In this document: positions 1 through 17,382 of the stretch, in pieces
How positions within the stretch are numbered: the first letter of the stretch is position 1
Layout of the letters: every line of letters begins with the position of its first letter
Notes under the pieces: generated by a model
What the model saw: only the letters and a program-made list of their open reading frames with translations
The model's database searches: none
Told to the model about the DNA's origin: nothing
IMG/VR virus record: IMGVR_UViG_3300029473_000215
Direction: 5' to 3' (one strand)
DNA length: 17,382 nucleotides
Source: a virus
Lineage: Duplodnaviria; Heunggongvirae; Uroviricota; Caudoviricetes
Program-made: the position numbers and the translations under genes

Positions 1-1338
1 ATGCGTCAGAGAGAGCTTGCAGCCACCGCTAAGGCCTTCATGTTGGATAGGCCTGAAGTCTCACTACAGGAGCTTACAGAGCATCTCCGGTCTATGGCTG
101 AGCAGTTCCTGACAGACGCTAGTGACGATTACTGGAATGGACTTGAGGTCGCTACTTTGGTCGACGAGAAGTCCAACCTGAGGGAGCTAGCCGCTACGCA
201 AGCATTGAGTCTGGACCAGCAGAAGGGCATAAGGTTAGCGCTTGAAGTCCTGACCGCAGCACAGCAGAGGGTAGACACTGGTGATACCTCTGGTCTGATT
301 GATATTGTGATGAATAACCCTACGGATTACTCAACTATAGGCGACTCTACGTCAATTCTGAAGAATGAGCAGGGGGGTAGACCAGCAGTTTTCACACAGG
401 AGCGCCAACCTGAGGTCGCTATCTGTAGTTTTTCTGAGCTTGTGTCCTCGCTGCTGGCTGAGAAGGTCCAGACCCTGAAGTCCTCCAGCTACAAGGACCT
501 GTCGTCCTCACTGAATACCGTCTCTCGGTTCTTACCTGAAAACATGGACCTGATGTCCCGCTCTGAGTGGCTGGCTGTCAGGGACTCCATGCTGGCTGCT
601 GAGGTGAGACCATCGACAATCAACAAGCTGCTGACTAAAGCGAAGATGTGTCTTGATTACGGTCTGATGAATGGACAGCTTGAGGGCCGCAACCCTATTG
701 AACGGATGAAGCTGACCAAGGATATCGACTCCAAGCGCAGGGCGTTCACAGACGAGGAGCTGGAGAGACTTCTGGTCCGTGTTGAGTCTGAGTATCAGTT
801 CACACGACACACGGCTCACACGACCTCTGAGGCCCGTAGATGGGCGTCTCTGGTGTCTGTGGTCACTGGCGCTCGGTCTGCTGAGGTCTGCCACCTGACT
901 AAACGTGACATTGTAACCTTGGACAATGGGCTGGTCTGTATCGACATCAATGAAGATGGGGACGGGAAGTCTGTGAAGAACAAACATTCAGTCCGACTTG
1001 TGCCGTTGACCGATGGGGCCTGTGGTCTTGACCTGAAGTCCTTCCTCGAATGGGTAGACATGCAGCCTGACGAGGGTCCTCTCTTCGGGATGACTCCAAG
1101 CGCATACTCTAGCTGGTTTAACTCAAGGGTCATGACTGAAGCTCTGGGAGACGCTACGGATGTCTCTCTCCACAGTCTGAGGCACTGGCTAGCGACCAGA
1201 ATGAAAGAGCGTGGAGTCAATCTGGTGGACGCTCAGGGCATCTTAGGTCACAGCAGTCAGTCCATTACGTATGACCTGTACGGGAAAGGACATGCAGTCC
1301 AGAGACTCGCAGATGCATTGGCTGTGACGTTTGGTTAA
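1..1338 (+). CDS. Tyrosine-type site-specific recombinase (phage integrase family), 445 aa
   Basis: C-terminal catalytic motifs visible in translation: TGARSAEV (box I Arg), HSLRHW (His-x-x-Arg), LGHSSQSITYDLYGKG (conserved His and catalytic Tyr). ATG sits at window position 1, so the true N-terminus could lie upstream. Confidence 0.7.
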   Translation: MRQRELAATAKAFMLDRPEVSLQELTEHLRSMAEQFLTDASDDYWNGLEVATLVDEKSNLRELAATQALSLDQQKGIRLALEVLTAAQQRVDTGDTSGLIDIVMNNPTDYSTIGDSTSILKNEQGGRPAVFTQERQPEVAICSFSELVSSLLAEKVQTLKSSSYKDLSSSLNTVSRFLPENMDLMSRSEWLAVRDSMLAAEVRPSTINKLLTKAKMCLDYGLMNGQLEGRNPIERMKLTKDIDSKRRAFTDEELERLLVRVESEYQFTRHTAHTTSEARRWASLVSVVTGARSAEVCHLTKRDIVTLDNGLVCIDINEDGDGKSVKNKHSVRLVPLTDGACGLDLKSFLEWVDMQPDEGPLFGMTPSAYSSWFNSRVMTEALGDATDVSLHSLRHWLATRMKERGVNLVDAQGILGHSSQSITYDLYGKGHAVQRLADALAVTFG

Positions 1339-1487
1339 GTGACTGAAAGTATTAGCAACCACACTAAACTATCACTGTAGGGACTTCATCCCGCCTCTGG
1401 TCCTATGCGTAGCGTCCATGCGGGAGCCACCCAACTTAACTTTCAGCATCACTCATCCACTTTCACCATTACACGGAGGTATCCATC

Positions 1488-2222
1488 ATGGGCCGACCAG
1501 CCAAGCCACTAGACCGAATCAAACTGTACGACCATTACACCTTTGACCCAACCATTCCTCAGCTACTCCGAGTCAAGACACCTTACGGCCAATCTAAACG
1601 CGCCACAGGAGAGCCTGTTAGCTTCTATGTGCATCAAAATGGCTATGCCTCTGTCTCTGTACTGGGTAAGCGCTATCGTCGCTCCAGAGTCATCTACAGC
1701 CTGTGTAAGGGTCACATCCCTGAGGGAATGTTCGTTGACCATATCGACGGTAACCGACTCAATGACCATCCTGACAACCTGCGCCTAGTTACACCACAGC
1801 AGAACCAGTGGAACAGAGACAACCTTGGAGGCAAACTTCAGAACTATTTGCCGAAAGGGATTGACTTTGTAAAAGCTGAGGGTCGCTACAGAGCGCGTAT
1901 TAAGATAGACGGCAAGGTCCGGGCGAGACTCTCTTATGAGGTCAGGGAGCTTATGGTCTGGCTACAGGAACAGCGTCAGAAGCTACACGGTGAATTCGCC
2001 TACGATGGGTGGACCGACTGGACAGAGGCAGACCAGAAGCGAGCTGACGAGCGCTACGAGGTGTCCAAGCCTGAAGGGTATAAACCAAGGAAGCGACGTT
2101 TACCCGGCTACGCTAAGACGCATGATGGACTGAAAGTCTACATTGAGCCTAAAACTGGGCGTCTCTACTTTAAGAAGCTGAACAAGAAGCACTACATCGA
2201 CGAAGAGTCTGTGGTGGTTTGA
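1488..2222 (+). CDS. HNH homing endonuclease with AP2-like DNA-binding domain, 244 aa
   Basis: HNH motif VDHIDGNRLNDHPDNLRLVTPQQNQWN; downstream AP2-like segment GIDFVKAEGRYRARIKIDGKVRARLSYE; GGAGG SD (1475-1479) 8 nt before the ATG. Confidence 0.75.
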   Translation: MGRPAKPLDRIKLYDHYTFDPTIPQLLRVKTPYGQSKRATGEPVSFYVHQNGYASVSVLGKRYRRSRVIYSLCKGHIPEGMFVDHIDGNRLNDHPDNLRLVTPQQNQWNRDNLGGKLQNYLPKGIDFVKAEGRYRARIKIDGKVRARLSYEVRELMVWLQEQRQKLHGEFAYDGWTDWTEADQKRADERYEVSKPEGYKPRKRRLPGYAKTHDGLKVYIEPKTGRLYFKKLNKKHYIDEESVVV

Positions 2223-2369
2223 TGACGGTTGCTAACTTAGAGCGCCTCTGTAGGCCTTGGTGCGTCTGGTCTGTAGAGGAGGGGGCTAAATTATCAGTAT
2301 AGGGAAAATGGCAGACACTACCGCCTCTCCTTCCAGCAATGGGGGGAGGGGGGGCAGACCATAGATGCT

Positions 2370-2418
2370 GACTTAAAGTTAAGACTCTAAGTAAGACTGA
2401 AGTTATGACTCTAAGTTA
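2370..2418. repeat. Four tandem 12-bp direct repeats (consensus aGACTctAAGTtA), followed by an AT-rich tract (2417-2450) and a degenerate fifth copy near 2461-2473
   Basis: Read directly: gacttaaagtta / agactctaagta / agactgaagtta / tgactctaagtt. A G6-A-G7 tract lies just upstream (2341-2354). Confidence 0.7.
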
Positions 2419-2504
2419 ATTATTATCTTCTTATGAAGATTAATATAAGACCTATAGTCCAGACTTAAGTCAGACCTCATTCCTTCTATGTGTCTTCCTC
2501 AACC

Positions 2505-2780
2505 ATGGGGTCGACGATAGCTCCGTCAGTCTCCAGCTCAAAGCATCGGGACCCTGTATACATTGGGTCGTTGCTTGGGCTTCCACCTGCTAAGGAGCCG
2601 GGTCAGTGGCGTAGCTCTCTAAAAGACAAGCTCGTTAAAGATGCAATTTTGCATGTTTTAGCAGGACGCTCCGGTGGTTCGACTCCGGGTCGGCATTCAG
2701 ATTGGCAAAGTAGAAGACACCGAGTCGACACAGTACAAGCGTTTTGCTCAGACCAAAGTTGGAAAGCTACTGAGGAATAG
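2505..2780 (+). pseudogene. Partial duplicate of the KilA-N gene 5' region (KilA-N N-terminal motif fragment); may be a remnant or a small paralog
   Basis: Translation ...PPAKEPGQWRSSLKDKLVKDAILHVLAGRSGGSTPG... matches ...PSAKEPGQWRSSVRTLLDQDANLHVAHGGSTPG... of the 3011-3769 protein. Shares an exact 26-nt block (ctgctaaggagccgggtcagtggcgt) and a 17-nt block (ggtggttcgactccggg); no similarity downstream. Confidence 0.3.
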
Positions 2781-3010
2781 GCAGAAAATCCGCCTTATCC
2801 TTAGGGTCGAAGGACTTAACGGGTCCAACTTTGGGCTGGATTTAAAAGAGGAAACTTTCCTTTATCAACTATGGTCTTCACACGACCTCATCATCAATCC
2901 TCAAGTCTTTCTGTATGTCTCCTGTTGCCTGTGAGTCTCCCTATCGTTGGGGGCTTGAGTAGGCTTTCAGGGTGTGACTTCAGGAGGCATAACAAAAGGA
3001 GTACAACGAT

Positions 3011-3769
3011 ATGTCAACTCAACCCTTAATGAAGCATGAAGTAGTTCTTCCGGTCATCGTTGACGGCTATCACTGGGCCTGTAATCAGGACCGTATGTGG
3101 AACCTGAACGAGCTACATAAAGAGCTTGAGCTTCCATCTGCTAAGGAGCCGGGTCAGTGGCGTTCTAGCGTCAGGACGCTTCTTGACCAAGATGCAAATT
3201 TGCATGTTGCTCATGGTGGTTCGACTCCGGGGACATGGGCTACTGAAGAGGCGGCTATTGCCTATGCGATGTGGGTCTCACCTGATTTCTACCTTAAGGT
3301 CATCCGTGCTTTCATCGCTTTACGTAACGACAAAGTGTCGGAAGCTAAGGCGCTGGCGCAGGACTCCAAGGAACTTAAGGGTCTCAAGCCTATAGCCCGT
3401 AACTGGCTGGAAAAGCTGGATAACCCGAAGCAGGGCCACACCCTGACAGAGTGTCTTAAGAATCTCGACTTCAGGTTAGGTACAAAGCTGGTATCAGCCA
3501 AGGCTCTTAATGCCGTATTGAAGTCAGGGCGTATAGCTAATCCCTTCTATAGTCGCAAGCTGGACGGTCGAGGACAGCCTGTATTTGACATCTCATCAGG
3601 TGGCTGGATGACCAGCTTCAATCCTAAGGGTCTGGAGAACGGCTATTACCGTCTTCAGGATAACCACTATAACGGTCAGGAGGGGCTTAAGGTCCTCACC
3701 AAGGGTTACGAGTGGCTTAAGTCCAACAAGGTCGAGCTGGTTCGTCTGTGCGCTAAGGGAGGACTCTAA
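3011..3769 (+). CDS. KilA-N domain protein, 252 aa
   Basis: KilA-N/APSES-like signature ...HGGSTPGTWATEEAAIAYAMWVSPDFYLKVIRAF; SD aaaaggag 10 nt upstream of the ATG. Confidence 0.7.
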   Translation: MSTQPLMKHEVVLPVIVDGYHWACNQDRMWNLNELHKELELPSAKEPGQWRSSVRTLLDQDANLHVAHGGSTPGTWATEEAAIAYAMWVSPDFYLKVIRAFIALRNDKVSEAKALAQDSKELKGLKPIARNWLEKLDNPKQGHTLTECLKNLDFRLGTKLVSAKALNAVLKSGRIANPFYSRKLDGRGQPVFDISSGGWMTSFNPKGLENGYYRLQDNHYNGQEGLKVLTKGYEWLKSNKVELVRLCAKGGL

Positions 3770-3770
3770 G

Positions 3771-3944
3771 ATGATTGACCCGCGCACACCTGAGGGCCGC
3801 ATGACTCTCCGTTACCGTGGCTATCGGACTGAAGTCCTCCTCAGAGAGCTTGGTCTAGACCCGGAAGATGAGACCCGCCAGCACCAATCCCGAGACGAGC
3901 TAATAGCCCAACTGGTCGCTATGAAACTGTCGCTAGCAAGCTAG
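3771..3944 (+). CDS. Small hypothetical protein, 57 aa (below the ORF-track length cutoff)
   Basis: ATG one nucleotide after the KilA-N stop (TAAgATG); GGAGG at 3758-3762, 8 nt upstream; uninterrupted frame to TAG at 3942-3944; translation MIDPRTPEGRMTLRYRGYRTEVLLRELGLDPEDETRQHQSRDELIAQLVAMKLSLAS. Confidence 0.45.
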   Translation: MIDPRTPEGRMTLRYRGYRTEVLLRELGLDPEDETRQHQSRDELIAQLVAMKLSLAS

Positions 3945-4081
3945 CTGTCTCCTAACCGTTAGTAGCTCACCTACTCAATACCTGATTTTAAAACCTTTTG
4001 AGATGACCGATGCGGGGAGACCCGTAGGCATAACTGTGTCTGCGATACCGATAGTCTCAACTCTCAATAGGAGTACACCTT

Positions 4082-4573
4082 ATGTTATTCAACAACAACG
4101 ACTGGAAACTGTCAGTCACCGACATCAATCTCTACGAGAATACTGTGAGTCTGGACGGTCAGTCCTATCCGTTGTCGCTCGCTATCAAGACCCTCATTCC
4201 GGGCTACCTGTCCGGCCTGCCAGCCACCAGCCGTGAGTCTATGGAGCTACTGGAAGCTCTGGCTGAAGCTGGCGTGACCATTGGTAACTTCTTCAGTAAT
4301 GACCTGATGACCGCCTACCAACGCCGCCAGATGAATAAGCGTGTCGAGGCTGAGCGTATCGCTAAAGAGCTGGCGTCTCAGAAAGAGCGTACCCGCGAAA
4401 TGTTCATGACCGAAGACGAATGGCAGAAAGAGTTACAACGCCGCGAACAGGTCAAAGCTGAACGCCGGACCTATGGTGAGAACCTCCGCAGCGCTACCCA
4501 TTCCGCTGGTCGTTCCCGTGCCGCTATTGTCGCTGACCTTGAGTCAGGCGGTAACTGGCTGGACAGCCTGTAA
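4082..4573 (+). CDS. Hypothetical protein, 163 aa, with charged, probably helical C-terminal half (scaffold-like is a guess)
   Basis: AGGAG SD upstream of the ATG; C-terminal region rich in E/R/K/Q heptad-like runs (RRQMNKRVEAERIAKELASQKERTREMF...QKELQRREQVKAERR). No family recognised. Confidence 0.6.
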   Translation: MLFNNNDWKLSVTDINLYENTVSLDGQSYPLSLAIKTLIPGYLSGLPATSRESMELLEALAEAGVTIGNFFSNDLMTAYQRRQMNKRVEAERIAKELASQKERTREMFMTEDEWQKELQRREQVKAERRTYGENLRSATHSAGRSRAAIVADLESGGNWLDSL

Positions 4574-4641
4574 GACTCACAAGTGGTCCTGACCTGATGT
4601 CGGGACCCACGTATCTAAACTAATTTAGGAGATTGATTATT

Positions 4642-5628
4642 ATGACTATGACTAAAGACAGCTATCAGTTCGGCATTGAGCCAGTACGTATCACCGACAC
4701 CGACAACATTCAGGTCAATGAAGGTCTGCCGACTAACGCTGACCCACAGGTCTATGCCCTCCAGTTAGCTAAGACGGTTAAGGCTATGCTGAACGGTGTA
4801 CTTAAAGACGCTCAGGATAACATTCCGTTCCCTGTAGAAGTCCTGCCTACCCGCAATAGCCTGCCTACCCCAATCATCGCCCACACTCTGTCTGACCGCT
4901 CTGTGGTCGTCCCTGTACGCGGTGGTGAGCGACCTGAAGTCGTGACCGCTCCGTCTGGTCAGGAGATTGTGGTAGAGCCTATTGAGCAAGCTATCCTTGT
5001 GTCTCACCAGACCAAGCTATGGGACGTCAAGTCTTCCACTGGTTTCACTCAGGGTACGCTCCAGCAGGACGCTATGAACATCTGTGAGAATGTGGTCCGT
5101 ACCATCAACGCTCGCATGGTTGACGTTCTGGAGTCCTCCAAGCTGCTGAAGACTGTAGAGCTGCCAGTCCTGACTGGAAGCCTGACCACTAAGGCAGACG
5201 CTATCATGGACGCTCTGTACGAGAACACCGAGCCTTCCTTTGGTTCTGAGGTTACTGATTACGGTATCATCGCCCATGAGTCACACCTCAAGGCTCTCTC
5301 CCGTCTGGCTGCTAAGCAGGGCTTCGGTGGTGAAGACGCTATCGTGGATATGCTGGGTACCGACATCGCGTATTACAACGGTGAGGACAAAGGTGTGTTC
5401 ATGCTGGCTAAACGCTTCACGGCCCTGAGCTTCGGCTGCTTCCGTCACGACGGTGAGAATATTACGGTCGTCCTTTCACGTGATGGCGACTCTCAGTCCC
5501 ATGACCTTGAGATTCTCGGTAAAGTGTTCGTTGTCGCTGAAGCTGCTACGACCATCAAGATGGGCACTGGCTCAGCTACTGCCGTCCTGCCTGTAGTCAA
5601 ACGCCTGAGTTTCACTAAGACAAGCTAA
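4642..5628 (+). CDS. Hypothetical protein, 328 aa (possibly structural; unrecognised)
   Basis: Long ORF with AGGAG at 4627-4631, 10 nt before ATG 4642 (the ORF track starts at an upstream TTG, 4633); followed by a strong intrinsic terminator. No motif recognised. Confidence 0.65.
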   Translation: MTMTKDSYQFGIEPVRITDTDNIQVNEGLPTNADPQVYALQLAKTVKAMLNGVLKDAQDNIPFPVEVLPTRNSLPTPIIAHTLSDRSVVVPVRGGERPEVVTAPSGQEIVVEPIEQAILVSHQTKLWDVKSSTGFTQGTLQQDAMNICENVVRTINARMVDVLESSKLLKTVELPVLTGSLTTKADAIMDALYENTEPSFGSEVTDYGIIAHESHLKALSRLAAKQGFGGEDAIVDMLGTDIAYYNGEDKGVFMLAKRFTALSFGCFRHDGENITVVLSRDGDSQSHDLEILGKVFVVAEAATTIKMGTGSATAVLPVVKRLSFTKTS

Positions 5629-5647
5629 CTAACAATAACGACTTATT

Positions 5648-5686
5648 GGTCAGACTTCCGTAACTGGATGTCTGGCCTTTATTTTG
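5648..5686 (+). terminator. Rho-independent terminator after the 328-aa gene
   Basis: GGTCAGAC (5648-5655) pairs with GTCTGGCC (5670-5677) with one G-U pair, inner TCC/GGA pairs, followed by TTTATTTTG. Confidence 0.5.
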
Positions 5687-5728
5687 TACTAGTAATCTAG
5701 TTCATGGGTGCGGAAAGAGGAGGACCTA

Positions 5729-5839
5729 ATGGACCTACACAAAGTCTATCTCGTAGTCTTCCTGCTAAAGCTAGCTCTGGTAGTCGTGCTGATGGTCTGG
5801 CCTAAAGTACGATGGTTTCTGACAGAAAAATGTGAATGA
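5729..5839 (+). CDS. Small hydrophobic peptide, 36 aa, predicted single transmembrane helix (below ORF-track cutoff)
   Basis: GAGGAGGA SD (5717-5724) 5 nt before ATG 5729; translation MDLHKVYLVVFLLKLALVVVLMVWPKVRWFLTEKCE; stop TGA at 5837-5839. Confidence 0.4.
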   Translation: MDLHKVYLVVFLLKLALVVVLMVWPKVRWFLTEKCE

Positions 5840-5940
5840 CCATCTAATACATTGAGCCAGCAGACTTCCCCCCATAGTCCCGCCTCAAGTCCTGACCGAG
5901 GCCACCGGGGGGCCTGACCAGCCGTCTAGACATCCCGTCT

Positions 5941-5974
5941 AATGACACAAGTCTGGCACAAAGAATGACACAAG
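5941..5974. repeat. Two exact 11-bp direct repeats (aatgacacaag) at 5941-5951 and 5964-5974, 57-90 bp from the island/chromosome junction
   Basis: Read directly from sequence. Confidence 0.6.
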
Positions 5975-5982
5975 GTCTTGAC

Positions 5983-7440
5983 TCAATGCAGGACCTCAGG
6001 CCTACTAAGGGTCCGCTTCAAGTCCTTGAAGTTCCAGATGAACTTAATGGGCACATCCAGTTTATCTTTGCCCCGGACGCCGTCGCGGATTGCCGTCATT
6101 TTGGGGCCATGATCGATAGCATCTGTCCAGCTGAAGCAGGAAATTGACGTTTTGACCGGATTATCCAGCACCGGCAGGCGCTCTATGGTAATGGTATAGG
6201 TCGATTCACGCGCGCCACTATTTCCGCCGCTGATGCCGACATTGCCCGTCAGAATAGGCAACATAGCAATAGCGCGTGCGGTCAGCTCGCCGTTTGCCTG
6301 GCGTTGTGGCCCCCAGCCCTGGCAGGTATAAGCGGGTTTTGCTGTGCCAATTTCACGCGCCAGTTTGATGATACGGTCCACCGGGATACCGGTAATTTGC
6401 GAAGCCCACTGCGGCGTTTTCGCTGTTTTATCGTCACCTTCACCAAGAATATAGGCTTTATAGTGACCATTTTTGGGTGCATCTGCGGGTAAGGTTTTTT
6501 CGTCATAGCCGACGCAGTATTTATCGAGAAAAGGTTGATCAACGAGATTTTCGTTAATCAATACCCAGGCAATACCCGCAACCAGCGCGGCATCGGTGCC
6601 CGGGCGAATAGGAAGCCATTCATCTTCACGACCAGCAGCCGTATCGGTATATCGCGGATCGATAACAATCATTTTGGCGTTCGATTTCTCGCGCGCTTTT
6701 TCAAGAAGATAAGTGATGCCACCGCCGCTCATGCGGGTTTCTGCCGGGTTGTTACCAAACATCACGACCAGCTTGCTGTTTTCAATATCCGTGGTGCTGT
6801 TGCCATCATTACTGCCGTAGGTGTAGGGCATGGCACAGGAAATTTGCGCAGTGCTGTAGGAGCCATACTGGTTGAGTGAACCGCCGTAGCAGTTCATCAG
6901 GCGTTTGACCGCCGAGGCTGATGGCGAAGAGCGGGTCATATTGCCGCCAACAATCCCCGAAGAGTACTGAATATATACAGCCTCATTGCCATATTGTTCG
7001 ACGGTTTTTTTCAGACTACTGGCGATAGTATCCAGGGCTTCATCCCAGCTAATCCGTTCGAATTTGCCTTCACCGCGTTTACCCACGCGTTTCATTGGGT
7101 AATTCAAGCGATCGGGATGATTAATACGCCGGCGGATGGAGCGACCGCGCAAACAGGCGCGTACTTGATGATTGCCATACTCGTCGTTGCCGGTGTTGTC
7201 AGTTTCCACCCAGATCACTTCATTATCTTTAACATGTAGACGAAGTGCACAGCGGCTACCACAGTTGACGGAACAGGCACCCCAGACCACTTTCTCGCTG
7301 GCCTGTTGTACCGCTGCCGCTGCACTGCGTAGGGTGAACGGTAAAGAAAAACCGCCTGCAGCCAGCGCCAGAGAACCTATCGCGGTAGATTTAACGAGTG
7401 TTCTGCGGCTGATGCCCACCATTCGTTCATTTTTGGACAT
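5983..7440 (-). pseudogene. ynfE: 3'-truncated ynfE (DmsA-family molybdopterin oxidoreductase, Tat-secreted): about 470 native codons plus a 15-codon foreign tail
   Basis: N-terminus MSKNERMVGISRRTLVKSTAIGSLALAAG (twin-arginine signal) and body match E. coli YnfE/DmsA from memory. Homology ends after ...DVPIKFIWN (codon at 6033-6031), then FKDLKRTLSRPEVLH-stop from island DNA. Full-length protein is about 800 aa. Confidence 0.85.
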
Positions 7441-7539
7441 AACTCACTCCCTGTTCTTTATCGTTATATAAATGTTTATATATTGAATATTTAGCGCGCT
7501 AACAATAGAGGGAGTCTACCCATTTTGGGTTAAGAATTA

Positions 7540-7553
7540 TTAATCCACATCAA
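7540..7553. promoter_or_regulatory. Putative FNR-box (TTAAT-N4-ATCAA) upstream of ynfE
   Basis: ttaatccacatcaa matches 9 of 10 positions of the FNR consensus TTGAT-N4-ATCAA, about 100 bp upstream of the ynfE start; ynfEFGH is known to be anaerobically induced. Confidence 0.35.
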
Positions 7554-7600
7554 TAGAAGGGTATGAGTAATATGGTGGGATTATGTTGTATGTTCAAATC

Positions 7601-7621
7601 GCCGGATGTGTCATATCCGGC
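7601..7621 (-). terminator. Perfect 7-bp stem hairpin between ynfD and ynfE (possible weak terminator or attenuator for ynfD)
   Basis: gccggat-gtgtcat-atccggc; on the minus strand it is followed by only GATTTG, so the U-tract is weak. Confidence 0.3.
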
Positions 7622-7638
7622 GTTCAGTCGATAATGTG

Positions 7639-7947
7639 TTACTGCGGTTCGGCAGGCGCGCCATCCTGGCTAGACTGCGCGGGAGCAGAGACGTTACCGC
7701 TGGTGGTGCGGGTATAGAGAATTTTATGCGTATCATTAGCGCAATGGCCGACGACCTGGGAATCAGGCTGATCAACCTGGTCATTGGGTACAATACTTAA
7801 CGTGAAGCTGCTTTCGGGTACGCCATTATTGATAATGCGCTGTGATATATCGCTCTGTATGCGCTCACAGGATCCCGGCGCGGCGAGTACCGCGGGTGAG
7901 GCGAGGGCGAGCAGAAGCGCGGCACAGCAGGTTGAGAGTTTCATCAT
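7639..7947 (-). CDS. ynfD: YnfD, DUF1161-family secreted protein
   Basis: Translation MMKLSTCCAALLLALASPAVLA... (signal peptide) matches E. coli YnfD from memory; GGAG SD upstream of ATG 7947/7944; the ORF-track start at 7986 is an upstream extension. Confidence 0.85.
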   Translation of the reverse strand: MMKLSTCCAALLLALASPAVLAAPGSCERIQSDISQRIINNGVPESSFTLSIVPNDQVDQPDSQVVGHCANDTHKILYTRTTSGNVSAPAQSSQDGAPAEPQ

Positions 7948-8051
7948 AAGCTCCTTACGCGAAGATAACTTCTTTAAGCATAGCATTTAACGTGTAAAGT
8001 ACTGTATTTGCTACTATGATTGAGAATCATCTCTACTCTCTGGTGACTGTT

Positions 8052-8762
8052 GTGAAATACAAATTACTACCATGCTTACTCGCGATATTCCTCACAGGAT
8101 GTGACCGCACAGAGGTAACACTTTCATTTACCCCTGAGATGGCCAGTTTCTCTAATGAATTCGATTTTGATCCGCTGCGTGGTCCGGTAAAAGATTTCAC
8201 TCAGACATTAATGGATGAGCAAGGTGAAGTGACGAAACGTGTTTCTGGGACTTTGTCGGAAGAAGGCTGTTTTGATTCACTCGAATTACTGGATCTGGAA
8301 AATAATACCGTGGTCGCTCTGGTACTGGACGCCAATTATTACCGTGATGCCGAGACGCTGGAGAAGAGAGTACGTTTACAGGGAAAATGCCAGCTAGCAG
8401 AATTACCTTCTGCCGGGGTGAGTTGGGAAACCGATGATAATGGCTTCGTGATTAAAGCCAGCAGCAAACAAATGCAGATGGAATATCGCTATGATGATCA
8501 GGGTTATCCGCTGGGTAAAACCACGAAAAGTAACGACAAAACATTATCTGTCAGCGCCACGCCATCAACGGATCCGATCAAAAAATTAGATTACACAGCG
8601 GTTACTTTACTGAATAATCAACGGGTTGGTAATGTAAAACAGAGCTGTGAATATGACAGTCACGCTAATCCGGTGGACTGTCAGCTAATCATTGTTGATG
8701 AAGGAGTAAAACCCGCCGTCGAACGGGTTTACACCATCAAAAATACGATCGATTATTATTAA
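8052..8762 (+). CDS. ynfC: YnfC, UPF0257 lipoprotein
   Basis: GTG start giving MKYKLLPCLLAIFLTGC (lipobox LTGC); matches E. coli YnfC from memory; the ORF-track start at 8016 is an upstream extension. Confidence 0.85.
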   Translation: MKYKLLPCLLAIFLTGCDRTEVTLSFTPEMASFSNEFDFDPLRGPVKDFTQTLMDEQGEVTKRVSGTLSEEGCFDSLELLDLENNTVVALVLDANYYRDAETLEKRVRLQGKCQLAELPSAGVSWETDDNGFVIKASSKQMQMEYRYDDQGYPLGKTTKSNDKTLSVSATPSTDPIKKLDYTAVTLLNNQRVGNVKQSCEYDSHANPVDCQLIIVDEGVKPAVERVYTIKNTIDYY

Positions 8763-8764
8763 TG

Positions 8765-9325
8765 CTATTGTGCGGTCGGCTTCAGGAGAGTCTGACCCGG
8801 TGTTTTGTGCTCTGCCAGATACTGATGCTGGAATATACACATGCGAATGGCATTACGATATTGACCATTAATAAAGAACTCGTGCATCAATTCACCTTCA
8901 ACCGAAAAGCCAAGCTTGCGGTAAATGTGAATCGCTTTTTCATTCTCTTTATCAACGATCAGATACAGCTTATAGAGATTGAGAACGGTAAAGCCATAGT
9001 CCATTGCTAATTTGGCGGCACGGGTTGCCAGACCTTTCCCCTGATACTCCGGGGAGATAATTATCTGAAATTCTGCGCGGCGATGAACATGGTTAATTTC
9101 CACCAGCTCCACCAGACCGGCTTTTTCGCCGTCACATTCCACCACAAAGCGCCGTTCGCTCTGATCGTGAATATGCTTATCATACAGATCAGAGAGTTCA
9201 ACAAAGGCTTCGTAGGGTTCCTCAAACCAGTAACGCATCACACTGGCGTTATTGTCGAGTTGATGTACATAGCGTAAATCTTCACGCTCCAGCGGGCGTA
9301 GCTTAACACTGTGGGCGCTTGGCAT
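8765..9325 (-). CDS. speG: Spermidine N1-acetyltransferase SpeG (GNAT family), 186 aa
   Basis: Translation [26 protein letters not shown]... matches E. coli SpeG from memory. Confidence 0.95.
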
Positions 9326-9359
9326 AACGTGTCCTTACATTCCTTAAATCAATAACAGG

Positions 9360-9701
9360 TTAGGGGGTAATAACGCGGCCAGTTCGACGGTCCAGGCAGC
9401 GCAAAGTATTGGGCTCCCAGTAGGCATTGATGTTGGCGCTTTGCTCACATTTATCGCGGTTATCAAAAGCGGCGTCGGCTTTATCCCACTCTTTTTCAGT
9501 GCGTTTATTCACTTTCTGGCGCAGATTGCGCGTGTCATTCCATTGCTCTTTTTCCATAGCGGCGTGCTGGCGGCTTTGTGCACTGTCGCCAGACTCAATC
9601 ACCAGTTTGTTAGTTTCGGCATGAACAGTTGTGCTCAATGCCAGTGCGCAAGGCAGCAGAATAGCGAGCAGGCCGATTCGTTTGCTGAGAGTGATTTTCA
9701 T
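9360..9701 (-). CDS. ynfB: YnfB, UPF0482 secreted protein, 113 aa
   Basis: N-terminal signal peptide [28 protein letters not shown]; position between speG and ynfA as in K-12. Confidence 0.85.
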
Positions 9702-9835
9702 AATTCATTCCCTGTATGAATGATTAAAGGTGATTCTACACCATCCACTGCGGACGCAAAACGTACCAGGAGGGTGTTTATATTGATGATATTATGTCGC
9801 CCTATAACTATACATGATGTCAATAAGAGACAAAG

Positions 9836-10162
9836 ATGATTAAAACAACGTTACTATTTTTTGCTACTGCGCTGTGTGAAATTATTGGATGCTTTCTGCC
9901 CTGGTTGTGGTTAAAACGAAACGCCAGTATCTGGCTGTTGCTTCCGGCGGGGATTTCACTGGCGCTGTTTGTCTGGTTGTTAACGTTGCCTCCAGCGGCG
10001 AGTGGGCGTGTTTACGCGGCTTATGGTGGCGTTTATGTCTGCACGGCGTTGATGTGGCTGCGCGTTGTGGATGGCGTGAAACTGACTCTTTATGACTGGA
10101 CGGGTGCGTTGATTGCGCTTTGCGGCATGTTGATCATTGTTGCGGGCTGGGGGCGCACGTAG
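9836..10162 (+). CDS. ynfA: YnfA, UPF0060 inner-membrane protein, 108 aa
   Basis: Hydrophobic four-helix profile; sequence [27 protein letters not shown]... matches E. coli YnfA from memory. Confidence 0.85.
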
Positions 10163-10199
10163 GAACATAAATCCATTTTATCAATAAGATAAGAGGAAG

Positions 10200-10211
10200 T
10201 GTCAGCTGACA
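10200..10211. promoter_or_regulatory. Perfect 12-bp palindrome TGTCAGCTGACA in the rspA upstream region (candidate operator)
   Basis: Read directly; lies about 160 bp upstream of the rspA ATG. Confidence 0.25.
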
Positions 10212-10367
10212 AAAGGTATTCTATTTCATCTTTTGTCAACCATTCACAGCGCAAATATACGCCTTTTTTTGTGATCACTCCGGCTTTTTTCAATCTTCAT
10301 ACTTGTATGGTAGTAGCTCAGATGCGTAGATTTCATGCATCACGACAAGCGATGCAAGGAATCGAAC

Positions 10368-11582
10368 ATGAAGATCGTAAAGGCTGAAGTTTTTGTTACC
10401 TGTCCGGGGCGTAATTTCGTCACATTAAAAATCACCACTGAGGACGGTATTACGGGCCTTGGGGATGCCACCCTCAATGGACGTGAGCTTTCCGTGGCCT
10501 CTTATTTGCAGGATCACCTTTGTCCGCAGCTTATTGGTCGCGATGCGCACCGTATCGAAGATATCTGGCAGTTTTTCTATAAAGGTGCTTACTGGCGTCG
10601 CGGTCCGGTTACGATGTCGGCCATTTCAGCGGTTGATATGGCGCTGTGGGATATTAAAGCCAAAGCTGCCAACATGCCGCTTTACCAGTTACTCGGCGGC
10701 GCGTCTCGTGAAGGGGTGATGGTTTATTGCCATACCACCGGTCACAGTATTGTTGAAGCTCTGGATGATTATGCCCGTCATCAGGAGCTGGGATTCAAAG
10801 CCATCCGCGTGCAGTGCGGAATCCCTGGTATGAAAACCACCTACGGCATGTCGAAAGGTAAAGGTCTGGCTTATGAACCCGCAACCAAAGGACAGTGGCC
10901 GGAAGAGCAGCTGTGGTCGACGGAGAAATACCTCGATTTCATGCCGAAATTGTTTGACGCGGTACGTAACAAGTTTGGTTTTAATGAACATTTGCTGCAT
11001 GACATGCACCATCGCTTAACGCCTATTGAAGCGGCGCGCTTTGGTAAAAGCATTGAAGATTATCGCATGTTCTGGATGGAAGACCCGACGCCTGCGGAAA
11101 ACCAGGAATGCTTCCGTCTCATTCGCCAACATACCGTCATACCCATCGCAGTGGGTGAAGTCTTCAACAGCATCTGGGACTGCAAACAACTGATTGAAGA
11201 GCAACTCATCGATTATATCCGCACCACGCTGACCCATGCAGGCGGAATTACCGGTATGCGCCGGATTGCCGATTTTGCTTCGCTGTATCAGGTACGTACT
11301 GGCTCACACGGTCCTTCCGATTTGTCACCAGTCTGCATGGCTGCGGCGCTGCACTTTGATCTGTGGGTCCCCAATTTCGGTGTCCAGGAATACATGGGTT
11401 ATTCCGAACAAATGCTCGAAGTCTTCCCGCACAACTGGACTTTCGATAACGGCTATATGCATCCGGGAGACAAACCGGGTCTTGGTATCGAATTCGATGA
11501 AAAGCTGGCGGCGAAATATCCCTATGAACCTGCTTATCTACCAGTCGCACGTCTGGAAGATGGCACGCTGTGGAACTGGTAA
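10368..11582 (+). CDS. rspA: Starvation-sensing protein RspA (enolase superfamily, mannonate dehydratase-like), 404 aa
   Basis: Translation [40 protein letters not shown]... matches E. coli RspA from memory; AAGGA SD 7 nt before ATG 10368; the ORF-track start at 10335 is an upstream extension. Confidence 0.93.
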
Positions 11583-11593
11583 GGAGTAAGATA

Positions 11594-12613
11594 ATGAAAA
11601 GCATATTAATTGAAAAACCGAATCAACTGGCGATTGTCGAACGTGAAATACCCACCCCGTCAGCGGGTGAAGTACGAGTAAAAGTGAAACTTGCCGGAAT
11701 TTGTGGTTCAGATAGCCATATTTATCGTGGGCATAATCCTTTTGCGAAATATCCGCGCGTCATTGGTCATGAATTCTTTGGCGTCATTGATGCAGTGGGT
11801 GAAGGCGTGGAAAGCGCCAGAGTCGGTGAACGTGTTGCTGTCGATCCGGTGGTCAGCTGTGGGCATTGCTATCCGTGCTCTATAGGTAAACCGAACGTTT
11901 GTACGACACTGGCTGTATTAGGTGTGCACGCTGACGGTGGTTTCAGTGAATATGCCGTGGTTCCGGCAAAAAATGCGTGGAAAATTCCTGAAGCAGTGGC
12001 CGATCAATATGCGGTAATGATCGAACCTTTTACCATTGCGGCTAACGTAACCGGACATGGTCAACCGACTGAAAATGATACCGTTCTGGTTTATGGTGCC
12101 GGTCCAATCGGCCTGACGATCGTTCAGGTATTAAAAGGCGTCTATAACGTTAAAAATGTGATTGTTGCCGATCGCATTGATGAACGACTGGAAAAAGCGA
12201 AAGAGAGCGGGGCTGACTGGGCGATTAATAACAGCCAGACACCGCTTGGCGAGATTTTCACTGAAAAAGGCATCAAGCCGACATTAATTATCGATGCGGC
12301 TTGTCATCCTTCTATCCTGAAAGAGGCCGTAACGCTGGCTTCTCCAGCGGCACGTATTGTATTGATGGGGTTCTCCAGTGAACCGTCTGAAGTGATTCAG
12401 CAAGGAATTACCGGAAAAGAACTCTCTATTTTCTCTTCACGCTTAAATGCAAATAAATTCCCGATCGTTATCGACTGGTTAAGTAAAGGGTTAATTAAAC
12501 CAGAAAAATTAATTACCCATACGTTTGATTTCCAGCATGTTGCTGATGCCATTAGTTTATTTGAACAGGATCAAAAACATTGCTGCAAAGTCTTACTCAC
12601 TTTTTCTGAATAA
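11594..12613 (+). CDS. rspB: Starvation-sensing protein RspB (Zn-dependent alcohol dehydrogenase family), 339 aa
   Basis: Translation MKSILIEKPNQLAIVEREIPTPSAGEVRVKVKLAGICGSDSHIY... with Zn-ligand motifs GHEFFG and CGHCYPC; AAGGAG SD; 11-nt gap after rspA (operon). Confidence 0.93.
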   Translation: MKSILIEKPNQLAIVEREIPTPSAGEVRVKVKLAGICGSDSHIYRGHNPFAKYPRVIGHEFFGVIDAVGEGVESARVGERVAVDPVVSCGHCYPCSIGKPNVCTTLAVLGVHADGGFSEYAVVPAKNAWKIPEAVADQYAVMIEPFTIAANVTGHGQPTENDTVLVYGAGPIGLTIVQVLKGVYNVKNVIVADRIDERLEKAKESGADWAINNSQTPLGEIFTEKGIKPTLIIDAACHPSILKEAVTLASPAARIVLMGFSSEPSEVIQQGITGKELSIFSSRLNANKFPIVIDWLSKGLIKPEKLITHTFDFQHVADAISLFEQDQKHCCKVLLTFSE

Positions 12614-12626
12614 TACCAATAACGGC

Positions 12627-12657
12627 GAGTAAGTAGTACGCATCTTACCTCTTTTTT
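12627..12657 (+). terminator. Candidate rho-independent terminator of rspAB
   Basis: Imperfect stem gagtaag...cttacctc followed by a TTTTTT run at 12652-12657, 14 nt after the rspB stop. Confidence 0.4.
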
Positions 12658-12670
12658 AGAGATAACCATT

Positions 12671-12790
12671 ATGACAATAGAAAAACACGAAAGAAGCACT
12701 AAGGATTTGGTGAAAGCAGCAGTATCGGGATGGCTGGGCACTGCGCTTGAATTTATGGATTTCAAGAGTCATACGTGTCAACTATATTGA
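12671..12790 (+). pseudogene. ydfJ: 5' fragment (39 codons) of an MFS transporter gene (ydfJ-like), truncated by prophage insertion
   Basis: Translation MTIEKHERSTKDLVKAAVSGWLGTALEFMDF resembles the start of ProP/KgtP-type MFS transporters, then ends after 8 unrelated codons. In K-12, ydfJ is, to my recollection, split by the Qin prophage next to rspB. Confidence 0.5.
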
Positions 12791-12801
12791 TAAATATTAA
12801 A

Positions 12802-14082
12802 TTAATTTTTCATTGCTTCGTTATGGGGCATGGTTGGGGCAAACTCGCTTAACTGTGTATTTAACAAAGCTACCTGTGCATTATTGTTTTCAGACATCCA
12901 TTTTCCGTATACCTGAAATACCATTTGCGCATCTGCATGGCCCATCTGGTTTGCTATAAATGCCGGGTTAGCACCAGCTGTCAGCGACCAGCAGGCATAA
13001 GTATGTCTCGACTGATATGATTTTCGATGGCGGAGTCCGGCACGTTTTATCGCTGCGTCCCACATCTGCCTTATTGAGTCAACGGTAAAATGGTCACCAT
13101 AATTTTTTACTCCCGCTGACACTTCAGGTTGAAAAACAAAGGTGCATTTTTGTTTTTCTGTTCTGCCATACTCTCTGAGGTGAACATCAATGATATGCTC
13201 TTTGCTCAGTCTCGTTAATGTCATCTGACTCCGGAGAGCGTCGATTGCTGGCTTAATAAGATGAATGACCCGATTGGTTCCCGCCTGTGTTTTTGGTACC
13301 GTGAAACGGTCTTTTGCTAAATTTCTCCTGATCATCATTGTTCCATTTTTCAGATCTATGTCCTCCCATCCAAGTGCACACAGCTCACCAGGGCGAACGC
13401 CAGTATAAACAGAAACACACCATAAATTTTTTGCTTGCTGATTTCTGCACGCATCGATAAGACGGATAAATTCCTCCCGCGAAAGAGGATCCGGAATGGT
13501 TCTTGATTCCTTTAATGGCGAGATCCCCTTAAACGGATTATCTGGCAGGTAACCGTTATCAACACCAAACTGGAACACGGCGTTAAGATTTGTCATGTAA
13601 TTATTTACAGTTACAGCCGATCTTCCTGGTTGTGTAACAATATAGTTACTTTTGGGGATCTGGTATCCAGTCAGTAGCTCTTTACGAACCTCCAGTAATT
13701 TTTCTTTATTAATCGATGAGGCAAGATTTTTTTCACCGATTATGCTCAGGATATTTTTGATGACGGCACGGTATGTGTTGAGTGATGTTTTGGCGACTTC
13801 AGTTTCTTTCAGTGCCAGAAATTTTTCAGCCAGTTCTTTTATGGTTAAATCTTGTCGGGCCTCACCAAATTTTTCCAGATTGCGTGAGGAGGGAAACTGT
13901 TTTGCATAGTCGAAAACACCAGTTTTTATTGCGTAACAAACAGAGGAGCGTAGTTCACCTGCAACGCGCCTGTTTTTTGCTGTGTCAGGAACCCCCAGAT
14001 TTTCCCTGACTCTTACGCCTTTATAGACAAACCAGATACGTAATTTCCCTCCATGGTTTTCCACGCCTGTCGGATATTTCAT
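12802..14082 (-). CDS. Lambdoid phage integrase (tyrosine recombinase with N-terminal arm-binding domain), about 426 aa
   Basis: N-terminus MKYPTGVENHGGKLRIWFVYKGVRVRE resembles Rac IntR-type arm-binding domains; C-terminus carries RHRKSYQSRHTYAC...GHADAQMVFQVYGKW. Start chosen at 14082; an alternative ATG is at 14097. Confidence 0.9.
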   Translation of the reverse strand: MKYPTGVENHGGKLRIWFVYKGVRVRENLGVPDTAKNRRVAGELRSSVCYAIKTGVFDYAKQFPSSRNLEKFGEARQDLTIKELAEKFLALKETEVAKTSLNTYRAVIKNILSIIGEKNLASSINKEKLLEVRKELLTGYQIPKSNYIVTQPGRSAVTVNNYMTNLNAVFQFGVDNGYLPDNPFKGISPLKESRTIPDPLSREEFIRLIDACRNQQAKNLWCVSVYTGVRPGELCALGWEDIDLKNGTMMIRRNLAKDRFTVPKTQAGTNRVIHLIKPAIDALRSQMTLTRLSKEHIIDVHLREYGRTEKQKCTFVFQPEVSAGVKNYGDHFTVDSIRQMWDAAIKRAGLRHRKSYQSRHTYACWSLTAGANPAFIANQMGHADAQMVFQVYGKWMSENNNAQVALLNTQLSEFAPTMPHNEAMKN

Positions 14083-14116
14083 TTCAACTTCTCTCATTAG
14101 TTAGTGTGGCTTTTAG

Positions 14117-14368
14117 TCAAGTAAGATGACGTCTTGGTCTCGCTGATGCCTGGCGCTCAATCCAGCGATCAATTTCTTCCAGGTTGTAAAAGCATGGACT
14201 GTTATCCCATGGCATACCGTCATGAGCGACATGCTTATATTCCCTTCCTTCCATAAACGATTTTTCCCGGGCCTTTTTTAGCGTACCTTTTTTTATTCCT
14301 TTCAGCGCAATTAACTGCTCTTCGGATACCCATTTGCCGGGAGAGACAATCATGATTACTTCGCTCAT
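14117..14368 (-). CDS. Excisionase-like protein, 83 aa
   Basis: Small basic protein immediately upstream of int on the same strand; sequence ...GKWVSEEQLIALKGIKKGTLKKAREKSFMEGREYKHV... resembles the lambdoid prophage excisionase-like family from memory. Confidence 0.65.
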   Translation of the reverse strand: MSEVIMIVSPGKWVSEEQLIALKGIKKGTLKKAREKSFMEGREYKHVAHDGMPWDNSPCFYNLEEIDRWIERQASARPRRHLT

Positions 14369-14397
14369 CGATTTCTTTATCTCTTACATCAGACGAG

Positions 14398-14429
14398 CGC
14401 CGGTTGCAGAATACCAGTCACAACCGGCG
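14398..14429. other. 9-bp perfect inverted repeat with 14-nt spacer between the exo and xis genes
   Basis: cgccggttg (14398-14406) and caaccggcg (14421-14429); no adjacent U-tract on either strand. Confidence 0.3.
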
Positions 14430-14440
14430 ACAGTTGAACA

Positions 14441-16912
14441 TTAAGAATCAGCCTGACTCGGGATCAGTTTTTGCCAGATAACTGAAACGTATTTTGCCTG
14501 GTAACGGGCGTCGTCAAGTGCATTATGGCGCTCACCTTCGAATGGAATAGCCGTTCTGGCATCGAAGTCTATGGCTTTCCCCAGCTCAACGATTGTGCGT
14601 ACATCGCGATCGTTGTAGTAACGCCACGGGCAGGGGATCCCCTGCCGTTCGTATGAACGGCGCAAAATCGTGTTGTCGAAGTTGGCTCCATTTCCCCAAA
14701 CCTGAACAAAAAATTCACCGGAGTTTTCGTCGATAAATTCCCGCAATTGTAACAGTGCATCATCTAACGGGATTTCATCGGTCATAATGGCAGATTGCGC
14801 TTCGCGTGATTGCTTAAGCCACCATTTAATGGTGTCCCGATCAATGACTCCGCCAGCAGTTTCCAGATCGATAGTCTTACTAAATTCCGGTCCCATATCT
14901 CCGGTTTGCGGATCGAAAAATATTGCACCTATTGAGATGATCGGGGCATCAGGATTTTTTCCCATGGTTTCAAGGTCGATCATTAGATGGTCACACGTCC
15001 TGCTGGTGGATGTGATTTCGTGATGACCGTTCACCTTAATTGGGTGATCTGCCGTCTCGCCAGTTTCATTATCGCTATTGTGATGCTGATTGCCGCCAGT
15101 GTTCTCCTTGTGTGGATGTTCAGCGCCTTCCATTTCCTCCGGATCATCTTCCTGAACTTCAACCTGATACTCTTCATCGAATGTTTCTTGGTATGTTGCG
15201 TCGCCCATCACCGCGCCACAATCAGGGCAGTTGCCGCCGCCGGTCTGACCGCAGGCGGTGCAGACTTTTTCCACTTCCTGTTGCGCCACTGGTTCAGGCT
15301 GTTTCGTTTCTGGCTCGTTTTGTAACGCATTTGGACTGTTTTGTTCCGCTTTTTGGTAGTTCCGTTCCGATTCATGCTGGTTCTGGTTCACAGAATCGCG
15401 GGTCTGGATCCCCTTAACCCATTTCGGATCATTCGGGTCACTAATCCCTTCAACAAATTCACCACGTGATGCAGCAAGCAACTTATCGGCGTCAGGCTGG
15501 CTGATATTGGCTGCCTGCATAATTTTGTTTACTTCGTCAGCGGTAACTTTTATCGGCTCTGGTTGTTCTGAATCTTCAGCGGTATCTACATTTTGCGGTA
15601 AGCCCGTGTATGTGCCATTTTTTCGGGCAAAATATTCTTCTTTTGTGATTTCAGTGGCGCCAGCAGCCAGTGCCTTATCCAGACCAGAAAGTTTGTTTGC
15701 GCGACCGTATTTTTCTCCGTCCTTATCTGCGAAGAGGAAATAGAACGGCCCCTCACGCTCTACAGATGGTTCAGCTTCCGGCGCGGTTTCATTTTTTGGG
15801 ATATCAGATACCTCAGTTTCCACTGTATCAGTTTGTGTTTCTGATGACTGGAGAACATCAACAGTGCCCAGGTCTGTTTCTTCATTCTCAAACACGCCCT
15901 TTGTCGTCAGGTATTCGCAGATATATTTGTTCAGTGCTACGGGATCTTTGTGAATGTCGATCGGACGCTCACGGACAAGGCCAAAAATAGTTTGGCGGTC
16001 GTAGCGAAGGGCATCAGGCTGTTTGCGCATTGATGCCGAGATACGCTTCCAGTCTTCGCGGTCGTTGTCGATAACTTCTTTTTTTGCCCAGCGATGGATG
16101 CTGCCGTCAATGTTTCCGGCATCCACATCACCAGGCCAGAGAGCGTAGGCCAGTTCGTCATCCAGTGTTTTCCATGTCTGCTTGTATTCGCGATGAATGG
16201 CAGCAATGACCGGGCTGATTTTTCCTGTTGAATTTTCAGTGTACTGTTGATTGGCTCTGGCGCGGGCGAGATCAACAACAGACGTGTATTTTCCGGTTTC
16301 CTTGCGTTCACCTTCGCGACGTTTTTTCCAGATGCGCATCTCTGCCTGAATTTCGGGCCATTTAGCACCAGGAATACATTTATGCTTAACCCACCCAATG
16401 GCGTGCAACTTAAGCTCCGGATACATGGCGTTAACTTCTGGCATTTTCATCAACGCTTCAACGATATGTCCGTCGAATGTTGCCATGTCTTCCTGCAACA
16501 ATTCCTGTGCGCTAATAACCATATCAACGGTGATGTTTTCACATGTGTCGAACTTAACCATGACAGCGTTCTGTACTTCAGGGGCCAGCTTGTCAAAAGT
16601 GACGTTCATCGGATCGGATTCAGTCTCAACCGGGACAAAAGAAGCAGACTCCTCATCCCAGCGGTTTTCCTGCATATATTCAGCATCCCATGAATCGAGG
16701 GCAGGGCGGGGTATGCCAGGTTTATCCTCGCAGACAATAAATTTATAAGCGCAGTCCTGAGCAGCCGGATAATGTTCCAGGAATTGCCAGTGAAATTTTG
16801 CTCGAGCACGGCGTTCGTCGCCAGCTTCAATGGCTGTGGCTACAGCCACAGCGCCTTCTTCCCTTGTTGCCAGTTCGTCAGGAATAGCGGCGCAAATAAA
16901 GACTTTACTCAT
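14441..16912 (-). CDS. Exodeoxyribonuclease VIII-like protein with C-terminal DnaQ-like (DEDDh) 3'-5' exonuclease domain, 823 aa
   Basis: Central segment KLLAASRGEFVEGISDPNDPKWVKGIQTRD and Cys4 cluster CTACGQTGGGNCPDCGAVMGDATYQETF match RecE from memory; C-terminus has DEDDh motifs MIDLETMG, WGNGANFDNTIL and HNALDDARYQ instead of the RecE PD-(D/E)xK nuclease; GAGG SD upstream of the ATG. Confidence 0.85.
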   Translation of the reverse strand: MSKVFICAAIPDELATREEGAVAVATAIEAGDERRARAKFHWQFLEHYPAAQDCAYKFIVCEDKPGIPRPALDSWDAEYMQENRWDEESASFVPVETESDPMNVTFDKLAPEVQNAVMVKFDTCENITVDMVISAQELLQEDMATFDGHIVEALMKMPEVNAMYPELKLHAIGWVKHKCIPGAKWPEIQAEMRIWKKRREGERKETGKYTSVVDLARARANQQYTENSTGKISPVIAAIHREYKQTWKTLDDELAYALWPGDVDAGNIDGSIHRWAKKEVIDNDREDWKRISASMRKQPDALRYDRQTIFGLVRERPIDIHKDPVALNKYICEYLTTKGVFENEETDLGTVDVLQSSETQTDTVETEVSDIPKNETAPEAEPSVEREGPFYFLFADKDGEKYGRANKLSGLDKALAAGATEITKEEYFARKNGTYTGLPQNVDTAEDSEQPEPIKVTADEVNKIMQAANISQPDADKLLAASRGEFVEGISDPNDPKWVKGIQTRDSVNQNQHESERNYQKAEQNSPNALQNEPETKQPEPVAQQEVEKVCTACGQTGGGNCPDCGAVMGDATYQETFDEEYQVEVQEDDPEEMEGAEHPHKENTGGNQHHNSDNETGETADHPIKVNGHHEITSTSRTCDHLMIDLETMGKNPDAPIISIGAIFFDPQTGDMGPEFSKTIDLETAGGVIDRDTIKWWLKQSREAQSAIMTDEIPLDDALLQLREFIDENSGEFFVQVWGNGANFDNTILRRSYERQGIPCPWRYYNDRDVRTIVELGKAIDFDARTAIPFEGERHNALDDARYQAKYVSVIWQKLIPSQADS

Positions 16913-17005
16913 TTTGTTTTAACCTCATGACAGATTTAAGGATGAACAAATCCCTGCCATTGCTGGCATATAAGAATGAAACCGGATATTTATTACGGAA
17001 CTGTT

Positions 17006-17197
17006 TTAAAGACCTGCCGGGATTTCGATATTATCCTGGTGAATAACTTTATCGACCGGGTAACAGTTACCGGGAATTTTCTGTTCGGTTGCTGCAGTCA
17101 TACACTCCTGCATTGTCCTGTGAACACTGACTGCAATATCAACTGGCACTCCGGAAACAAGAAAAACTGTCAGAACAAGCGCAAATGCTGAATTCAT
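17006..17197 (-). CDS. Small hypothetical protein with N-terminal hydrophobic segment, 63 aa
   Basis: AAGGA SD 8 nt before ATG 17197; translation MNSAFALVLTVFLVSGVPVDIAVSVHRT...; start overlaps the stop of the upstream gene (ATGA). The ORF track begins at an upstream ATG, 17251. Confidence 0.5.
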   Translation of the reverse strand: MNSAFALVLTVFLVSGVPVDIAVSVHRTMQECMTAATEQKIPGNCYPVDKVIHQDNIEIPAGL

Positions 17198-17382
17198 TGT
17201 GCACATCCTTTTGGCATCAGACGTAAACGAGCCAGCATTGAAACAATGCATATTTTATTTAATAGCTCCCGTTCTTGTTTTCTCTTGTTAATGGCATCTT
17301 CAGTAAATACAGGGTTACTGATAGTGACACCAATTTCAAAACAACCTTCAGACGTATTAACGTTTGGTAATAACGTTTTCAT
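17194..17382 (-). CDS. Small hypothetical protein, at least 62 aa; start coincides with the window edge so it may be 5'-partial
   Basis: Open frame on the minus strand ending with a TGA that overlaps the next ATG (translational coupling); no family recognised. Confidence 0.4.
   Translation of the reverse strand: MKTLLPNVNTSEGCFEIGVTISNPVFTEDAINKRKQERELLNKICIVSMLARLRLMPKGCAQ

Follow-up and report, generated by a model that had tools for sequence, protein, structure and literature searches.

A non-coding module led by a Kayfunavirus-type promoter on an Escherichia coli island: a candidate T7-type origin in a putative satellite of T7-like phages

The short tandem repeats analyzed here, located in a window of 17,382 nucleotides from a Caudoviricetes record, very probably belong to a non-coding module headed by a phage-type promoter, and not to an iteron origin served by a Rep protein. 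The preliminary description of the array overlooked the decisive feature, a predicted promoter for T7-family phage RNA polymerase about 70 nt upstream of the first repeat. We tentatively propose, with somewhat less than even confidence, that the module is a T7-type origin activated through transcription by the polymerase of a helper phage. Its setting in an integrative island suggests a satellite, apparently undescribed, of a T7-like phage.

Results

The repeat array and the surrounding module

The array had been described as four head-to-tail repeats of 12 bp. Inspection of the sequence and TRF (2376-2419, period 12, 3.5 copies, score 60) confirm four such repeats; their length, however, is not strictly 12 bp, the units GACTTAAAGTTAA (2370-2382), GACTCTAAGTAA (2383-2394), GACTGAAGTTAT (2395-2406) and GACTCTAAGTTAA (2407-2419) measuring 12-13 bp. 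They are quasi-palindromic and belong to the motif family GACTnnAAGT. The string GACTNNAAGT occurs five times in the window against 0.55 expected, a count reached in none of 200 shuffles. A degenerate fifth repeat had also been noted and is indeed present, as a palindrome that folds back onto units 3 and 4 of the array in the predicted RNA. The array is a true tandem repeat prone to slippage, for homologues carry three units (PSJ-29), four (the window type) or eight (strains 102651 and EC529). It is also non-coding: no ORF of at least 40 aa overlaps 2223-2489, and a stop codon can be read in all six frames inside the array or at its end. A short peptide ORF starting at the ATG at 2309 was rejected, as the other variants do not conserve it.

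Table 1. Features of the island, in order of position in the window
Feature	Position	Strand	Sequence, basis or remarks
Tyrosine integrase	1-1338	+	Pfam Phage_integrase; gene start about 250 bp left of the window
Promoter 1, predicted, Kayfunavirus-type phage RNA polymerase	1363-1385	+	ACTAAACTATCACTGTAGGGACT; +1 near 1380; upstream of the HNH gene
HNH homing-type endonuclease, variable cargo	1488-2222	+	Pfam HNH_3, PHROG 99, PADLOC HEase
Promoter 2, predicted, Kayfunavirus-type	2285-2307	+	GCTAAATTATCAGTATAGGGAAA; +1 at G2302; opens the non-coding module
5'-proximal hairpin	2324-2354	+	C/U tract 2324-2335 pairs with 2340-2351, loop GCAA; RNA and DNA folds
Invariant block	2353-2372	+	GGCAGACCATAGATGCTGAC; identical across all variants
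Tandem array	2370-2419	+	Four 12-13-bp GACTnnAAGTnn units; sequence inspection, TRF, count of motif
AT-rich tract with hairpin	2417-2450	+	Core ATCTTC 2425-2430 / GAAGAT 2435-2440
Fifth unit, palindrome	2462-2471	+	GACTTAAGTC; sequence inspection, RNA fold
Left-end box	2503-2523	+	CCATGGGGTCGACGATAGCTC; common to the left genome end of Kayfunavirus phages
Terminal hairpin	2550-2569	+	GACCC/GGGTC; compensatory CG to UA in PCN033
KilA-N domain protein, variable regulator-like gene	3011-3769	+	Pfam KilA-N, PHROG 129
Conserved 163-aa protein	4082-4573	+	Located before the capsid-fold gene in every island, a remote one included
331-aa protein, predicted HK97-fold major capsid/encapsulin-like	4633-5628	+	AF2 model, Foldseek
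Terminator-like hairpin and T run	5648-5686	+	After the capsid-fold gene; DNA fold -8.5 kcal/mol, z -5.1
Segment like phage concatemer junction	5798-5903	+	SRR-type repeats and start of terminal repeat, ...CCCCATAG...
attR core	6028-6044	+	GAAGTTCCAGATGAACT; right island boundary inside ynfE; one mismatch to the repeat

The array forms part of a module of about 290 bp (2285-2577), in which a promoter is followed by a 5' hairpin, an invariant 20-mer, the array, an AT-rich stretch with a hairpin, a box resembling the left end of phage genomes and a closing hairpin (Table 1). The G6-A-G7 tract that the preliminary description placed upstream of the repeats is present (2341-2354), but not as a free-standing element, since it forms the 3' arm of the 5' hairpin and pairs with the C/U tract. 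Compensatory changes support this stem (CG to UA and UA to AU, seen in PCN033 and LR-29), and the G runs are retained even where the base of the pairing partner mismatches. The AT-rich stretch reported after the array was likewise found, about 115 nt downstream of the predicted transcription start and with 80-83% A+T in 30-bp windows (2400-2450). In the melting prediction, no other 40-mer duplex of the island is as unstable as that at 2411-2450, and in the whole window only one is less stable (dG -38.9; mean -54.4, sd 4.0). The stem within this tract is swapped for ATTGTG/CACAAT in the PCN033 and LR-29 variants, again a case of covariation. The predicted transcript from 2302 to 2580 has an unusually stable fold (MFE z-score of -4.1). 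No Rfam family matches at gathering score, the sole weak match being chrB-a (E 0.27).

The left-end box is identical at 19 of 21 positions to CR44b 378-398, and it lies inside the best genome-wide match of the module in ST31 (38796-38830, score 22 against a null of 14.5, sd 1.2). Each phage has a single matching site, some 200 bp in from its left end, and the PCN033 variant of the module is devoid of the box. The phage copies stand directly 5' of a sigma70-like TTGACT, which by eye may be read as an A1-type early promoter and is unannotated in both records. The string GACCATAGAT, at 2357 in the window, also has a single occurrence in each phage: in CR44b it is found at 38603, about 175 nt 3' of the final promoter annotated toward the right end (38428), and its position in ST31 corresponds.

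The module is known in three sequence variants and is carried by only about 30 of the 312 E. coli genomes that bear the island. Between variants, an invariant core and the compensatory stem changes persist even though the flanks have diverged to about 80% identity. What precedes it varies (an HNH gene, DUF4145, an IS element or a pseudogene), and so does its neighbor: the KilA-N gene in the window, different or unannotated genes in the 102651, EC529, PCN033 and LR-29 islands. Its structure is mosaic, with a homology and recombination boundary at 2577, and in most variants a second phage promoter is found 30-60 nt after the terminal hairpin or module end. Most variants thus provide the following gene with a separate promoter, so that the module is not simply the leader of that gene. 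The invariant 20-21-mer was absent from the viral contigs searched, and in GTDB genomes and metagenomes it led back to these three variants only, apart from two chance matches in coding sequence. A BLAST search with the non-coding regions as queries found no match among 50,697 phage records, and the likeness of these regions to phages is limited to promoters, motifs and short boxes, with no extended homology.

Two other identities were discarded. A GGTTCGACTCC-like stretch at 2676-2690 raised the idea of a tRNA or tmRNA, of which ARAGORN found none. In type III toxin-antitoxin loci, the gene of an endoribonuclease toxin comes after tandem repeats that measure about 34-36 nt; a ToxI-like array was rejected, the units here being of 12-13 nt and no gene standing ahead of the next promoter.

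Phage-type promoters

The Kayfunavirus promoter motif occurs twice in the window against 0.01 expected, with both copies in the island and on the + strand, and the PWM scan returned no promoter on the - strand and none in the 11 kb flanking the island. The PWM was derived from the 11 annotated promoters of phage CR44b, promoters in phage records being predictions themselves. With 32.4 bits, promoter 1 scores like the CR44b sites (29.6-35.4 bits), and its central 18 bases (1364-1381) are identical to CR44b 7471-7488, inside an annotated promoter (7470-7492). Exact matches to this 18-mer are found almost exclusively in viral contigs of 39-40 kb, frequently more than once per contig, and the one such contig that was sampled matches Kayfunavirus phages like CR44b and ST31. 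Promoter 2, which opens the module, scores 23.0 bits in the window and deviates at two positions; the same position reaches 33-35 bits in the EC529, PCN033, LR-29 and L055 variants. No phage group using the deviant form AAATTATCAGTATAGGGA was evident. Every island homologue examined harbors one to three such promoters, all on the gene (+) strand. From its match to the 23-nt consensus, 2285-2307 is a predicted promoter for the RNA polymerase of a T7-family (Kayfunavirus, K1F-like) phage.

The island and its genes

The island spans 6,576 bp in E. coli ynfE, between the 17-bp direct repeats GTAGTTCCAGATGAACT defined in a homologue, the integrase of which is annotated as 526 aa. Homologues are integrated in ynfE or at tRNA-Gly, and 312 of 5,426 complete E. 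coli genomes contain the island. The same layout is seen in a more distant island, which bears a different T7-like repeated motif. Island-bearing contigs of about 6.4-6.8 kb were considered as circular forms and rejected as assembly breaks at att or tRNA sequences; similarly, matches in IMG/VR were discarded as a sign of particles, as they are provirus-type regions of isolate genomes.

All island genes are unidirectional and lie behind phage-type promoters, with no sigma70-like promoter on their strand. Scans of the island ORFs with Pfam, PHROGs and PADLOC identified the integrase, HNH and KilA-N genes only and no Rep, primase or helicase, in agreement with the earlier remark that no obvious Rep or primase gene is at hand. 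The HNH gene shows nucleotide similarity to the CR44b homing endonuclease gene 3.8B. The conserved 163-aa protein had no family match in the three scans; a role as putative scaffold is conjecture only, and profile comparison with the CR44b scaffold revealed no sequence similarity. For the 331-aa protein, a model built from a diverse alignment attained a pLDDT of 83.8 and a pTM of 0.79 (close homologues alone gave a pLDDT of 35.6), and Foldseek returned 227 matches in the PDB at E<=1e-3, the best 50 of which are all phage capsids, encapsulins or related HK97-fold shells. According to this model, the island encodes an HK97-fold capsid-like protein of its own, which is its only virion-type gene. 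Neither profile comparison with the CR44b capsid protein nor tblastn against phages disclosed similarity to this family. Relatives with the capsid-fold gene occur in other Enterobacterales, such as Citrobacter koseri and Rouxiella.

The segment at 5798-5903 resembles the concatemer junction of the phages, since its best genome-wide local alignment falls on that junction in both CR44b (38978-39087, score 25 against a null of 13.8, sd 1.4) and ST31 (38407-38512, score 21 against a null of 14.0, sd 1.4). The combination of an integrase and att repeats with less than a full set of virion genes is that of phage satellites in general. The helper-type promoters, the lack of sigma70-like promoters on the gene strand and the junction-like segment argue indirectly for a putative dependence of induction, replication and packaging on a helper.

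Discussion

A candidate transcription-activated origin

In the reading that we tentatively favor, the island would stay inactive as long as no Kayfunavirus is present. Once the cell is infected, the phage polymerase would fire from 2302 into the module, its transcript would open and prime the DNA at 2417-2450, as at T7 origins, and the phage DNA polymerase and helicase-primase would copy the excised island. The array and the G tract would serve as accessory origin elements, involved in spacing, unwinding or stabilization of an R-loop or primer, and not as sites for a Rep protein. We infer this role from the identity of the promoter, which is directed into the module, from the easily melted tract downstream of it, from the retention of the G runs where their pairing is lost, from the separate promoter of the next gene in most variants, from the lack of ORFs and of a Rep gene and from the satellite-like context.

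Several observations speak against it. The window copy of the promoter has two deviations and reaches 23 bits only. In CR44b, a similar array that is not known to be an origin is present in the 5' leaders of genes 1 and 10, and the region of the CR44b promoter downstream of gene 1 (4876), which we take to be the equivalent of T7 phi1.1, does not appear AT-rich on reading its sequence. Moreover, the module cannot be the only origin of the family because about 30 of the 312 island genomes carry it; islands devoid of it would need to initiate from bare promoters, as secondary origins.

The three hairpins with compensatory changes and the z-score of the transcript argue for selection on the RNA, which would be needless for a plain unwinding element. 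The foremost alternative, possible although rather unlikely in our view, is a function of the transcript itself: the phage polymerase would make a leader or a structured RNA of about 270 nt. This might be a processing or stabilizing element of the RNase III type, as in the transcripts of the T7 family, or a regulatory RNA that pairs with the arrays in phage leaders, such as that of gene 1 (RNA polymerase), and interferes with the helper. The architecture of the module, which opens with a promoter, closes with a hairpin and has another promoter behind it, is consistent with this alternative, as are the CR44b arrays of the same motif that lie in the 5' leaders of gene 1 (1832-1867) and gene 10 (20131-20161), right behind the promoter. 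The predicted pairing of the array RNA with the CR44b gene 1 leader amounts to -43.7 kcal/mol against -22.7 for shuffles (sd 4.2), but such a duplex is near-automatic for shared quasi-palindromic units. Against an RNA function stand the lack of an Rfam match, a covariation signal that derives from three sequence variants only and thus from few independent events, and the freedom of the array to vary between three and eight copies, a latitude not usual in an RNA with a precise fold. The two readings also overlap, for a role as primer RNA is compatible with the proposed T7-type origin.

It is a good deal less probable that the module mimics the cis-acting sequences near the ends of phage genomes and serves terminase maturation and packaging, or the DNA entry, of island concatemers. 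The unique left-end site matched by the box and the single GACCATAGAT near the right end would fit such a function, and so would the arrays of 14-17 bp at the phage ends (CR44b 291-320 and 38907-38939) and the junction-like segment elsewhere in the island. However, these similarities are short boxes without extended homology, the segment like a terminal repeat is 3.3 kb away and not beside the array, the box is missing from the PCN033 variant and the module itself from most islands.

The preliminary proposal, a classic iteron-type origin with its initiator encoded elsewhere or by a protein of the element, is very improbable, and the same applies to an operator array for an island protein such as KilA-N. 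Direct repeats about one helical turn apart do lie beside an AT-rich, readily unwound element (2411-2450), and a protein with the KilA-N DNA-binding domain is encoded about 600 bp downstream. Yet iterons typically measure 17-22 bp, and the units here are shorter and vary in number from three to eight, with the same motif scattered about 60 times over the phage genome. The DnaA box TTWTNCACA has no match in the window, no island ORF contains a Rep, primase or helicase domain, and the 331-aa protein has a predicted capsid fold. Because the neighboring genes differ among islands, no cognate binding protein co-varies with the module. Over an element of 6.6 kb, GC skew carries no information. What endures of the earlier proposal is a non-coding region that acts in cis and combines repeats with a readily melted tract; an origin role of the T7 type, as opposed to the iteron type, is plausible for it.

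Least probable of all is that the array represents functionless debris, i.e. phage promoter and leader DNA recombined in, for instance with a homing endonuclease gene, and hitch-hiking since: the module is rare and mosaic and adjoins a homing-type HNH gene related to phage genes, but it recurs behind different upstream genes, maintains an invariant core and compensated stems between diverged flanks and is found in no phage of the collections searched.

A putative satellite of T7-like phages

In its boldest form, which as a whole we consider unlikely, the favored reading would make the island a 'mini-T7' satellite of virulent T7-like coliphages, switched on by the helper RNA polymerase, copied from a transcript-primed origin in the module and packaged through its mimic of the phage junction. 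The G6AG7 tract, resembling that of mitochondrial CSB II, might then form an R-loop or G-quadruplex that makes the primer, and the DNA might be packaged either into capsids of the island's own HK97-fold protein or, as a six-copy concatemer, into helper heads.

A full-text search of PMC and bioRxiv found no description of a satellite or hitch-hiker that exploits T7 or its relatives, which are among the best-studied viruses. Helper-specific promoters on a chromosomal element would constitute a very simple means of sensing infection through the polymerase of the invader itself and, if the module is an origin, the element could be copied without any replication gene. Given the presence of the island in 312 of 5,426 E. 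coli genomes, its relatives in other Enterobacterales and the more distant island with a T7-like motif, the element may be of consequence for gene transfer and for the therapeutic use of K1F-like phages.

Comparison with known systems

T7 possesses a primary origin at phi1.1A/phi1.1B and secondary ones, such as phiOR and phi6.5; an AT-rich region reportedly follows the promoter at T7 origins, in work by Fuller and Richardson and by Rabkin and Richardson. These origins use no dedicated initiator, as a transcript of the phage polymerase primes the phage DNA polymerase (PMC8373140). The module shares with them a promoter (here predicted) for phage RNA polymerase followed by an easily melted AT-rich stretch. 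In contrast to T7 origins, it resides on a chromosomal integrative island, has a predicted specificity for Kayfunavirus and not for T7, carries a G-rich hairpin and a variable array between promoter and AT-rich tract and ends in a hairpin.

The closest counterparts of the array itself are those of CR44b (1832-1867, 20131-20161, 291-320 and 38907-38939), which belong to the same motif family, GACTnnA[AG]GT, and have a period of 11-14 bp, compared with 12-13 bp in the island. A search for the paired-unit pattern in viral contigs gave scattered matches of no informative value. Like the two promoter-proximal arrays of CR44b (1832-1867 and 20131-20161), the island array is located directly downstream of a phage-type promoter; these phage arrays, however, lead to a highly expressed gene within about 40-100 nt, whereas the island array reaches the next promoter with no gene between.

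The G tract recalls human mitochondrial CSB II, which has the form G5-6AG7-8. CSB II ends transcription and yields the replication primer, also with T7 RNAP (PMC4176368). Both consist of two G runs interrupted by a single base (G6AG7 in the island) and lie on the non-template strand, shortly after a promoter for a single-subunit polymerase of the T7 family. Unlike CSB II, the island tract can pair with an upstream C/U tract, as the compensatory changes indicate, and the resemblance may be coincidental.

At the origins of SaPIs and PICIs, iterons flank an AT-rich region next to pri-rep and are bound by the element's own Rep helicase, encoded immediately upstream. The island has in common with them short direct repeats, an AT-rich tract and a putative dependence on phages, and it differs in having no Rep helicase gene.

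Finally, the PICMI element of the Vibrionaceae is an integrase island of about 6 kb that depends on a virulent phage and is packaged as an 8 x 6.1 kb concatemer of helper-genome size (PMC10803314). It integrates next to fis, encodes its own core proteins for excision and replication, contains no capsid gene and is packaged in a headful-like manner (PMC10803314). The island described here departs from PICMI in its location (ynfE or tRNA-Gly), in an unshared gene set that includes a capsid-fold gene, in its host and in its phage-polymerase promoters, which are not reported for PICMI. Like PICMI, nevertheless, it is a very small integrase island, six copies of which (6 x 6.58 kb = 39.5 kb) come close to the size of a Kayfunavirus genome.

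The array as part of a non-coding module

The tandem array is one part of a non-coding module with a phage promoter at its head. The module lies on a 6,576-bp integrase island that seems made for responding to a T7-like phage. The repeats, the AT-rich stretch, the degenerate fifth unit and the G6AG7 tract are all present as the preliminary description had stated. TRF gives the array a score of 60 (period 12, 3.5 copies), the window contains five copies of GACTNNAAGT (0.55 expected), and the number of units depends on the strain (3, 4 or 8). A+T content reaches 80-83% within 2417-2450, and melting prediction bears out an easily melted tract, the 40-mer 2411-2450 being the least stable duplex on the island (dG -38.9, where the mean is -54.4 and the sd 4.0). 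No ORF of at least 40 aa overlaps 2223-2489, and PGAP annotates nothing at the module region in any of the homologues examined.

The key feature missed at that stage is a T7-family promoter preceding the array by about 70 nt, where alignment of divergent module copies reveals a conserved CTAAAyTATCAsTATAGGGA containing the ...CACTATAGGGA core typical of such promoters. By BLAST, the discrete module (2223-2577) is found in only about 30 genomes, in three sequence variants, and its predicted transcript would start at G2302 (+1). Pairing is kept through two-sided changes in all three of its hairpins, among the few independent variants available, and the whole-transcript fold beats 200 of 200 shuffles (z -4.1). 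The G runs stay unbroken even where their pairing partner is mismatched; their possible part in an origin is an attractive lead. Most variants carry a second phage promoter 30-60 nt past the module, lost in the window at a recombination boundary (2577). The plus-strand segment beyond it (2578-2860), without the usual second promoter, is unlike all other variants except that of strain ECZP248; it contains a tRNA-T-arm-like stretch, GGTTCGACTCC, and neither ARAGORN nor Rfam detects a tRNA or RNA family in it.

Features of the island and of the module around the array
Feature	Position	Strand	Remarks
Whole island in homologue locus L001	5674-12250		
Integrase		+	first island gene
HNH homing-type endonuclease	1488-2222	+	
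Unannotated gap			790 bp, between HNH and KilA-N genes; holds array
5' hairpin	2324-2335 / 2340-2351		C/U tract pairs with G-tract (fold)
G6AG7 tract	2341-2354		
Invariant block			GGCAGACCATAGATGCTGAC; after 5' hairpin, before array
Array units 1-4, head-to-tail	2370-2419	+	GACTTAAAGTTAA, GACTCTAAGTAA, GACTGAAGTTAT, GACTCTAAGTTAA (read from sequence)
Hairpin inside AT-rich tract			ATCTTC/GAAGAT; ATTGTG/CACAAT in other variants
Fifth unit, palindromic	2462-2471		GACTTAAGTC
Box	2503-2523		CCATGGGGTCGACGATAGCTC
Closing hairpin	2550-2569		GACCC/GGGTC; module end
KilA-N protein	3011-3769	+	
Two or three small ORFs		+	after KilA-N gene
163-aa protein		+	conserved; after small ORFs
331-aa protein	4633-5628	+	conserved; 'hypothetical protein'
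Strong terminator-like hairpin	5648-5686	+	3' of capsid-fold gene, before 5798-5903

Chromosomal setting of the island

The window is E. coli chromosome, with ynfD, ynfC, speG, ynfB, ynfA, rspA and rspB rightwards from 7639 and then the integrase end of a prophage. Most of the island, which is flanked by 17-bp direct repeats in ynfE, occupies positions 1 to about 6044, and all its genes lie on the plus strand. The selenate reductase gene ynfE is thereby split, only its N-terminal 485 codons lying on the window side (5983-7440, minus strand). Of 5,426 complete E. coli genomes, 312 have a relative of the island, sited either in ynfE or at a tRNA-Gly gene and with varying gene content 3' of the integrase; in some strains IS elements lie within the island. 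A second mobile element adjoins rspB (12802-17382, minus strand). It encodes a DUF1233 excisionase, a DUF1482 protein, an integrase that has an Arm-DNA-binding domain, and an 823-aa protein carrying an Rv2179c-like exonuclease domain at its C-terminus; small tandem repeats are present at 12477-12499 and 17354-17378.

Phage-type promoters

The window has two copies of the promoter motif, at 1364-1383 and at 2286-2305, each intergenic and on the plus strand, where 0.01 would be expected. Matches to the exact 18-mer AAAYTATCACTATAGGGA are almost confined to viral contigs 39-40 kb long, frequently several to a contig, and the one locus sampled (L020) matches Kayfunavirus phages such as CR44b, ST31 and K1F relatives. 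With a PWM built from the 11 annotated promoters of CR44b (23 nt each, consensus ACTAAACTATCACTATAGGGA), the window sites score 32.4 and 23.0 bits and the phage's own sites 29.6-35.4, and there are no matches on the minus strand of the window or in 11 kb of flanking chromosome. Every island homologue has one to three PWM sites, almost all on the plus strand; the sole minus-strand exception is a weak 16.7-bit site within an IS element (L003). Since phage-type promoters are present in every homologue and a simple scan finds no sigma70 promoter on the gene strand, the island genes appear, from sequence, to be set up for transcription by the RNA polymerase that an infecting Kayfunavirus would bring in.

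Behind most promoters of the island lies a common leader, (C)CGCCTCTG...GCG...CATGCGG (window 1363-1385; homologues L003, L005, L045, L046 and L056), which forms a 5' stem-loop; the module hairpin starts with the same CCGCCTCT. In two homologues a different conserved non-coding stretch follows a phage promoter (L005 3264-3600; L046 4270-4600), reading ...GGATTGGAAACC...TTTAACGTAGCAATCTCTCTC...GACAGGCGGAGA..., and may be another structured RNA.

Likeness to Kayfunavirus genomes

In CR44b the pattern GACTnnA[AG]GT is far commoner than expected, with 32 copies on one strand and 28 on the other where 4.2 would be predicted; 11 copies lie on the island plus strand and none in the remaining window. 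TRF detects similar short arrays directly 3' of the CR44b gene 1 promoter (1832-1867, GACTCAAAGTCAAA) and gene 10 promoter (20131-20161), and also adjoining the genome ends. The box shares 19 of 21 positions with CR44b 378-398, a unique counterpart about 200 bp inside the left end and directly upstream of a sigma70-like TTGACT, which we take to be part of an unannotated A1-type early promoter; the module's best match in ST31 is at 38796-38830. When the island right end (5798-5903, plus strand) is aligned with the whole genome of either phage, it scores highest at the concatemer junction and terminal-repeat start (25 and 21, the null scores being about 14 with sd 1.4), and this stretch is hence a possible packaging signal. 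Part of the HNH gene (1719-1793, plus strand) is similar at the nucleotide level to the CR44b homing endonuclease gene 3.8B, which hints at gene exchange between island and presumed helper.

A capsid-fold protein and no initiator

Rep, primase and helicase families are without a match among the island proteins. For the 331-aa protein, neither Pfam, PHROG nor phage genomes yield a sequence match; its AlphaFold model, built from a 31-sequence alignment of remote homologues, is confident (pLDDT 83.8, pTM 0.79). At E<=1e-3 the model has 227 matching PDB chains, the best 50 of which are all HK97-fold shells (phage capsids, encapsulins or their relatives). The protein is thus predicted to be HK97-fold capsid/encapsulin-like, and because of this model the island may build its own shell. 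In T7, gene 10 is followed by its terminator, the same order as the capsid-fold gene and its hairpin. A 332-aa homologue with 36% identity is encoded in another genome by a distant relative, the L060 mini-island (integrase, 254 aa, 155 aa and the 332-aa homologue), which has three copies of a T7-like repeated motif, TAAACCCCGACTATAGAGAG (5751-5806 and 9463-9482). This motif resembles a promoter belonging to another T7-like phage, and the phage-promoter design may therefore be general among such islands.

Possible functions of the module

T7-type origins need only the phage polymerase and replisome, without any other initiator. Given the T7-origin layout, the lack of a gene in the module and of a replication protein on the island, the mechanism we infer, tentatively, is a T7-type origin activated by the helper, for which the infecting phage's polymerase and replisome would serve as initiator. 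Against it stand the presence of the module in only about one tenth of islands, the weakness of the window promoter copy (23 bits), the hairpin covariation, which suggests selection at the RNA level, and the location of the phage's own arrays in mRNA leaders. These four points make a structured leader or regulatory RNA the main rival, possible though doubtful; that module units could pair with the phage gene 1 leader is a weak argument in its favor.

A packaging or genome-end mimic, to which the arrays at the phage genome ends might be related, is unlikely. The original proposal holds in part, since the region is a cis-acting non-coding unit and possibly an origin, but the module does not qualify as an iteron/Rep origin and there is no initiator family match, leaving the iteron or operator idea very improbable. 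Inert phage debris is the least credible reading; there is no extended homology to phages, BLAST against 50,697 phage records being without a match.

Comparison with known systems

Nor does the module qualify as a PICI origin or as a ToxI-type repeat RNA, and it matches no Rfam family. A literature search returned neither a satellite of T7-like coliphages nor a description of the island, which, its coverage being incomplete, is absence of evidence only. Like PICMI, the island is minimal and, judging by its promoters, would depend on a virulent phage, but the two have no genes in common. PICMI is packaged as eight copies, matching its helper (PMC10803314). Six island lengths (6 x 6,576 = 39.5 kb) come near the Kayfunavirus genome size (39.2-40.5 kb), which recalls PICMI concatemer packaging and is so far only a numerical coincidence. 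In appearance the module most resembles the promoter-proximal arrays of Kayfunavirus, and in its working it would most resemble the T7 origin.

Follow-up and report, generated by a model that had tools for sequence, protein, structure and literature searches.

The window (the whole stretch of 17,382 nt that was analyzed) contains an integrative island of ~6.3 kb inserted in ynfE. Its main features are as follows.

1-1338, plus strand: tyrosine integrase of the island (Pfam Phage_integrase, E = 2.3e-14)
1488-2222, plus strand: HNH_3 endonuclease gene, variable cargo (Pfam HNH_3, E = 4.9e-15)
2573-2800: putative recombination scar, 228 nt, between the HNH gene and the intact KilA-N gene
3011-3769, plus strand: intact resident KilA-N gene, allele A, 252 aa
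3115-3285, plus strand: allelic cassette of ~170 nt within the KilA-N gene
6030-6044, plus strand: candidate right attachment core AGTTCCAGATGAACT, inside the split ynfE, at the right end of the island

The candidate core is unique in the window, and in L017 it occurs as a 15-nt direct repeat at both island flanks (positions 3009 and 9357). The HNH gene defines the island subtype whose intergenic DNA adjoins the scar. The identical protein (WP_050486085.1) is encoded in islands L011 to L014. The island shares with capsid-fold phage satellites (SaPIbov5 Ccm and the capsid-forming PICIs) an integrase, a small genome, a coiled-coil protein of 163 aa, and a protein of 331 aa with a modeled structure that matches HK97-fold capsid proteins, SaPIbov5 Ccm among them. 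It differs from them in being only ~6.3 kb, with no recognizable terminase, portal, primase, or AlpA/Stl-type regulator. Its core proteins had no PHROG or Pfam matches, and PADLOC and NCBIfam searches of the island proteins were uninformative.

Few domains of phages, satellites, and large DNA viruses are as common as KilA-N, and few are as poorly understood. The resident gene matches PF04383 with an E value of 1.3e-9 and 38.3 bits (cut-off, 23.8) over profile positions 14 to 104 of 107. Scar-free E. coli islands widely encode the identical protein. Its AlphaFold model has a pLDDT of 80. Foldseek gave weak matches only, to DdrC and to the Mbp1 DNA-binding domain (fungal APSES-type), and a PDB sequence search with the KilA-N profile returned nothing. 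The allelic cassette is the sole part of the gene with substantial divergence between alleles A and B, and it holds ~51 of the 60 differences across the gene. It encodes helix 53-60, a turn, and a beta-hairpin (residues 64 to 77). Two blocks inside the cassette are kept by both alleles, the one encoding PAKEPGQWR and a palindrome.

Part of the resident gene is repeated upstream, in the same orientation, collinear and 551 nt away. The preliminary description had claimed three blocks of identity between these segments, and all three are in place. They comprise 38 of 40 nt (2573-2612 versus 3124-3163, with 26 nt exact), 19 of 20 nt (2638-2657 versus 3189-3208), and 17 of 17 nt (2673-2689 versus 3215-3231). 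The offsets are 551, 551, and 542 nt, so a 9-nt (three-codon) in-frame indel separates the copies. The shared peptide is also real, and both copies translate as ..AKEPGQWRSS..DA(N/I)LHV..GGSTPG. The downstream copy was correctly assigned to the intact KilA-N gene. The upstream copy had been labeled a 5' fragment and is instead an internal piece. It corresponds to gene nt 114 to 218 (codons 38 to 73), and codons 1 to 37 (the first 113 nt) are missing. It lies in the scar, where the following features were found.

2573-2577, plus strand: left junction, GCTTG microhomology between HNH-type-island intergenic DNA and KilA-N allele B
2573-2677, plus strand: KilA-N allele-B fragment, the left part of the scar
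2641-2654, plus strand: degenerate dyad copy ATGCAATTTTGCAT, with A to T at 2647
2673-2689, plus strand: middle junction, 17-mer GGTGGTTCGACTCCGGG, also at 3215-3231 of resident allele A
2685-2800, plus strand: fragment (nt 93 to 208) of a hypothetical 165-aa gene, WP_044068512.1
2490-2780, plus strand: 96-aa GTG open reading frame (ORF) running through intergenic DNA, the allele-B fragment in frame, and the 165-aa-gene fragment out of frame
2674-2934, plus strand: 86-aa GTG ORF in the native frame of the 165-aa-gene fragment for ~42 codons, then through the KilA-N leader

The left part of the scar is 99.0% identical (1 mismatch in 105 nt) to allele B at L012 5033-5137. It is 98.1% identical to L014 5001-5105 and only 74% identical to resident allele A. 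The right part is 100% identical over 116 nt to L014 5338-5453 (ECZP248) and L015 6001-6116 (J31). The extra segment noted earlier in the upstream copy is therefore present, and it is this fragment of an unrelated gene. The 165-aa gene replaces the C-terminal half of KilA-N in other island variants; homology between that half and the 165-aa protein was looked for, and none was found.

The scar junctions are 5-nt microhomologies. At the left junction, the intergenic DNA reads ..GGTCGTTGCTTGAGG.., allele B reads ..GGACGCTTGGGCTTCC.., and the window reads ..GGTCGTTGCTTGGGCTTCC... The sister islands L011 to L013 match the window exactly as far as 2577 and bear no relation to it past that point, and the breakpoint at 2577 is common to L011 to L014. 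At the middle junction, GGTGG is common to the scar and allele B, and CCGGG is common to the scar and the 165-aa gene. Seven nucleotides, TTCGACT, are missing from allele B. The 17-mer at this junction may be a patch that was templated by allele A, or it may be the 165-aa gene's own TTCGACTC with a 12-nt deletion. It alone hints at an exchange between the two copies in this genome, as had been suggested.

The order of the pieces, from the B fragment to the 165-aa-gene fragment, is collinear with ECZP248, which holds 232 nt more between them. The parental forms are intact in L012 and L013 (allele B) and in L014 and L015 (165-aa gene). The exact parental genomes of the scar were not found. No allele reading LAGRSGGSTPG, which would be a candidate exact parent, was present among 119 homologues, and megablast of 2200-3800 against phage genomes gave no match.

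The scar configuration was found in at least 21 contigs, six of which were read and were 99.97 to 100% identical over 5.9 kb. It was found in 0 of 5,426 complete E. coli genomes. Because the contigs are clonal and the complete genomes lack it, the scar probably reflects a single recent event in one clonal lineage. The copy-number comparison proposed earlier gave the same picture, since the other island variants examined carry no such fragment.

The scar is probably a 228-nt chimera that joins internal pieces of KilA-N allele B and of the 165-aa gene. The palindrome probably represents a family-wide dyad element under nucleic acid-level constraint. The gene fragments are internal and lack their own starts, the junctions are microhomologies, and the parental genes are intact elsewhere. 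Illegitimate-recombination scars in mosaic phage, satellite, and island genomes likewise hold internal fragments of alternative modules, joined at 4- to 6-nt microhomologies between intact genes in one lineage. Nothing essential differs here, although this scar joins two different genes and holds a copy of a conserved cis element. Because the exact parental genomes were not found, we infer the order of events, and the most likely one is as follows. Recombination between two island variants would have placed an allele-A module in tandem with a module like that of ECZP248, which consists of KilA-N-B' and the 165-aa gene. The redundant upstream module would then have been whittled down by microhomology-mediated deletions or template switches.

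This composition also explains the patchy identity. The scar resembles the resident gene in patches because the two alleles, A and B, differ little outside the ~170-nt cassette and keep two conserved blocks within it. Recombination or gene conversion had been proposed from the patchiness. Recombination between KilA-N variants did occur, but the patchiness itself is a preexisting mosaic difference between A and B. This segment of the gene has repeatedly broken and rejoined. P0005 carries two dyads and a duplication within the gene, with the join at GGSTPG|QWRSS, and P0001, P0054, and P0022 show other rearrangements.

We weighed three other readings of the upstream fragment. It could be a silent donor cassette of the pilS type, a promoterless partial copy kept for conversion of the variable helix-wing cassette with the identity blocks as homology anchors. 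Like Neisseria pilS/pilE and Borrelia vls, the locus has a promoterless partial copy upstream of an expressed gene, with exact-identity blocks interleaved with variable stretches. The fragment spans about two thirds of the A/B variable cassette, it has three identity blocks in common with the expressed gene (26 nt exact within 38 of 40, 19 of 20, and 17 nt), the allele A-type 17-mer within the B-type fragment could be a conversion tract, and the family is mosaic on a fine scale. In those systems, however, there are cassette arrays and switching. Here a lone fragment in one clone takes the place of several promoterless cassettes, and the other island variants that were examined have none. The fragment is fused to a piece of an unrelated gene, an invariant base of its dyad is altered, and neither recombination-stimulating machinery nor evidence of switching was found. 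We regard this reading as very unlikely.

The two ORFs could encode a functional small protein, such as a KilA-N "decoy" or a shortened 165-aa protein. Both are open, the allele-B fragment is in frame in the 96-aa ORF, and the 86-aa ORF was called by gene callers in 21 contigs, all clonal with the window. Against this, the 96-aa ORF starts in DNA (2490-2577) that is unannotated and intergenic in L011 to L014, where PGAP, the NCBI annotation pipeline, annotates nothing. It carries 35 of the ~100 KilA-N domain residues and has no Pfam (including KilA-N, PF04383) or PHROG match, and it has no gene call anywhere in the public collection. The 86-aa ORF has no family match. No Shine-Dalgarno sequence is visible upstream of either GTG, and the copies read are clonal, without variation for showing purifying selection. 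A functional product is highly improbable. From its composition, the 96-aa ORF is taken to be an accidental fusion, and the 86-aa ORF is probably non-functional. A scan of 2150-4100 found no sigma-70-like promoter. We consider the scar to be non-functional; it has no start codon or detected promoter of its own and no intact domain.

The preliminary description had read the locus as an in-place tandem duplication of the resident gene's 5' part followed by divergence, and this is hardly credible: the copies are in the same orientation, collinear, and 551 nt apart, but the upstream one is closest to allele B of other genomes (99%) and not to the adjacent allele A (74%), lacks the first 113 nt of the gene, and runs on into a fragment of a different gene.

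By itself, the scar is ordinary, as sister islands swap modules and leave debris. It cautions that its two ORFs, of 86 and 96 aa, should not be annotated as genes.

The palindrome in the resident gene belongs to a longer dyad.

3188-3209, no strand assigned: 22-nt dyad CAAGATGCAAATTTGCATGTTG, the resident gene's copy of a family-wide covarying element

A perfect palindrome had been placed at about 3191-3204. The perfect 14-mer, ATGCAAATTTGCAT, was found at 3192-3205. Its center lies between 3198 and 3199, within the Asn63 codon, and coincides with the midpoint of the allelic cassette (~3200). Elsewhere in the 17.4-kb window, apart from the scar copy, no site lies within 2 mismatches of the palindrome (0.10 expected by chance). 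The A-to-T change at 2647 is the sole difference between the scar and allele B over 105 nt. Position 2647 is column 24 of alignment A3, where A is present in 46 of 46 homologues, so the scar dyad is hit at an invariant central base.

A dyad of 14 to 22 nt lies at the same codons in every KilA-N homologue of the ~6.3-kb ynfE-integrated island family. There is one copy per island, and islands without the KilA-N domain lack it. Paired cells make up 82% of the dyad versus 59% in shuffles, and its covariation is 0.495 versus 0.147 in shuffles (0 of 500 as high; slid controls, 0.10 to 0.16), although the shuffle statistics overstate independence, as the aligned sequences are related by descent. Among 275 centers tested, the dyad was the unique best, with 83% Watson-Crick pairing (next best, 52%; mean, 25%). 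Complementarity is thus kept through changes on both arms, above both sets of controls. Columns 7 to 12 of the alignment give no support for a dyad beyond 22 nt. All 46 homologues use AAT for the Asn, 43 of the 46 have A at the third position of codon 62, and the choice of Ser codon tracks the pairing partner.

The element extends well beyond close relatives. Pseudomonas homologues have these same 20 nt at an amino acid identity of only 36%, and the dyad is retained at one position in homologues down to about 26 to 30% identity in different hosts. In distant phage KilA-N genes, at least 7 of 8 positions are paired in 30 of 40 genes versus 4 of 153 control windows, and many are perfect 22-mers. 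P1 kilA and two Vibrio phage KilA-N genes have near-palindromes off the aligned position. Nearly all distinct dyads (53 of 55) have an A|T step at the center.

Because the arms differ between alleles yet stay complementary, and because synonymous sites are fixed, this pattern shows a constraint at the level of the nucleic acid. The dyad appears to be a previously unreported element at a fixed spot in the KilA-N genes of many islands and phages. Its compensatory arm changes span E. coli islands, Pseudomonas islands, and distant phages, and no report of such an element in KilA-N coding sequence was found in the literature searched.

Several readings of the dyad were considered. Tentatively, it may act in cis at the DNA level and move together with the gene. 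The suggestion that the palindrome doubles as a protein-binding site holds to the extent that, being under nucleic acid-level constraint, it is a credible cis site; the copy in the scar is damaged. A symmetric dimer, possibly of the KilA-N protein itself, may bind the dyad within the gene, which would give portable autoregulation. Alternatively, it may be a structure-prone site that seeds local allele shuffling. Dyad-symmetric sites within coding regions, inherited with the gene for a DNA-binding protein, include the lambda ori iterons in gene O, P1 oriL in repL, lac O2 in lacZ, and the I-TevI autorepression site, which resembles its homing site. The P1 kilA-repL operon is annotated with an internal origin. 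Unlike these, the KilA-N dyad is a single dyad and not an iteron array, its arms vary freely, it lies inside an N-terminal DNA-binding domain, and it has no known binding protein. Alleles sharing ATGCAAATTTGCAT differ strongly in helix 53-60 and in the wing-loop residues, which argues against simple coevolution of protein specificity and site. Freely varying yet complementary arms are more typical of intrastrand pairing than of a protein operator, and in the island set alone G:T mismatches exceed A:C mismatches (13 versus 5). Should the dyad be bound or cleaved, it would open a direct experimental route to target recognition by KilA-N proteins and to diversification of the variable surface.

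The same G:T excess would fit a hairpin in the KilA-N mRNA (5-bp stem, AAUU loop, and three outer pairs) that regulates translation or mRNA decay. The compensatory changes are of all types, as in RNA helices, and the hairpin lies within the minimum-free-energy fold of each allele tested. However, the excess disappears when the phage homologues are added (15 versus 16). Self-complementarity extends to the innermost bases (96%, 87%, and 95% for the three innermost pairs), which a hairpin could not pair. The z-scores of the folds, -0.3 to -2.3, are modest, and a distance of ~180 nt to the start codon puts the dyad well away from the ribosome-binding site. Rfam gave nothing at the dyad and one sub-threshold chrB-a match at 2502-2577 (E = 0.96), which is at chance level. 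An mRNA hairpin is unlikely.

The dyad could also be functionless, a self-perpetuating quasi-palindrome in which intrastrand template switching at replication copies arm changes across. The dyad would then be maintained even as its sequence drifted, and its structure would make the site prone to rearrangement. In E. coli, mutagenesis by template switching at quasi-palindromes is well documented. The hotspots in thyA and lacZ reporters resemble the dyad in length (about 14 to 22 nt), dyad perfection, and concerted arm change. The perfect 22-mers, the lack of strand asymmetry, and the complementarity close to the center fit this reading. Both arms change in concert inside near-identical flanks (allele A versus the P0008 type), many rearrangement junctions lie in the KilA-N segment, and the region of the protein where the encoded residues lie is variable and apparently tolerant. 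The known hotspots, though, are mutational hotspots in single genes, and we know of no quasi-palindrome whose position is conserved across a whole protein family. The retention of this position across distant homologues and the fixed central A|T step count against a purely mutational origin, as does the fact that a comparable dyad occurs nowhere else in the gene. We consider this origin doubtful. If it were correct, the dyad would be a clear natural case of mutational "concerted evolution" that shapes protein sequence.

Several other candidates were rejected. A scan of 2150-4100 found no terminator-like site at either dyad copy. A tRNA origin was suspected from GGTTCGACTCC, which resembles a tRNA T-arm, and ARAGORN found no tRNA in 1-7000. 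An operator with extra copies at promoters is not seen, as none of the 46 loci has a second copy of its allele-specific dyad. An island-essential cis site (ori, pac, or cos) is unlikely, given the islands that lack both domain and dyad. A -1 frameshift at A-AAT-TTG does not fit, because the phage subfamily centers GGAATTCC and CAGATCTG are not slippery and the arms flank the site and are not 3' of it. LexA box, CRP, Fis, and Xer/dif sites were compared by eye only, and their spacing or arm sequences misfit across alleles.

A role that combines binding and recombination is quite unlikely. The dyad lies at the junction of the putative recognition helix and the "wing." In symmetric or extruded form, it would be bound or cleaved, possibly by a KilA-N dimer (promoter-independent autoregulation), and would also seed short-patch conversion of the ~170-nt specificity cassette. 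The scar and the in-gene duplications would then be by-products.

The window is E. coli chromosome, with ynfE, ynfD, ynfC, speG, ynfB, ynfA, rspA and rspB followed by a second integrase. A small island occupies its left end, and the island genes are followed by the N-terminal part of ynfE, which is split. The window contains the following features:

1-1338, island integrase
1488-2222, HNH_3 endonuclease
3011-3769, KilA-N protein (allele A)
past the KilA-N gene, in order, island ORFs of 57 aa, 163 aa and 331 aa
5983-7440, minus strand, N-terminal 485-aa piece of ynfE, disrupted by the island
12802-14097, minus strand, second integrase with an Arm-DNA-bind_2 domain
14441-16912, minus strand, 823-aa protein with an Rv2179c-like 3'-5' exoribonuclease domain at its C-terminus

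The last two mark another mobile element past rspB. A 15-nt repeat, AGTTCCAGATGAACT, lies on both flanks of the island in the comparison locus L017 and at 6030-6044 in the window, so the island measures about 6.3 kb. The repeat is itself partly palindromic. The gene ynfE is on a list of genes interrupted, and controlled in their integrity, by an integrative element (PMC7192596). Relatives of the island were found in 63 of 5,426 complete E. coli genomes, most of which carry a single KilA-N copy.

The gene order recurs across Gammaproteobacteria: integrase, variable gene, KilA-N or a substitute, small ORF, DUF6971-like protein of about 140 to 160 aa, and protein of about 330 to 375 aa. Islands with this order differ in integration site (Pseudomonas L031-L033, at the nadB 3' end; Klebsiella L026; E. 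coli L016, beside tRNA-Gly). The slot between integrase and KilA-N (1339-3010 in the window, compared with L001-L016) holds variable cargo. It encodes the HNH endonuclease here, an unknown protein of 155 or 122 aa in most E. coli islands, and DUF4145 in Klebsiella and tRNA-Gly islands. Insertions of IS66, IS3 or IS21 are frequent in it.

The preliminary description reported a repeat, with a conserved palindrome, between the KilA-N gene and DNA upstream of it. This repeat is real and collinear. Its blocks are 2573-2612 and 3124-3163 (38/40 identical), 2638-2657 and 3189-3208 (19/20), and 2673-2689 and 3215-3231 (17/17). The blocks are offset by 551, 551 and 542, a 9-nt in-frame difference. Apart from the palindrome variants at 3192-3205 and 2641-2654, no site in the window comes within two mismatches, with 0.10 expected by chance.

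The upstream copy (2573-2800) had been read as a duplication of the resident KilA-N 5' region and is instead a chimeric relic of two genes. A search with 2560-2830 matched 2573-2677 to another KilA-N allele, allele B (nt 114-218; 99% identity), which is the resident allele in the sister islands L012, L013 and ECZP248. The same search matched 2685-2800 to nt 93-208 of the gene for the 165-aa hypothetical protein WP_044068512.1 (100% identity). That gene lies behind a truncated KilA-N gene in ECZP248 and behind an unrelated 171-aa gene in strain J31. The KilA-N fragment is only 74% identical to allele A. The earlier suggestion of recombination between variants is supported. L011-L014, sister islands that share the HNH gene, match the window identically through base 2577; beyond it they have unrelated DNA to about 2800-2864.

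The left junction carries GCTTG, common to the intergenic DNA and allele B. The middle junction reads GGTGG/TTCGACT/CCGGG; allele B also has the GGTGG, and the 165-aa gene the CCGGG. The seven bases in the centre are exactly as in allele A, and their source could be allele A or, equally, the 165-aa gene, where a TTCGACTC motif lies 12 nt upstream. The right junction reads ..CCTTATCC/TTAGGGTCGAAGG.., after which the KilA-N leader resumes. The two pieces follow each other in the same order as in ECZP248, where 232 additional bases separate them, so the simplest history would be that an ECZP248-like module came to sit upstream of the allele-A module. It would then have been worn down by microhomology-mediated deletions or template switches, as we infer the sequence of events. 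The scar is ordinary in kind.

The scar spans two ORFs. The 96-aa ORF (2490-2780) begins in DNA that the sister islands have as unannotated intergenic sequence, and its frame is that of the allele-B fragment, with the 165-aa-gene fragment read in another. For the 86-aa ORF (2674-2934) the frame is that of the 165-aa-gene fragment, past which it enters the leader. Pfam and PHROG gave no family match for either, no record of the 96-aa product was found in the public collection, and a scan of 2150-4100 found no promoter-like site around the scar. Gene calls include the 86-aa ORF in 21 contigs, of which six were read; these are 99.97 to 100% identical to the window over 5.9 kb and thus represent one recent clone, without variation that could reveal selection. 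We conclude, with residual uncertainty, that the upstream copy is probably a dead scar. Over 105 nt its sole difference from allele B is A to T at 2647, the one column with A in all 46 homologues. This would fit relaxed constraint in a dead fragment, although one substitution is no proof.

Alleles A and B are near-identical over the gene and leader, except in a cassette of about 170 nt (3115-3285) with about 51 of the 60 differences. Two blocks inside it are common to both: the PAKEPGQWR codons and 20 nt around the palindrome. The patchy identity between scar and resident gene arises because the alleles diverge in the cassette and yet share these blocks. Across 119 homologues the region is a fine mosaic, and its components occur in different combinations: PAKEPGQWRSS or DEKKPYRWDNQ; LKDKLVKDANLHV, VRTLLDQDANLHV or VRTVLDQARNFVV; and LAGRSGGTL or AHGGSTPGTW. 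Rearranged KilA-N genes are frequent. The protein P0005 (277 aa, L028 6001-6834) has an in-frame internal duplication, with a P0008-type cassette joined to a B-type one at GGSTPG/QWRSS, so its single ORF holds two different dyads, CACGAAATTTCGTG and ATGCAAATTTGCAT. P0001, P0054 and P0022 are further fused or duplicated forms; the P0001 gene (413 aa) is likewise duplicated internally in frame. The dyad lies at the middle of the A/B cassette, which fits a specificity cassette that brings its site along, or recombination that starts from the dyad.

The codons AAA GAT GCA AAT TTG CAT GT are the same in both E. coli alleles (A and B), in a Klebsiella homologue (50% amino-acid identity), in P0051 (37%) and in Pseudomonas homologues (36%; gene GC 55%). 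Neighboring codons vary at synonymous sites. We retrieved 63 metagenomic loci with peptide patterns outside the palindrome. Every allele has a dyad centred on AAA/TTT at the same codons, with arms that vary by allele:

ATGCAAA/TTTGCAT
CACGAAA/TTTCGTG
CCGGAAA/TTTCCGG
CCGCAAA/TTTGCGG
CTGCAAA/TTTGCAG
TGTGGAAA/TTTCCACA
CTTCCGGAAA/TTTCCGGAAG
GGACAAA/TTTGTCC

Pairing statistics were calculated on 46 distinct sequences against shuffled and slid controls. Paired cells made up 82%, compared with 59% in shuffles. The covariation score was 0.495 versus 0.147 (0/500 shuffles as high; slid controls, 0.10 to 0.16), and the four inner variable pairs had 22, 20, 8 and 16 double changes. Over 275 centres in the codon alignment, Watson-Crick pairing was 83% at the dyad centre, 52% at the next best and 25% on average (sd, 7%). 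The Asn63 codon is always AAT, and codon 62 ends in A in 43/46. Serine codon choice tracks the pairing partner (TCC with CGG, TCT with CAG, AGT with CAT). Pairing, covariation and synonymous fixation together show a constraint on the nucleic acid and not on the protein. The palindrome, proposed earlier as a possible binding site, is a real candidate for one.

There is one dyad per island, and none was found in islands without a KilA-N domain. Among 40 distinct, distant KilA-N genes from IMG/VR phage contigs (L105-L158), 30 have at least 7 of 8 pairs at the equivalent window, versus 4/153 control windows. Many of these dyads are perfect 22-mers: CAAAGCGGGAATTCCCGCTTTG (CCGG and CAGG variants), CAGTCCTCAGATCTGAGGACTG and AACTACCGGAATTCCGGTAGTT. 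Compensatory variants among the 22-nt palindromes are GCGGGAATTCCCGC, GCCGGAATTCCGGC and GCAGGAATTCCTGC. In some distant phage genes the centre has a different codon phase. By this comparison the dyad is not limited to this island family.

The three central pairs, which a hairpin could not form, show complementarity in 96%, 87% and 95% of dyads, and the central step is A then T in 53/55. G:T and A:C mismatches number 15 and 16 over 55 distinct dyads. No Rfam family or terminator was found at the dyad. The central complementarity, the similar mismatch counts and these two null results make us lean towards DNA-level symmetry, which may be a symmetric-dimer site or an extrudable or template-switch-prone dyad. 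One alternative is a neutral, self-correcting quasi-palindrome. It explains why the dyad is so perfect, why the strands show no asymmetry and why the arms change together; the single position retained family-wide and the fixed A-then-T centre are less well accounted for. An mRNA hairpin seems less likely: it is part of the minimum-free-energy fold and G:T exceeds A:C 13 to 5 in the island set, but the fold z-scores are modest and the wider set has both the even mismatch counts and the complementary centre.

In the AlphaFold model (pLDDT 80), the dyad codons cover the last part of helix 53-60, then turn 61-63, then strand 64-67, which belongs to a beta-hairpin; the predicted arrangement is helix plus wing. 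Foldseek gave only weak resemblance to DdrC and to the Mbp1 DNA-binding domain (fungal APSES type). Helix and wing-loop residues differ greatly between alleles that share a dyad, which argues against simple protein-site coevolution. No paper combining KilA-N and a palindrome was found in the literature searched. The sole match for KilA-N and "inverted repeat" concerns something other than this dyad; it describes KilA-N and Bro-N as common DNA-binding modules of GIY-YIG homing endonucleases. The element appears to be new.

Further features lie downstream of the HNH gene. Short direct repeats cluster in the intergenic DNA at 2368-2470 (AAGACTCTAAGT, ATGACTCTAAGTTA, GACTTAAGT..) and could be an iteron or operator array; they are kept in L011-L014, with one 12-nt unit missing from L012. 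A sub-threshold Rfam match to chrB-a at 2502-2577 (23 bits versus a gathering score of 43.9; E=0.96) is most likely chance. A G-rich run, GGGGGGAGGGGGGG, at 2340-2355 differs in length among sister islands L011-L013 and could be a slippage-prone tract.

Follow-up and report, generated by a model that had tools for sequence, protein, structure and literature searches.

The window analysed here, a 17,382-nt stretch of DNA from the virus record IMGVR_UViG_3300029473_000215, carries a mobile island of approximately 6.6 kb whose conserved core is a pair of genes encoding proteins of 163 and 328 aa. Structure prediction confidently assigns the 328-aa product to the HK97-fold shell proteins of the phage-capsid type, and two sites upstream of the pair are candidate promoters for an RNA polymerase of the Kayfunavirus type (K1F-like, T7 family). 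We consider the chances about even that the island is a minimal satellite that depends on virulent T7-like phages, here Kayfunavirus, is induced by the helper's RNA polymerase, and makes its own shell.

The 163-aa gene occupies positions 4082 to 4573 on the plus strand (ATG at 4082, stop at 4573, with AGGAG 8 nt upstream). The 328-aa gene follows on the same strand at 4642 to 5628 (ATG at 4642, stop at 5628); homologues place its start at ATG 4642, whereas the mechanical ORF list has TTG 4633. Next comes a terminator at 5648 to 5685, also on the plus strand, composed of a GC-rich hairpin at 5648 to 5677 (GGUCAGAC...GUCUGGCC) and UUUAUUUU at 5678 to 5685. These coordinates confirm the layout described in an earlier, sequence-only reading of this DNA, in which a 163-aa gene and a 328-aa gene are followed by a hairpin with a U-tract. 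Across seven orthologous pairs, dN/dS ranged from 0.09 to 0.38 for the 163-aa gene and from 0.07 to 0.19 for the 328-aa gene, which identifies both ORFs as real genes under purifying selection. Given their common strand, the gap of 68 nt, and the lack of a terminator between them, the two genes are probably co-transcribed. The 72-nt stretch containing the terminator folds at -24.2 kcal/mol (z = -5.3; 0 of 200 shuffles as stable), which is comparable to the stability of T7 Tphi folded identically, and the terminator sits in the same place as Tphi, after the capsid gene. A simple terminator scan missed positions 5648 to 5685 because its rule permits loops of at most 8 nt. We rejected a candidate RNase III-like site at the intergenic hairpin 4583 to 4610, whose stability was not significant (z = -1.9), and Rfam detected no RNA family in the window.

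Co-occurrence across genomes had been proposed as a check on the pair, and the 163-aa and 328-aa genes were found together in every homologous element examined, down to 24 to 28% identity. The hosts of elements that keep the pair include E. coli, Klebsiella, and a GC-rich organism. Sister islands retain it, with the integrase, cargo gene, regulator, and promoter specificity swapped around it. Neither window protein has a family in Pfam, PHROGs, NCBIfam, or PADLOC, and the pair has no phage DNA or protein match in INPHARED.

A deep alignment yielded a confident model of the 328-aa protein (pLDDT 81.8, pTM 0.75) with the HK97 fold, which is characterised by an N-arm, a long E-loop hairpin, a P-domain with a long spine helix, and an A-domain. 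A prediction from 12 close homologues only gave a pLDDT of 37; an exhaustive HMM search supplied the sequence diversity for the confident model. In fold searches with this model, all top matches were phage major capsid proteins or encapsulins, and none was an enzyme. The idea that this protein is capsid-like, offered earlier as a guess to be checked by looking for an HK97 fold, is thus borne out by the predicted structure. The likeness to encapsulins is at the level of fold only. At the sequence level, the 328-aa protein and 36 members of its family lack matches in Pfam, PHROG, and NCBIfam except for appended Ig domains, and the profile of the capsid family matched no sequence in the PDB. Distant relatives carry Ig-like domains at the C terminus, and the P0170 matches in INPHARED are confined to the Ig domain. 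Homology to T7 gp10 was considered and rejected (hhalign probability 0.1 against gp10A), as was homology of the pair to proteins of phage ST31, where we obtained zero matches, including to the ST31 head proteins. In IMG/VR, scans with the window protein matched only chromosomal regions, and scans with its distant homologues matched nothing.

The 163-aa partner (4082 to 4573, plus strand) consists of an N-terminal DUF6971/5eur-like domain, a charged segment at residues 76 to 135, and a conserved C-terminal tail. The sequence-only reading had described a highly charged C-terminal half, and K, R, D, and E indeed make up 45% of residues 76 to 135, compared to 16% of residues 1 to 75. A profile built from 15 sequences of the family matched PDB 5eur_A over residues 15 to 133 (E = 2e-9). 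By itself, the window protein falls below the PF22318 (DUF6971) threshold; its counterpart in the Klebsiella island matches PF22318 at 1.2e-36, and the partner in the GC-rich island (L013), which is 28% identical to the window protein, matches at 0.005. Together, these profile matches suggest that the 163-aa protein is a diverged homologue of PDB 5eur and of Pfam DUF6971. It may serve as a scaffold, a decoration protein, or cargo, and the label of scaffold is a guess. Homology to T7 gp9 was rejected (BLASTP E = 0.64).

The island is inserted in ynfE and encodes an integrase between 17-bp att repeats. All of its genes lie on the same strand as the promoters, with the 163-aa and 328-aa genes as the last two of appreciable size. 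The window begins within a tyrosine integrase gene, of which it holds the C-terminal 445 codons (1 to 1338, plus strand; Pfam Phage_integrase 2.3e-14, PHROG 1 6.8e-43); the gene starts upstream of the window, encodes 526 aa in NZ_AP027639, and is complete in L001. The complete island in L001 is bounded by a 17-bp direct repeat, GTAGTTCCAGATGAACT, at 11674 and 18250, and the right attachment-site core in the window (GAAGTTCCAGATGAACT, 6028 to 6044) marks the right end of the island inside ynfE. Between the ends lie two slots with variable content. The cargo slot holds an HNH endonuclease gene (1488 to 2222, plus strand; Pfam HNH_3 4.9e-15), replaced in other islands by DUF4145 or a 202-aa protein. 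The regulator slot holds a KilA-N domain protein gene (3011 to 3769, plus strand; Pfam KilA-N 1.3e-9; PHROG 129 transcriptional regulator), replaced elsewhere by a Rha-family protein or a 161-aa protein. Upstream of the latter, positions 2490 to 2780 on the plus strand contain either a remnant or a second copy of the N-terminal portion of a KilA-N gene: the translation resembles the KilA-N protein, the 40-mer at 2573 to 2612 is 95% identical to 3124 to 3163, and the 20-mer at 2638 to 2657 is 95% identical to 3189 to 3208. This remnant suggests some decay of the window copy, in which the second promoter is also degenerate. A 57-aa protein gene at 3771 to 3944 (plus strand) belongs to the conserved core; tblastn finds it in islands with each of the two integrase types and gives a weak match in the Klebsiella island, and the protein has no Pfam or PHROG family match. 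The statement that no portal, protease, or terminase lies nearby holds: no such family in Pfam or PHROG matches any island ORF, and these genes are likewise absent beside the shell gene in the sister islands. The island also has no RNA polymerase gene and no recognisable packaging signal.

The candidate promoters were scored with a position weight matrix (PWM) made from the 10 promoters of phage ST31, on which genuine sites score 32.9 to 36.8 bits. The site at 1364 to 1386 (CTAAACTATCACTGTAGGGACTT, plus strand) scored 31.1 bits, and a second, slightly degenerate site at 2286 to 2308 (CTAAATTATCAGTATAGGGAAAA, plus strand) scored 26.4 bits; the next-best site in the window reached 9.0 bits, and the highest score among 200 shuffles was 16.7. 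The two sites are spaced 922 nt apart with the HNH gene between them. In the approximately 40-kb genomes of Kayfunavirus, the 17-mer AACTATCACTRTAGGGA occurs several times per genome. Sister islands carry 2 to 4 such promoter sites within about 600 nt, including the T3-like ACCCTCACTATAGGGA, while the promoter in the Klebsiella island is the exact T7 consensus, TAATACGACTCACTATAGGGAGA, and the GC-rich island has gh-1-like repeats. A further link to this phage group comes from the HNH endonuclease, whose best phage relatives, HNH genes at 48 to 50% identity, sit close to the right end of Kayfunavirus genomes. Beyond the promoters, island DNA shows no similarity to phages in INPHARED, and except for the HNH motif, island proteins do not resemble those of T7 or ST31. 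The second promoter is followed, after about 60 nt, by an AT-rich tract (2366 to 2450, 26% GC) that includes the lowest-GC 80-nt stretch of the island and contains short direct repeats (TAAGACTCTAAGT-like; D2/D5). The primary origin of T7 consists of tandem promoters followed by an AT-rich region, and by analogy the tract may be a T7-type origin of replication.

Related islands are present in 310 of 5,426 complete E. coli genomes (about 6%) at 80 to 95% nucleotide identity, with most at 80 to 90%, and also in Salmonella, Enterobacter, Citrobacter, Klebsiella, Yersinia, and Serratia. They use two insertion sites, and the corresponding integrases are only about 30% identical. A compact architecture of 6.5 to 7 kb with att repeats recurs across genera and across different integrases. 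Many copies contain IS insertions. We found no excised, circular, or virion-borne island; each of the metagenome contigs of 6.4 to 7.8 kb that we examined represents an integrated copy, ending at att or within a flanking gene.

As a small integrated element with an integrase, att repeats, and less than a full set of virion genes, the island has the general architecture of a phage satellite. Under the satellite model, infection by a matching phage would lead the phage RNA polymerase to transcribe the island. A transcript starting at 2286, probably joined by read-through from 1364, would cross the KilA-N, 57-aa, 163-aa, and 328-aa genes and end at the terminator (5648 to 5685). The promoter and AT-rich tract would act as a T7-type origin, allowing helper replication proteins to copy the excised island. 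Aided by the 163-aa protein, the 328-aa protein would build the island's own shells, probably smaller than the T=7 head of the helper, and island DNA would be packaged into them by means of the helper's portal, terminase, and tail. The expected outcome is that the island spreads and the helper's yield falls. Several observations count against the satellite model. In sequence, the 328-aa protein bears no relation to the capsid proteins of T7 or ST31, which leaves the uptake of a helper portal without explanation. No excised or packaged form was seen, and the island lacks a portal, terminase, protease, and packaging signal; in addition, its DNA is unlike that of any phage beyond the promoters, and the window copy shows signs of decay.

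An infection-triggered defence would use the same induction to a different end and is, in our judgment, a possible but rather unlikely account. The phage polymerase would switch on portal-less shells or aberrant assemblies, which would trap or poison the scaffold, portal, terminase, or DNA of the helper, so that infection aborts without island packaging, and the island would move by other means. No PADLOC model matches either the 163-aa or the 328-aa protein, however, and because the shell is unrelated in sequence to the capsid of the candidate helper, poisoning by co-assembly is unlikely. The wide spread across genera, the intact integrases, and the absence of conjugation genes also imply that the island needs a vehicle. 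Defence and satellite lifestyles are not mutually exclusive. In a more specific version, which we consider improbable, the shell itself is the weapon: a portal-less, encapsulin-like compartment induced by the phage polymerase would sequester phage components or DNA and abort the infection. If so, it would represent a defence mechanism built on a domesticated capsid protein.

It is very improbable that the pair forms an encapsulin-like bacterial nanocompartment, with a 328-aa shell and a 163-aa cargo serving host physiology while riding on the island. The 328-aa protein has no match to a Pfam encapsulin or phage-coat family, the 163-aa protein shows neither a match to a known family of cargo enzymes nor an obvious targeting peptide, and the Ig-like C-terminal domains of distant relatives are a virion trait. 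Phage-polymerase promoters on an island with no polymerase gene mean that expression should occur in infection only. The mobile-island context and the phage promoters likewise set the pair apart from family 1 encapsulins, as do the missing family match and the lack of a recognisable cargo enzyme. That the island is what remains of an integrated prophage in decay, T7-like or otherwise, and that the pair are its leftover, non-functional head genes, we regard as extremely improbable, even though the KilA-N remnant and degenerate second promoter of the window copy and the IS insertions in many copies would fit such a history. Decay is difficult to reconcile with the purifying selection on both genes of the pair and with the recurrence of the same 6.5- to 7-kb architecture with att repeats across genera and integrases, and descent from a T7-like prophage is difficult to reconcile with island proteins that, apart from the HNH motif, are unlike those of T7 and ST31.

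The island resembles a class that Chen and Schneider reportedly described in 2006 as tandem T7-like promoter islands of enterobacteria, present in E. coli, Shigella, Salmonella, and relatives. Such islands are said to span 4 to 13 kb and to combine an integrase with two or three T7-family promoters while lacking a gene for RNA polymerase; their unknown, "phage-related" downstream genes reportedly received no function or fold. The window island likewise has a tyrosine integrase, at least two T7-family promoters, and no polymerase gene, and it falls within that definition. Relative to that description, the HK97 capsid fold, the link of the partner to 5eur and DUF6971, and the match to Kayfunavirus promoters appear to be new, as does the extension to Klebsiella (with the exact T7 consensus) and to a GC-rich host (with gh-1-like promoters). 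A literature search found no report of a capsid fold in these islands and no described satellite of T7 phages with a capsid gene.

An analogy to T7 genes 9 and 10 followed by Tphi had also been drawn from the sequence. The T7-family promoters on the island sharpen it, since both arrangements combine an assembly-helper protein (putative in the island), a capsid protein, a strong terminator, and transcription by a phage polymerase (here judged from the promoters), but it does not extend to sequence, as neither protein shows similarity to gp9 or gp10, and the partner has 163 aa compared to 307 aa for gp9. Among capsid-encoding satellites, the head module of cf-PICIs (e.g., EcCI2) places a protease, portal, connectors, and small terminase beside the capsid protein. 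The window island is smaller than a cf-PICI and, in place of such a module, encodes just the shell protein with a single partner; unlike a cf-PICI, it also appears to be induced by the RNA polymerase of a virulent phage. A preprint on cf-PICIs describes them as encoding all the proteins for small capsids and DNA packaging, with only tails taken from the helper (bioRxiv 10.1101/2022.09.08.507074). PICMIs are presented as minimalist satellites of virulent vibriophages that have no capsid-remodelling genes and are carried as concatemers in helper-size heads (PMC10803314). The window island is similarly an integrase-bearing island of very small size and low gene number, and the dependence on a virulent helper that was demonstrated for PICMIs is proposed here; unlike PICMIs, it codes for a shell protein of its own. 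Mini temperate tailless HK97 entities from gut viromes average 8.9 kb, carry RepA/helicase and sigma-factor genes, and have encapsulin-like capsids, with an integrase, a capsid protein, and a scaffold only; portal, terminase, and tail are all absent (Aguilar et al., bioRxiv 10.1101/2025.06.18.659913). The window island shares with them the small genome, the integrase, the capsid-fold protein with a partner, the likeness of that capsid-fold protein to encapsulins, and the lack of portal, terminase, and tail genes, but it has T7-family promoters and no RepA/helicase or sigma-factor genes. The described satellite families (P4-like, PICI, cf-PICI, and PLE, plus PICMI) include none for strictly virulent T7-like phages.

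If the satellite model is correct, direct wiring to the RNA polymerase of the helper would be a very simple induction mechanism, and no known capsid-encoding satellite would be as reduced as this element of approximately 6.6 kb, with its shell protein and single partner. Such an element would lend itself to testing how the portal and packaging motor of another phage are co-opted by a foreign HK97-fold protein, and the model would account for islands that were noticed in 2006 and to which, apparently, no function has been assigned since. T7-like phages, including relatives of K1F, are used in phage therapy and phage display, and with islands present in about 6% of complete E. coli genomes and in numerous pathogens, interference could matter practically.

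Downstream of the terminator, we read from the sequence one additional gene (5729 to 5839, plus strand), which encodes a hydrophobic peptide of 36 aa (MDLHKVYLVVFLLKLALVVVLMVWPKVRWFLTEKCE) behind a strong GAGGAGG ribosome-binding site and is kept at the same place in five related islands.

The 163-aa ORF (4082-4573) and the 328-aa ORF (4642-5628) both lie on the + strand, each behind an AGGAG ribosome-binding site, and a terminator hairpin (5648-5677, + strand) followed by a UUUAUUUU tract stands 3' of the second. The 72-nt terminator stretch folded at -24.2 kcal/mol (z = -5.3), a stability reached by none of 200 shuffles; T7 Tphi gave -24.9 kcal/mol under identical folding. Across seven orthologous pairs from related elements, dN/dS was 0.09 to 0.38 for the 163-aa gene and 0.07 to 0.19 for the 328-aa gene. 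Because these ratios are low in both, we consider the ORFs to be real, constrained genes under purifying selection. The two ORFs and the strong terminator are thus confirmed where the sequence-only reading had placed them, and the gene layout suggests that the pair is co-transcribed.

That reading had guessed that the 328-aa protein is capsid-like. No match was found in the sequence-family libraries Pfam, PHROG, NCBIfam, and PADLOC, and a word-indexed protein search returned only close relatives, at least 69% identical and all from Enterobacterales; structure prediction from those relatives alone reached a pLDDT of 37. An exhaustive profile search of 1.84 billion representatives yielded 66 matches, about 35 of them full-length at 20 to 42% identity, and AlphaFold2 with the resulting alignment produced a confident HK97-like model (pLDDT 81.8, pTM 0.75). 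Its N-arm is disordered, a long beta hairpin spans residues 99-127, and a helix of 28 residues spans 137-164; an alpha/beta domain and C-terminal strands are also present. Foldseek found 219 PDB matches at E <= 1e-3, and the top 50 listed were capsid proteins or encapsulins throughout, including the T5, phi29, Kp9, and HRP29 capsids; a search of BFVD gave 212 matches, with major capsid proteins at the top. Three distant family members (P0170, P0172, and P0174) carry different C-terminal Ig-like domains (Big_2, He_PIG, and PKD), which are typical of virion proteins and often found on surface-exposed ones. Given the AlphaFold2 model, the concordance of the three fold searches, and these Ig-like domains, the predicted HK97 fold is well supported, in agreement with the earlier guess. 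There is no detectable sequence relationship between the 328-aa protein and T7 gp10 or the capsid protein of ST31, a Kayfunavirus phage.

The 163-aa protein has 123 detectable homologues (55 to 96% identity) in E. coli, Salmonella, Enterobacter, Citrobacter, Yersinia, Serratia, Kluyvera, and Photorhabdus. The family alignment falls into three regions, of which the N-terminal domain and the tail, GRSRAAIVADL..NWMDSL, are conserved, and the charged middle is less so. The highly charged part that had been noticed from the sequence is evident at residues 76-135, where 45% of residues are charged. Over residues 15-133, the family profile matches PDB 5eur_A (E = 2e-9), a 136-aa entry labeled 'uncharacterized protein', which is SF216 of Shigella flexneri; SF216 is reportedly a trimer (Kim et al., FEBS Lett 2017). 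The 163-aa protein could act as an internal scaffold, decorate the shell as a trimer, or be cargo.

Both genes occur together in every one of the 310 complete E. coli genomes that carry the pair (of 5,426), at 80 to 95% nucleotide identity (most at 80 to 90%). In Klebsiella pneumoniae ATCC 13883, a 5eur-like gene matches Pfam DUF6971 (1.2e-36), and the gene directly 3' of it encodes a 402-aa protein of the capsid-fold family (hhalign probability 100, E = 1.6e-57). A GC-rich 7-kb element encodes a 134-aa partner, 28% identical to the 163-aa protein, beside a 422-aa capsid-fold family member with a Big_2 domain. These sequence relationships show that the two genes have been kept together well outside E. 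coli.

The window represents an E. coli-type chromosome, with ynfD, ynfC, speG, ynfB, ynfA, rspA, and rspB at 7.6-12.6 kb, and positions 1 to ~6044 are the larger part of an island of ~6.6 kb inserted in ynfE. The complete island in E. coli PSJ-29 is flanked by a 17-bp direct repeat, GTAGTTCCAGATGAACT, the right-hand copy of which lies at 6028-6044 in the window. Every island gene is on the + strand: a tyrosine integrase that the window edge truncates (1-1338), an HNH endonuclease (1488-2222), a 96-aa KilA-N remnant (2490-2780), a KilA-N protein (3011-3769), a 57-aa protein (3771-3944), the pair, and, 3' of the terminator, a 36-aa hydrophobic peptide (5729-5839). As had been noted previously, portal, protease, and terminase are missing: none of these families matched any island ORF. 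The KilA-N N-terminal region is partly duplicated upstream (2573-2700 versus 3124-3250; 95% identity over a 40-mer and likewise over a 20-mer). This duplication produces the remnant ORF and has the appearance of a scar left by recombination in the regulator slot. The insertion splits ynfE, a DMSO/selenate-reductase-family A subunit gene (5983-7440, - strand); the 485-aa remnant ORF terminates within island-derived sequence, and both ynfE halves are annotated as pseudogenes in RefSeq for a sister strain.

Islands of this family are widely distributed horizontally and occupy two sites, within ynfE and beside actS, adjoining a tRNA-Gly gene; integrases from one site share only ~30% identity with those from the other. 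Gene 2 varies among HNH, DUF4145, and a 202-aa protein, and gene 3 among KilA-N, Rha, and a 161-aa protein. Sister islands retain the 57-aa gene, the pair, and the 36-aa peptide. One capsid module is found with two integrases, at the tRNA-Gly site (L002, L003, and L004) and at the ynfE site (the window, L001, L005, and L009). The pair genes are 97% and 92% identical to those of the window in L002 and 89% and 81% in L003, and these differing identities point to recombination within the module. The 57-aa protein, which has no family match in Pfam or PHROG, is present in islands with different integrases and weakly in the Klebsiella island, forming a conserved core with the pair. The 36-aa peptide is very hydrophobic, has a strong ribosome-binding site, holds its position in five sister islands, and could be membrane-active or lysis-related. 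In L005 (8469-8777), and at the corresponding place in the sister islands L003, L010, L011, and L093, the small conserved gene is separated from the 163-aa gene by a 102-aa ORF that runs on the opposite strand; no counterpart was called in the window.

Intergenic regions of the islands contain 20-23-mers resembling T7-group promoters, in the window at 1364 (CTAAACTATCACTGTAGGGACTT) and 2286 (CTAAATTATCAGTATAGGGAAAA). The 17-mer AACTATCACTRTAGGGA recurs several times per contig in viral contigs of ~40 kb, which are Kayfunavirus genomes (K1F-like Autographiviridae) including ST31, vB_EcoP_F, TM1, and ZG49. Ten sites of this kind are present in ST31, and every one is on the coding strand. With a weight matrix built from these ten, which themselves score 32.9-36.8 bits, the window sites score 31.1 (1364) and 26.4 bits (2286), against 9.0 for the next-best window site and 16.7 for the best among 200 shuffles. 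Sister islands have two to four tandem sites, among which the Kayfunavirus type stands alongside a T3-like type, ACCCTCACTATAGGGA. In the GC-rich element, AAAAACCC[CT]CACTCTAAGG is repeated three or four times, reminiscent of the promoters of Pseudomonas phage gh-1. No island examined contains a phage-type RNA polymerase gene. The closest phage relatives of the HNH endonuclease are HNH genes, 48 to 50% identical, near the right end of Kayfunavirus genomes. On the K. pneumoniae ATCC 13883 chromosome, an exact 23-nt T7 consensus promoter, TAATACGACTCACTATAGGGAGA, lies at 6061-6087 of locus L084, upstream of a Rha-like gene, the DUF6971 gene, and the 402-aa capsid-fold gene.

The most AT-rich stretch of the island (2366-2450, 26% GC) contains short direct repeats and lies ~60 nt 3' of the second promoter. 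The T7 primary origin consists of tandem promoters followed by an AT-rich region, which the island's layout recalls. Positions 2341-2354, between the second promoter and the repeat tract, form a G-rich run, GGGGGGAGGGGGGG.

In the best-supported reading, the island is an element activated by a T7-family phage that makes its own shells, filled via this helper. The analysis establishes the fold, the promoters with their phage type, the att sites, the conserved pairing, purifying selection, and a wide horizontal distribution; that the promoters are used, and that the island replicates, assembles shells, is packaged, and causes interference, is inferred. The island would lie dormant until infection by a T7-family phage with a matching polymerase, which would transcribe it as far as the terminator 3' of the capsid-fold gene. 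Helper enzymes would copy the excised island from the promoter/AT-rich region, the shell protein and its 163-aa partner would assemble island-specific shells, and island DNA would enter them via the helper's portal, terminase, and tail.

Several results count against a full satellite cycle: we saw no excised or virion-borne copy among metagenome contigs and IMG/VR matches, no recognisable packaging signal in the island, no homology of island DNA to phages, and no sequence kinship of the shell protein with the helper head proteins of T7 and ST31. The main rival is defence, in which infection would trigger a decoy or trap shell. Far less probable are an ordinary encapsulin and a prophage in decay, given the promoters, the compact architecture that the islands conserve, and selection on the two genes of the pair. 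Activation by a T7-family helper would link the island to virulent phages, a context beyond what could be seen in the sequence-only reading.

In type, the island corresponds to what Chen & Schneider (2006) reportedly described as 'tandem T7-like promoter islands'. The cf-PICIs likewise encode their own HK97-fold head protein but have a complete head and packaging module (bioRxiv 10.1101/2022.09.08.507074), whereas the island has only a shell protein and partner. PICMIs (PMC10803314) are similarly minimal but reportedly lack a capsid gene, which the island has. A 2025 preprint (bioRxiv 10.1101/2025.06.18.659913) describes temperate tailless entities of ~8.9 kb with only a capsid protein, scaffold, and integrase; they have replication genes and no phage promoters, unlike the promoter-bearing island. 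Neither satellites of T7-like phages nor a capsid fold in islands of this type turned up in our literature search, which covered sources other than subscription journals. The island is probably linked to virulent T7-family phages, either as a new minimal variant of capsid-encoding phage satellite or as a defence built on a capsid.

Past rspB, another and unrelated mobile region begins, with genes on the - strand at 12802-14097 and 14441-16912 that encode a 431-aa integrase and an 823-aa protein. The C-terminus of the latter is an Rv2179c-like 3'-5' exoribonuclease domain (2.4e-67), preceded by a long acidic low-complexity region.

Follow-up and report, generated by a model that had tools for sequence, protein, structure and literature searches.

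Does the short open reading frame (ORF) near the right end of the integrative island in this DNA encode a protein at all and, if it does, what would so small a product do for the element that carries it? The ORF lies at positions 5729 to 5839 (plus strand) of the window, as we call the whole 17,382-nt stretch that was analyzed, and is translated here into 36 aa, MDLHKVYLVVFLLKLALVVVLMVWPKVRWFLTEKCE. It is preceded by the Shine-Dalgarno (SD) sequence GAGGAGGA (5717 to 5724), with 5 nt between the end of its GGAGG core and the ATG. Both the ORF and this SD spacing had been pointed out in an initial annotation of the window and are present as claimed, as is the hydrophobic core of a single helix, which we place at residues 6 to 24 (Kyte-Doolittle mean of 2.77 over 19 residues), broken by Lys14. 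Comparable hydrophobicity occurs in only 2 of the 154 window ORFs of 24 to 60 aa, and the peptide is the sole membrane-type product encoded by the island. Its predicted topology, judged from the charge distribution, has the N terminus out and the C terminus in, the C-terminal flank of the type A peptides having a net charge of +1 or +2.

The ORF highlighted by the initial annotation is real, whereas its 36-aa length is not what is conserved. The conserved peptide is about 26 to 28 aa long (functional core, codons 1 to 28, positions 5729 to 5812, delimited by the variable C termini among variants), and residues 29 to 36 in the window arise from a 1-nt indel, a lineage-specific frameshift extension that reads into a conserved non-coding block. 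That block, CTGACAGAAAAATGTGA...CCATCTAATA...CCCCCCATAG (positions 5810 to 5880, between the peptide core and attR), is conserved at the DNA level whatever the frame, and the final 10 codons of the ORF in the window run into it. It is recognizable even where the capsid protein encoded upstream (see below) is just 25 to 32% identical, and its start coincides with a BLAST breakpoint seen in many genomes (query position 182, window position 5810). The peptide motif reads M-D-L-H-K-V-Y-L-x-V-[FL]-L-[LI]-K-[LM], after which come a hydrophobic stretch and a short tail that is as a rule basic. The N-terminal MDLHKVYL is invariant; the tails (RR, PKVR, PKD, PKDWY, VRM) are polar or aromatic and vary freely in length and sequence, frameshift extensions included.

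The pattern of substitution is that of a translated frame. Variable sites at codon positions 1, 2, and 3 number 9, 6, and 14, respectively, so that substitutions cluster at third positions, and pN/pS in the ORF's frame is 0.31, the lowest among the six frames; so low a value is limited to this frame and its mirror frame, the other plus-strand frames giving 0.95 and 1.77. The latter value belongs to a competing open frame over the region (33 aa, MGAERGG...). Residue swaps are hydrophobic for hydrophobic, e.g., MDLHKVYLAVLLIKMALMVMLVVLRR. That the ORF might have no function as a protein and arise only from signals conserved in the DNA or RNA (integrase arm sites, for instance, or a site for packaging, or a structured RNA) could be suspected from its position, as it adjoins the strongly conserved non-coding block, which the 3' end of the window's ORF overlaps, and from the hairpin into which the region is predicted to fold. 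The clustering of substitutions at third positions and a pN/pS of 0.31 in just this frame and its mirror speak against this, as does the pN/pS of 1.77 in the other open frame. So do the remote islands, in which the ORF, the SD, and the hydrophobic character are kept and the nucleotide sequence is not, leaving this explanation scarcely credible.

Conservation across related elements, proposed in the initial annotation as a check, was borne out: the ORF is in frame in all related islands fetched, from Escherichia coli, Shigella, Citrobacter, Leclercia, Buttiauxella, Rouxiella, and metagenomes, with 23 loci (19 distinct sequences) for type A. Its own AGGAGG SD goes with it in each of the related islands examined, at constant spacing behind at least three unrelated leader sequences, and in divergent islands BLAST homology begins precisely at the ATG (query position 101). 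Some islands have an alternative in the terminal slot, either a 51-aa (type B) or a 30-aa (type C) peptide, both small and hydrophobic, and slot peptides of 28 and 27 aa occur where the capsid protein is only 25 to 28% identical. A conserved polar or charged residue lies within the helix: type A has Lys14, Rouxiella an Arg, one remote island (L037) a His, and type C an Asp or His. In L037 a Rha gene sits between the capsid gene and the ORF, which is still the last before the att-arm block. With high confidence, therefore, the ORF is a real protein-coding gene for a single-pass membrane-type peptide of 26 to 36 aa and always comes last among the genes in a family of integrative elements of the Enterobacterales. 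The selection acting on it adds a new peptide family without curated relatives: six variants of the peptide were without a match in Pfam or NCBIfam at E ≤ 10, except for two sub-threshold DUF matches (12 to 14 bits), no PHROG or PADLOC match was obtained, and a literature search found no paper with the peptide sequence.

The islands of this family measure roughly 6 to 8 kb, are inserted in ynfE, tRNA-Gly, and other sites, and share a unidirectional layout: integrase, variable cargo, KilA-N/Rha/Bro regulator, a protein of about 160 aa, an HK97-fold capsid protein, the small ORF, and attP. In the window, a tyrosine integrase gene (positions 1 to 1338, plus strand; Pfam Phage_integrase, phrog_1; annotated as "site-specific integrase" in related islands), the N terminus of which is cut by the window start, is followed by genes for a KilA-N domain protein (3011 to 3769, plus strand; Pfam and PHROG matches), in a slot held elsewhere by Rha or Bro-N, and a 163-aa protein (4082 to 4573, plus strand) recognized by synteny as always lying just upstream of the capsid gene. 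The 163-aa protein is possibly a scaffold, to judge only from its position, size, and charged C-terminal half; in remote islands this slot is occupied by a DUF6971 protein (matched in L036 and L037). The island proteins comprise the integrase, an HNH endonuclease, the KilA-N protein, the 163-aa protein, and the HK97-fold protein, in addition to the peptide, the variable cargo beside the integrase being HNH or DUF4145. Past the non-coding block are two direct repeats of AATGACACAAG (5941 to 5951 and 5964 to 5974, plus strand), which are candidate arm-type integrase binding sites, and then the attR core AGTTCCAGATGAACT (6030 to 6044, plus strand), a single exact match in the window marking the right island boundary inside ynfE. 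Complete islands are flanked by a direct repeat of this 15-mer, and the ORF had rightly been described as near the island end. In the TIGER paper, ynfE is merely listed as an interrupted target gene.

The gene immediately upstream (4633 to 5628, plus strand) encodes a protein of 331 aa, counted from the TTG start of the automatic ORF list (RefSeq homologues have 328 to 329 aa). Neither it nor the 163-aa protein has a usable match in Pfam, PHROGs, PADLOC, NCBIfam, or PDB sequences. A first structure model from 13 close homologues was set aside (pLDDT of 36); remote relatives from an exhaustive profile search enabled a usable AlphaFold model (37-sequence alignment, pLDDT of 83, pTM of 0.79). Foldseek returned 207 matches to it in the PDB at E ≤ 1e-3, the best 50 of which are all phage capsid proteins or encapsulins, and 189 in BFVD at the same threshold, where most of the named entries in the list of 50 are capsid or head proteins; TM-scores of the structural matches are just 0.3 to 0.47. 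The model has an N-terminal helix, a long beta-hairpin, and a long helix, which we take to be the N-arm, E-loop, and spine helix. As modeled, the 331-aa neighbor is a major-capsid-like protein with the HK97 fold, and the island is therefore a minimal capsid-encoding, satellite-like element in ynfE. Because the protein resembles encapsulins too, the element may make no virions.

What else the island encodes sets it apart from better-known capsid-encoding elements. Portal, protease, connectors, and small terminase form the cf-PICI set. Among the island ORFs, Pfam and PHROGs detected no portal, protease, head-tail connector, terminase, or tail family, and an island of about 7 kb leaves no space for portal, protease, connector, and small-terminase genes; unlike a cf-PICI, then, the island is without portal, protease, head-tail connectors, and small terminase. 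It is similar to cf-PICIs and to the HK97 "mini viral entities" of the gut (bioRxiv 10.1101/2025.06.18.659913) in being integrative, phage-related, and equipped with its own HK97-fold capsid protein. The gut elements, 8.9 kb long on average, have a major capsid protein, scaffold, integrase, regulators, and RepA or helicase genes, without portal, terminase, or tail (bioRxiv 10.1101/2025.06.18.659913), whereas no replication gene was recognized on the island, the kinship being compared by description only. The cf-PICIs are described as also encoding the other proteins for making and filling their own small capsids. A phage origin for the region was sought and not found: megablast of positions 4600 to 6000 against 50,697 phage records gave no match, and the same records likewise yielded nothing in tblastn with the 331-aa, 163-aa, and type B proteins as queries. 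Two IMG/VR "viral" contigs contain the ORF, and the one examined (L030) is the chromosomal ynf region, with no evidence of packaging. The lone plasmid match is a tRNA-Gly island on a record labeled plasmid. An inovirus coat protein, an idea suggested by the small hydrophobic peptides and the element size of about 7 kb, was also considered; no Zot-type or replication initiator domain was found, and the idea was dropped because of the HK97 fold of the upstream neighbor.

Proximity to a capsid gene raises the question of whether the peptide belongs to a particle, as a membrane anchor, an exit or entry factor for an HK97-type shell, or a small virion component. It shares the end of the gene string with the capsid-like protein and its partner of about 160 aa, and its acidic N terminus, hydrophobic core, and basic C terminus resemble those of small inserted coat proteins, this being the layout of filamentous-phage coats. 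Since the element is without portal, terminase, and tail genes, an unconventional mode of packaging or exit is moreover conceivable. A structural part should, however, match capsid amounts, yet the ORF sits behind a strong terminator and has a sequestered SD (see below), and in L037 a regulator gene intervenes between it and the capsid gene. We also know of no precedent for such a peptide among HK97-fold systems, and a role in the particle seems very unlikely.

How the ORF would be expressed bears on all remaining readings. A hairpin with a U-tract follows the capsid gene (5648 to 5685, plus strand) and is taken as an intrinsic terminator or attenuator, with a stem at 5648 to 5677 (-24.2 kcal/mol, z = -5.3 versus shuffles) and the T-run UUUAUUUU at 5678 to 5685. 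The initial annotation was correct in placing a terminator here, which a simple consensus scan missed because of a mismatch and the loop, and all islands have a hairpin with a T-run at this point, with differing stem sequences. The ORF starts 100 nt past the co-oriented upstream gene and 43 nt past the terminator. A promoter of its own, which had been thought probable, did not materialize. Consensus promoter and terminator scans of positions 5400 to 6100, minus strand included, gave no match, and a lenient conservation-aware promoter scan of both strands in 16 islands detected no conserved site upstream or antisense, its only yield being a weak plus-strand candidate that lies downstream of the ORF and faces outward. 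No conserved sigma-70-like site was found between the terminator hairpin and the SD, and the leader of about 40 nt that separates them is swapped for unrelated sequence across islands. In L034 the SD of the next ORF follows directly on the terminator, so that a promoter has no room.

A second hairpin, with a putative role in translational control, is predicted at 5718 to 5763 (plus strand). Every type A variant is predicted to fold in this way, some compensatory changes included, and the predictions sequester the SD and AUG in all versions of the gene. The hairpin would pair the SD (AGGAGGAC, 5718 to 5725) with GUCUUCCU (5756 to 5763, codons 10 to 12) and the start AUGGAC (5729 to 5734) with GUCUAU (5744 to 5749, codons 6 and 7). 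The probability of the SD being paired is 0.99 in the native sequence versus about 0.7 to 0.9 in synonymous or ORF-shuffled controls, and native pairing exceeds these controls in some islands only; as the signal is modest relative to the controls, the hairpin is plausible rather than proven. The expression model that we consider slightly more likely than not is that the ORF has no promoter of its own and is transcribed by read-through of the post-capsid terminator, which would therefore place it on just a fraction of late transcripts. The strong SD would be throttled further by the hairpin that buries it together with the AUG, and these two brakes would result in a small, late dose of the peptide.

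Burial of the SD and AUG in a hairpin is a feature of the tisB, dinQ, zorO, and hok mRNAs, and the predicted mRNA structure hiding the ribosome-binding site is one of the respects in which the ORF resembles the E. coli type I toxins. The peptide is also like TisB, DinQ, ZorO, ShoB, Ibs, Ldr, and Hok in length class (19 to 50 aa), single helix with an embedded charge, and short polar tail. It might accordingly be the toxin of an addiction module, constitutively transcribed, translationally silenced, held in check by a putative antisense or trans-acting small RNA, and killing cells that lose the island, which would explain the persistence of the island despite ynfE inactivation. The protein criteria for type I toxins, which include a length below 70 aa and a predicted transmembrane region (Fozo et al. 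2010, PMC2887945), agree with a peptide of 26 to 36 aa that is hydrophobic from residue 6 to 24 and has a single helix, an internal charge, and, as far as the freely varying tails allow, a short basic or aromatic tail. The ORF is at the edge of a mobile element, as such a toxin might be, and in one island (L008) it is intact despite a capsid gene broken by an insertion sequence (IS), a situation no harder to explain by an addiction toxin than by a late gene. The Hok/Ldr/TisB class suggested in the initial annotation nonetheless found no backing beyond these general features. No known toxin family was matched even at E ≤ 10, with Hok/Gef, Ldr/Fst, TisB, Ibs, ShoB, ZorO, and DinQ all without membership, and the ORF is present in a single copy within the window, with no tandem copy. 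That no antisense RNA is evident had been noted from the start, and none was detected by the promoter scans, by minus-strand folding over the ORF (z of about 0), or by Rfam, which on positions 5400 to 6100 gave just one spurious microRNA match (E = 0.45). In the islands scanned, a conserved promoter was detected on neither strand, whether for the mRNA or for a putative antisense transcript, although the promoter of ynfE faces the antisense strand of the ORF. Unlike the E. coli toxin genes, the ORF closes an operon of a mobile element, behind the capsid gene, and lies only 100 nt from a co-oriented gene and not in an isolated locus, and its wholly different leaders ill fit the long, conserved, regulatory 5' untranslated region of such mRNAs. 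We consider the addiction toxin unlikely.

The initial annotation had also mentioned small holins. One hydrophobic helix with a charged C terminus is indeed what the peptide has, and like a holin it is a small membrane protein closing a string of structural genes, with unrelated look-alikes (types A, B, and C) in the same slot. Unrelated sequences of like biophysical character in one slot are typical of holins. Against a holin proper, the island has no lysis cassette, no endolysin, muralytic, or spanin family being found among its proteins by Pfam or PHROGs, and the peptide shows no dual-start motif and no match to a holin Pfam profile. To our knowledge, 26 to 36 aa is smaller than any known holin, about half the size of the smallest. 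A selected membrane-peptide gene at the end of a phage-related island is thus supported, the toxin class, the own promoter, and the holin are not, and of the labels offered at the outset the looser term "phage membrane effector" remains the best description.

A more apt comparison may be with the satellites of Vibrio cholerae. The PLE satellite, of about 18 kb, steals the capsid of its helper. PLE encodes LidI, a once-unannotated small ORF recognized by synteny, the product of which has transmembrane domains, no homology to known domains, and 66 or 121 aa; the tagged protein was undetectable without phage infection, and lidI alone sufficed to accelerate lysis (Hays & Seed 2020, PMC7182436). 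Like lidI, the ORF studied here was unannotated and syntenic, encodes the sole membrane-type product, and has an apparently low, predicted expression, and as in a satellite lysis modulator, a small transmembrane ORF is terminal by synteny in all islands examined. It differs from LidI in peptide size (26 to 36 aa, or 51 aa in type B) and in belonging to an element of about 7 kb that brings along a capsid-like gene, and given the lengths of 66 or 121 versus 26 to 36 aa, homology between the two is unlikely. By analogy, our preferred reading, which we hold tentatively, is that of a LidI-like, late, low-dose membrane-active peptide, made via terminator read-through and affecting membrane integrity or the timing of lysis. 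The peptide would insert into the inner membrane and perturb it; the charged residue kept inside the helix suggests that it may oligomerize or form a pore; and upon induction of the element it would set or advance the time of host permeabilization or lysis, a role nearer to that of LidI, a minimal holin, or a single-gene lysis factor than to that of a post-segregational killing toxin. "Late operon" and "induced cycle" are assumptions for an element known here from sequence alone. The membrane-perturbing, lysis-timing function itself is a possible assignment of less than even confidence, read from the anatomy of the peptide only, and is weakened by the island being without endolysin or spanin, by a size under that of any holin we recall, and by the statistically weak SD-sequestration signal.

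Many bacterial single-helix small proteins are regulators and not toxins, AcrZ, MgtS, MgtR, and KdpF being small modulators of host membrane proteins. The peptide could in the same manner be non-lethal and bind a partner, whether as a superinfection-exclusion or entry-blocking peptide that shields the carrier cell or the element from rival phages or as a modulator of a host membrane protein. A polar or charged residue kept in the helix is typical of helix-helix recognition, the invariant MDLHKVYL suggests a specific contact surface over generic hydrophobicity, and the HNH and DUF4145 cargo beside the integrase suggests that the islands take part in phage conflicts. The non-homologous replacement at the slot by types B and C better fits a generic membrane activity, however, no partner is evident, and a terminator combined with SD sequestration would be unusual for a harmless protein needed in the lysogen to exclude phages. 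On this evidence a partner-binding role is rather doubtful. Returning to the membrane-active, lysis-timing peptide, such a control of membrane integrity or lysis would offer a minimal model of the ways in which very small satellite-like elements exit or manipulate their host.

In its boldest form, this reading would place the islands at ynfE and tRNA-Gly in a new class of mobile elements with a minimal gene set that includes a capsid: integrase, regulator, DUF6971-type partner, HK97 shell protein, and tiny membrane peptide. In these elements, which are without portal, terminase, tail, or lysis cassette, the 26-aa peptide would be the sole exit or lysis-timing factor. We consider this improbable; if true, no smaller lysis-type effector would be known for a double-stranded-DNA element, and the islands would provide a genetically tractable E. 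coli model of the tailless HK97 mini viral entities, which so far are metagenome-only.

Small membrane peptides routinely escape annotation, and this ORF, missing from the annotation in every RefSeq record examined, is an example, although its island is present in 312 of 5,426 complete E. coli genomes (about 6%), Shiga-toxin-producing strains among them; Shigella, Citrobacter, Leclercia, and others also carry the island. Island-bearing E. coli strains include CD45, ECZP248, and O111:H8 TW05614. It was work on this ORF that led to the recognition of the HK97-fold capsid-like gene next to it, which sequence libraries miss.

The ORF at window positions 5729 to 5839 (plus strand) translates as MDLHKVYLVVFLLKLALVVVLMVWPKVRWFLTEKCE* and is preceded by the Shine-Dalgarno (SD) sequence GAGGAGGA (5717 to 5724), the GGAGG core of which lies 5 bases upstream of the ATG. 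Residues 6 to 24 make up a hydrophobic stretch of 19 residues (Kyte-Doolittle mean, 2.77) that is broken by Lys14. Only 2 of the 154 window ORFs of 24 to 60 aa are equally hydrophobic, and a hydrophobicity check of the window ORFs revealed no other membrane-type product on the island. A small island inserted in ynfE of an Escherichia chromosome carries the gene at its right end, the right copy of the flanking 15-bp repeat being at 6030 to 6044, and a strong hairpin (5648 to 5677) followed by UUUAUUUU stands just upstream. The initial annotation, which reported an SD at 5-nt spacing, a hydrophobic core of about 20 residues, a terminator immediately upstream, and a location near the island end, was accurate in its description.

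In all 23 loci that encode this kind of peptide (type A; 19 distinct nucleotide sequences), the small ORF is open, each time with an AGGAGG-type SD and the N terminus MDLHKVYL, or GTG-SLHQVYL in one of them. In divergent islands, nucleotide homology starts precisely at the ATG (BLAST query position 101), and the leader has been exchanged among islands for at least three unrelated sequences, each carrying its own SD. Over codons 1 to 22, variable sites number 9, 6, and 14 at codon positions 1, 2, and 3, and pN/pS is 0.31, whereas the two remaining plus-strand frames score 0.95 and 1.77; only the minus-strand mirror frame (0.37) comes near. A 33-aa ORF that is also open in the +3 frame is hence noncoding. 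Type A substitutions preserve hydrophobicity (e.g., MDLHKVYLAVLLIKMALMVMLVVLRR in related loci L025 to L027), and the Rouxiella peptide, diverged to MDFMSLHDAYLLSVFLMALVRLLGGQ, retains the ORF, the SD, and the hydrophobic character. In-frame conservation in related elements, proposed earlier as a check, was indeed found. These data show that the small ORF is a gene under selection, encoding a peptide of approximately 26 to 36 aa with a single helix, and that this gene invariably comes last in a capsid-encoding integrative mini-element; an ORF devoid of protein function is extremely improbable. The peptide falls into nine clusters in a 5.8-billion-protein collection, none with a functional name, and RefSeq annotation of the ORF was absent from all related-island records examined. 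It is a new, unannotated family of an already known kind, the small membrane peptides that mobile elements encode.

Peptide C termini vary (RR, VR, VRY, KD, KDWY, KG, VRM, the 36-aa form, and a read-through as long as 70 aa). The last eight residues of the window version (WFLTEKCE) stem from an indel of a single base: this DNA (…TTGACTGAAAAATGTGAGA…) sits past the stop codon in most islands and there reads LTEKCE in another frame. This DNA is included in a conserved noncoding block (approximately 5810 to 5880; CTGACAGAAAAATGTGA…CCATCTAATA…CCCCCCATAG) that is recognizable even in islands with capsid proteins 25 to 32% identical. In many E. coli genomes the block is also a breakpoint of recombination (BLAST query position 182). 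Because the C terminus is free to vary and the window's tail is read from the noncoding block, the functional peptide comprises approximately 26 to 28 aa, with at least three extended variants, the 36-aa form among them (window, L004, and L006). The plus strand of the block carries a −35-like TTGACW followed 18 nt later by TCTAAT, which in an excised circle would face attP and the integrase gene; the block could bind the integrase at arm-type sites, serve as a packaging site, or supply an integrase promoter specific to the circle.

The 331-aa protein encoded upstream (4633 to 5628) had no sequence match in Pfam, PHROG, PADLOC, NCBIfam, or PDB sequences and no tblastn match in phage genomes, and a first structure model from close homologues only was not usable (pLDDT 36). 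An exhaustive profile search gave 63 representatives, including full-length relatives at 20 to 40% identity and one relative with a Big_2 Ig-like domain, and remodeling with this remote-relative alignment reached a pLDDT of 83 and a pTM of 0.79. Foldseek with this model returned 207 PDB matches at an E value of ≤1e-3, of which the 50 listed were phage major capsid proteins or encapsulins (phi29, T5, T7-like Kp9, PhiM1, and HRP29 among them), and 189 BFVD matches at the same threshold, the named ones among the 50 listed being mostly capsid or head proteins. On this model, with TM-scores of just 0.3 to 0.47, the protein has the HK97 major-capsid/encapsulin fold, invisible to the sequence libraries searched, and the island of approximately 7 kb is hence a minimal capsid-encoding integrative element. 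The protein of approximately 160 aa preceding it (4082 to 4573), a DUF6971 protein in remote islands, is a putative scaffold by position and size. Pfam and PHROG searches of the island proteins identified no portal, terminase, tail, protease, or lysis genes, so that it falls outside the cf-PICIs as defined. Conceptually, the island is similar to the gut "mini viral entities" (average, 8.9 kb), which encode a major capsid protein, scaffold, and integrase with no portal or terminase (bioRxiv 10.1101/2025.06.18.659913), in having a capsid-fold gene and an integrase without the latter two. The host element is an uncharacterized, unusually minimal capsid-encoding element. Three loci have an additional 79-aa Gly/Pro-rich ORF directly 3′ of the capsid gene (L012 and L013, 8005 to 8244; L021, 511 to 750; MGKSISKGFRSIAKGLTGGGG…SGLNISRTSGGGLSL), and L007 and L009 to L011 a C-terminal remnant of it; this ORF might be a capsid extension or decoration.

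The terminal slot is also occupied by other small hydrophobic peptides. Type B, a 51-aa peptide (MSMTSADLKSLLTLVYKLVFLSVGLYMVLSGRLGVDVFDTLSKAVGGLLGP), takes the same place in E. coli LH13-b, Leclercia, Shigella, Citrobacter, and one island with 42% capsid identity, and shares a VYxLVFL-like motif with type A, to which it may be distantly related. Type C, an unrelated 30-aa peptide (MSCLFIIWLSLWVVDHLLLLGLQVFYTTKI), directly precedes the conserved block in an island at 32% capsid identity, and islands at 28% and 25% encode 28-aa (MFTLLDTVSFRDLLMFLSLVLWSLDKLA) and 27-aa (MDTLNAAYWVCVAVHVAFWLYGHFKDS) peptides. These ORFs lie at L002 10183 to 10338, L034 10176 to 10268, L036 8255 to 8341, and L037 9136 to 9219, and in L012, L013, L021, and L032/L033. 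Every version has one hydrophobic stretch of 17 to 19 residues, mostly with one internal charged or polar residue, and a neutral or acidic N-flank; the C-flank is basic in most type A versions. In the 25% island (L037) a Rha gene separates the small ORF from the capsid gene, so that what stays constant is its place as the final gene, immediately before the att-arm block. A role for the peptide in particles or their assembly, which the capsid gene nearby might suggest, is very unlikely.

The hairpin at 5648 to 5677 (−24.2 kcal/mol; z = −5.3; stability equaled by none of 200 shuffles), with UUUAUUUU directly 3′ at 5678 to 5685, was missed by a simple consensus scan because of a stem mismatch around its 6-nt loop. 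All islands have a hairpin plus T-run after the capsid gene, the stems differing in sequence. The promoter of its own that the initial annotation deemed probable for the small ORF was not borne out: a consensus scan of the window gave no sigma-70-like site between hairpin and SD, none was conserved on either strand across 16 islands, and in L034 the hairpin abuts the next ORF's SD, leaving no room. With no promoter after the hairpin, the gene would be transcribed by terminator read-through. Translation would be sparing, the SD and AUG being sequestered: in the predicted minimum-energy fold of every type A variant, AGGAGGAC pairs with GUCUUCCU (codons 10 to 12) and AUGGAC with GUCUAU (codons 6 and 7), some changes look compensatory (GGACC:GGUCU versus GGACG:CGUCU via a synonymous Val codon; a re-matched pair in L025), and in types B, C, and remote versions the SD, the start codon, or both are buried. 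Synonymous-codon or shuffled control ORFs already pair with the SD at a P of approximately 0.7 to 0.9, native sequences ranking in the top 0.3 to 35% depending on the island; the sequestering hairpin is plausible and consistent across versions, tempered by these controls. Read-through expression combined with sparing translation is, on balance, somewhat probable. The hairpin-SD spacer often holds a palindrome or repeated GTTAT motif (window, 5689 to 5702; leaders of L008/L016, L009, L025, L032, and L034) that differs in sequence between islands (ACTAGTAATCTAGT in the window, ATGTTATAACAT in L032 and L034, TGTTATGTTATA in L025) and could be an operator or processing site. In L009, L010, and L011 a perfect DnaA-box-like 9-mer, TTATCCACA, lies between hairpin and SD, approximately 40 to 50 nt upstream of the small ORF (around 1450 to 1460).

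The peptide is under 70 aa and has a predicted transmembrane region, in line with the published protein criteria for type I toxins (Fozo et al. 2010, PMC2887945). These criteria also name a polar or aromatic tail; the tails here are polar or aromatic, with a length and sequence that vary freely among islands. The assignment to the Hok/Ldr/TisB class found no further backing: there was no toxin-family match even at an E value of ≤10 and no tandem copy in the window, and the locus, unlike those of type I toxins, is not isolated. As the initial annotation had judged by eye, no antisense RNA is evident, with promoter scans and minus-strand folding revealing no antisense promoter or structured antisense RNA and Rfam no match; an addiction toxin whose RNA antitoxin escaped detection is unlikely. 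Of the suggestion of a small holin, the single helix and charged tail stand, but the island has no endolysin or spanin and the peptide no holin profile match. To our knowledge, it is about half the size of the smallest holins. What holds is the broader reading of a membrane effector of a phage-like element, here encoded by the terminal gene of a capsid-encoding island.

Such an effector would act on the inner membrane and set or advance permeabilization or lysis in the element's induced cycle. This role, which we propose tentatively and at somewhat less than even odds, is favored because nonhomologous peptides share the slot, expression would be doubly braked, and no other membrane or lysis gene is present; the weak statistics of the SD-sequestering hairpin count against it. 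A non-lethal peptide that binds a partner or mediates exclusion is a rather doubtful alternative. By analogy, the closest functional precedent comes from the Vibrio PLE satellite: its LidI protein has transmembrane domains, was encoded by an ORF that had escaped annotation and keeps its synteny, could not be detected without phage infection, and sufficed to accelerate lysis (PMC7182436). The peptide would be of greater interest should it turn out to be the only exit or lysis factor that the element has.

Of 5,426 complete E. coli genomes, 312 carry related islands, as do Shigella, Citrobacter, Leclercia, Buttiauxella, and Rouxiella. Complete islands lie between two copies of the 15-bp direct repeat AGTTCCAGATGAACT; sister islands sit at the tRNA-Gly 3′ end adjoining the ETT2 region, and more remote relatives occupy other sites, one apparently nadB. 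All genes lie on one strand, in the order integrase, variable cargo, KilA-N/Rha/Bro-type gene, the approximately 160- and 330-aa proteins, and the small ORF. Cargo after the integrase differs (HNH endonuclease at window 1488 to 2222, small hypothetical proteins in L004, DUF4145 proteins elsewhere; also variable in L003, L005, L023, L025, and L036), a slot resembling the variable/defense hotspots of other satellites. Between the HNH and KilA-N genes, a 96-aa ORF (2490 to 2780) contains …LPPAKEPGQWRSSLKDKLVKDAILHVLAGRSGGSTPG…, closely similar to residues ∼40 to 75 of the KilA-N protein (3011 to 3769), and looks like what is left of another KilA-N gene, either a second or an ancestral one.

The gene ynfE, listed as an interrupted target in the TIGER paper (PMC7192596), encodes a selenate/DMSO-type reductase subunit. 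Its remnant starts at 5983 (5983 to 7440, minus strand), followed by ynfD, ynfC, speG, ynfB, ynfA, and rspAB. Because the retained 5′ part and promoter are directed into the island, transcription from the host side could run antisense over the att arm and small ORF in ynfE-type islands, not in tRNA-Gly-type ones. Beyond rspB lies the end of a separate lambdoid prophage (12802 to 16912, minus strand; tyrosine integrase, 12802 to 14097; excisionase, 14117 to 14368; exonuclease, 14441 to 16912), and hence a resident prophage nearby that could be a candidate helper. One tRNA-Gly-type copy, with flanking chromosomal genes such as actS, is found in a 58.7-kb record labeled as a nonmobilizable plasmid (L039; NZ_CP126871.1, Enterobacter hormaechei pEh5_2), which may be a captured chromosomal segment or reflect an assembly or labeling issue.

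What the first reader, a model, noticed from the sequence alone, without database searches (positions are those of the whole stretch)
5941..5974. Exact 11-bp direct repeats next to the island/chromosome junction
aatgacacaag occurs twice, 23 bp apart, 57-90 bp from the point where ynfE homology ends. Short direct repeats beside an integration junction are typical of recombinase arm-type or accessory-factor binding sites.
Basis: seen in the sequence. Interest (0 to 1): 0.4.

Follow-up and report, generated by a model that had tools for sequence, protein, structure and literature searches.

The report
Integrase arm sites of ynfE island
The two identical 11-base repeats belong to a row of three or four short repeats that a small mobile island inserted in the E. 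coli ynfE gene carries near both of its ends; they are most likely docking sites for the island's own integrase, an ordinary feature of such elements that had not been described for this one.

Summary
AATGACACAAG occurs exactly twice (5941-5951, 5964-5974), 56-89 bp from the junction at 6030. By itself this is weak: 11% of shuffled windows contain such a pair.

The real unit is a 9-mer, TGACACAAR. A degenerate middle copy (TGGCACAAA, 5954) and a core-proximal variant (TGACTCAAT, 5979) make four sites spaced 11, 12 and 13 bp apart.

The element is a ~6.5-kb island split across ynfE, present in 156 of 5426 complete E. coli genomes. The window starts inside its integrase gene, so the other junction lies outside it. 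In related copies the same motif sits at that other end, in the same orientation, inside integrase codons 31-38.

The motif survives in strongly diverged arms with 2-3 copies. It is absent from sister islands at tRNA-Gly. Those share ~90% identical cargo proteins but have a ~30% identical integrase, and carry a different tandem motif (TGTAACC) in both arms. More distant integrase relatives each have their own tandem pair at the integrase start.

The best reading is arm-type binding sites of a heterobivalent tyrosine integrase. No binding data exist, and the N-terminal domain is modelled only at low confidence. This is a new member of a known kind, of modest interest.

The parts
1..1338 (+). 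Tyrosine integrase gene, 3' 445 codons only. The true start and the integrase-proximal junction (attL) lie about 250-330 bp upstream of the window.
   Evidence: Pfam PF00589, 1.3e-13. The full 526-aa gene is at L001 7752-9332, and window position 1 equals L001 8001.
5883..5892 (+). Outer copy of a second motif, CCTCAAGTCC, at -154 from the core centre. A matching copy lies at +151 in the other arm.
   Evidence: (family D3). Function unknown.
5943..5951 (+). Site 1, TGACACAAG (core of the first 11-mer), at -94 from the core centre.
5954..5962 (+). Site 2, TGGCACAAA: a degenerate middle copy that is a perfect TGACACAAA in elements L011, L013, L021 and L027.
5966..5974 (+). Site 3, TGACACAAG (core of the second 11-mer), at -71.
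5979..5987 (+). Site 4, TGACTCAAT: the core-proximal variant at -58. A counterpart, TGACTCAAY, lies at +42 in the other arm.
6016..6025 (+). Inner CTTCAAGTCC. Its inverted partner GGACTTGAAG lies on the other side of the core in attL (L001 7711-7720). It resembles the half-sites flanking the crossover.
   Evidence: Invariant in 11 elements.
6030..6044 (+). att core AGTTC-CAGAT-GAACT, duplicated at both junctions and present once in intact ynfE. Flanking polymorphisms place the crossover within 6030-6040.
   Evidence: (family D18).
5983..7440 (-). 5' fragment of ynfE (485-codon ORF), truncated by the insertion. True ynfE sequence starts at 6030.

Best explanation
The two 11-mers are sites 1 and 3 of a tandem array of four 9-bp sites (TGACACAAR x3, then TGACTCAAT). 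The sites are one helical turn apart (11, 12 and 13 bp). They lie in the integrase-distal arm (P arm, attR) of the attachment site of a ~6.5-kb island inserted in ynfE. The proposed mechanism is as follows. The island's 526-aa tyrosine integrase is heterobivalent. Its C-terminal core-binding and catalytic domains act at the palindromic core AGTTC-CAGAT-GAACT. A small N-terminal domain (residues ~47-100) binds the TGACACAAR sites here and the matching sites in the other arm (TGACTCAAY at +42, and a TGACACAAG-gc-TGACACAAA pair at +161/+172). Bridging of arm and core sites would assemble the integration and excision complexes, as in phage lambda. The pair in the other arm lies inside the integrase's own codons 31-38, so bound integrase may also damp its own expression. 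What is shown: the site anatomy, presence at both ends, conservation, and co-variation with the integrase. What is inferred: which protein binds, and every functional consequence.
For: (1) Both ends carry the motif. In L001 (24 kb), TGACWCAA occurs six times on the + strand against 0.69 expected from shuffles, and all six lie within 180 bp of the two cores in the same orientation. The two arms share ten words of 8 bases or more (0 of 2000 shuffles). In Kluyvera an exact 17-mer, GACACAAGGCTGACACA, is in both arms (0 of 2000). (2) The motif is conserved despite divergence. attR arms of 11 elements differ by indels and substitutions (MS6193 is 69.6% identical; the Kluyvera arm is heavily rewritten), yet each keeps 2-3 TGACACAAR copies at 11-12 bp spacing plus TGACTYAAY. 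In attL a 26-bp run that contains the pair is invariant in 11 elements, whereas the sequence immediately downstream varies and carries indels. (3) The motif follows the integrase, not the cargo. Sister islands at tRNA-Gly encode 163-aa and 331-aa proteins 89-94% identical to those here. Their integrase is only ~30% identical, and they have no TGACWCAA on the + strand in 20 kb. Instead they carry tandem TGTAACC pairs at 12-bp spacing in both arms, at +88/+100 and -86/-74. The HNH and KilA-N genes vary among ynfE islands that share the same motif. (4) This is a family trait. In five integrase clades (31-36% identical to one another), a clade-specific exact tandem pair of 8 bases or more sits just before or inside the start of the integrase N-domain coding sequence (AGTCACAAA, CTGTTAGA, TGTAACCC, TGACACAA). 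About 0.05 such pairs are expected per 140-bp window. (5) The integrase has extra N-terminal sequence. AlphaFold predicts strands at 47-50, 56-60 and 70-73 and a helix at 79-99 in both models. This region aligns with the DUF6538 domain of relatives. The C-terminal part matches Tn1549 Int, lambda Int and Cre. (6) The motif differs from the core sequence, as the lambda paradigm requires (PMC4880445).
Confidence: 0.72

Rival explanations
1. The array binds a recombination directionality factor (excisionase) or another accessory DNA-bending protein, like the tandem X1-X1.5-X2 Xis sites in the lambda P arm, and not the integrase.
For: Three to four head-to-tail sites one helical turn apart, 50-95 bp from the core in the integrase-distal arm, is the layout of lambda Xis sites (PMC4880445). 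Copy number varies between elements.
Against: No excisionase-like gene was recognised in the island by Pfam, PHROGs, NCBIfam or PADLOC. The only proteins shared by all ynfE islands other than the integrase are ~90% identical in the tRNA-Gly islands, which lack the motif. The motif is present in both arms and at the integrase start in every clade; Xis-type sites are normally confined to one arm.
Confidence: 0.12
2. The repeats are operator sites of a transcriptional regulator, or promoter elements that control integrase expression once the arms are joined in the excised circle. They have no role in synapsis.
For: After excision the array would lie ~130-165 bp upstream of the integrase ATG. TTGACT in site 4 resembles a -35 hexamer. 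Overlap of attL with integrase control regions is common (KplE1 intS; PMC2951348).
Against: The scan found no promoter-like site in 5500-6200. The matching sites in the other arm lie inside the coding sequence, downstream of the start codon. A pure operator would not need copies next to both junctions in every clade.
Confidence: 0.08
3. The repeats are a chance or slippage duplication with no function.
For: 11% of shuffled windows contain an exact 11-mer pair within 50 bp, and a second such pair lies at 4842/4860. The two bases that extend the 9-mer to 11 are not conserved.
Against: The motif is retained in arms that have otherwise diverged to under 70% identity. It occurs at both ends, and all copies cluster at the junctions.
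Confidence: 0.04
4. The repeats are iterons of a replication origin for the excised island.
For: Tandem direct repeats at helical-turn spacing.
Against: No replication initiator, primase or helicase gene was recognised. The units are 9 bp rather than the usual ~17-22 bp, there are few copies, and a second set lies inside the integrase gene.
Confidence: 0.02

Closest known systems
Arm-type sites of phage lambda integrase (P1, P2, P'1-P'3)
   Same: Short sites unlike the core sequence lie in both arms of the attachment site, tens to about 170 bp from the crossover. Some are contiguous at about one helical turn. They accompany a tyrosine integrase that has an extra N-terminal region (PMC4880445).
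   Different: The motif is different (TGACACAAR). The integrase is much larger (526 aa), with a long linker and an N-domain related to DUF6538 rather than the lambda Arm-DNA-bind_1 family. No Xis gene and no clear IHF site were found. One site pair lies inside the integrase coding sequence.
KplE1 (CPS-53) IntS/attL organisation
   Same: The integrase gene is transcribed away from the adjacent attL, so integrase arm-type sites overlap the gene's own control region. Negative autoregulation was shown there and predicted to be widespread (PMC2951348).
   Different: In KplE1 the sites overlap the promoter upstream of the ATG. Here the core-to-ATG gap is only 57 bp and the pair lies in codons 31-38. 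KplE1 has the TorI directionality factor; no counterpart was found here.
ynfE-integrating genetic elements mapped by TIGER (Eco892.7.ynfE, Sfl13.8.ynfE)
   Same: The same kind of 7-8-kb element disrupts the molybdopterin domain of ynfE. It is listed as a candidate for regulated gene integrity (PMC7192596).
   Different: In the passages of that paper I searched, the terms 'arm-type' and 'arm site' gave no hits. It maps element boundaries and does not describe arm sites, motif variants or the sister tRNA-Gly islands.
Lambda Xis sites X1-X1.5-X2
   Same: A tandem head-to-tail array at about 10-11 bp spacing in the P arm, between the distal arm sites and the core.
   Different: Xis sites occupy one arm only and need an Xis gene. 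Here the motif is in both arms and follows the integrase clade.

Membership tests
Integrase arm-type binding sites (heterobivalent tyrosine integrases) | A repeated short motif distinct from the core-type or crossover sequence | tested here: met
   TGACACAAR compared with the core AGTTC-CAGAT-GAACT and its flanking TGRAGTYC-like half-sites.
Integrase arm-type binding sites (heterobivalent tyrosine integrases) | Copies in both arms of the attachment site, next to both junctions of the integrated element | tested here: met
   Offsets are -94, -83, -71 and -58 in attR, and +42, +161 and +172 in attL. All TGACACAA copies in 24 kb lie in the arms.
Integrase arm-type binding sites (heterobivalent tyrosine integrases) | Conserved in homologous elements, and co-varying with the integrase rather than with other genes | tested here: met
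   Eleven ynfE elements keep the motif. tRNA-Gly islands with ~90% identical cargo but a ~30% identical integrase carry TGTAACC pairs instead. Three further clades each have their own pair.
Integrase arm-type binding sites (heterobivalent tyrosine integrases) | The integrase carries a separate N-terminal DNA-binding domain | tested here: inconclusive
Integrase arm-type binding sites (heterobivalent tyrosine integrases) | Sequence-specific binding by the integrase N-domain, and a requirement for the sites in recombination | not testable with these tools
   Needs gel-shift or footprinting and recombination assays.
Excisionase (RDF) binding sites | A cognate small RDF gene in the element | tested here: not met
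   None was recognised among ORFs of 60 aa or more by Pfam, PHROGs, NCBIfam or PADLOC. A novel or trans-acting RDF cannot be excluded.
Excisionase (RDF) binding sites | Sites confined to one arm, between the core and the distal arm-type sites | tested here: not met
   The same motif occurs in both arms.
IHF binding site | A match to WATCAANNNNTTR | tested here: not met
   There is no perfect match in either arm. One-mismatch hits lie at 5971-5983 (-) and at L001 7740-7752 (-).
Replication iterons | An adjacent initiator gene and multiple repeats of ~17-22 bp | tested here: not met
   No replication gene was found, and the units are 9 bp.
Structured RNA family (Rfam) | A match to a curated covariance model | tested here: not met
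   No match at gathering score in window 1-8000.

The most novel reading that the evidence does not exclude
In a whole family of large DUF6538-type tyrosine integrases, the integrase-proximal pair of arm-type sites is built into, or lies just before, the first codons of the integrase gene itself. Each clade has its own 8-9-bp motif, and a disordered N-terminal leader peptide is dictated by the DNA site. The recombinase would then sit on its own coding sequence and act as a built-in roadblock. That would couple integrase dosage to occupancy of the attachment site in small islands that carry defence cargo and have exchangeable integrase/att modules.
Probability: 0.25. Interest if true: 0.5.

Novelty: new member of a known kind. 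Interest (0 to 1): 0.3.

Why it matters
The result gives the full attachment-site anatomy (core, crossover interval, inner inverted repeats and arm arrays on both sides) for an island that interrupts ynfE in about 3% of complete E. coli genomes and has been flagged as a possible case of regulated gene integrity. That anatomy is what is needed to build excision and integration assays, to test whether ynfE is restored on excision, and to reuse the integrase as a site-specific tool. The comparison with sister islands also offers a simple rule for locating arm sites in this poorly annotated integrase family: a clade-specific tandem pair at the integrase start, mirrored at the far junction.

Tried and rejected
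(1) Phage collection: a megablast of the island found no match.
(2) The one genome-contig scan returned only four loci, all close relatives.
(3) A search for the predicted excised-circle junction (attP) found nothing in metagenome or viral contigs, so excision is not documented here.
(5) A lenient Pfam scan of the N-terminal 178 aa gave only a spurious weak hit.
(6) A full-text search for DUF6538 found no papers.
(7) IHF consensus, promoter and terminator scans, and Rfam: nothing convincing.
(8) The 60-aa ORF at 5965-6147, which starts in the second repeat, was rejected as a gene. It runs across the junction into antisense ynfE, and the region carries indels of 24-28 bp in other elements.
(9) The exact double site TGACACAAGGCTGACACA also occurs in unrelated GC-rich viral contigs with no integrase beside it. 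I treated this as coincidence.
(10) The exact-word test for shared motifs in the arms of the tRNA-Gly island L009 was not significant on its own. The motif became clear only after three more elements were compared.

Full report
OBSERVATION. AATGACACAAG is present exactly at 5941-5951 and 5964-5974 on the + strand, 23 bp start to start, with no other exact copy in the window. On its own this is weak. An exact non-overlapping 11-mer pair within 50 bp appears somewhere in 110 of 1000 dinucleotide-preserving shuffles of the window, and a second such pair (CCTGCCTACCC, 4842/4860) lies inside a gene. The significance comes from position and comparison.

CONTEXT. Window 1-6029 is the right-hand ~6 kb of a ~6.5-kb island inserted in E. 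coli ynfE. To its right come the 5' part of ynfE (ORF 5983-7440, minus strand), then ynfD, ynfC, speG and so on. The window begins inside the integrase gene. In the closely related copy L001 (strain PSJ-29), window position 1 corresponds to position 8001, the integrase (526 aa) starts at 7752, and the other junction is at 7676-7690.

The island is flanked by a duplicated core, (GT)AGTTCCAGATGAACT. This core occurs once in intact K-12 ynfE and is itself a palindrome, AGTTC-CAGAT-GAACT. Two polymorphisms bracket the strand exchange. One is island-type A against host T at window 6029. The other is island-type G against host A at the position equivalent to 6041, seen in several attL copies. Together they place the crossover within 6030-6040.

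The integrase-specific part of this arm (5925-6029) is found in 156 of 5426 complete E. coli genomes, once per genome and always on the chromosome. Close relatives occur in Shigella, Citrobacter, Leclercia, Enterobacter and Kluyvera. ynfE-integrating elements of this size were already mapped by the TIGER software and listed as candidates for 'regulated gene integrity' (PMC7192596). My term searches of that paper turned up no description of arm sites.

ANATOMY. Comparing attR arms from eleven elements shows that the conserved unit is the 9-mer TGACACAAR, not the 11-mer; the two bases before it vary.
- In the window type the arm reads TGACACAAG-tc-TGGCACAAA-gaa-TGACACAAG-gtct-TGACTCAAT, with sites starting at 5943, 5954, 5966 and 5979 (spacing 11, 12 and 13 bp).
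- The middle, degenerate copy is a perfect TGACACAAA in ETEC1732, NCTC9966 and two IMG/VR copies.
- Other elements have two copies (LCP30S3, MS6193, Kluyvera). Leclercia has a 2-bp insertion in the third copy.
- Pooled instances: TGACACAAG 32, TGACACAAA 23, TGGCACAAA 6, and two singletons. The core-proximal variant is TGACTCAAT/C in 24 cases and TGACTTAAY in 2.

Relative to the core centre (6037), the sites lie at -94, -83, -71 and -58. In the other arm (L001) they lie at +42 (TGACTCAAC) and at +161/+172 (TGACACAAG-gc-TGACACAAA). All are in the same orientation.

A second motif, CTYCAAGTCC, occurs at -154 and -21, inverted at +28, and again at +151. The inner inverted pair resembles the half-sites at the crossover and is invariant. 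Its role is unknown.

The stated refutation was absence from the other end and from homologous elements. The opposite is found.
- In the 24 kb of L001, TGACACAA occurs four times, two in each arm. TGACWCAA occurs six times on the + strand against 0.69 expected, all within 180 bp of a core.
- The two arms share ten words of 8 bases or more (0 of 2000 shuffles). In the Kluyvera element, whose attR arm is otherwise rewritten, an exact 17-mer GACACAAGGCTGACACA is shared by both arms (0 of 2000).
- The MS6193 arm is only 69.6% identical to the window, yet it keeps two adjacent TGACACAAA copies plus TTGACTTAAT.
- In attL, a 26-bp run containing the pair is invariant in eleven elements. The sequence directly downstream is variable and carries indels.

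WHICH PROTEIN. The discriminating comparison is with sister islands next to a tRNA-Gly gene in EHEC-type E. coli, Klebsiella and Pectobacterium.
- They share the island's last genes. The 163-aa and 331-aa proteins are 89-94% identical.
- Their integrase is only ~30% identical, and they contain no TGACWCAA on the + strand in 20 kb.
- Instead both arms carry a tandem pair of TGTAACC(A/C/T) at 12-bp spacing (for example L015 at +88/+100 and -86/-74). Nearly every copy of that word in the locus lies in these arms.
- Among ynfE islands with the same TGACACAAR motif, the genes after the integrase differ (HNH endonuclease, KilA-N and others).

The motif therefore belongs to the integrase/att module and not to any cargo protein.

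Four still more distant integrase relatives from IMG/VR (31-36% identity) each have their own exact tandem pair at 11-bp spacing: AGTCACAAA x2, or CTGTTAGA x2. The pair lies within the first 5-17 codons of the integrase, directly before the conserved 'PYLYRR-G-RY' hairpin. About 0.05 such pairs would be expected per 140-bp window. In those four loci I did not see the distal arm.

The ~45-residue leader of the ynfE integrase is absent from the tRNA-Gly type, where the site pair lies upstream of the ATG. In the ynfE type the pair occupies codons 31-38 (S-P-D-T-R-L-T-Q-I). Length variants of the protein have insertions exactly at this point.

MECHANISM. Most likely (about 0.7) these are arm-type sites of a heterobivalent integrase, working as in lambda (PMC4880445). 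N-domains would bind the arm arrays while the C-terminal domains bind and cut at the core, and the bridges would build the recombination complexes. Because the integrase gene reads away from the adjacent attL, as in KplE1 intS (PMC2951348), occupancy of the in-gene pair could also limit integrase expression. That last step is inference only.

Rivals:
- An excisionase-type factor. The layout fits, but no such gene was recognised, and the motif is in both arms and follows the integrase.
- A purely regulatory operator. No promoter-like site was found.
- Chance or slippage. This is contradicted by the conservation.
- Iterons. There is no replication gene.

LIMITS. There is no experimental binding. 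No excised attP junction was found in public contigs. There is no clear IHF site. The array-to-core distance varies by 24-28 bp between elements. The N-domain fold is uncertain.

VERDICT. The family-wide placement of one site pair in or at the integrase's own 5' coding sequence is the only mildly unusual aspect.

Noticed in passing
L009 1261-10360; L015 9854-14215; L016 9834-16235; L017, L036: Sister islands next to a tRNA-Gly gene share the 163-aa and 331-aa proteins (~90% identical). Their integrase is ~30% identical, and they carry tandem TGTAACC pairs at 12-bp spacing in both arms. The integrase/att module has therefore been exchanged on a conserved backbone.
   Followed up: partly
L009 3008-3667 (also L015 11628-12269, L016 11628-12266): The gene directly after the integrase in the tRNA-Gly islands is the anti-phage protein PD-T7-4 (PADLOC E = 1e-102 for L009). 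The same slot holds HNH, KilA-N, Rha, Bro-N or unknown genes in other copies. This suggests small islands with a variable defence-cargo hotspot.
   Followed up: partly
window 4082-4573 and 4633-5628: The two proteins conserved in all islands (163 aa and 331 aa) match nothing in Pfam, PHROGs, PADLOC or NCBIfam at the thresholds used. Some genome annotations call the smaller one 'peptidase M16 family', which no search here supports.
   Followed up: partly
window 5729-5839 (+): A small ORF with a strong ribosome-binding site encodes a hydrophobic peptide (MDLHKVYLVVFLLKLALVVVLMVWPKVRWFLTEKCE). It is conserved at the same place in ynfE and tRNA-Gly islands, with variable C-termini. It could be a small membrane peptide or toxin.
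   Followed up: no
L031 159-178; L032 195-214; L037 323-342; L038 214-233: In distant integrase relatives (31-36% identity), a clade-specific tandem 9-mer pair lies inside integrase codons ~5-17, just before the conserved N-terminal hairpin. No second copy was seen elsewhere in those loci.
   Followed up: partly
L014 ~9104-9127 (attL arm); L007 ~10236-10262 (attR arm); L016 attR arm: A ~24-bp cassette (CTCCTTGCAGTCACAGCCAAA) sits beside the TGACACAA sites. In one element it is in the attL arm, where it inserts eight codons (QTTPCSHS) into the integrase. In another it is in the attR arm. A similar sequence is in a Klebsiella tRNA-Gly island. This suggests exchange between the arms.
   Followed up: no
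L011 ~9137-9165; L007 ~10322-10345; L013 attR arm: A small hairpin-like cassette (TCTCGTGACTCTAACGAGTAAC) lies upstream of the site array in one element, but between array and core in two others.
   Followed up: no
L018 7498, L019, L020, L023, L024, L026, L028: The exact double site TGACACAAGGCTGACACA(AG) also occurs in unrelated GC-rich IMG/VR contigs, next to other TGACAC-like repeats and CCTGACCCG arrays. In L018, the one locus whose ORFs I listed, no integrase lies nearby. It is probably an unrelated repeat system or a coincidence.
   Followed up: partly
window 12802-16912 (-): A second, unrelated integrase (431 aa) followed by an 83-aa excisionase-sized ORF and an 823-aa exonuclease-sized ORF marks the end of a lambdoid prophage beside rspB. 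The same neighbour is annotated in L007, L008, L011 and L012.
   Followed up: no
window 4842-4870: A second exact 11-mer direct repeat (CCTGCCTACCC, 18 bp apart) lies inside the 331-aa ORF. It shows that such pairs arise in this window without any link to a junction.
   Followed up: no
L021 attR arm (upstream of the site array): One IMG/VR copy of the ynfE island has an extra triple tandem repeat (GGGTCTATGACTCC, about 14-15 bp period) just upstream of the TGACACAAR array.
   Followed up: no
L013 (NCTC9966): This is a decayed copy of the island. The integrase is broken by IS3 insertions, and the core-proximal attL site is mutated (TTGATTTAAC), while the TGACACAAR arrays remain.
   Followed up: no

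Follow-up and report, generated by a model that had tools for sequence, protein, structure and literature searches.

The window, i.e., the whole 17,382-nt stretch of DNA that was analyzed, contains two kinds of sequence that meet inside ynfE, with which the anaerobic selenate-reductase operon ynfEFGH-dmsD begins. Positions 1 to 6029 belong to an island in which all genes are located on the plus strand, opposite to ynfE. To the right of the interrupted gene, referred to as ynfE', the window continues with ynfD, ynfC, speG, ynfB, ynfA and rspAB, and beyond rspAB with the integrase-bearing end of a lambdoid prophage, at the position that is occupied by Qin in K-12. The features of the island and its junction are given below in window coordinates, with negative numbers for positions left of the window.

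1 to 1338, plus strand: tyrosine integrase gene, 3' 445 codons (Pfam PF00589); the full open reading frame (ORF) of 526 aa starts about 243 to 249 nt left of the window
1488 to 2222, plus strand: HNH endonuclease gene (HNH_3), in a variable cargo slot
3011 to 3769, plus strand: gene of a KilA-N domain protein, putative regulator; sister islands have Rha-type or other proteins instead
4082 to 4573, plus strand: gene of a 163-aa protein whose C-terminal half is helical and charged; its homologues match DUF6971 (Pfam)
4642 to 5628, plus strand: gene of a 328-aa protein with an HK97 major-capsid/encapsulin fold according to its predicted structure; the ORF list starts it at TTG 4633 (331 aa)
5629 to 6029, plus strand: non-coding right arm of the island, attP derived, about 400 nt with short repeats; the foreign tail of ynfE' comes from its last 47 nt
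5983 to 7440, minus strand: chimeric ORF ynfE', 485 aa, composed of 470 YnfE codons, 15 island-encoded codons and a stop (ORF list, blastn, Pfam)
6030 to 7440, minus strand: 5' fragment of ynfE, equal to K-12 ynfE nt 1 to 1411 (blastn)
6030 to 6044, no strand: attR core AGTTCCAGATGAACT, equal to ynfE nt 1397 to 1411 (codons K-F-I-W-N); the second copy, attL, lies at -318 to -304

The integrase matches PF00589 (1.6e-13) and has a complete catalytic R-K-HxxR-H-Y set, readable as TGAR, KNKHS, HSLRH, GHSS and YDLY. The HNH endonuclease occupies a slot that is filled by different genes in other copies of the island, and small ORFs are present as well. Apart from the integrase and the KilA-N regulator, searches of the island against Pfam, PHROGs, NCBIfam and PADLOC found no primase, rep, AlpA, terminase or portal gene; protease, tail and replication genes were likewise not recognized, and Pfam revealed no excisionase or recombination directionality factor. 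Several ORFs stayed without an assignment. PADLOC returned only weak partial matches (homing endonuclease, PDC-S22), insufficient for a defense system, and the Rfam scan of the whole window gave no family at gathering score. The island DNA has no match in 50,697 phage genomes, and its GC content is not distinguishable from that of the host.

A blastn comparison of the 2,427-nt K-12 MG1655 ynfE with the window gave a single real match, in which positions 7440 to 6030 equal ynfE nt 1 to 1411 at 97.5% identity. To the left of 6030, only chance matches of 13 to 20 nt were found. The last fully matched ynfE codon is located at 6033 to 6031 and homology extends one base further, which fixes the breakpoint to the base at 6030. 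The translation of ynfE' accordingly ends in DVPIKFIWN, followed by FKDLKRTLSRPEVLH and the stop; rather than restoring the gene, the island supplies 15 unrelated codons. The sequence-only reading of this locus, which placed the cut after about codon 470 with exactly this tail, proved exact in alignment and translation. Its estimate of roughly 330 lost codons is close to the 338 that are absent from ynfE' relative to the 808 residues of K-12 YnfE.

The truncated product retains several N-terminal elements, as had been expected from the letters alone. A twin-arginine motif, SRRTLVK, is readable near its start (GISRRTLVKS), Molybdop_Fe4S4 is located at residues 49 to 108 of the 485, and 225 of the 353 profile positions of the Molybdopterin domain are covered (Pfam). 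The Molydop_binding domain, which lies at 687 to 800 in full-length K-12 YnfE, is missing, and full-length YnfE has both domains. With an incomplete Molybdopterin domain and no Molydop_binding, ynfE' lacks the domain set of a functional DmsA/YnfE-type catalytic subunit, and the 485-aa product is predicted to be non-functional as such.

Neither the 3' part of ynfE nor ynfF, ynfG, ynfH or dmsD occurs inside the window (ORF list, blastn). This absence is the evidence for an insertion followed by a deletion, in which the island or a later event would have removed the ynfE 3' part together with ynfFGH-dmsD. The window itself holds only one island end, and the left end is known from an identical scaffold. 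A look-up of the exact 485-aa chimeric product retrieved ten contigs, among them a 149-kb metagenomic scaffold (ENA ERZ28580485, scaffold_70; hereafter L017) that is 100% identical to window positions 1 to 17382, with no mismatch or gap, and reaches 4,018 nt further left. In L017, a second copy of the core is found at window coordinate -318 to -304 and is directly followed by ynfE nt 1397 to 2427, then ynfF and the start of ynfG. The ynfF gene aligns with that of K-12 along its entire 2,424 nt, free of gaps and stops. From one core to the other, the island spans 6,348 bp, and 61 nt separate the attL core from the start of the integrase gene. Since the integrase ORF is open over all 526 codons in L017, its start at the window edge is an internal ATG chosen by the gene caller. 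Complete Escherichia coli genomes with this junction, such as CD45 and WP4-S18-ESBL-08, have ynfE nt 1397 to 2427, ynfF, ynfG, ynfH and dmsD on the other side of the island.

Because ynfE nt 1397 to 1411 is present at both island ends, the core has been duplicated and nothing has been deleted. The earlier statement that ynfFGH-dmsD are not downstream thus holds within the window, where they are absent; the rest of the operon adjoins the other end of the island, and it escaped notice because the window opens within the integrase gene and misses roughly the first 0.3 kb of the island. Of the two histories that the sequence-only reading had left side by side, insertion into ynfE with the remaining operon displaced past the far end is borne out by L017 and by the other loci. 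Its counterpart, insertion plus deletion, fails: no ynfE base is lost and 15 bp are duplicated in L017 and in all 19 island-bearing loci examined, with the displaced part likewise kept in the 18 loci other than L017. On sequence grounds, a deletion is excluded for the sequence that matches the window exactly, and we consider it very improbable as an account of the junction.

The abrupt end of homology is the one point that would favor an assembly chimera or the insertion of a transposon or IS element. However, at least 110 of 5,426 complete E. coli genomes, closed independently of one another, share the junction, as does an independent scaffold that matches the window exactly, so that it is neither a chance event nor an assembly artifact. 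The 15-bp end repeats equal the target sequence and a tyrosine integrase is present, whereas the island in the window has no transposase of its own (DDE type or other) and no terminal inverted repeats. In addition, the target is single and conserved, and the IS elements found in some copies are secondary insertions. The probability left to either origin is practically negligible.

The 15-bp core occurs once in K-12 ynfE and at both ends in 19 of 19 island-bearing loci. It forms an imperfect palindrome, AGTTC-CAGAT-GAACT. Two inverted core-type binding sites flanking an overlap region are the usual layout for a tyrosine recombinase. At core position 12, attL has G where attR (and attB) has A in 13 of the 19 loci, as expected if attP carried G and strand exchange fell to the left, within 6030 to 6040. 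The equivalent positions in the paralogues read AGTTTTTATGGTGCT in ynfF and AAATGATCTGGAACT in dmsA, each with one or both half-sites missing; only ynfE has both AGTTC and GAACT. Additional targeting of ynfF or dmsA by the same integrase was considered and rejected, as the half-sites are lacking there and copies with this integrase were located at ynfE in every case in which the match extended to the junction. The right arm of the island contains two copies each of AATGACACAAG (5941 and 5964) and CCGCYTCAAGTCCT (5880 and 6013), and an inverted copy, GGACTTGAAG, is found in the left arm. These repeats are candidate arm-type sites of the integrase.

Taken together, the locus shows a tyrosine recombinase near one end, direct-repeat cores equal to attB and empty sites in relatives, as is characteristic of an integrative genetic element. 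We are highly confident that window positions 6030 to 6044 represent the attR core of a 6,348-bp element of this kind, inserted site-specifically into ynfE codons 466 to 471 by a tyrosine recombinase. In the proposed mechanism, the integrase would recombine the attP core with the 15-bp attB AGTTCCAGATGAACT inside ynfE, a reaction that duplicates the core at both island ends and costs no host base. The 1,411-nt 5' part of ynfE remains beside its promoter and now runs into island DNA, giving the 485-aa dead-end product. A distance of 6.3 kb separates it from the 3' part and ynfFGH-dmsD, which border the integrase end shortly beyond the left edge of the window. The 15-bp palindromic core and the integrase constitute a well-defined site-specific pair.

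The attL junction was found in 147 of the 5,426 complete E. coli genomes (approximately 3%) and an uninterrupted site in 5,116. PGAP flags both ynfE halves as pseudogenes. For about 3% of complete E. coli genomes, the ynfE entry recorded as a pseudogene is half of a cleanly split gene, in an operon that is interrupted and not deleted. The breakpoints are identical in all 19 loci, and the island interiors share 83 to 97% identity, with differing cargo genes and secondary IS insertions. Varied interiors at identical breakpoints point to repeated integration or island turnover at ynfE, rather than to a single event passed on by descent. Citrobacter koseri also has an island of this type in its ynfE region, where ynfF and ynfD flank it and the attR core is present.

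The gene order integrase, cargo, regulator, DUF6971 protein, HK97-fold protein and att is conserved in sister islands and in relatives of 31 to 36% identity. The sister islands include one at the tRNA-Gly gene glyU of E. coli (L004) and one at a tRNA-like site in Rouxiella (L030), both ordered like the ynfE island. They encode 535-aa integrases and their core is the 3' end of a tRNA gene (TCCCTTCGCCCGCTCCA), so that the target is not inactivated. Within the family, gene breakage is limited to the lineage that targets ynfE.

As all island genes point the opposite way, ynfFGH-dmsD are probably cut off from the ynfE promoter by the 6.3-kb island. A crude scan detected no sigma-70-like promoter between the left end of the island and ynfF, and promoter and terminator scans around both junctions yielded nothing usable. 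The expression of ynfF behaves unlike that of ynfE (PMC12096835), which makes an internal promoter possible. The selenate reductase of Salmonella has YnfE as its predicted catalytic subunit, and YnfF adds little to its activity (PMC5203670). Carriers of the island are predicted to be without YnfE and may under-express ynfFGH and dmsD. The product of the last gene in the operon, DmsD, is required for maturation of the DMSO reductase DmsABC (PMC12096835), and the insertion could hence affect more than selenate reduction.

The site-specific insertion could be extended to a reversible switch, in which the island excises under some condition (e.g., anaerobiosis, selenate or tellurate, phage infection, or SOS), restores ynfE and the operon, and later re-integrates. 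Such regulated gene integrity has a precedent in the classification of this gene: the TIGER study lists ynfE among its 19 new candidates (Mageeney et al., NAR 2020, PMC7192596). Both cores are intact, as is the integrase ORF, insertions at the same ynfE site occur in Escherichia, Shigella and Citrobacter alike, and precise removal of the island in silico gives a full 808-aa ynfE in 17 of the 19 loci, L017 included. However, intact ynfE fragments may simply reflect recent insertions, and no excisionase was recognized. The exact attP junction of an excised circle gave zero matches in the IMG/VR and JGI metagenome contigs, which leaves current mobility unproven. Two Logan contigs were considered as excised circles and rejected: one of 6,661 bp (L006) carries both att cores, each bordered on the outside by 14 nt of host sequence, and looks like an assembly-graph break at the junctions, and in one of 6,413 bp (L031) the two ends do not overlap.

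Further decay of the split operon is seen in four of the 19 loci. One has an IS1 in the 3' piece of ynfE and a nonsense mutation in ynfF (L008), one a one-base frameshift in ynfF (L009), one an IS in ynfF (L011) and one a stop in the 3' piece of ynfE (L024). In this small and non-independent sample, the lesions hint at relaxed selection on the split operon. They are more in keeping with silencing of the locus than with a switch that is maintained, and argue weakly against signal-triggered excision. On balance, we consider a switch at ynfE rather unlikely.

The 328-aa protein encoded next to the right arm is annotated as hypothetical in the records examined and has no sequence match in Pfam, PHROGs, NCBIfam, PADLOC or PDB; for its 163-aa neighbor, NCBIfam and PDB sequence searches returned nothing. 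An exhaustive HMMER search of 1.84 billion proteins yielded 62 representatives of the 328-aa protein, 33 of which were used to build a confident AlphaFold (AF2) model with a pLDDT of 84.9 and a pTM of 0.79. Foldseek matched the model to 226 PDB and 209 BFVD entries at E values of 1e-3 or below. Among the best 50 of the 226 and the best 50 of the 209, nearly all are capsid proteins, head proteins or encapsulins (some are unnamed), with a probability of 1.00 and modest TM-scores of 0.33 to 0.49. Modest TM-scores are common for the flexible HK97 fold. The predicted structure is that of an HK97 capsid/encapsulin-fold protein.

The capsid-fold gene is always directly preceded by the gene of a 138- to 169-aa protein, and some of these proteins match Pfam DUF6971. 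A tblastn search with the capsid-fold protein against 50,697 phage genomes gave no match. Close homologues are present in Shigella flexneri records, and the IMG/VR loci with the gene are viral-region contigs of 18 to 73 kb. A literature search on DUF6971 (PF22318) found nothing, and no named satellite family that fits this architecture was found either. A gene with this predicted fold in an island without recognizable portal, terminase and tail genes appears to be unreported, and it makes this family of small elements worth studying experimentally.

It is conceivable, and in our view quite doubtful, that the ynfE island is a member of an as yet undescribed family in the Enterobacterales, made up of virus-like or satellite elements of approximately 6 to 7 kb. 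The HK97-fold shell protein and its DUF6971 partner would be its sole structural genes, the elements would travel in self-made or helper-completed particles, and excision (e.g., upon helper infection or anaerobiosis) would transiently restore the selenate-reductase operon. If true, the ynfE-targeting lineage would be a true gene-integrity switch.

Elements that split ynfE have been listed before. The supplement of the TIGER study describes Eco892.7.ynfE (7 kb, E. coli) and Sfl13.8.ynfE (8 kb, Shigella flexneri) as disrupting the Molybdopterin domain (PMC7192596), and the junction itself is therefore already known. Like the present island, both are integrase-bearing and split ynfE in this domain without restoring it. 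Judged from these descriptions rather than from coordinates, they almost certainly represent the same element family at the same site. In the passages of that study on mapping and candidate classification, no core sequence, population frequency or gene content was found. The present analysis adds the core and its palindrome, the reason why ynfE and not its paralogues is targeted, the frequency in the population, the lack of a deletion and the limits of the switch idea for the ynfE site.

In gene content, the island resembles the small temperate 'twilight' mini HK97 entities of the human gut, which combine a capsid-fold protein and a scaffold with an integrase and regulators and are devoid of terminase, portal and tail genes (bioRxiv 10.1101/2025.06.18.659913). 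This likeness is drawn by description; the twilight entities average 8.9 kb and carry RepA or helicase genes, whereas no replication gene was recognized in the ynfE island. Satellites such as SaPIbov5 and the PICMI are, like the island, small and integrase-bearing. The Ccm protein of SaPIbov5 is reportedly an HK97-type capsid homologue that redirects the capsid size of its helper. The minimalist PICMI illustrate that approximately 6 kb suffices for a satellite (PMC10803314). In contrast to these satellites, the island has no identified helper phage, AlpA, primase or packaging signal, and tblastn matched its capsid-fold protein to none of the 50,697 phage genomes.

Finally, the island can be compared to elements for which condition-linked excision has been demonstrated, namely skin in sigK, phi10403S in comK and the prophages in mlrA, as summarized in the TIGER study (PMC7192596). 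As in these systems, an integrase element is located inside a coding sequence and its precise excision would rebuild the gene. The ynfE island differs from them in that a paralogue, ynfF, lies immediately downstream of the split gene and that some carriers show secondary decay.

When ten contigs encoding an identical 485-aa ynfE' product (470 YnfE codons followed by 15 island codons) were aligned to the window, each gave a single alignment from position 5810 rightwards at 98.2 to 99.7% identity, with the terminal ~220 bp of the island (5810-6029) showing the same level of conservation as the flanking host DNA. In contrast, the island interior (1-5621) aligned only piecewise, with identities of 78 to 99%, mostly 86 to 94%, and the cargo differs among the ten contigs. 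This pattern suggests either that islands were replaced or recombined where the site was already occupied, or that the attP arm, the non-coding right end of the island, is strongly constrained.

The two host flanks of the island can also differ in their similarity to K-12. In two island-bearing relatives (L002 and L012), the 5' fragment of ynfE is 97.8% identical to K-12, compared to 99.7% for the 3' fragment on the island's other side. One of the flanks may thus have been carried along with the island by homologous recombination. In four other island-bearing relatives (L008, L009, L011, and L024), the split operon has independently acquired secondary lesions, which may reflect relaxed selection after insertion. 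Those in the ynfE 3' piece are IS1 and a stop, and those in ynfF are a nonsense mutation, a frameshift, and an IS. A sister island with ~83% identity is present on a 6,661-bp Logan contig (L006, SRR29836470), which retains 14 nt of host flank on each side. This island is bounded by the palindromic core TAGTTCAGATTGAACT, similar to but different from the ynfE core.

Window position 1 is an internal ATG of the island integrase gene, which some gene callers take as the start codon, yielding a product of 445 aa. The full integrase ORF of 526 to 528 aa is open upstream in the scaffold that is identical to the window, and the seemingly complete ORF at 1-1338 is therefore a truncation imposed by the window edge. 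Features of the island that follow this gene include:

1339-3010, variable cargo slot between the integrase and KilA-N genes
4082-4573 (+), DUF6971-type protein of ~160 aa ending in a charged helical tail, ahead of the capsid-fold gene
4642-5628 (+), 328-aa protein with a predicted HK97 fold, based on predicted structure and structure matches

The content of the cargo slot differs among island copies occupying the same site. The window carries an HNH endonuclease here, other copies carry other hypothetical genes, and the sister islands at tRNA sites carry DUF4145. In some copies, IS66, IS21, IS110, or IS3 has inserted into the slot. A PADLOC scan for anti-phage cargo returned weak matches only.

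The 328-aa "hypothetical" protein is predicted to adopt an HK97 capsid/encapsulin fold, and its gene is always directly preceded by that of the DUF6971-type protein. The island contains no recognisable portal, terminase, or tail genes, and the capsid-fold protein had no match when compared to 50,697 phage genomes.

A second integrase-bearing element lies at the other end of the window:

12802-17382 (-), integrase end of a lambdoid prophage, adjoining rspB

Its integrase is intact (431-aa ORF; 426-aa gene call), and this end also encodes an excisionase (83 aa), an 823-aa YdfE-type exonuclease, ydfD, and dicB. With the island on one side and the lambdoid prophage at rspB on the other, the ynfE-rspB segment is therefore enclosed by two integrase-bearing elements, the prophage being located at the position of the cryptic prophage Qin in K-12.

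Follow-up and report, generated by a model that had tools for sequence, protein, structure and literature searches.

Two unrelated mobile elements, each with its own tyrosine integrase, flank a ~6.7-kb segment of Escherichia coli chromosome in the window, the 17,382-nt stretch of DNA analyzed here. Very probably the two were acquired independently, each at its own specific site, and happen to flank ordinary core DNA that is inherited as normal chromosome. The segment would be core DNA close to the replication terminus. The left integrase would target an 11-bp core inside ynfE, splitting the gene, and the integrase of the Qin-type prophage on the right a 17-19 bp core at about codon 30 of ydfJ. 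These target sites lie 6.7 kb apart, so any strain carrying both elements would show the same arrangement. No mechanical coupling between the elements would be involved, and variation would arise on one side at a time, through gain or loss of an element, IS insertions within elements, or deletions across a single element/host boundary. We infer that each integrase brought in its own element and that the adjacency of the two is functionless. Both types of insertion are already described in the literature.

A host block between two insertions

K-12 MG1655 aligns with window positions 6030-13961 in a single collinear match running from ynfE to intQ at 99.3% identity, which confirms the host block and its two junctions. 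An earlier note on this DNA had described a 6.7-kb host segment between two integrase-bearing elements, and the K-12 alignment and both junctions bear this out. Its bounds and gene order need correction. Host DNA spans 6030-12763 (~6.7 kb), not 6031-12790, and ynfA and ynfB had been swapped; the correct order is ynfD, ynfC, speG, ynfB, ynfA, rspA, rspB (Table 1). Host-gene coordinates were transferred from the K-12 annotation and agree with the ORF ends in the window.

Both flanking genes are disrupted, as the same note held. On the left, ynfE is split rather than truncated, and its C-terminal ~340 codons persist beyond the island in related genomes. RefSeq annotates both ynfE halves as partial pseudogenes in two related loci, L001 and L002. 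Pfam matches ynfE' to Molybdop_Fe4S4 and to positions 1-225 of 353 of Molybdopterin only, placing the cut inside the latter domain. On the right, the lambdoid prophage leaves a 31-codon ydfJ' with no difference from the intact ydfJ of strain A13 until 12763, after which the sequences diverge. The remainder of ydfJ lies beyond the far prophage end, which is outside the 17.4-kb window and is present in K-12. The claim that each element has its own tyrosine recombinase also holds, with Pfam Phage_integrase matches on both sides and motifs read as catalytic; the two integrases are dissimilar.

Table 1. Positions of annotated features in the window
Feature	Position	Strand	Remarks
Tyrosine integrase of ynfE element	1-1338	+	C-terminal 445 of 528 codons; start codon ~249 bp upstream of window
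HNH endonuclease, variable cargo	1488-2222	+	Pfam HNH_3, E 5e-15; PHROG HNH endonuclease, E 4e-36
KilA-N domain protein, variable cargo	3011-3769	+	Pfam KilA-N, E 1e-9
Conserved 163-aa protein	4082-4573	+	Directly upstream of capsid-like gene
Conserved 331-aa protein, predicted HK97 (phage capsid/encapsulin) fold	4633-5628	+	AF2 model and Foldseek
Conserved right arm of element	5810-6029		Ends at ynfE junction; 99.4-99.5% to L001 and L002
Right copy of 11-bp direct repeat AGTTCCAGATG	6030-6040		att core inside ynfE
ynfE'	6030-7440	-	N-terminal 470 codons of selenate reductase subunit YnfE; 99.3% to K-12 from start codon
Intact host genes, ynfD to rspB	7639-12613		Collinear with K-12, 99.3%
ynfD	7639-7944	-	
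ynfC	8052-8762	+	
speG	8765-9325	-	
ynfB	9360-9701	-	
ynfA	9836-10162	+	
rspA	10368-11582	+	
rspB	11594-12613	+	
ydfJ'	12671-12763	+	First 31 codons of MFS transporter YdfJ; ynfP in K-12 annotation
att core of ydfJ-targeting prophage, TTGAATTTATGGATTTC	12747-12763		
Qin-type tyrosine integrase	12802-14097	-	Pfam Arm-DNA-bind_2, E 2e-23; Phage_integrase, E 4e-18
Prophage excisionase	14117-14368	-	Pfam DUF1233 putative excisionase, E 2e-31; 'excisionase family protein' in L001 and L002
Prophage exonuclease, full-length form of K-12 pseudogene ydfE	14441-16912	-	Pfam Rv2179c-like 3'-5' exoribonuclease, E 2e-67
Early-left genes ydfD and dicB	17006-17382	-	99.7% to K-12 Qin dicB-ydfD; same annotation in L001 and L002

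The ynfE element

The left element measures 6.3-6.6 kb and splits ynfE at an 11-bp repeat. The repeat, AGTTCCAGATG, occurs once in intact K-12 ynfE. Its second copy sits at the left junction, seen in L001, at a position ~315 bp upstream of the window's first base. Direct repeats thus bound the element on both sides (the left one taken from L001), and rejoining the island flanks restores K-12 ynfE exactly. The integrase, encoded by the gene nearest the left end, is labelled 'site-specific integrase' in both L001 and L002. It belongs to the tyrosine recombinases (Pfam Phage_integrase, E 2e-14; PHROG integrase, E 5e-43, for the full-length L001 copy), and its translation shows TGARSAE, HSLRHW and GHSSQSITYDLYG, motifs read as catalytic.

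The cargo is variable. PADLOC calls the island HNH gene HEase, and we regard it as homing-endonuclease-type variable cargo, not a conserved core gene; a DUF4145 gene replaces it in related elements. Between island copies, the KilA-N region gives a poor alignment or none. Positions 5622-5809 cannot be aligned to L001 or L002, unlike the right arm that follows. Scans of the island ORFs against Pfam, PHROGs, NCBIfam and PADLOC recognized only the integrase, HNH and KilA-N genes.

Such a small element could be a dead prophage remnant, a static scar fixed in one lineage. Pfam, PHROGs and NCBIfam recognize no excisionase, replication, terminase or portal gene in it, many copies are interrupted by IS66, IS21 or IS100, and a search of public viral and metagenome contigs turned up no attP junction of an excised element. 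This reading is nonetheless unlikely. The same ~6.3-6.6 kb layout is found, always at one position in ynfE, across 138 E. coli genomes and in four further genera (Citrobacter, Kluyvera, Leclercia and Shigella). Island copies have diverged far more than the flanking core DNA (93-95% identity in int and 89-93% in the right part, versus 98.6-99.7% in the block), and a two-gene module of the element, a 163-aa/~330-aa gene pair, is also carried with different integrases at tRNA sites. Recurrence, divergence and module mobility together argue for a transferable element family rather than one decaying scar. The divergence of the copies and their recurrence in other genera point to repeated site-specific acquisition.

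The Qin-type prophage in ydfJ

On the right, a lambdoid prophage of the Qin type, carrying int, xis, exo, ydfD and dicB, occupies the same attachment site in ydfJ as Qin does in K-12. Its core, TTGAATTTATGGATTTC, is common to both K-12 Qin ends and intact ydfJ with a one-base gap, and in genomes whose ydfJ is intact and the site empty, the match to the junction query stops at 12763-12766; the att site at ydfJ has been given as 18-19 bp (PMC8112680). K-12 Qin and the 'PPydfJ' prophages of STEC share this 5' ydfJ attachment site and leave the same ~30-codon fragment (ynfP) next to rspB. The int-xis-exo-ydfD-dicB arm likewise resembles that of K-12 Qin, at 99.3-99.7% identity over the shared parts. 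The two differ in that the window has intact genes for the integrase and the ydfE-type exonuclease, whereas K-12 has only pseudogenes of both, interrupted by IS2. The integrase has an uninterrupted translation that is 99.3% identical to K-12 up to 13961, its K-12 counterpart intQ being a pseudogene; positions 13962-16145 are absent from K-12, which has IS2 there.

Occupancy of the two sites

We surveyed 5,426 complete E. coli genomes; the figures are uncorrected numbers of genomes in a collection with clonal bias and do not represent independent events. An uninterrupted ynfE site is present in 5,116 genomes, and 138 carry the island junction (query covering 5810-6250). The rspB-ydfJ'-int prophage junction is present in 2,704 of the 5,426, with intact ydfJ in most others. 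This occupancy of about half resembles the 48% of 638 strains reported to carry Qin at the 5' end of ydfJ (PMC6379469). All four combinations occur: both elements in at least 77 genomes, and the island with intact ydfJ in 34. Among the 138 island genomes, 77 to ~100 carry both elements, somewhat above the ~69 expected under independence, an excess we attribute to what is presumably phylogenetic structure.

These counts settle two doubts raised at the outset. With its junction in 138 complete genomes and the same element in four other genera, the left island is no assembly artifact. Nor are the insertions fixed and invariant, each being polymorphic across the collection.

Might island, block and prophage instead travel as one composite unit, for example by specialized or lateral transduction when a Qin-type prophage is induced? 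Two IMG/VR predicted proviruses (L017 and L018) do span all three in one contig, and the prophage integrase and excisionase adjoining the block are intact in the window. Yet both predictions are collinear with the chromosome and show no sign of packaging; given this collinearity, we read them as prediction software merging neighbors. Moreover, island and prophage occur independently, divergence of the island is decoupled from that of the block, and the prophage is known here from its near arm only, its far end lying outside the window. Common transfer is therefore extremely unlikely, and independent acquisition remains our preferred reading.

Stability of the flanked segment

The earlier note had called the locus a likely hotspot for rearrangement. 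On such a reading, two flanking recombinase elements would raise deletion, inversion or transfer of the block through recombination between the elements or their integrases. Part of this stands: both insertions are polymorphic, and structural variants do occur nearby. The block is contiguous in 4,910 of 5,426 genomes versus 5,219 for an equally long neighboring control, leaving 516 interrupted versus 207. O157:H7 and strain 2017.04.02CC have deletions that extend from rspA into the prophage. In strains D9 and D4, an IS3-associated deletion took most of the island and part of ynfF, and in CFSAN004176 an inverted, IS600-flanked int'-xis-exo' segment abuts ynfE'. The ydfJ prophage locus has already been called recombination-prone (PMC8112680, PMC6379469), and recombination between ompW and ydfJ prophages inverts large chromosome segments in O157 and O145 STEC (PMC8112680).

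What the evidence does not bear out is a joint contribution of the two elements. No variant examined involves both; each is either IS-mediated or a deletion crossing a single boundary, and several, including those in O157:H7, 2017.04.02CC and CFSAN004176, come from genomes without the ynfE island. One O157:H7-type deletion junction accounts for 297 of the 516 interrupted genomes, and its identity in all of them indicates a single ancestral event. Setting these clonal cases aside, interruption falls to the control rate (4.0% for the block versus 3.8%). The comparison across genomes that had been proposed as a check thus finds variable occupancy, but no deletion or inversion between the elements. 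In none of the 5,426 genomes did the chimeric junction query find an island end joined to prophage sequence or to the block in inverted orientation. This query reaches endpoints within ~1.4 kb of the element ends where the elements are largely retained, and it reports on finished assemblies rather than on transient culture variants.

The sequences of the elements agree with this result. No repeat with one arm in each element was found at the 14-nt reporting minimum, and none exceeds chance length; the reported pairs (14-27 nt) all lie elsewhere or inside one element. The att cores are unrelated. The ompW/ydfJ inversions involve a prophage at the same ydfJ locus, but they need long homologous lambdoid sequences; the ynfE element shares none with the ydfJ prophage, and no joint event was found. 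In sum, neither mark of a recombination-prone, composite-like segment was found: the two flanks share no homology, and none of the 5,426 genomes has the segment deleted or inverted between them. We therefore consider a hotspot created by the two flanking elements very unlikely.

A predicted capsid fold in the ynfE element

The island carries a conserved gene pair. The 331-aa protein had no previous annotation, and sequence-level searches, including Pfam, PHROGs and NCBIfam, gave no family match. An AF2 model built from a 39-sequence alignment (pLDDT 80.9, pTM 0.74) yielded 217 Foldseek matches in the PDB at E<=1e-3, the best 50 of which, at E 1e-9 to 1e-7 and probability 1.00, comprise only encapsulins and phage capsid proteins. 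In BFVD, the best matches are mostly annotated as phage capsid or head proteins (E 1e-10). TM-scores are only 0.3-0.5, which indicates similarity at the level of fold and not close kinship. The model thus predicts an HK97 fold. The 163-aa partner has 123 relatives across Enterobacteriaceae and in related islands is always paired with the ~330-aa gene. It matches no family in Pfam, PHROGs or NCBIfam and may be a putative scaffold.

The predicted capsid fold raises the possibility that the element is minimal and satellite-like. Capsid-forming satellites offer a comparison: cfPICIs have 9-11 core genes and a median size of 14 kb, their core comprising a regulator, primase-replicase, terS, terL, portal, protease, capsid and head-tail adaptors (PMC10085698). 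Like them, the ynfE element has an integrase at one end and its own capsid-fold gene, with an HNH gene in this copy. It differs in its size of 6.3-6.6 kb and in that, beyond the integrase and the cargo HNH, no such gene was recognized. In the Pfam, PHROGs, NCBIfam and PADLOC scans of the island ORFs, no member of the cfPICI/PICI core set was recognized (AlpA, Stl or MerR regulator, primase-replicase and terS, plus terL, portal, protease and head-tail adaptors in the case of cfPICI).

Elements in ynfE have been described before. Mageeney et al. 2020 (PMC7192596) list ynfE as a TIGER 'regulated gene integrity' target (Eco892.7.ynfE, Sfl13.8.ynfE), and describe these elements as 7-8 kb, integrase-bearing, found in E. 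coli and Shigella, and breaking the Molybdopterin domain without restoring it. Size, site and domain break match the element in the window, a likeness drawn from the published description. The window element and its relatives likewise show an integrase near one end, a repeated core, a broken Molybdopterin domain and repeated insertions at one position beside intact alleles. In the part of PMC7192596 available, we found no mention of a capsid-fold gene. The paper proposes regulated gene integrity; for the window element this is a possibility at the level of sequence, its flanks rejoining to an intact ynfE.

We suggest, tentatively and as an unlikely reading, that the ynfE element represents an undescribed family of minimal (~6.4 kb) satellite-like elements that might build or remodel capsids via a helper phage and might switch ynfE. 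If so, members of the family would combine an integrase that can be exchanged with a slot for variable cargo and a conserved two-gene unit encoding a 160-aa protein and a divergent HK97-fold capsid protein. Movement into and out of ynfE might then turn one of two selenate reductase paralogues off and on.

Junctions of the two elements

The window belongs to the ynfE-ydfJ region near the terminus of an E. coli chromosome, in the orientation opposite to K-12. Matches to it occur in 5,420 of the 5,426 complete E. coli genomes searched, and 77 genomes cover at least 80% of it in one place. Alignment with K-12 MG1655 gave a single collinear block at 99.3% identity (window 6030-13961), running from inside ynfE through ynfD, ynfC, speG, ynfB, ynfA, rspA, rspB and ynfP into intQ, and a second match further right. 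This alignment and both junctions bear out the earlier note's claim that host genes lie between two mobile elements; its left boundary was 1 bp off and its right one 27 bp, and its gene list was right in content with ynfA and ynfB in reversed order. A tRNA scan of the window came back empty, which rules out a tRNA target for either element here.

On the left, host identity starts at window 6030 with one copy of an 11-bp direct repeat. The second copy stands just before the integrase gene in L001, a closely related locus where the island is ~6.6 kb long, and joining the flanks reproduces the intact K-12 ynfE sequence. The insertion splits ynfE at about codon 470, inside its Molybdopterin domain: the ynfE' of the window keeps profile positions 1-225 of 353, and related genomes keep the C-terminal fragment beyond the island. 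Judged by those genomes, the island begins ~315 bp before window base 1; of its 528 integrase codons, the window therefore contains just the final 445. Island-bearing strains have no intact ynfE; ynfF remains in most. Entries of a 2020 catalogue include Eco892.7.ynfE and Sfl13.8.ynfE, elements that disrupt the ynfE Molybdopterin domain (PMC7192596).

The right junction is the Qin attachment site. Its core is common to both K-12 Qin ends and to the intact ydfJ of strain A13, and is followed in order by genes for an Arm-binding tyrosine integrase, an excisionase and an 823-aa exonuclease, then ydfD and dicB. Integrase and exonuclease are intact here, whereas K-12 has both counterparts, intQ and ydfE, as pseudogenes broken by an IS2 that lies between them, and lacks ~2.2 kb relative to the window. 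The far end of the prophage, placed from related genomes, lies outside the window. Qin at ydfJ is textbook K-12 annotation and already known.

Features of the ynfE-ydfJ locus and its variants (window positions unless a related locus or contig, L-number, is named)
Feature	Position	Strand	Remarks
Short direct repeats	2573-2689; 3124-3231		40 nt, 95% identity, and 17 nt, 100%; ~545 bp apart
163-aa protein	4082-4573	+	Conserved, charged; directly upstream of the capsid-fold gene
331-aa protein	4633-5628	+	Last gene of the ynfE element; predicted HK97 capsid/encapsulin fold
Element-end motifs	5976-6015; L001 5724-5750		Putative integrase-binding sites
Island integrase, full length	L001 5752-7338		
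11-bp direct repeat	6030-6040		AGTTCCAGATG
ydfJ'	12671-12763		Start of ydfJ to end of host identity
Qin attachment core	12747-12763		TTGAATTTATGGATTTC
Qin-type integrase to 823-aa exonuclease	12802-16912	-	
ydfD and dicB	16146-17382		Extent of the second K-12 MG1655 match, which covers both genes
O157:H7-type deletion	L004 11339-12087		Window equivalent ~10453 (start of rspA) to inside int; rspB, ydfJ' and att site lost
2017.04.02CC			Deletion that begins in rspA and reaches into the prophage
A13			ynfE-ynfH' deletion; no mobile element nearby
D9, D4 (dog isolates)	L007 2281-7634		IS3-associated deletion that has taken most of the island, the C-fragment of ynfE and a part of ynfF with its start; short island remnant beside an IS3-family element, only its terminal 220 bp matching the window
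WG5	L010 8182-10407		Laboratory indicator strain; internal deletion rspA'-ynfE', taking out ynfA, ynfB, speG, ynfC and ynfD
CFSAN004176	L009 7117-14798		int'-xis-exo' flanked by two IS600 copies in inverted orientation, the segment itself reversed relative to ynfE-ynfF; adjoins ynfE' without its N-terminus; ynfD-rspB block missing at this position
Islands with the two-gene module	L012 1-6794; L020 5078-11700; L021		Integrases of 535-538 aa; DUF4145 gene instead of HNH

Occupancy of the two sites

Both sites are polymorphic across E. coli. With the ynfE core at its centre, a 601-bp probe was contiguous in 5,116 of the 5,426 genomes and absent from 130; because its places exceed the matching genomes by 165, about 165 genomes appear to carry it split in two. 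The island-ynfE junction occurs in 138 genomes, almost always at one chromosomal place each. The rspB-ydfJ'-int junction occurs in 2,704, which agrees with the reported Qin occupancy of 48% among 638 strains (PMC6379469), and in most genomes without it the match stops at the core and ydfJ is annotated as intact. A chimeric probe of island, block ends and intact ydfJ recovered the island beside an empty ydfJ site in 34 genomes and a partial island beside intact ydfJ in three more (D9, D4 and ES5); the ES5 island carries IS66 and IS100 insertions, and its integrase end is unmatched. Both elements together are present in at least 77 genomes and, by subtraction, in no more than about 100. All these genome counts are raw and come from a clonally sampled collection. 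Since all four occupancy states are found, neither insertion is fixed; the earlier note would have taken fixed, invariant insertions as refuting its reading.

Island copies differ from that of the window by 5–7% in the integrase gene and 7–11% in the right-hand part, against only 0.3–1.4% in the adjacent block, and the same element sits in ynfE of Citrobacter, Kluyvera, Leclercia and Shigella. Combined with the occupancy polymorphism, this divergence and this host range indicate that the island has probably entered ynfE repeatedly by site-specific acquisition, instead of descending as one inherited scar. The same observations, with the junction present in 138 genomes, rule out that the left element is an assembly artefact.

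Stability of the host block

The position of the block between two recombinase-bearing elements had been taken to make it a likely rearrangement hotspot, to be checked by comparison across E. coli genomes. A repeat search between the two elements returned chance-length matches only, and their att cores are unrelated. Our junction query joined the right end of the island to both block ends, taken as reverse complement, and to the left end of the prophage, such that a block deletion or an inter-element inversion would appear as one place covering about half of it. None of the 5,426 complete genomes had the block deleted or inverted between the elements, the query being blind to rearrangements that removed the probe regions themselves. 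Matches in WG5 and STEC1585 proved to be unrelated internal deletions, and that in CFSAN004176 an IS600 rearrangement.

One deletion aside, the block is interrupted about as often as a neighbouring control. It is contiguous (at least 80%) in 4,910 genomes, compared with 5,219 for the equally long neighbouring control ynfF-bioD. Most of the excess interruption is due to one O157:H7-type event, a deletion that starts within rspA and ends within the prophage integrase; its junction occurs in 297 complete genomes. With this deletion set aside, the block is interrupted in 219 genomes (4.0%) and the control in 207 (3.8%). Loss of the att site in the O157:H7-type deletion should lock the prophage in place.

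Every variant examined affects a single boundary or is tied to IS elements, and in no case are the two mobile elements both involved; the variants of A13, 2017.04.02CC, WG5, CFSAN004176 and O157:H7 all lie in island-free genomes. The rearrangements documented for the ydfJ prophage locus arise from homology that lambdoid prophages share (PMC8112680). The locus is therefore variable as prophage sites generally are, and the sandwich adds nothing detectable: of the hotspot claim, polymorphism and variability stand, but the data show neither a coupling of the elements nor any excess instability in the block.

The sandwich finding is correct but already known: two catalogued insertion polymorphisms, neighbours by chance, lie 6.7 kb from each other close to the terminus of E. 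coli. As stated it matters little, the data giving no sign that adjacency alters how the block behaves. Its practical side concerns prophage-prediction pipelines, which can merge island, block and prophage into one false "provirus". Two IMG/VR UViG contigs, L017 and L018, present the ynfE element, the whole host block and a Qin-type prophage as one predicted provirus, which we take to be a fusion, made by prediction tools, of the two elements with the intervening host genes.

A predicted capsid-fold gene in the ynfE element

The more useful lead is a by-product, and a moderately interesting one: a capsid-fold gene missed by current family libraries. Sequence-level searches with the 331-aa protein gave no match in Pfam, PHROGs, NCBIfam, PADLOC, PDB sequences or all phage records. 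A first structure model, based on 13 close homologues, was unreliable (pLDDT 50). Distant relatives came from a profile search, and two of them carry C-terminal Ig-like domains of a type that phage head and tail proteins share. A deeper alignment that included distant relatives yielded a confident model with pLDDT 80.9 and pTM 0.74. Foldseek comparisons of this model (E-values 1e-10 to 1e-7, probability 1.00) gave nearly nothing but shell proteins of the HK97 fold: the top 50 PDB matches were all shell proteins, namely encapsulins and the capsid proteins of phi29, T5, DT57C and Kp9, and the top BFVD matches were mostly annotated as phage capsid or head proteins. Because TM-scores are modest (0.3–0.5), the model argues for assignment to the HK97 fold and not for close kinship.

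Relatives of the 163-aa protein number 123 across Enterobacteriaceae, and every related island examined pairs its gene with one encoding ~330 aa. It matches no curated family, with a faint DUF6971 match on relatives only; a role as scaffold is a guess. These last two genes of the island are conserved, and ~6.4-kb islands that stand at the 3' end of a tRNA gene, bounded in Rouxiella by ~120-bp direct repeats, combine the pair with different integrases. This suggests a modular element family with exchangeable integrases.

Elsewhere in the island, the only products that family scans identify are the integrase, an HNH endonuclease and a KilA-N protein. The middle varies between copies, often with IS elements. 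PADLOC gave weak matches only (a homing-endonuclease model and PDC-S22), and the cargo was rejected as a defence system. Two short direct repeats lie in this variable region of the window, and their upstream copies correspond to internal sequence of the KilA-N gene in L002, another island copy; they look like a leftover gene fragment, a probable recombination scar.

The phage integrases closest to the full-length island integrase, at 33–35% identity over 91% of its length, belong to the ~40-kb Pseudomonas phages vB_PsyP_3MF5, phTUNSm/v and vB_PaeM-G11. This likeness to podophage integrases prompted the idea of a degraded T7-like prophage, which was dropped: no other island gene matches phage records. 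Nor is the element filed under PICI or cfPICI, since it lacks their defining core genes. The element may be a helper-dependent satellite, a domesticated shell system or a decaying remnant; if it were a helper-dependent satellite, the known range of satellite architectures would be widened.

Excision was sought in viral and metagenome contigs, where the predicted attP junction had no exact match to a single, variation-intolerant 27-nt pattern, a weak negative. Stand-alone contigs of island size in Logan assemblies were considered as excised circles. One of them, L011, is chromosomal. Another, L021, is the exact interval between the two ~120-bp direct repeats of the Rouxiella chromosome, and because its ends coincide with those repeats it is an assembly break, not an episome. 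The motif TTGACTCAATGC, with ACT(T/A)AGG(G)TCC after it, recurs in direct orientation close inside each end of the ynfE element, and these motifs may be bound by the integrase.

What the first reader, a model, noticed from the sequence alone, without database searches (positions are those of the whole stretch)
12760..12802. Prophage att junction inside the ydfJ-like gene, immediately beside an intact integrase
The MFS-transporter reading frame loses homology after ...ALEFMDF (about 12764) and stops at 12788-12790; the integrase stop codon is at 12802-12804. The att core must therefore lie in this roughly 40-bp AT-rich segment. Unlike K-12, where intQ is, to my recollection, a pseudogene, the integrase and excisionase here appear intact, so this prophage may still be excision-competent.
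Basis: partly seen in the sequence, partly recalled or inferred. Interest (0 to 1): 0.45.

Follow-up and report, generated by a model that had tools for sequence, protein, structure and literature searches.

The report
Known Qin-type prophage junction in ydfJ
This is the left attachment junction (attL) of the well-known Qin/mEp460-type lambda-like prophage that sits in the E. coli ydfJ gene in about half of all strains; it is real, its integrase and excisionase are full length, and it is ordinary and already described.

Summary
ydfJ homology ends at 12763/12764. The fusion ORF stops at 12788-12790. The integrase stop codon is at 12802-12804. The stretch between them is 76% AT.

The junction is attL of a Qin/mEp460-type lambdoid prophage. 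Comparing attB, attL, attR and attP gives an exact 11-bp core, TTATGGATTTC, at window 12753-12763. 12764-12801 is phage P'-arm DNA.

The junction occurs in about 2,720 of 5,426 complete E. coli genomes. About 2,011 genomes have the empty site, and four phage genome records carry the predicted attP. K-12's Qin annotation ends on this same core, and the ydfJ att site has been defined by PCR in the literature.

Int (426 aa) differs at 5 residues from the Int of the functional phage mEp460_ev081. Xis is identical. A full-length int-xis block is the common state; K-12's truncated intQ is the exception.

Excision competence is plausible but cannot be shown. The source metagenome contig ends before attR. 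The window also carries a private 1-bp insertion at 12786 that breaks the conserved IHF-consensus site next to the core.

Verdict: already known, low interest.

The parts
11594..12613 (+). rspB (Zn-dependent oxidoreductase), the chromosomal gene upstream of ydfJ
   Evidence: ORF list; annotated as rspB in E. coli C, LH13-b and WEC at the equivalent position
12671..12790 (+). ydfJ 5' fragment fused to phage DNA (39-aa ORF, counterpart of K-12 ynfP). Codons 1-31 (12671-12763) are ydfJ; the last 8 codons and the TGA stop are phage P'-arm sequence
   Evidence: Translation. Joining 12671-12763 to the E. coli C 3' ydfJ part gives an uninterrupted 455-aa MFS ORF. K-12 ynfP spans the same junction
12753..12763 (.). 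att core TTATGGATTTC: the 11 bp identical in attB, attL, attR and attP. Strand exchange must occur within it
   Evidence: Four-way comparison. The reconstructed attB is 100% identical to real empty sites and the reconstructed attP is 98-99% identical to four phage genome records. The K-12 Qin annotation ends exactly on this repeat
12748..12766 (.). Extended imperfect att region TGAAT-TTATGGATTTC-AAG. attB and attP also share TGAA (with a 1-bp indel) on the left and nAG on the right
   Evidence: The length agrees with the '18- or 19-bp att sequence' defined by PCR for ydfJ prophages in PMC8112680 S7 Fig legend; I could not see the figure
12764..12801 (.).
   Evidence: Identical apart from one indel to attP of mEp460_ev081 and to attL of E. 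coli C and WEC; AT content
12779..12792 (-). Disrupted IHF-consensus (H'-like) site. Relatives read TATCAAATAGTTG, a perfect WATCAANNNNTTR match; here it reads TATCAATATAGTTG
   Evidence: It is the only consensus match in the 6.6-kb mEp460 locus and lies 16 bp from the core. There is no match at attL in the window. IHF binding is inferred, not tested
12786..12786 (.). Private 1-bp insertion (A) in the P' arm
   Evidence: Absent from 7 other contigs that encode the identical Int. The best full-length matches among 2,720 complete genomes span 80 bases for 81 query bases. It is present in the source metagenome contig L007, which is 100% identical to the window. It may be an assembly error
12824..12841 (+). 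Two tandem TGGGGCA motifs (12824-12830 and 12835-12841, 11 bp apart): candidate P' arm-type Int-binding sites, inside the last codons of int
   Evidence: The motif recurs at -137 (with related copies at -152, -127 and an inverted one at -112) in the P arm of mEp460 attP; 0 of 2,000 shuffles reach the count. The motif was chosen post hoc, so this is an inference
12802..14082 (-). int: tyrosine integrase, 426 aa (an upstream ATG at 14097 would give 431 aa)
   Evidence: Pfam Arm-DNA-bind_2 (1.6e-23) plus Phage_integrase (4e-18). Active-site residues align to Tn1549 Int. It differs at 5 aa from mEp460_ev081 Int and at 1 aa from WEC Int
14117..14368 (-). xis: excisionase, 83 aa
   Evidence: Pfam DUF1233 putative excisionase, 1.6e-31. 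Identical to the Xis of mEp460_ev081 and E. coli C. The exact sequence is on at least 1,000 contigs
14441..16912 (-). Full-length ydfE-type exonuclease (823 aa), upstream of xis-int on the same strand
   Evidence: Pfam Rv2179c-like 3'-5' exoribonuclease domain; YdfE_N and YdfE_C domains on identical contigs. It is truncated by IS2 in K-12
17006..17382 (-). ydfD and dicB (lysis and cell-division-inhibitor genes of the dicB operon), the last prophage genes in the window
   Evidence: ORFs; annotation of the equivalent genes in E. coli C and WEC; DicB and DUF1482 Pfam hits on the identical contig

Best explanation
Window 12753-12841 is the attL site of a Qin/mEp460-type lambdoid prophage. The phage integrated by tyrosine-integrase site-specific recombination into codons 28-31 of the E. 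coli MFS-transporter gene ydfJ. Recombination took place between the phage attP and the chromosomal attB within an 11-bp identical core, TTATGGATTTC (12753-12763). This left the promoter and first 31 codons of ydfJ fused to phage DNA at attL, and left the promoterless remainder of ydfJ at attR 20-46 kb away. To the right of the core lies the phage P' arm. It holds an AT-rich spacer with an IHF-consensus site, which is broken here by a private 1-bp insertion. It also holds two tandem TGGGGCA motifs, inferred to be arm-type Int sites, that overlap the 3' end of int. Int, Xis and the upstream exonuclease are transcribed leftward toward the core as the tail of the dicB (pL-like) operon, as in lambda. 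Shown here: the junction, the core, the reconstruction of intact attB and attP, the full-length int and xis, and their near-identity to those of a functional phage. Inferred: the IHF and arm-type sites, the operon-level control, and excision competence. I put the chance that this particular copy can excise at roughly 50%, because its attR was not seen and the 1-bp insertion has an unknown effect.
For: The 11-bp repeat TTATGGATTTC is the only shared sequence of 9 bp or more between the window's attL and E. coli C attR. The attB/attL/attR/attP alignment switches partners exactly at its edges. Joining at the core restores a 455-aa ydfJ ORF. The resulting 600-bp attB is 100% identical to real empty sites and is present in 2,011 complete genomes. 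The reciprocal 600-bp attP is found contiguous at 98.3-99.3% identity in phage records mEp460_ev081, PhiR42_1, Tritos and HannyBb. The junction is in 2,720 of 5,426 genomes. The K-12 annotation of Qin (1632277..1652745) begins and ends on this repeat. The Int domains and active-site residues R230, K264, R359, H382 and Y392 are present. Int is 421/426 identical and Xis 83/83 identical to those of mEp460_ev081, which the literature calls a functional temperate phage. The window's prophage DNA (12764-17382) is 99.96% identical to strain WEC, where the prophage is 45.6 kb, carries a full structural gene set, is bounded by the two core copies, and is colinear with mEp460_ev081 (83% covered at 96% identity). 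The literature describes Qin integration at the 5' end of ydfJ (PMC6379469) and a PCR-defined 18/19-bp att for ydfJ prophages (PMC8112680).
Against: This genome's own attR was not observed: the window comes from a metagenome contig that ends about 500 bp beyond it. A 1-bp insertion at 12786 is unique to this contig. It breaks the IHF consensus and shifts the phasing between the core and the candidate arm sites. The window's Int carries G324, where every compared relative has R, and P180, which among the compared sequences is shared only with WEC. The position of the first active-site His is Tyr (Y356), though this is also true of the functional phage's Int. The IHF and arm-type sites rest on consensus or repeat matches only.
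Confidence: 0.93

Rival explanations
1. The junction is a genuine attL, but this copy of the prophage is 'grounded' (cannot excise) despite intact int and xis. Possible causes are the cis-acting 1-bp insertion in the IHF H'-like site, the Int substitutions (A180P, R324G), or a damaged or missing attR or a prophage cluster at the other end.
For: The insertion is private to this contig and destroys the only IHF-consensus match next to the core. G324 is not seen in E. coli C, mEp460, WEC, LH13-b, K-12 or an O26 Int. attR was not seen. Qin-locus prophages are often rearranged, with sizes of 11-97 kb reported.
Against: The exact Int sequence recurs on 24 or more contigs, so it is not a one-off lesion. 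No catalytic residue is affected. The int comparison with E. coli C and mEp460 shows fewer non-synonymous than synonymous changes per site (about 0.16-0.18, on very small counts). The 1-bp insertion could be a metagenome assembly error. A one-base spacing change in an IHF site has an unknown effect.
Confidence: 0.35
2. One reading: the att core or crossover lies inside the AT-rich 12764-12801 segment between the end of ydfJ homology and the int stop codon.
For: Only the argument from position: the segment lies between the last ydfJ-homologous base and int.
Against: 12764-12801 has no counterpart in attB or attR. It continues uninterrupted from the phage side in attP of mEp460_ev081. The only sequence shared by all four sites is 12753-12763. 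A core is duplicated at both junctions, so it necessarily sits inside the part that still looks like ydfJ.
Confidence: 0.02
3. The junction arose by a non-integrase event (an IS-mediated or illegitimate rearrangement that truncated ydfJ), and the neighbouring integrase is incidental.
For: IS elements are frequent in this prophage family.
Against: No IS end lies at the junction. The reciprocal products attB and attP both exist in nature at 98-100% identity with base-exact boundaries. The same junction is shared by thousands of genomes.
Confidence: 0.01

Closest known systems
Qin cryptic prophage of E. coli K-12 (attL at ynfP/ydfJ'-intQ; annotated 1632277..1652745 in NC_000913.3)
   Same: Same chromosomal site, same 11-bp core, same P'-arm sequence (99% identity), and the same gene order rspB - ydfJ' - int - ... 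- ydfD - dicB.
   Different: K-12 has lost the first ~40 codons of int, all of xis and most of the ydfE exonuclease to an IS2 remnant, and no Qin excision is detected. Here all three genes are full length. The window also has a 1-bp insertion at 12786 that K-12 lacks.
Temperate phage mEp460_ev081 (LR597641.1), and the phage records Tritos, HannyBb and PhiR42_1
   Same: They carry the attP predicted from attL x attR recombination at the core. Int is 98.8% identical, Xis 100%, and the tail fibre-pin-ydfK-attP-int-xis-exo order is the same.
   Different: These are phage genome records in the attP form; mEp460_ev081 is reported as a functional temperate phage. The window holds only the integrated left end. 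Their IHF-consensus site is intact, and their Int has A46, A180, Y301, H311 and R324.
PPydfJ prophages of STEC/EPEC (Nakamura et al. 2021, PMC8112680)
   Same: They integrate into ydfJ. The att was defined by aligning attP (a PCR amplicon from O26:H11 strain 11368), attL, attR and an empty attB, giving an 18/19-bp att. This agrees in length with TGAA(T)TTATGGATTTCnAG.
   Different: Those prophages carry T3SS effector loci and often form clusters. I did not compare their sequences with the window, apart from an O26 strain RM10386 Int, whose locus I did not check, which is 427/431 identical.
Phage lambda Int/Xis/IHF attP-attB system
   Same: It works alike: a heterobivalent tyrosine integrase with an N-terminal arm-binding domain, a small Xis, and int-xis at the end of the leftward early operon next to attP. 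The IHF-consensus site is about 16 bp from the core, and repeated candidate arm sites lie at about +70/+81 and about -110 to -150. The geometry is lambda-like from my knowledge of lambda attP.
   Different: The arm-binding domain family differs (Pfam Arm-DNA-bind_2, not lambda's), as do the Xis family (DUF1233), the core sequence and the target (inside a coding gene). The P' arm sites overlap the int coding end. No binding has been tested.

Membership tests
Qin/mEp460-type ydfJ-integrating lambdoid prophage (attL end) | Insertion point inside ydfJ at the core TTATGGATTTC (codons 28-31), with rspB upstream | tested here: met
   The K-12 Qin boundaries are identical.
Qin/mEp460-type ydfJ-integrating lambdoid prophage (attL end) | Phage-side sequence (P' arm, int, xis, exo, ydfD, dicB) homologous and colinear with Qin and mEp460 | tested here: met
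   99.96% identity to the WEC prophage, 99.4% to E. coli C Qin, 99.2-99.7% to the retained K-12 parts, and 94.6% to mEp460_ev081.
Qin/mEp460-type ydfJ-integrating lambdoid prophage (attL end) | A second core copy followed by the 3' part of ydfJ at the other prophage end (attR) in the same genome | not testable with these tools
   The source contig ends about 500 bp past the window. The feature is met in the relatives E. coli C, K-12 and WEC.
Tyrosine recombinase, lambda-Int-like heterobivalent integrase | C-terminal catalytic domain with the R-K-H-R-H/W-Y active-site residues | tested here: met
   Phage_integrase Pfam hit, 4e-18. R230, K264, R359, H382 and Y392 align with Tn1549 Int. The first-His position is Y356, which is identical in the functional phage's Int.
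Tyrosine recombinase, lambda-Int-like heterobivalent integrase | N-terminal arm-type DNA-binding domain and cognate arm-type sites in attP | tested here: inconclusive
   The domain is present (Arm-DNA-bind_2, 1.6e-23). The candidate TGGGGCA arm sites come only from repeat analysis and binding is untested.
Tyrosine recombinase, lambda-Int-like heterobivalent integrase | Catalytic activity (integration and excision) | not testable with these tools
   The only support is indirect: 98.8% identity to the Int of a phage reported as a functional temperate phage.
Excisionase (recombination directionality factor), DUF1233/PF06806 type | Small protein of the family encoded immediately upstream of int on the same strand | tested here: met
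   83 aa, PF06806 at 1.6e-31. It lies 34 bp upstream of int and is identical to mEp460_ev081 Xis.
IHF-dependent att site (lambda H'-like element) | WATCAANNNNTTR consensus in the arm adjacent to the core | tested here: not met
   The consensus is perfect in mEp460, E. coli C, K-12, WEC and a Stx2a-phage relic. In the window the spacing is N5 because of the inserted A at 12786.

The most novel reading that the evidence does not exclude
The private 1-bp insertion at 12786 could be a real, naturally occurring cis-acting 'grounding' mutation. By breaking the IHF H'-like site and shifting the core-to-arm-site phasing, it would lock an otherwise intact mEp460-like prophage with working int and xis into the chromosome. 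That would be an example of prophage domestication beginning at the att site rather than in the integrase gene.
Probability: 0.08. Interest if true: 0.3.

Novelty: already known. Interest (0 to 1): 0.1.

Why it matters
It matters little beyond correct annotation. The junction marks where a very common lambdoid prophage splits ydfJ, so the 5' stub (39 aa here) and the 3' remainder should be annotated as two halves of one interrupted transporter gene. The core should be placed at 12753-12763. The full-length int-xis block means that Qin-type elements outside K-12 should not be assumed immobile. The closest complete relative, in strain WEC, is a 45.6-kb prophage with a full structural gene set. 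Such elements carry dicB/dicF, toxin-antitoxin and cold-shock genes, and in STEC they carry effector or Stx genes. None of this is new: the site, its prevalence and the att sequence are published.

Tried and rejected
No sequence there is shared with attR or attB, so this was rejected.

(2) I tried to see this genome's own attR. Exact look-up of the window's Int returned the source contig (ENA ERZ27272283 k119_54898, 100% identical), but it ends 501 bp past the window. All other contigs also break near dicB. The tool does not allow walking outward with proteins from outside the window.

(3) The promoter and terminator scan of 12400-13000 found nothing on either strand, so there is no evidence for a sib-like or terminator element at the junction.

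(4) Rfam found no RNA family in the window itself. DicF lies just outside it, on L007.

(5) I used the Stx2a-phage records as a diverged attP for footprinting. They turned out to hold only a relic (core, P' arm and about 330 bp of the int 3' end at the record end) with a different left arm. They are useful only for showing conservation of the IHF consensus and the TGGGGCA pair.

(6) A scan of IMG/VR for the attP junction gave 3 contigs. Their origin, free phage or prophage prediction in isolate genomes, is unclear, so I give them no weight.

(7) The dN/dS estimate for int rests on only 5 non-synonymous and 8-9 synonymous differences. It is suggestive only.

Full report
OBSERVATION. The window is the E. 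coli ynf-rspA-rspB-ydfJ region followed by the left end of a prophage.

- An ORF starting at 12671 encodes MTIEKHERSTKDLVKAAVSGWLGTALEFMDF, then eight unrelated residues (KSHTCQLY) and a TGA stop at 12788-12790.
- On the opposite strand, a 426-aa integrase ORF (431 aa from an upstream ATG) ends with its stop codon at 12802-12804. An 83-aa ORF (14117-14368) and an 823-aa ORF (14441-16912) lie upstream of it.
- Bases 12764-12801 are 76% A+T, against 51.5% for the window.

WHAT IT IS. A 1-kb query across the junction hits 5,157 of 5,426 complete E. coli genomes, and 2,662 of them cover both sides.

- In E. coli C and K-12 the same locus is annotated as rspB, integrase (intQ), and the Qin prophage genes (dicB, dicA/C, relBE, cspB/F/I, pinQ, ydfK), followed by the N-terminally truncated ydfJ and ydfI.
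- The only repeat of 9 bp or more shared between the window's junction and the E. coli C far junction is TTATGGATTTC, at window 12753-12763.
- Lining up the four sites shows a clean partner switch at the edges of these 11 bp:
  - attB: ...cttgaatTTATGGATTTCcagttat...
  - attL (window, K-12, E. coli C): ...cttgaatTTATGGATTTCaagagtc...
  - attR: ...ctgtgaaTTATGGATTTCcagttat...
  - attP (phage mEp460_ev081): ...ctgtgaaTTATGGATTTCaagagtc...
- Joining the window's ydfJ stub to the E. coli C 3' part at the core restores a 455-aa MFS ORF.
- The resulting 600-bp attB is 100% identical to real empty sites and is present in 2,011 genomes.
- The reciprocal 600-bp attP is contiguous at 98.3-99.3% identity in four phage genome records: mEp460_ev081, PhiR42_1, Tritos and HannyBb.
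- The K-12 annotation of 'cryptic prophage Qin' (1632277..1652745) starts on the first base of one core copy and ends on the base before the other. K-12 ynfP is the ydfJ-stub fusion ORF across attL.

The feature is therefore attL of a Qin/mEp460-type prophage. 12764-12801 is purely phage P'-arm DNA.

ANATOMY AND LIKELY MECHANISM. The integrase has an Arm-DNA-bind_2 N-terminal domain and a Phage_integrase catalytic domain.

- Alignment to Tn1549 Int places R230, K264, R359, H382 and the nucleophile Y392. The first-His position is Y356.
- The 83-aa protein is a DUF1233 excisionase.
- The organisation is lambda-like: attP-int-xis-exo at the end of the leftward dicB operon. The expected mechanism is Int-catalysed strand exchange within the 11-bp core, with Xis and host factors directing excision. 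This rests on established knowledge of lambda-family integrases and was not tested here.

Two arm features can be proposed.

- First, in mEp460_ev081 the only WATCAANNNNTTR (IHF consensus) match in 6.6 kb is TATCAAATAGTTG, 16 bp to the right of the core. It is also perfect in E. coli C, K-12, LH13-b and a 90%-diverged Stx2a-phage relic.
- Second, TGGGGCA occurs twice in tandem, 11 bp apart, at 12824-12830 and 12835-12841, inside the last codons of int. It recurs with variants at about -152, -138 and -127, and inverted at -112, in the P arm. None of 2,000 shuffles reaches this count, but the motif was picked post hoc.

I infer that these are an H'-like IHF site and arm-type Int sites. If so, the functional attL extends to at least 12841.

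A PRIVATE CHANGE IN THIS COPY. The window reads CTAT-A-TTG where all relatives read CTATTTG.

- The extra A at 12786 turns the IHF consensus spacing from N4 to N5. No consensus match remains at attL.
- It also creates the TGA at 12788-12790. Elsewhere the fusion ORF is 42 aa, and in K-12 it is 36 aa.
- The window is 100% identical to ENA metagenome contig ERZ27272283 k119_54898.
- Seven other contigs encoding the identical Int lack the insertion.
- Among 2,720 complete genomes with the junction, the best full-length matches span 80 bases for 81 query bases. Two records in the >=99% identity band were not inspected, and two records fall short of 80% coverage; these may be the same two.
- The insertion is either a genuine private mutation or an assembly error.

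INTACTNESS AND EXCISION COMPETENCE.

- Xis is identical to that of mEp460_ev081.
- Int differs from mEp460_ev081 Int at A46S, A180P, Y301H, H311Q and R324G, none of them a catalytic residue. S46, H301 and Q311 are common polymorphisms, seen in K-12 or O26. P180 is shared with strain WEC. G324 was not seen in any compared relative. Even so, the exact protein occurs on 24 or more contigs.
- K-12 intQ is confirmed as an annotated pseudogene. It lacks the N-terminus next to an IS2 remnant, and xis is gone. No Qin excision is detected in K-12 (PMC3105296).
- An intact int-xis block is the norm. The contiguous attL-int-xis block is present in 2,356 of 5,426 genomes, while K-12-type records cover only 74% of it.
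- The window's prophage DNA is 99.96% identical (one mismatch plus the indel over 4,619 bp) to strain WEC.
- In WEC the prophage is 45.6 kb, with terminase, portal, capsid, tail and fibre genes. It is bounded by the two core copies and is colinear with mEp460_ev081 (83% covered at 96% identity), with the circular permutation expected for integration at attP.
- mEp460_ev081 is described as a functional temperate phage from infant faeces (bioRxiv 10.1101/2023.04.14.536235).

Excision competence is therefore plausible for the family. For this copy it cannot be decided, because attR is off the contig and the effect of the extra A is unknown.

COMPARISON WITH WHAT IS KNOWN.

- Integration of Qin at the 5' end of ydfJ, the loss of 28 N-terminal codons and the promoter, a prevalence of 48% among 638 genomes, and sizes of 11-97 kb are described in PMC6379469. 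My counts agree: 2,720/5,426 is 50% occupied.
- Nakamura et al. (PMC8112680) defined the att of ydfJ prophages experimentally. They aligned a PCR-amplified attP from O26:H11 strain 11368 with attL, attR and an empty attB, and reported an 18/19-bp att. This matches in length the imperfect TGAA(T)TTATGGATTTCnAG seen here.

The element is a member of this known family, and nothing about the junction is new.

VERDICT. The finding is already known and of low interest. The only unusual detail is the private 1-bp insertion in the IHF-consensus site, which may be an assembly artefact.

Noticed in passing
window 1-6029: A second integrative island is inserted inside ynfE; homology to an intact ynfE starts at 6030. 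It carries a partial site-specific integrase (1-1338), an HNH endonuclease (1488-2222), a KilA-N protein (3011-3769) and hypothetical ORFs (4082-4573, 4633-5628). ynfE is left as a 485-aa stub (5983-7440, minus strand). A related island with an extra IS66 is in strain LH13-b, and only 77 complete genomes cover 80% or more of the window.
   Followed up: partly
window 12786: A 1-bp insertion (A) is unique to this contig. It breaks the conserved IHF-consensus site next to the att core and creates the TGA stop of the ydfJ-stub ORF. It may be a MEGAHIT assembly error.
   Followed up: yes
L003 about 3075-3090 (mEp460_ev081 P arm, about 215 bp left of the core); L005 1501: The P arm of mEp460/Qin attP contains a degenerate core-like copy, TGAATGATTTCCAG. 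In Stx2a-phage records (for example LC727844) the DNA to the left of that pseudo-core is joined directly to the true core. This amounts to a 215-bp indel between core-like sequences. Those records end about 330 bp into a relic of this int.
   Followed up: partly
L007 276-327 (just beyond window end 17382): The DicF sRNA (Rfam RF00039, 72.5 bits) lies about 175 bp beyond the end of the window on the source contig. The contig stops about 275 bp further on.
   Followed up: no
window 12753-12763: The att core contains the ATG (TT-ATG-GAT-TTC) that K-12 and RefSeq use as the start codon of the truncated 427-aa ydfJ at attR. Integration therefore leaves a potentially translatable but promoterless 3' gene.
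   Followed up: no
L017, L018, L019 (IMG/VR contigs): Three IMG/VR contigs carry the exact attP-form junction CCTGTGAATTATGGATTTCAAGAGTCAT. Their origin, excised phage or prophage prediction, was not examined.
   Followed up: no

Follow-up and report, generated by a model that had tools for sequence, protein, structure and literature searches.

An intact YdfE-type prophage protein combines a RecE-like scaffold with a predicted DexA-type DEDDh exonuclease domain and may act without an annealing protein of its own

Here we report that the gene at positions 14,441 to 16,912 of a 17,382-nucleotide stretch of viral DNA (the whole stretch hereafter being the window) is an intact orthologue of ydfE, a pseudogene in E. 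coli K-12. Its product couples a scaffold that is RecE-like in its centre to a predicted DEDDh exonuclease domain of the T4 DexA type. On balance, we favour the view that the YdfE-type protein, encoded in the early-left operon of the prophage, digests DNA in the 3'-5' direction and works without an annealing protein of its own. Recombineering is built on RecET and Red, which serve as the models for phage recombinases. The commonest 'RecE-like' protein of E. coli prophages would carry a nuclease of the opposite polarity, as judged by analogy, and no annealase was found with it. The activity of the YdfE-type exonuclease would clarify the purpose of the enigmatic 600-aa N-terminal region of RecE and would show any contribution to prophage induction, host genome stability or phage exclusion. 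The enzyme might also supply new parts for DNA engineering.

Comparison with K-12 ydfE, which is truncated by IS2, revealed 100% identity over aa 1-256, as far as the IS2E insertion. An identical coding sequence is present in RefSeq (WP_063625447.1, named 'exonuclease'), and PHROG 2082, also named 'exonuclease', matched the 823-aa protein over its full length. The full-length homologue search returned mostly near-identical E. coli sequences, and diverse homologues were drawn from a representative library. We divided the protein into four scaffold modules (N1, M2, L3 and C4) followed by the nuclease domain, with the effector swap junction at about aa 627 (Table 1). A relative with 93-94% identity, P0001, carries PF27430, PF16473 and PF27432 in precomputed Pfam, and PF27430 and PF27432 were assigned through this relative rather than by direct scoring of the 823-aa protein. 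Module N1 was modelled by AF2 with a pLDDT of about 90 over aa 1-205 and had no fold match in PDB, and M2 was modelled with a pLDDT of about 88. The small conserved domain within L3 (aa 385-432) has nearly invariant columns in the homologue alignment; AF2 placed strands and helices at aa 390-431 with a pLDDT of about 85, while the flanks remained below 50. The Cys4 cluster of C4 was kept in the homologues P0128 and P0139 and was missing from P0122, P0141 and P0242.

Table 1. Positions in the window of the YdfE-type exonuclease gene, its modules and its neighbours
Feature	Position	Strand	Basis or remark
Tyrosine integrase, prophage end adjoining rspB	12802..14097	-	Arm-DNA-bind_2 and Phage_integrase; annotation of L001
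Excisionase (DUF1233)	14117..14368	-	PF06806, E 1.6e-31; next downstream of exonuclease
Inverted repeat, perfect 9 nt, 14-nt loop	14398..14429	-	Repeat search of exo-xis spacer
YdfE-type exonuclease gene, complete	14441..16912	-	ORF and translation; 823 aa, ATG start
Predicted DEDDh 3'-5' exonuclease domain, aa 635-823 and stop codon	14441..15010	-	Pfam PF16473; DexA profile match
Module C4, aa 471-634	15011..15502	-	Most RecE-like part (RecE about 455-592); acidic tail
Cys4 cluster C551/C554/C562/C565 in C4	15218-15262	-	CxxC-x7-CxxC
Module L3, aa 346-470	15503..15877	-	Acidic disordered linkers flanking small conserved domain
Small conserved domain of L3, aa 385-432	15617-15760	-	Motif ER.GPFY...GRANKL...EI..EEY.ARKNG
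Module M2, helical YdfE_C domain, aa 236-345	15878..16207	-	PF27432; common to RecE (about aa 278-340)
Module N1, YdfE_N domain, aa 1-235	16208..16912	-	PF27430 (precomputed Pfam, P0001)
Shine-Dalgarno GAGG	16923..16926	-	10 nt upstream of exonuclease ATG; read from sequence
ydfD (DUF1482 lysis protein)	17006..17197	-	PF07358 and K-12 synteny; immediately upstream of exonuclease
dicB (cell-division inhibitor)	17194..17382	-	PF05358, E 1.9e-40; upstream in same operon

The C-terminal part of the protein (aa 635-823) harbours a complete DEDDh pattern (ExoI DxE, ExoII D and ExoIII Hx4D), present in the motifs MIDLE (644-648), NGANFD (741-746) and HNALDD (796-801). Pfam PF16473 matched aa 642-813 with an E value of 2.4e-67 and 226.5 bits, as compared to a gathering cutoff of 27, and the match spanned positions 2-177 of the 177 in the model. 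Residues D646, E648, D746, H796 and D801 aligned to D7, E9, D119, H186 and D191 of T4 DexA, and the five catalytic residues were kept in 6 full-length fused representatives showing 40-62% identity. When a profile of the DEDDh subfamily was searched against PDB, T4 DexA (8KEL) was the sole match (E 2e-19); phmmer also linked the protein to T4 DexA (E 1.5e-6). The preliminary description had proposed that the C-terminal 180 residues or so carry DnaQ-like motifs instead of the RecE nuclease, and the Pfam match, the PDB profile and the catalytic residues all agree with it. An alignment of the C-terminus with the RecE nuclease fold was also sought, but aa 628-823 gave neither a BLASTP nor a phmmer match to RecE 600-866, which forms the PD-(D/E)xK nuclease. 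Judged from its sequence, aa 635-823 is a DEDDh/DexA-type fold and not a PD-(D/E)xK fold.

T4 DexA (8KEL/8KEN) shares all five DEDDh catalytic residues and is, likewise, a phage-encoded nuclease, acting on DNA in the 3'-5' direction. It is, however, a free-standing protein of 227 aa from a virulent phage, has extra loops and is only 24-28% identical to the domain described here. Exonucleases of the DEDD superfamily have 3'-5' polarity, and by analogy with them and with DexA the YdfE-type exonuclease would also degrade in this direction. Its substrate is probably DNA rather than RNA, as the only solved relative found by the profile, T4 DexA, is a DNA exonuclease.

The scaffold that precedes the nuclease domain resembles RecE in its central region. 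BLASTP aligned aa 262-627 to RecE 278-592 with 39% identity (E 9e-62); near-identity was observed from about aa 473 onward, including CTACG...CPDCG, and DNA identity to recE was 78% over nt 1425-1867 of the gene. Both proteins have acidic linkers as well as the CxxC...CxxC cluster, and the alignment thereby confirmed the RecE-like centre with a Cys4 cluster and acidic linkers that had been read from the sequence earlier. The resemblance does not extend to the first ~256 residues, where the YdfE_N module is found instead, and the designation of the protein as RecE-like holds for its centre alone. The NCBIfam RecE equivalog NF007259 reached 283.4 of the 1269 bits required by its cutoff and covered only aa 246-623 (model positions 271-600 of 877). 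Pfam PF06630 (Exonuc_VIII), the N-terminal domain of RecE, had no match in the 823-aa protein, and phmmer with RecE 1-277, too, retrieved only other members of the family. Module N1 is without relationship to the RecE N-terminus, a part of RecE whose function is likewise unknown (PMC11611040). RecE of the Rac prophage of E. coli K-12 and the YdfE-type protein are both large, have the nuclease at the extreme C-terminus, are encoded in the slot between xis and a cell-division inhibitor gene, and share the M2 region and the Zn-ribbon/acidic region. RecE differs in being a PD-(D/E)xK 5'-3' dsDNA exonuclease with an Exonuc_VIII N-terminus, encoded by a gene that overlaps recT.

The N1, M2, L3 and C4 modules were found to occur with the RecE PD-(D/E)xK nuclease, with a DEDDh domain or with a C-terminus of predicted Rad52 fold, a set of combinations that links the scaffold to recombination. 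We regard the YdfE scaffold as a narrow enterobacterial module with an interchangeable C-terminus, and the effector swap as part of a wider combinatorial modularity rather than a single event. A fourth class of tail, seen in P0126, P0261 and P0266, stands apart from these three types. The Rad52-tailed proteins (Salmonella, Enterobacter, Klebsiella and others) share the N1-M2-L3 scaffold (30-49% identity) and are likewise encoded upstream of int and a DUF1233 xis, but a nuclease domain is missing from their C-terminal 290 aa, such as aa 451-741 of P0135, for which the fold of the RAD52 N-terminus is predicted. Among the top 8 Foldseek hits, the AF2 model of this tail (pLDDT 85) matched human RAD52 (E about 1e-6, probability 1.00); by sequence, the best match in the PDB profile search had an E value of 0.3 and Pfam gave no match, and the Rad52 assignment comes from the fold search of a predicted model. 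From this model, the Rad52-tailed proteins are likely to be annealases and not exonucleases. They are widely mis-annotated as 'exodeoxyribonuclease VIII', and hundreds of entries of this name in Salmonella, Enterobacter and Klebsiella have no recognised nuclease domain and a predicted Rad52-like fold. Stand-alone DEDDh proteins, too, bear the name 'exodeoxyribonuclease VIII'. They are encoded among the early genes of temperate phages, namely the coliphages PhiR55_1 and PhiR46_1 and prophages of Enterobacterales and Vibrio, and retain every catalytic residue at 41-61% identity to the C-terminal domain, but they comprise only 180-200 aa and are devoid of the YdfE/RecE scaffold, and a few of them adjoin an Erf gene.

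The locus belongs to a Qin-type lambdoid prophage adjoining rspB, with the gene order dicB, ydfD, exonuclease, xis and int; the start codon of dicB is the final triplet of the window. An identical locus is present in NZ_CP114592, where ydfD, dicB, ydfB, ydfA, the repressors and the replication genes lie upstream, and the exonuclease gene is the last before xis-int in a dicB-type early-left operon. The slot between xis and kil/dicB is occupied by exo-bet-gam in lambda, by erf-abc in P22 and by recET in Rac. On the gene strand, a simple consensus scan revealed no sigma-70-like promoter beyond chance upstream of the gene and no terminator before xis, and an Rfam scan of the window found no family.

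We searched for an annealing partner by tblastn (E<=1e-4) with a panel of RecT, Bet, Erf and the Rad52-like tail, which may miss very divergent or novel annealases. None was present within 10 kb on either side, or up to the contig end, of the 7 loci with the fused gene (L001, L003 and L009-L013), the locus of phage HannyBb being its whole genome. HannyBb, an isolated phage that carries the exonuclease gene at the position of the recombination module, had no RecT by tblastn in its whole genome and no annealase family in Pfam and PHROG scans of its early genes, and the annotation of prophages L042 and L043 also listed no annealase. The lack of a nearby recT or bet partner, originally noted for the window, was thus seen in the fused-gene loci, and for the complete HannyBb genome it holds for RecT, Bet and Erf; no recT-like gene lies immediately beyond the window. 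By contrast, the DNA encoding the RecE nuclease forms one contiguous stretch with recT in 1728 genomes. In 3 of the 25 stand-alone DEDDh loci (L020, L022 and L024), an Erf homologue lies 0.5-1 kb upstream.

The DEDDh domain, counted at >=80% coverage, was present in 4048 of the 5426 complete E. coli genomes (75%), at 8098 places, whereas the unit of recE nuclease and recT was present in 32% of them. As compared to an E. albertii allele, dN/dS was 0.24 overall and 0.11 each for N1 and M2, and the scaffold is under purifying selection. The DEDDh domain differed from this one diverged allele by 5 substitutions only, and its dN/dS value is therefore uninformative.

As per our preferred reading, the exonuclease, a modular early protein of lambdoid prophages of the Qin/Sakai type, would be co-transcribed with dicB and ydfD once a DicA/CI-type repressor is lifted, as suggested by the simple consensus scan and by what is known of the K-12 operon. 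The protein would then act as a Mg2+-dependent 3'-5' exonuclease on the 3' ends of DNA rather than on RNA, that is, as a single-component enzyme that trims or degrades 3' ends and not as one half of a 5'-3' resecting exonuclease-annealase pair. The RecE-type scaffold may deliver the nuclease to the same site or partner as it delivers the RecE nuclease or, in sister proteins, the Rad52-like annealase, and the exonuclease would thereby occupy the phage slot for recombination and DNA-end processing. Such delivery to a common partner is a conjecture, since structure searches with the scaffold gave no informative match. A pro-recombination role is not obvious, because recombination depends on the very 3' tails that an exonuclease of 3'-5' polarity degrades. 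We tentatively consider, as a possibility and not as the probable case, that the YdfE/RecE scaffold is a delivery platform which brings interchangeable DNA-end effectors to one common target. If true, the DEDDh version would represent an annealase-independent phage pathway, for which the candidate functions are breakdown of the DNA of competitors or defence systems, or the removal of 3' tails so as to divert or block recombination and SOS signalling in the host.

The main rival to an annealase-free exonuclease is anti-phage defence of the 'HREX' type, in which the lysogen would be protected by a DexA-like domain that selectively degrades the modified (5hmC-type) DNA of T-even phages upon superinfection. 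DicB, the product of a neighbouring gene of the operon, gives phage resistance, and the high prevalence in E. coli would fit a benefit to the host. EcD, a stand-alone member of the same DexA-like DEDDh family and the one homologue in E. coli that has been studied by experiment, was reported to leave unmodified dsDNA uncut, to degrade T4 DNA and to protect cells from T4, a role in defence rather than in the DNA metabolism of a phage (PMC12153337). An EcD-like protein of 189 aa, recovered via a primer sequence of Kang et al. 2025, was 38% identical to the DEDDh domain and had Ala at position 78. The same study, which does not mention prophages, assigned W152 and D169 of DexA to 5hmC recognition, noted Ala at position 78 of EcD, and defined the 'defence' form by loss of D90, a tetramer contact of DexA (PMC12153337). 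In the YdfE-type protein the recognition residues appear not to be kept: W152 aligns to Y766, an aromatic residue but not Trp, and D169 to A780, in a stretch where the alignment is gapped and uncertain. The equivalent of D90, which is Ala in EcD, is retained as D718; that of S87 is P715. EcD is also only about 189 aa long, without a scaffold, and the defence reading leaves the 630-aa RecE-type scaffold unexplained. Moreover, no promoter of its own was found for the gene, which lies in a repressed early operon and is carried by an isolated phage at a recombination-module position, and the PADLOC match was generic only (Cas-associated DEDDh model, E 1.7e-5). We therefore consider a defence function unlikely.

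It is improbable that the protein is half of a two-component recombinase whose annealase is supplied in trans (for example by RecT of a co-resident Rac-type prophage), by an unrecognised part of the protein or by a small neighbouring ORF. Such an arrangement would agree with the C4 module, directly before the effector, being about 80% identical to that of RecE, with the predicted fusion of the same scaffold straight to a Rad52-like annealase in sister proteins, with the presence of recET in 1728 of 5426 genomes, and with the few stand-alone loci that have Erf nearby. However, 3'-5' polarity yields 5' overhangs and not the 3' tails on which annealases load, and the search of the fused loci, HannyBb included, revealed no annealase. 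Partner specificity of RecE is, besides, thought to reside with its nuclease domain, which also argues against such a pair.

There is little likelihood that the protein is a 3'-5' exoribonuclease in the manner of M. tuberculosis Rv2179c, with RNAs of the phage or its host as substrates, for example small RNAs or transcripts of the early operon. That enzyme, a bacterial exoribonuclease of housekeeping type, has the same DEDDh fold and gives PF16473 its name, the best Pfam model being 'Rv2179c-like 3'-5' exoribonuclease', as are many RefSeq entries; the operon, too, produces the DicF sRNA. Nevertheless, the subfamily profile did not retrieve Rv2179c from PDB at E<=0.01 and found only the DNA exonuclease DexA among solved structures, and the scaffold is otherwise coupled to effectors of DNA recombination. 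It is very improbable that the gene is a decaying, functionless recE remnant of cryptic prophages, in spite of the IS2-cut K-12 copy and of frameshifts in the S. flexneri copy and one E. albertii copy (L013 and L011), as the ORF is intact and full-length, all catalytic residues are kept across the representatives, dN/dS is low, and the domain is found in most E. coli genomes and in an isolated phage.

Thousands of genomes annotate the family as 'exonuclease' or '3'-5' exoribonuclease domain-containing protein', and the searchable literature library contained no paper dealing with the YdfE-type exonuclease (a Gifsy-1 paper that came up proved irrelevant), in keeping with the earlier remark that the family is widely annotated while its role is ill-defined. 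The K-12 gene exoD (DLP12) was considered as a fragment of the family and rejected, as tblastn revealed no similarity.

The exonuclease and xis genes are separated by a 72-bp gap (14369-14440) with a 9-nt inverted repeat, as described previously, but the exonuclease gene precedes xis in transcription order and does not follow it. The arms of the repeat, CGCCGGTTG and CAACCGGCG, are located at 14398-14406 and 14421-14429. The RNA fold has an energy of -19.7 kcal/mol (z -1.8), and no T-run follows the repeat, which is not a canonical terminator. The repeat was identical in 6 loci, including every checked locus in which the exonuclease gene is followed by a DUF1233-type xis.

The DNA is E. coli chromosome, with a disrupted ynfE/F locus followed by ynfD, ynfC, speG, ynfB, ynfA, rspA and rspB; the left end of a lambdoid prophage adjoins rspB, the insertion site of the K-12 cryptic prophage Qin. 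The 823-aa ORF (exo) sits in the early-left operon at the position of the recombination genes, and no promoter of its own was detected. It is identical to RefSeq WP_063625447.1, named 'exonuclease', and its residues 1-256 match the K-12 pseudogene ydfE with 100% identity up to the point where IS2E cuts it. Thus, by sequence identity, the ORF is the intact form of ydfE. The family has already been catalogued (PHROG 2082, the new Pfam families YdfE_N/YdfE_C, RefSeq names), and our literature search retrieved no paper on the YdfE exonuclease family. Exo can best be classed as a variant form of RecE-type prophage exonuclease. The overall reading of the preliminary description is supported, and we add to it a modular picture of the scaffold and prevalence figures.

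The C-terminal 180 aa had been proposed to carry a DEDDh exonuclease domain in place of the RecE nuclease. Pfam PF16473 (Rv2179c-like) indeed matched aa 642-813 (E 2.4e-67), while aa 628-823 showed no likeness to the RecE PD-(D/E)xK domain by BLASTP or phmmer. The described motifs are all present, DxE (as MIDLE), NGANFD and HNALDD, with D646 and E648, D746, and H796 and D801, respectively, as predicted catalytic residues, which align with the catalytic positions in T4 DexA and in stand-alone homologues from coliphages. The claimed RecE-like centre was also found: aa 262-627 matched RecE 278-592 with 39% identity (E 9e-62, BLASTP). The match rises to ~80% from about aa 473, comprising the DKLLAASRGEFV.GISDPNDPKWVKGIQTRD block, a CxxC-x7-CxxC cluster and an acidic tail, and this stretch has 78% DNA identity to recE. 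The NCBIfam RecE equivalog scored 283 bits against a cutoff of 1269, with the match confined to the protein centre. The scaffold model contained three confident domains (aa 1-205, 245-340 and 388-432) linked by disordered acidic stretches, of which the last unit carries the nearly invariant motif ER.GPFY...GRANKL...EEY.ARKNG. Comparison of the scaffold with solved structures revealed no informative relative. At the sequence level, exo combines an intact predicted DEDDh active site with a conserved scaffold of the RecE type.

Coordinates of features in the window and in related loci
Feature	Coordinates	Strand	Remark
Integrase	1-1338	+	cut by window start
HNH_3 endonuclease	1488-2222	+	
KilA-N protein	3011-3769	+	
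Two island proteins	4082-4573, 4633-5628	+	no Pfam or PADLOC match
Truncated molybdopterin subunit	5983-7440	-	485 aa, after island
int	12802-14097	-	
xis	14117-14368	-	
exo-xis inverted repeat	14398-14429		
823-aa ORF (exonuclease)	14441-16912	-	ATG start, GAGG 10 nt upstream
Pre-effector motif	~15440-15466		aa 483-491, RGEFVEGIS
ydfD	17006-17197	-	
dicB	17194-17382	-	
Rad52-like tail	P0135 aa ~451-741; L008:8465-9328		about 18 representative clusters
Erf-type annealase genes near stand-alone DEDDh	L020:2043-2279, L022:9240-9443, L024:2071-2385		
Stand-alone homologue, Klebsiella phage	L007:4286-4852		

HMMER search with aa 1-630 against 1.84 billion representative proteins gave only 246 matches, and the YdfE-scaffold family is therefore narrow. 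Mapping of the modules by phmmer revealed two alternative N-termini, YdfE_N (as in exo) or the RecE N-terminus (Pfam Exonuc_VIII), ahead of the common middle modules M2, L3 and C4. The C-terminal effectors exchange, and all four combinations of N-terminus and nuclease occur. A third, larger class (18 representatives, from Salmonella, Enterobacter, Klebsiella, Kosakonia, Pantoea, Serratia, Erwinia and E. albertii), mostly annotated 'exodeoxyribonuclease VIII', has a C-terminus devoid of a nuclease domain. Its last ~290 aa had no Pfam match, and the human RAD52 N-terminal domain provided the top eight Foldseek matches of the AF2 model (pLDDT 85) of this tail, at E about 1e-6 and probability 1.00 over about 183 columns. 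Judged by this model, these proteins are probably mis-annotated annealases. The tail carries the motif KKSLTDAxKKALSxLGFSADVWLGLYD. In a Salmonella prophage, four small ORFs separate the gene for a protein of this class from a downstream xis-int pair of the type seen next to exo. A fourth, small class (P0126 aa 444-702, P0261, P0266) ends in ~250 aa that are unlike the other three effector types; in P0126, which falls in PHROG 26058, they had no Pfam match.

All scaffold classes have a short motif ahead of the effector domain, G-x-G-x-F-[SVD]-[IV]-x-[GNA]-[LI], spotted by eye and in an alignment consensus. It reads RGEFVEGI in exo and RecE, GNGRFSIEGL in the Rad52-like class and GDGVFSVENL in the fourth, and may serve as a conserved element for interaction or oligomerisation. 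In one 703-aa protein (P0200), the RecE N-terminus and C4 are joined directly to the RecT C-terminal half (aa 528-703, ...LLPFGNKNEKSGKKNVQLIIGYRGMIDLARRSG...), apparently through a deletion that fused recE to recT or as an artefact of assembly.

We propose that exo would be made together with DicB and YdfD once the repressor is lifted, and would degrade DNA from 3' ends. The RecE N-terminal region improves linear-linear recombination (PMC11611040), which suggests a role of the scaffold in targeting or organising the processing of DNA ends. The strongest rival is that exo serves defence, since Kang et al. (2025, PMC12153337) showed that EcD, a stand-alone DexA homologue of E. coli, leaves unmodified DNA intact, breaks down T4 DNA and gives protection against T4, and an EcD-like sequence recovered via the primer of that study is 38% identical to the DEDDh domain of exo. 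However, the residues that Kang et al. link to 5hmC recognition (DexA W152 and D169) align with Y766 and A780 in exo, in a gapped and poorly aligned stretch, and so appear not to be conserved; the Asp that their defence form has lost is retained (D718), and no separate promoter was detected for the gene. The word 'prophages' does not occur in PMC12153337, which presents E. coli DexA homologues as a bacterial 'HREX' defence; yet relatives of the DEDDh domain are located in early regions of phages or prophages, and IMG/VR viral contigs were the source of the EcD-like gene itself.

Action of exo as an RNase is less likely: DNA is favoured because the subfamily profile retrieved T4 DexA as its sole match in PDB (E 2e-19), and because elsewhere the scaffold is joined to effectors of DNA recombination.

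The preliminary description had noted no recT/bet partner near exo; neither recT, bet nor erf was found in the 12 kb upstream in the identical locus of strain WEC, which holds ydfD, dicB, a ydfB fragment, ydfA, two repressors, YdaT, replication genes, an AAA ATPase, hokD and rem. The int-xis-exo-ydfD-dicB block also occurs in the isolated 45-kb Escherichia phage HannyBb, the complete annotation of which contains no annealase; RecT tblastn, as well as Pfam/PHROG scans of its unassigned early genes, were negative. A tblastn panel (RecT, Bet, Erf, Rad52-like tail, lambda Exo, Gam, Abc2, RecE nuclease), run on loci with a relative and flanks of up to 10 kb, detected zero annealases in fused-protein loci (E. 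coli, E. ruysiae, two of E. albertii, S. flexneri and one mis-binned MAG), and none is annotated in two further E. coli prophages that have different integrases, one from O157:H7. In contrast, 1728 genomes gave a contiguous match to a probe of recT and the RecE nuclease domain. Of 25 loci with a stand-alone DEDDh gene, 3 have an Erf-type annealase gene 0.5-1 kb upstream, so that in some phages an annealase does accompany this nuclease family; an annealase acting in trans or hidden is, for exo, less likely. Polarity in the DEDD superfamily is opposite to Red/RecET-type resection. Given this expected polarity and the missing partner, exo is unlikely to be a resection enzyme of that type. That it is a decaying remnant is also less likely; the five catalytic residues are retained in all full-length fused representatives (40-62% identity), and dN/dS against the E. 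albertii allele was 0.11 for N1 (aa 1-235) and M2 (aa 236-345) and 0.24 overall.

Of 5426 complete E. coli genomes, 4048 contained the DEDDh-domain DNA at ≥80% coverage (8098 places, up to 7 per genome), and 1728 the recE-nuclease/recT unit. Beyond Escherichia/Shigella, Kluyvera and one other Enterobacteriaceae genome yielded the only fused forms, a shorter version made up of C4 plus DEDDh. Stand-alone DEDDh proteins (180-200 aa, 41-61% identical) are encoded by prophages of many Enterobacterales and Vibrio, and 1287 phage records contain them too, T4-like dexA genes among them. One such homologue, in the Klebsiella P2-like phage ST16-OXA48phi5.4, is named '3'-5' exoribonuclease'; it does not have the catalytic Glu, second Asp and His (DLI, K and a gap there) and is probably inactive. 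MAGs labelled Veillonella parvula (L012) and Actinomycetes (L020), thus placed in unrelated phyla, carry near-identical enterobacterial prophage DNA; identity to the DEDDh domain is 100% and 58%, respectively, and mis-binning is the most probable explanation.

Repeat search confirmed the 72-bp exo-xis gap and its 9-nt inverted repeat, which is perfect and identical in six fetched loci. It was found in every checked locus where a DUF1233-type xis comes after exo, is followed by no T-run, and is missing in L042, which has a different xis after exo, and in the E. albertii allele L010. The repeat may be part of the xis-int module (e.g. an RNA processing/stability element) and not of the exonuclease gene. 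At the other end of the window (1-7440), a rare integrative island of ~6 kb interrupts the ynfE/ynfF selenate-reductase locus; positions 1-8000 were covered to at least 80% in only 15 of the 5426 complete E. coli genomes.
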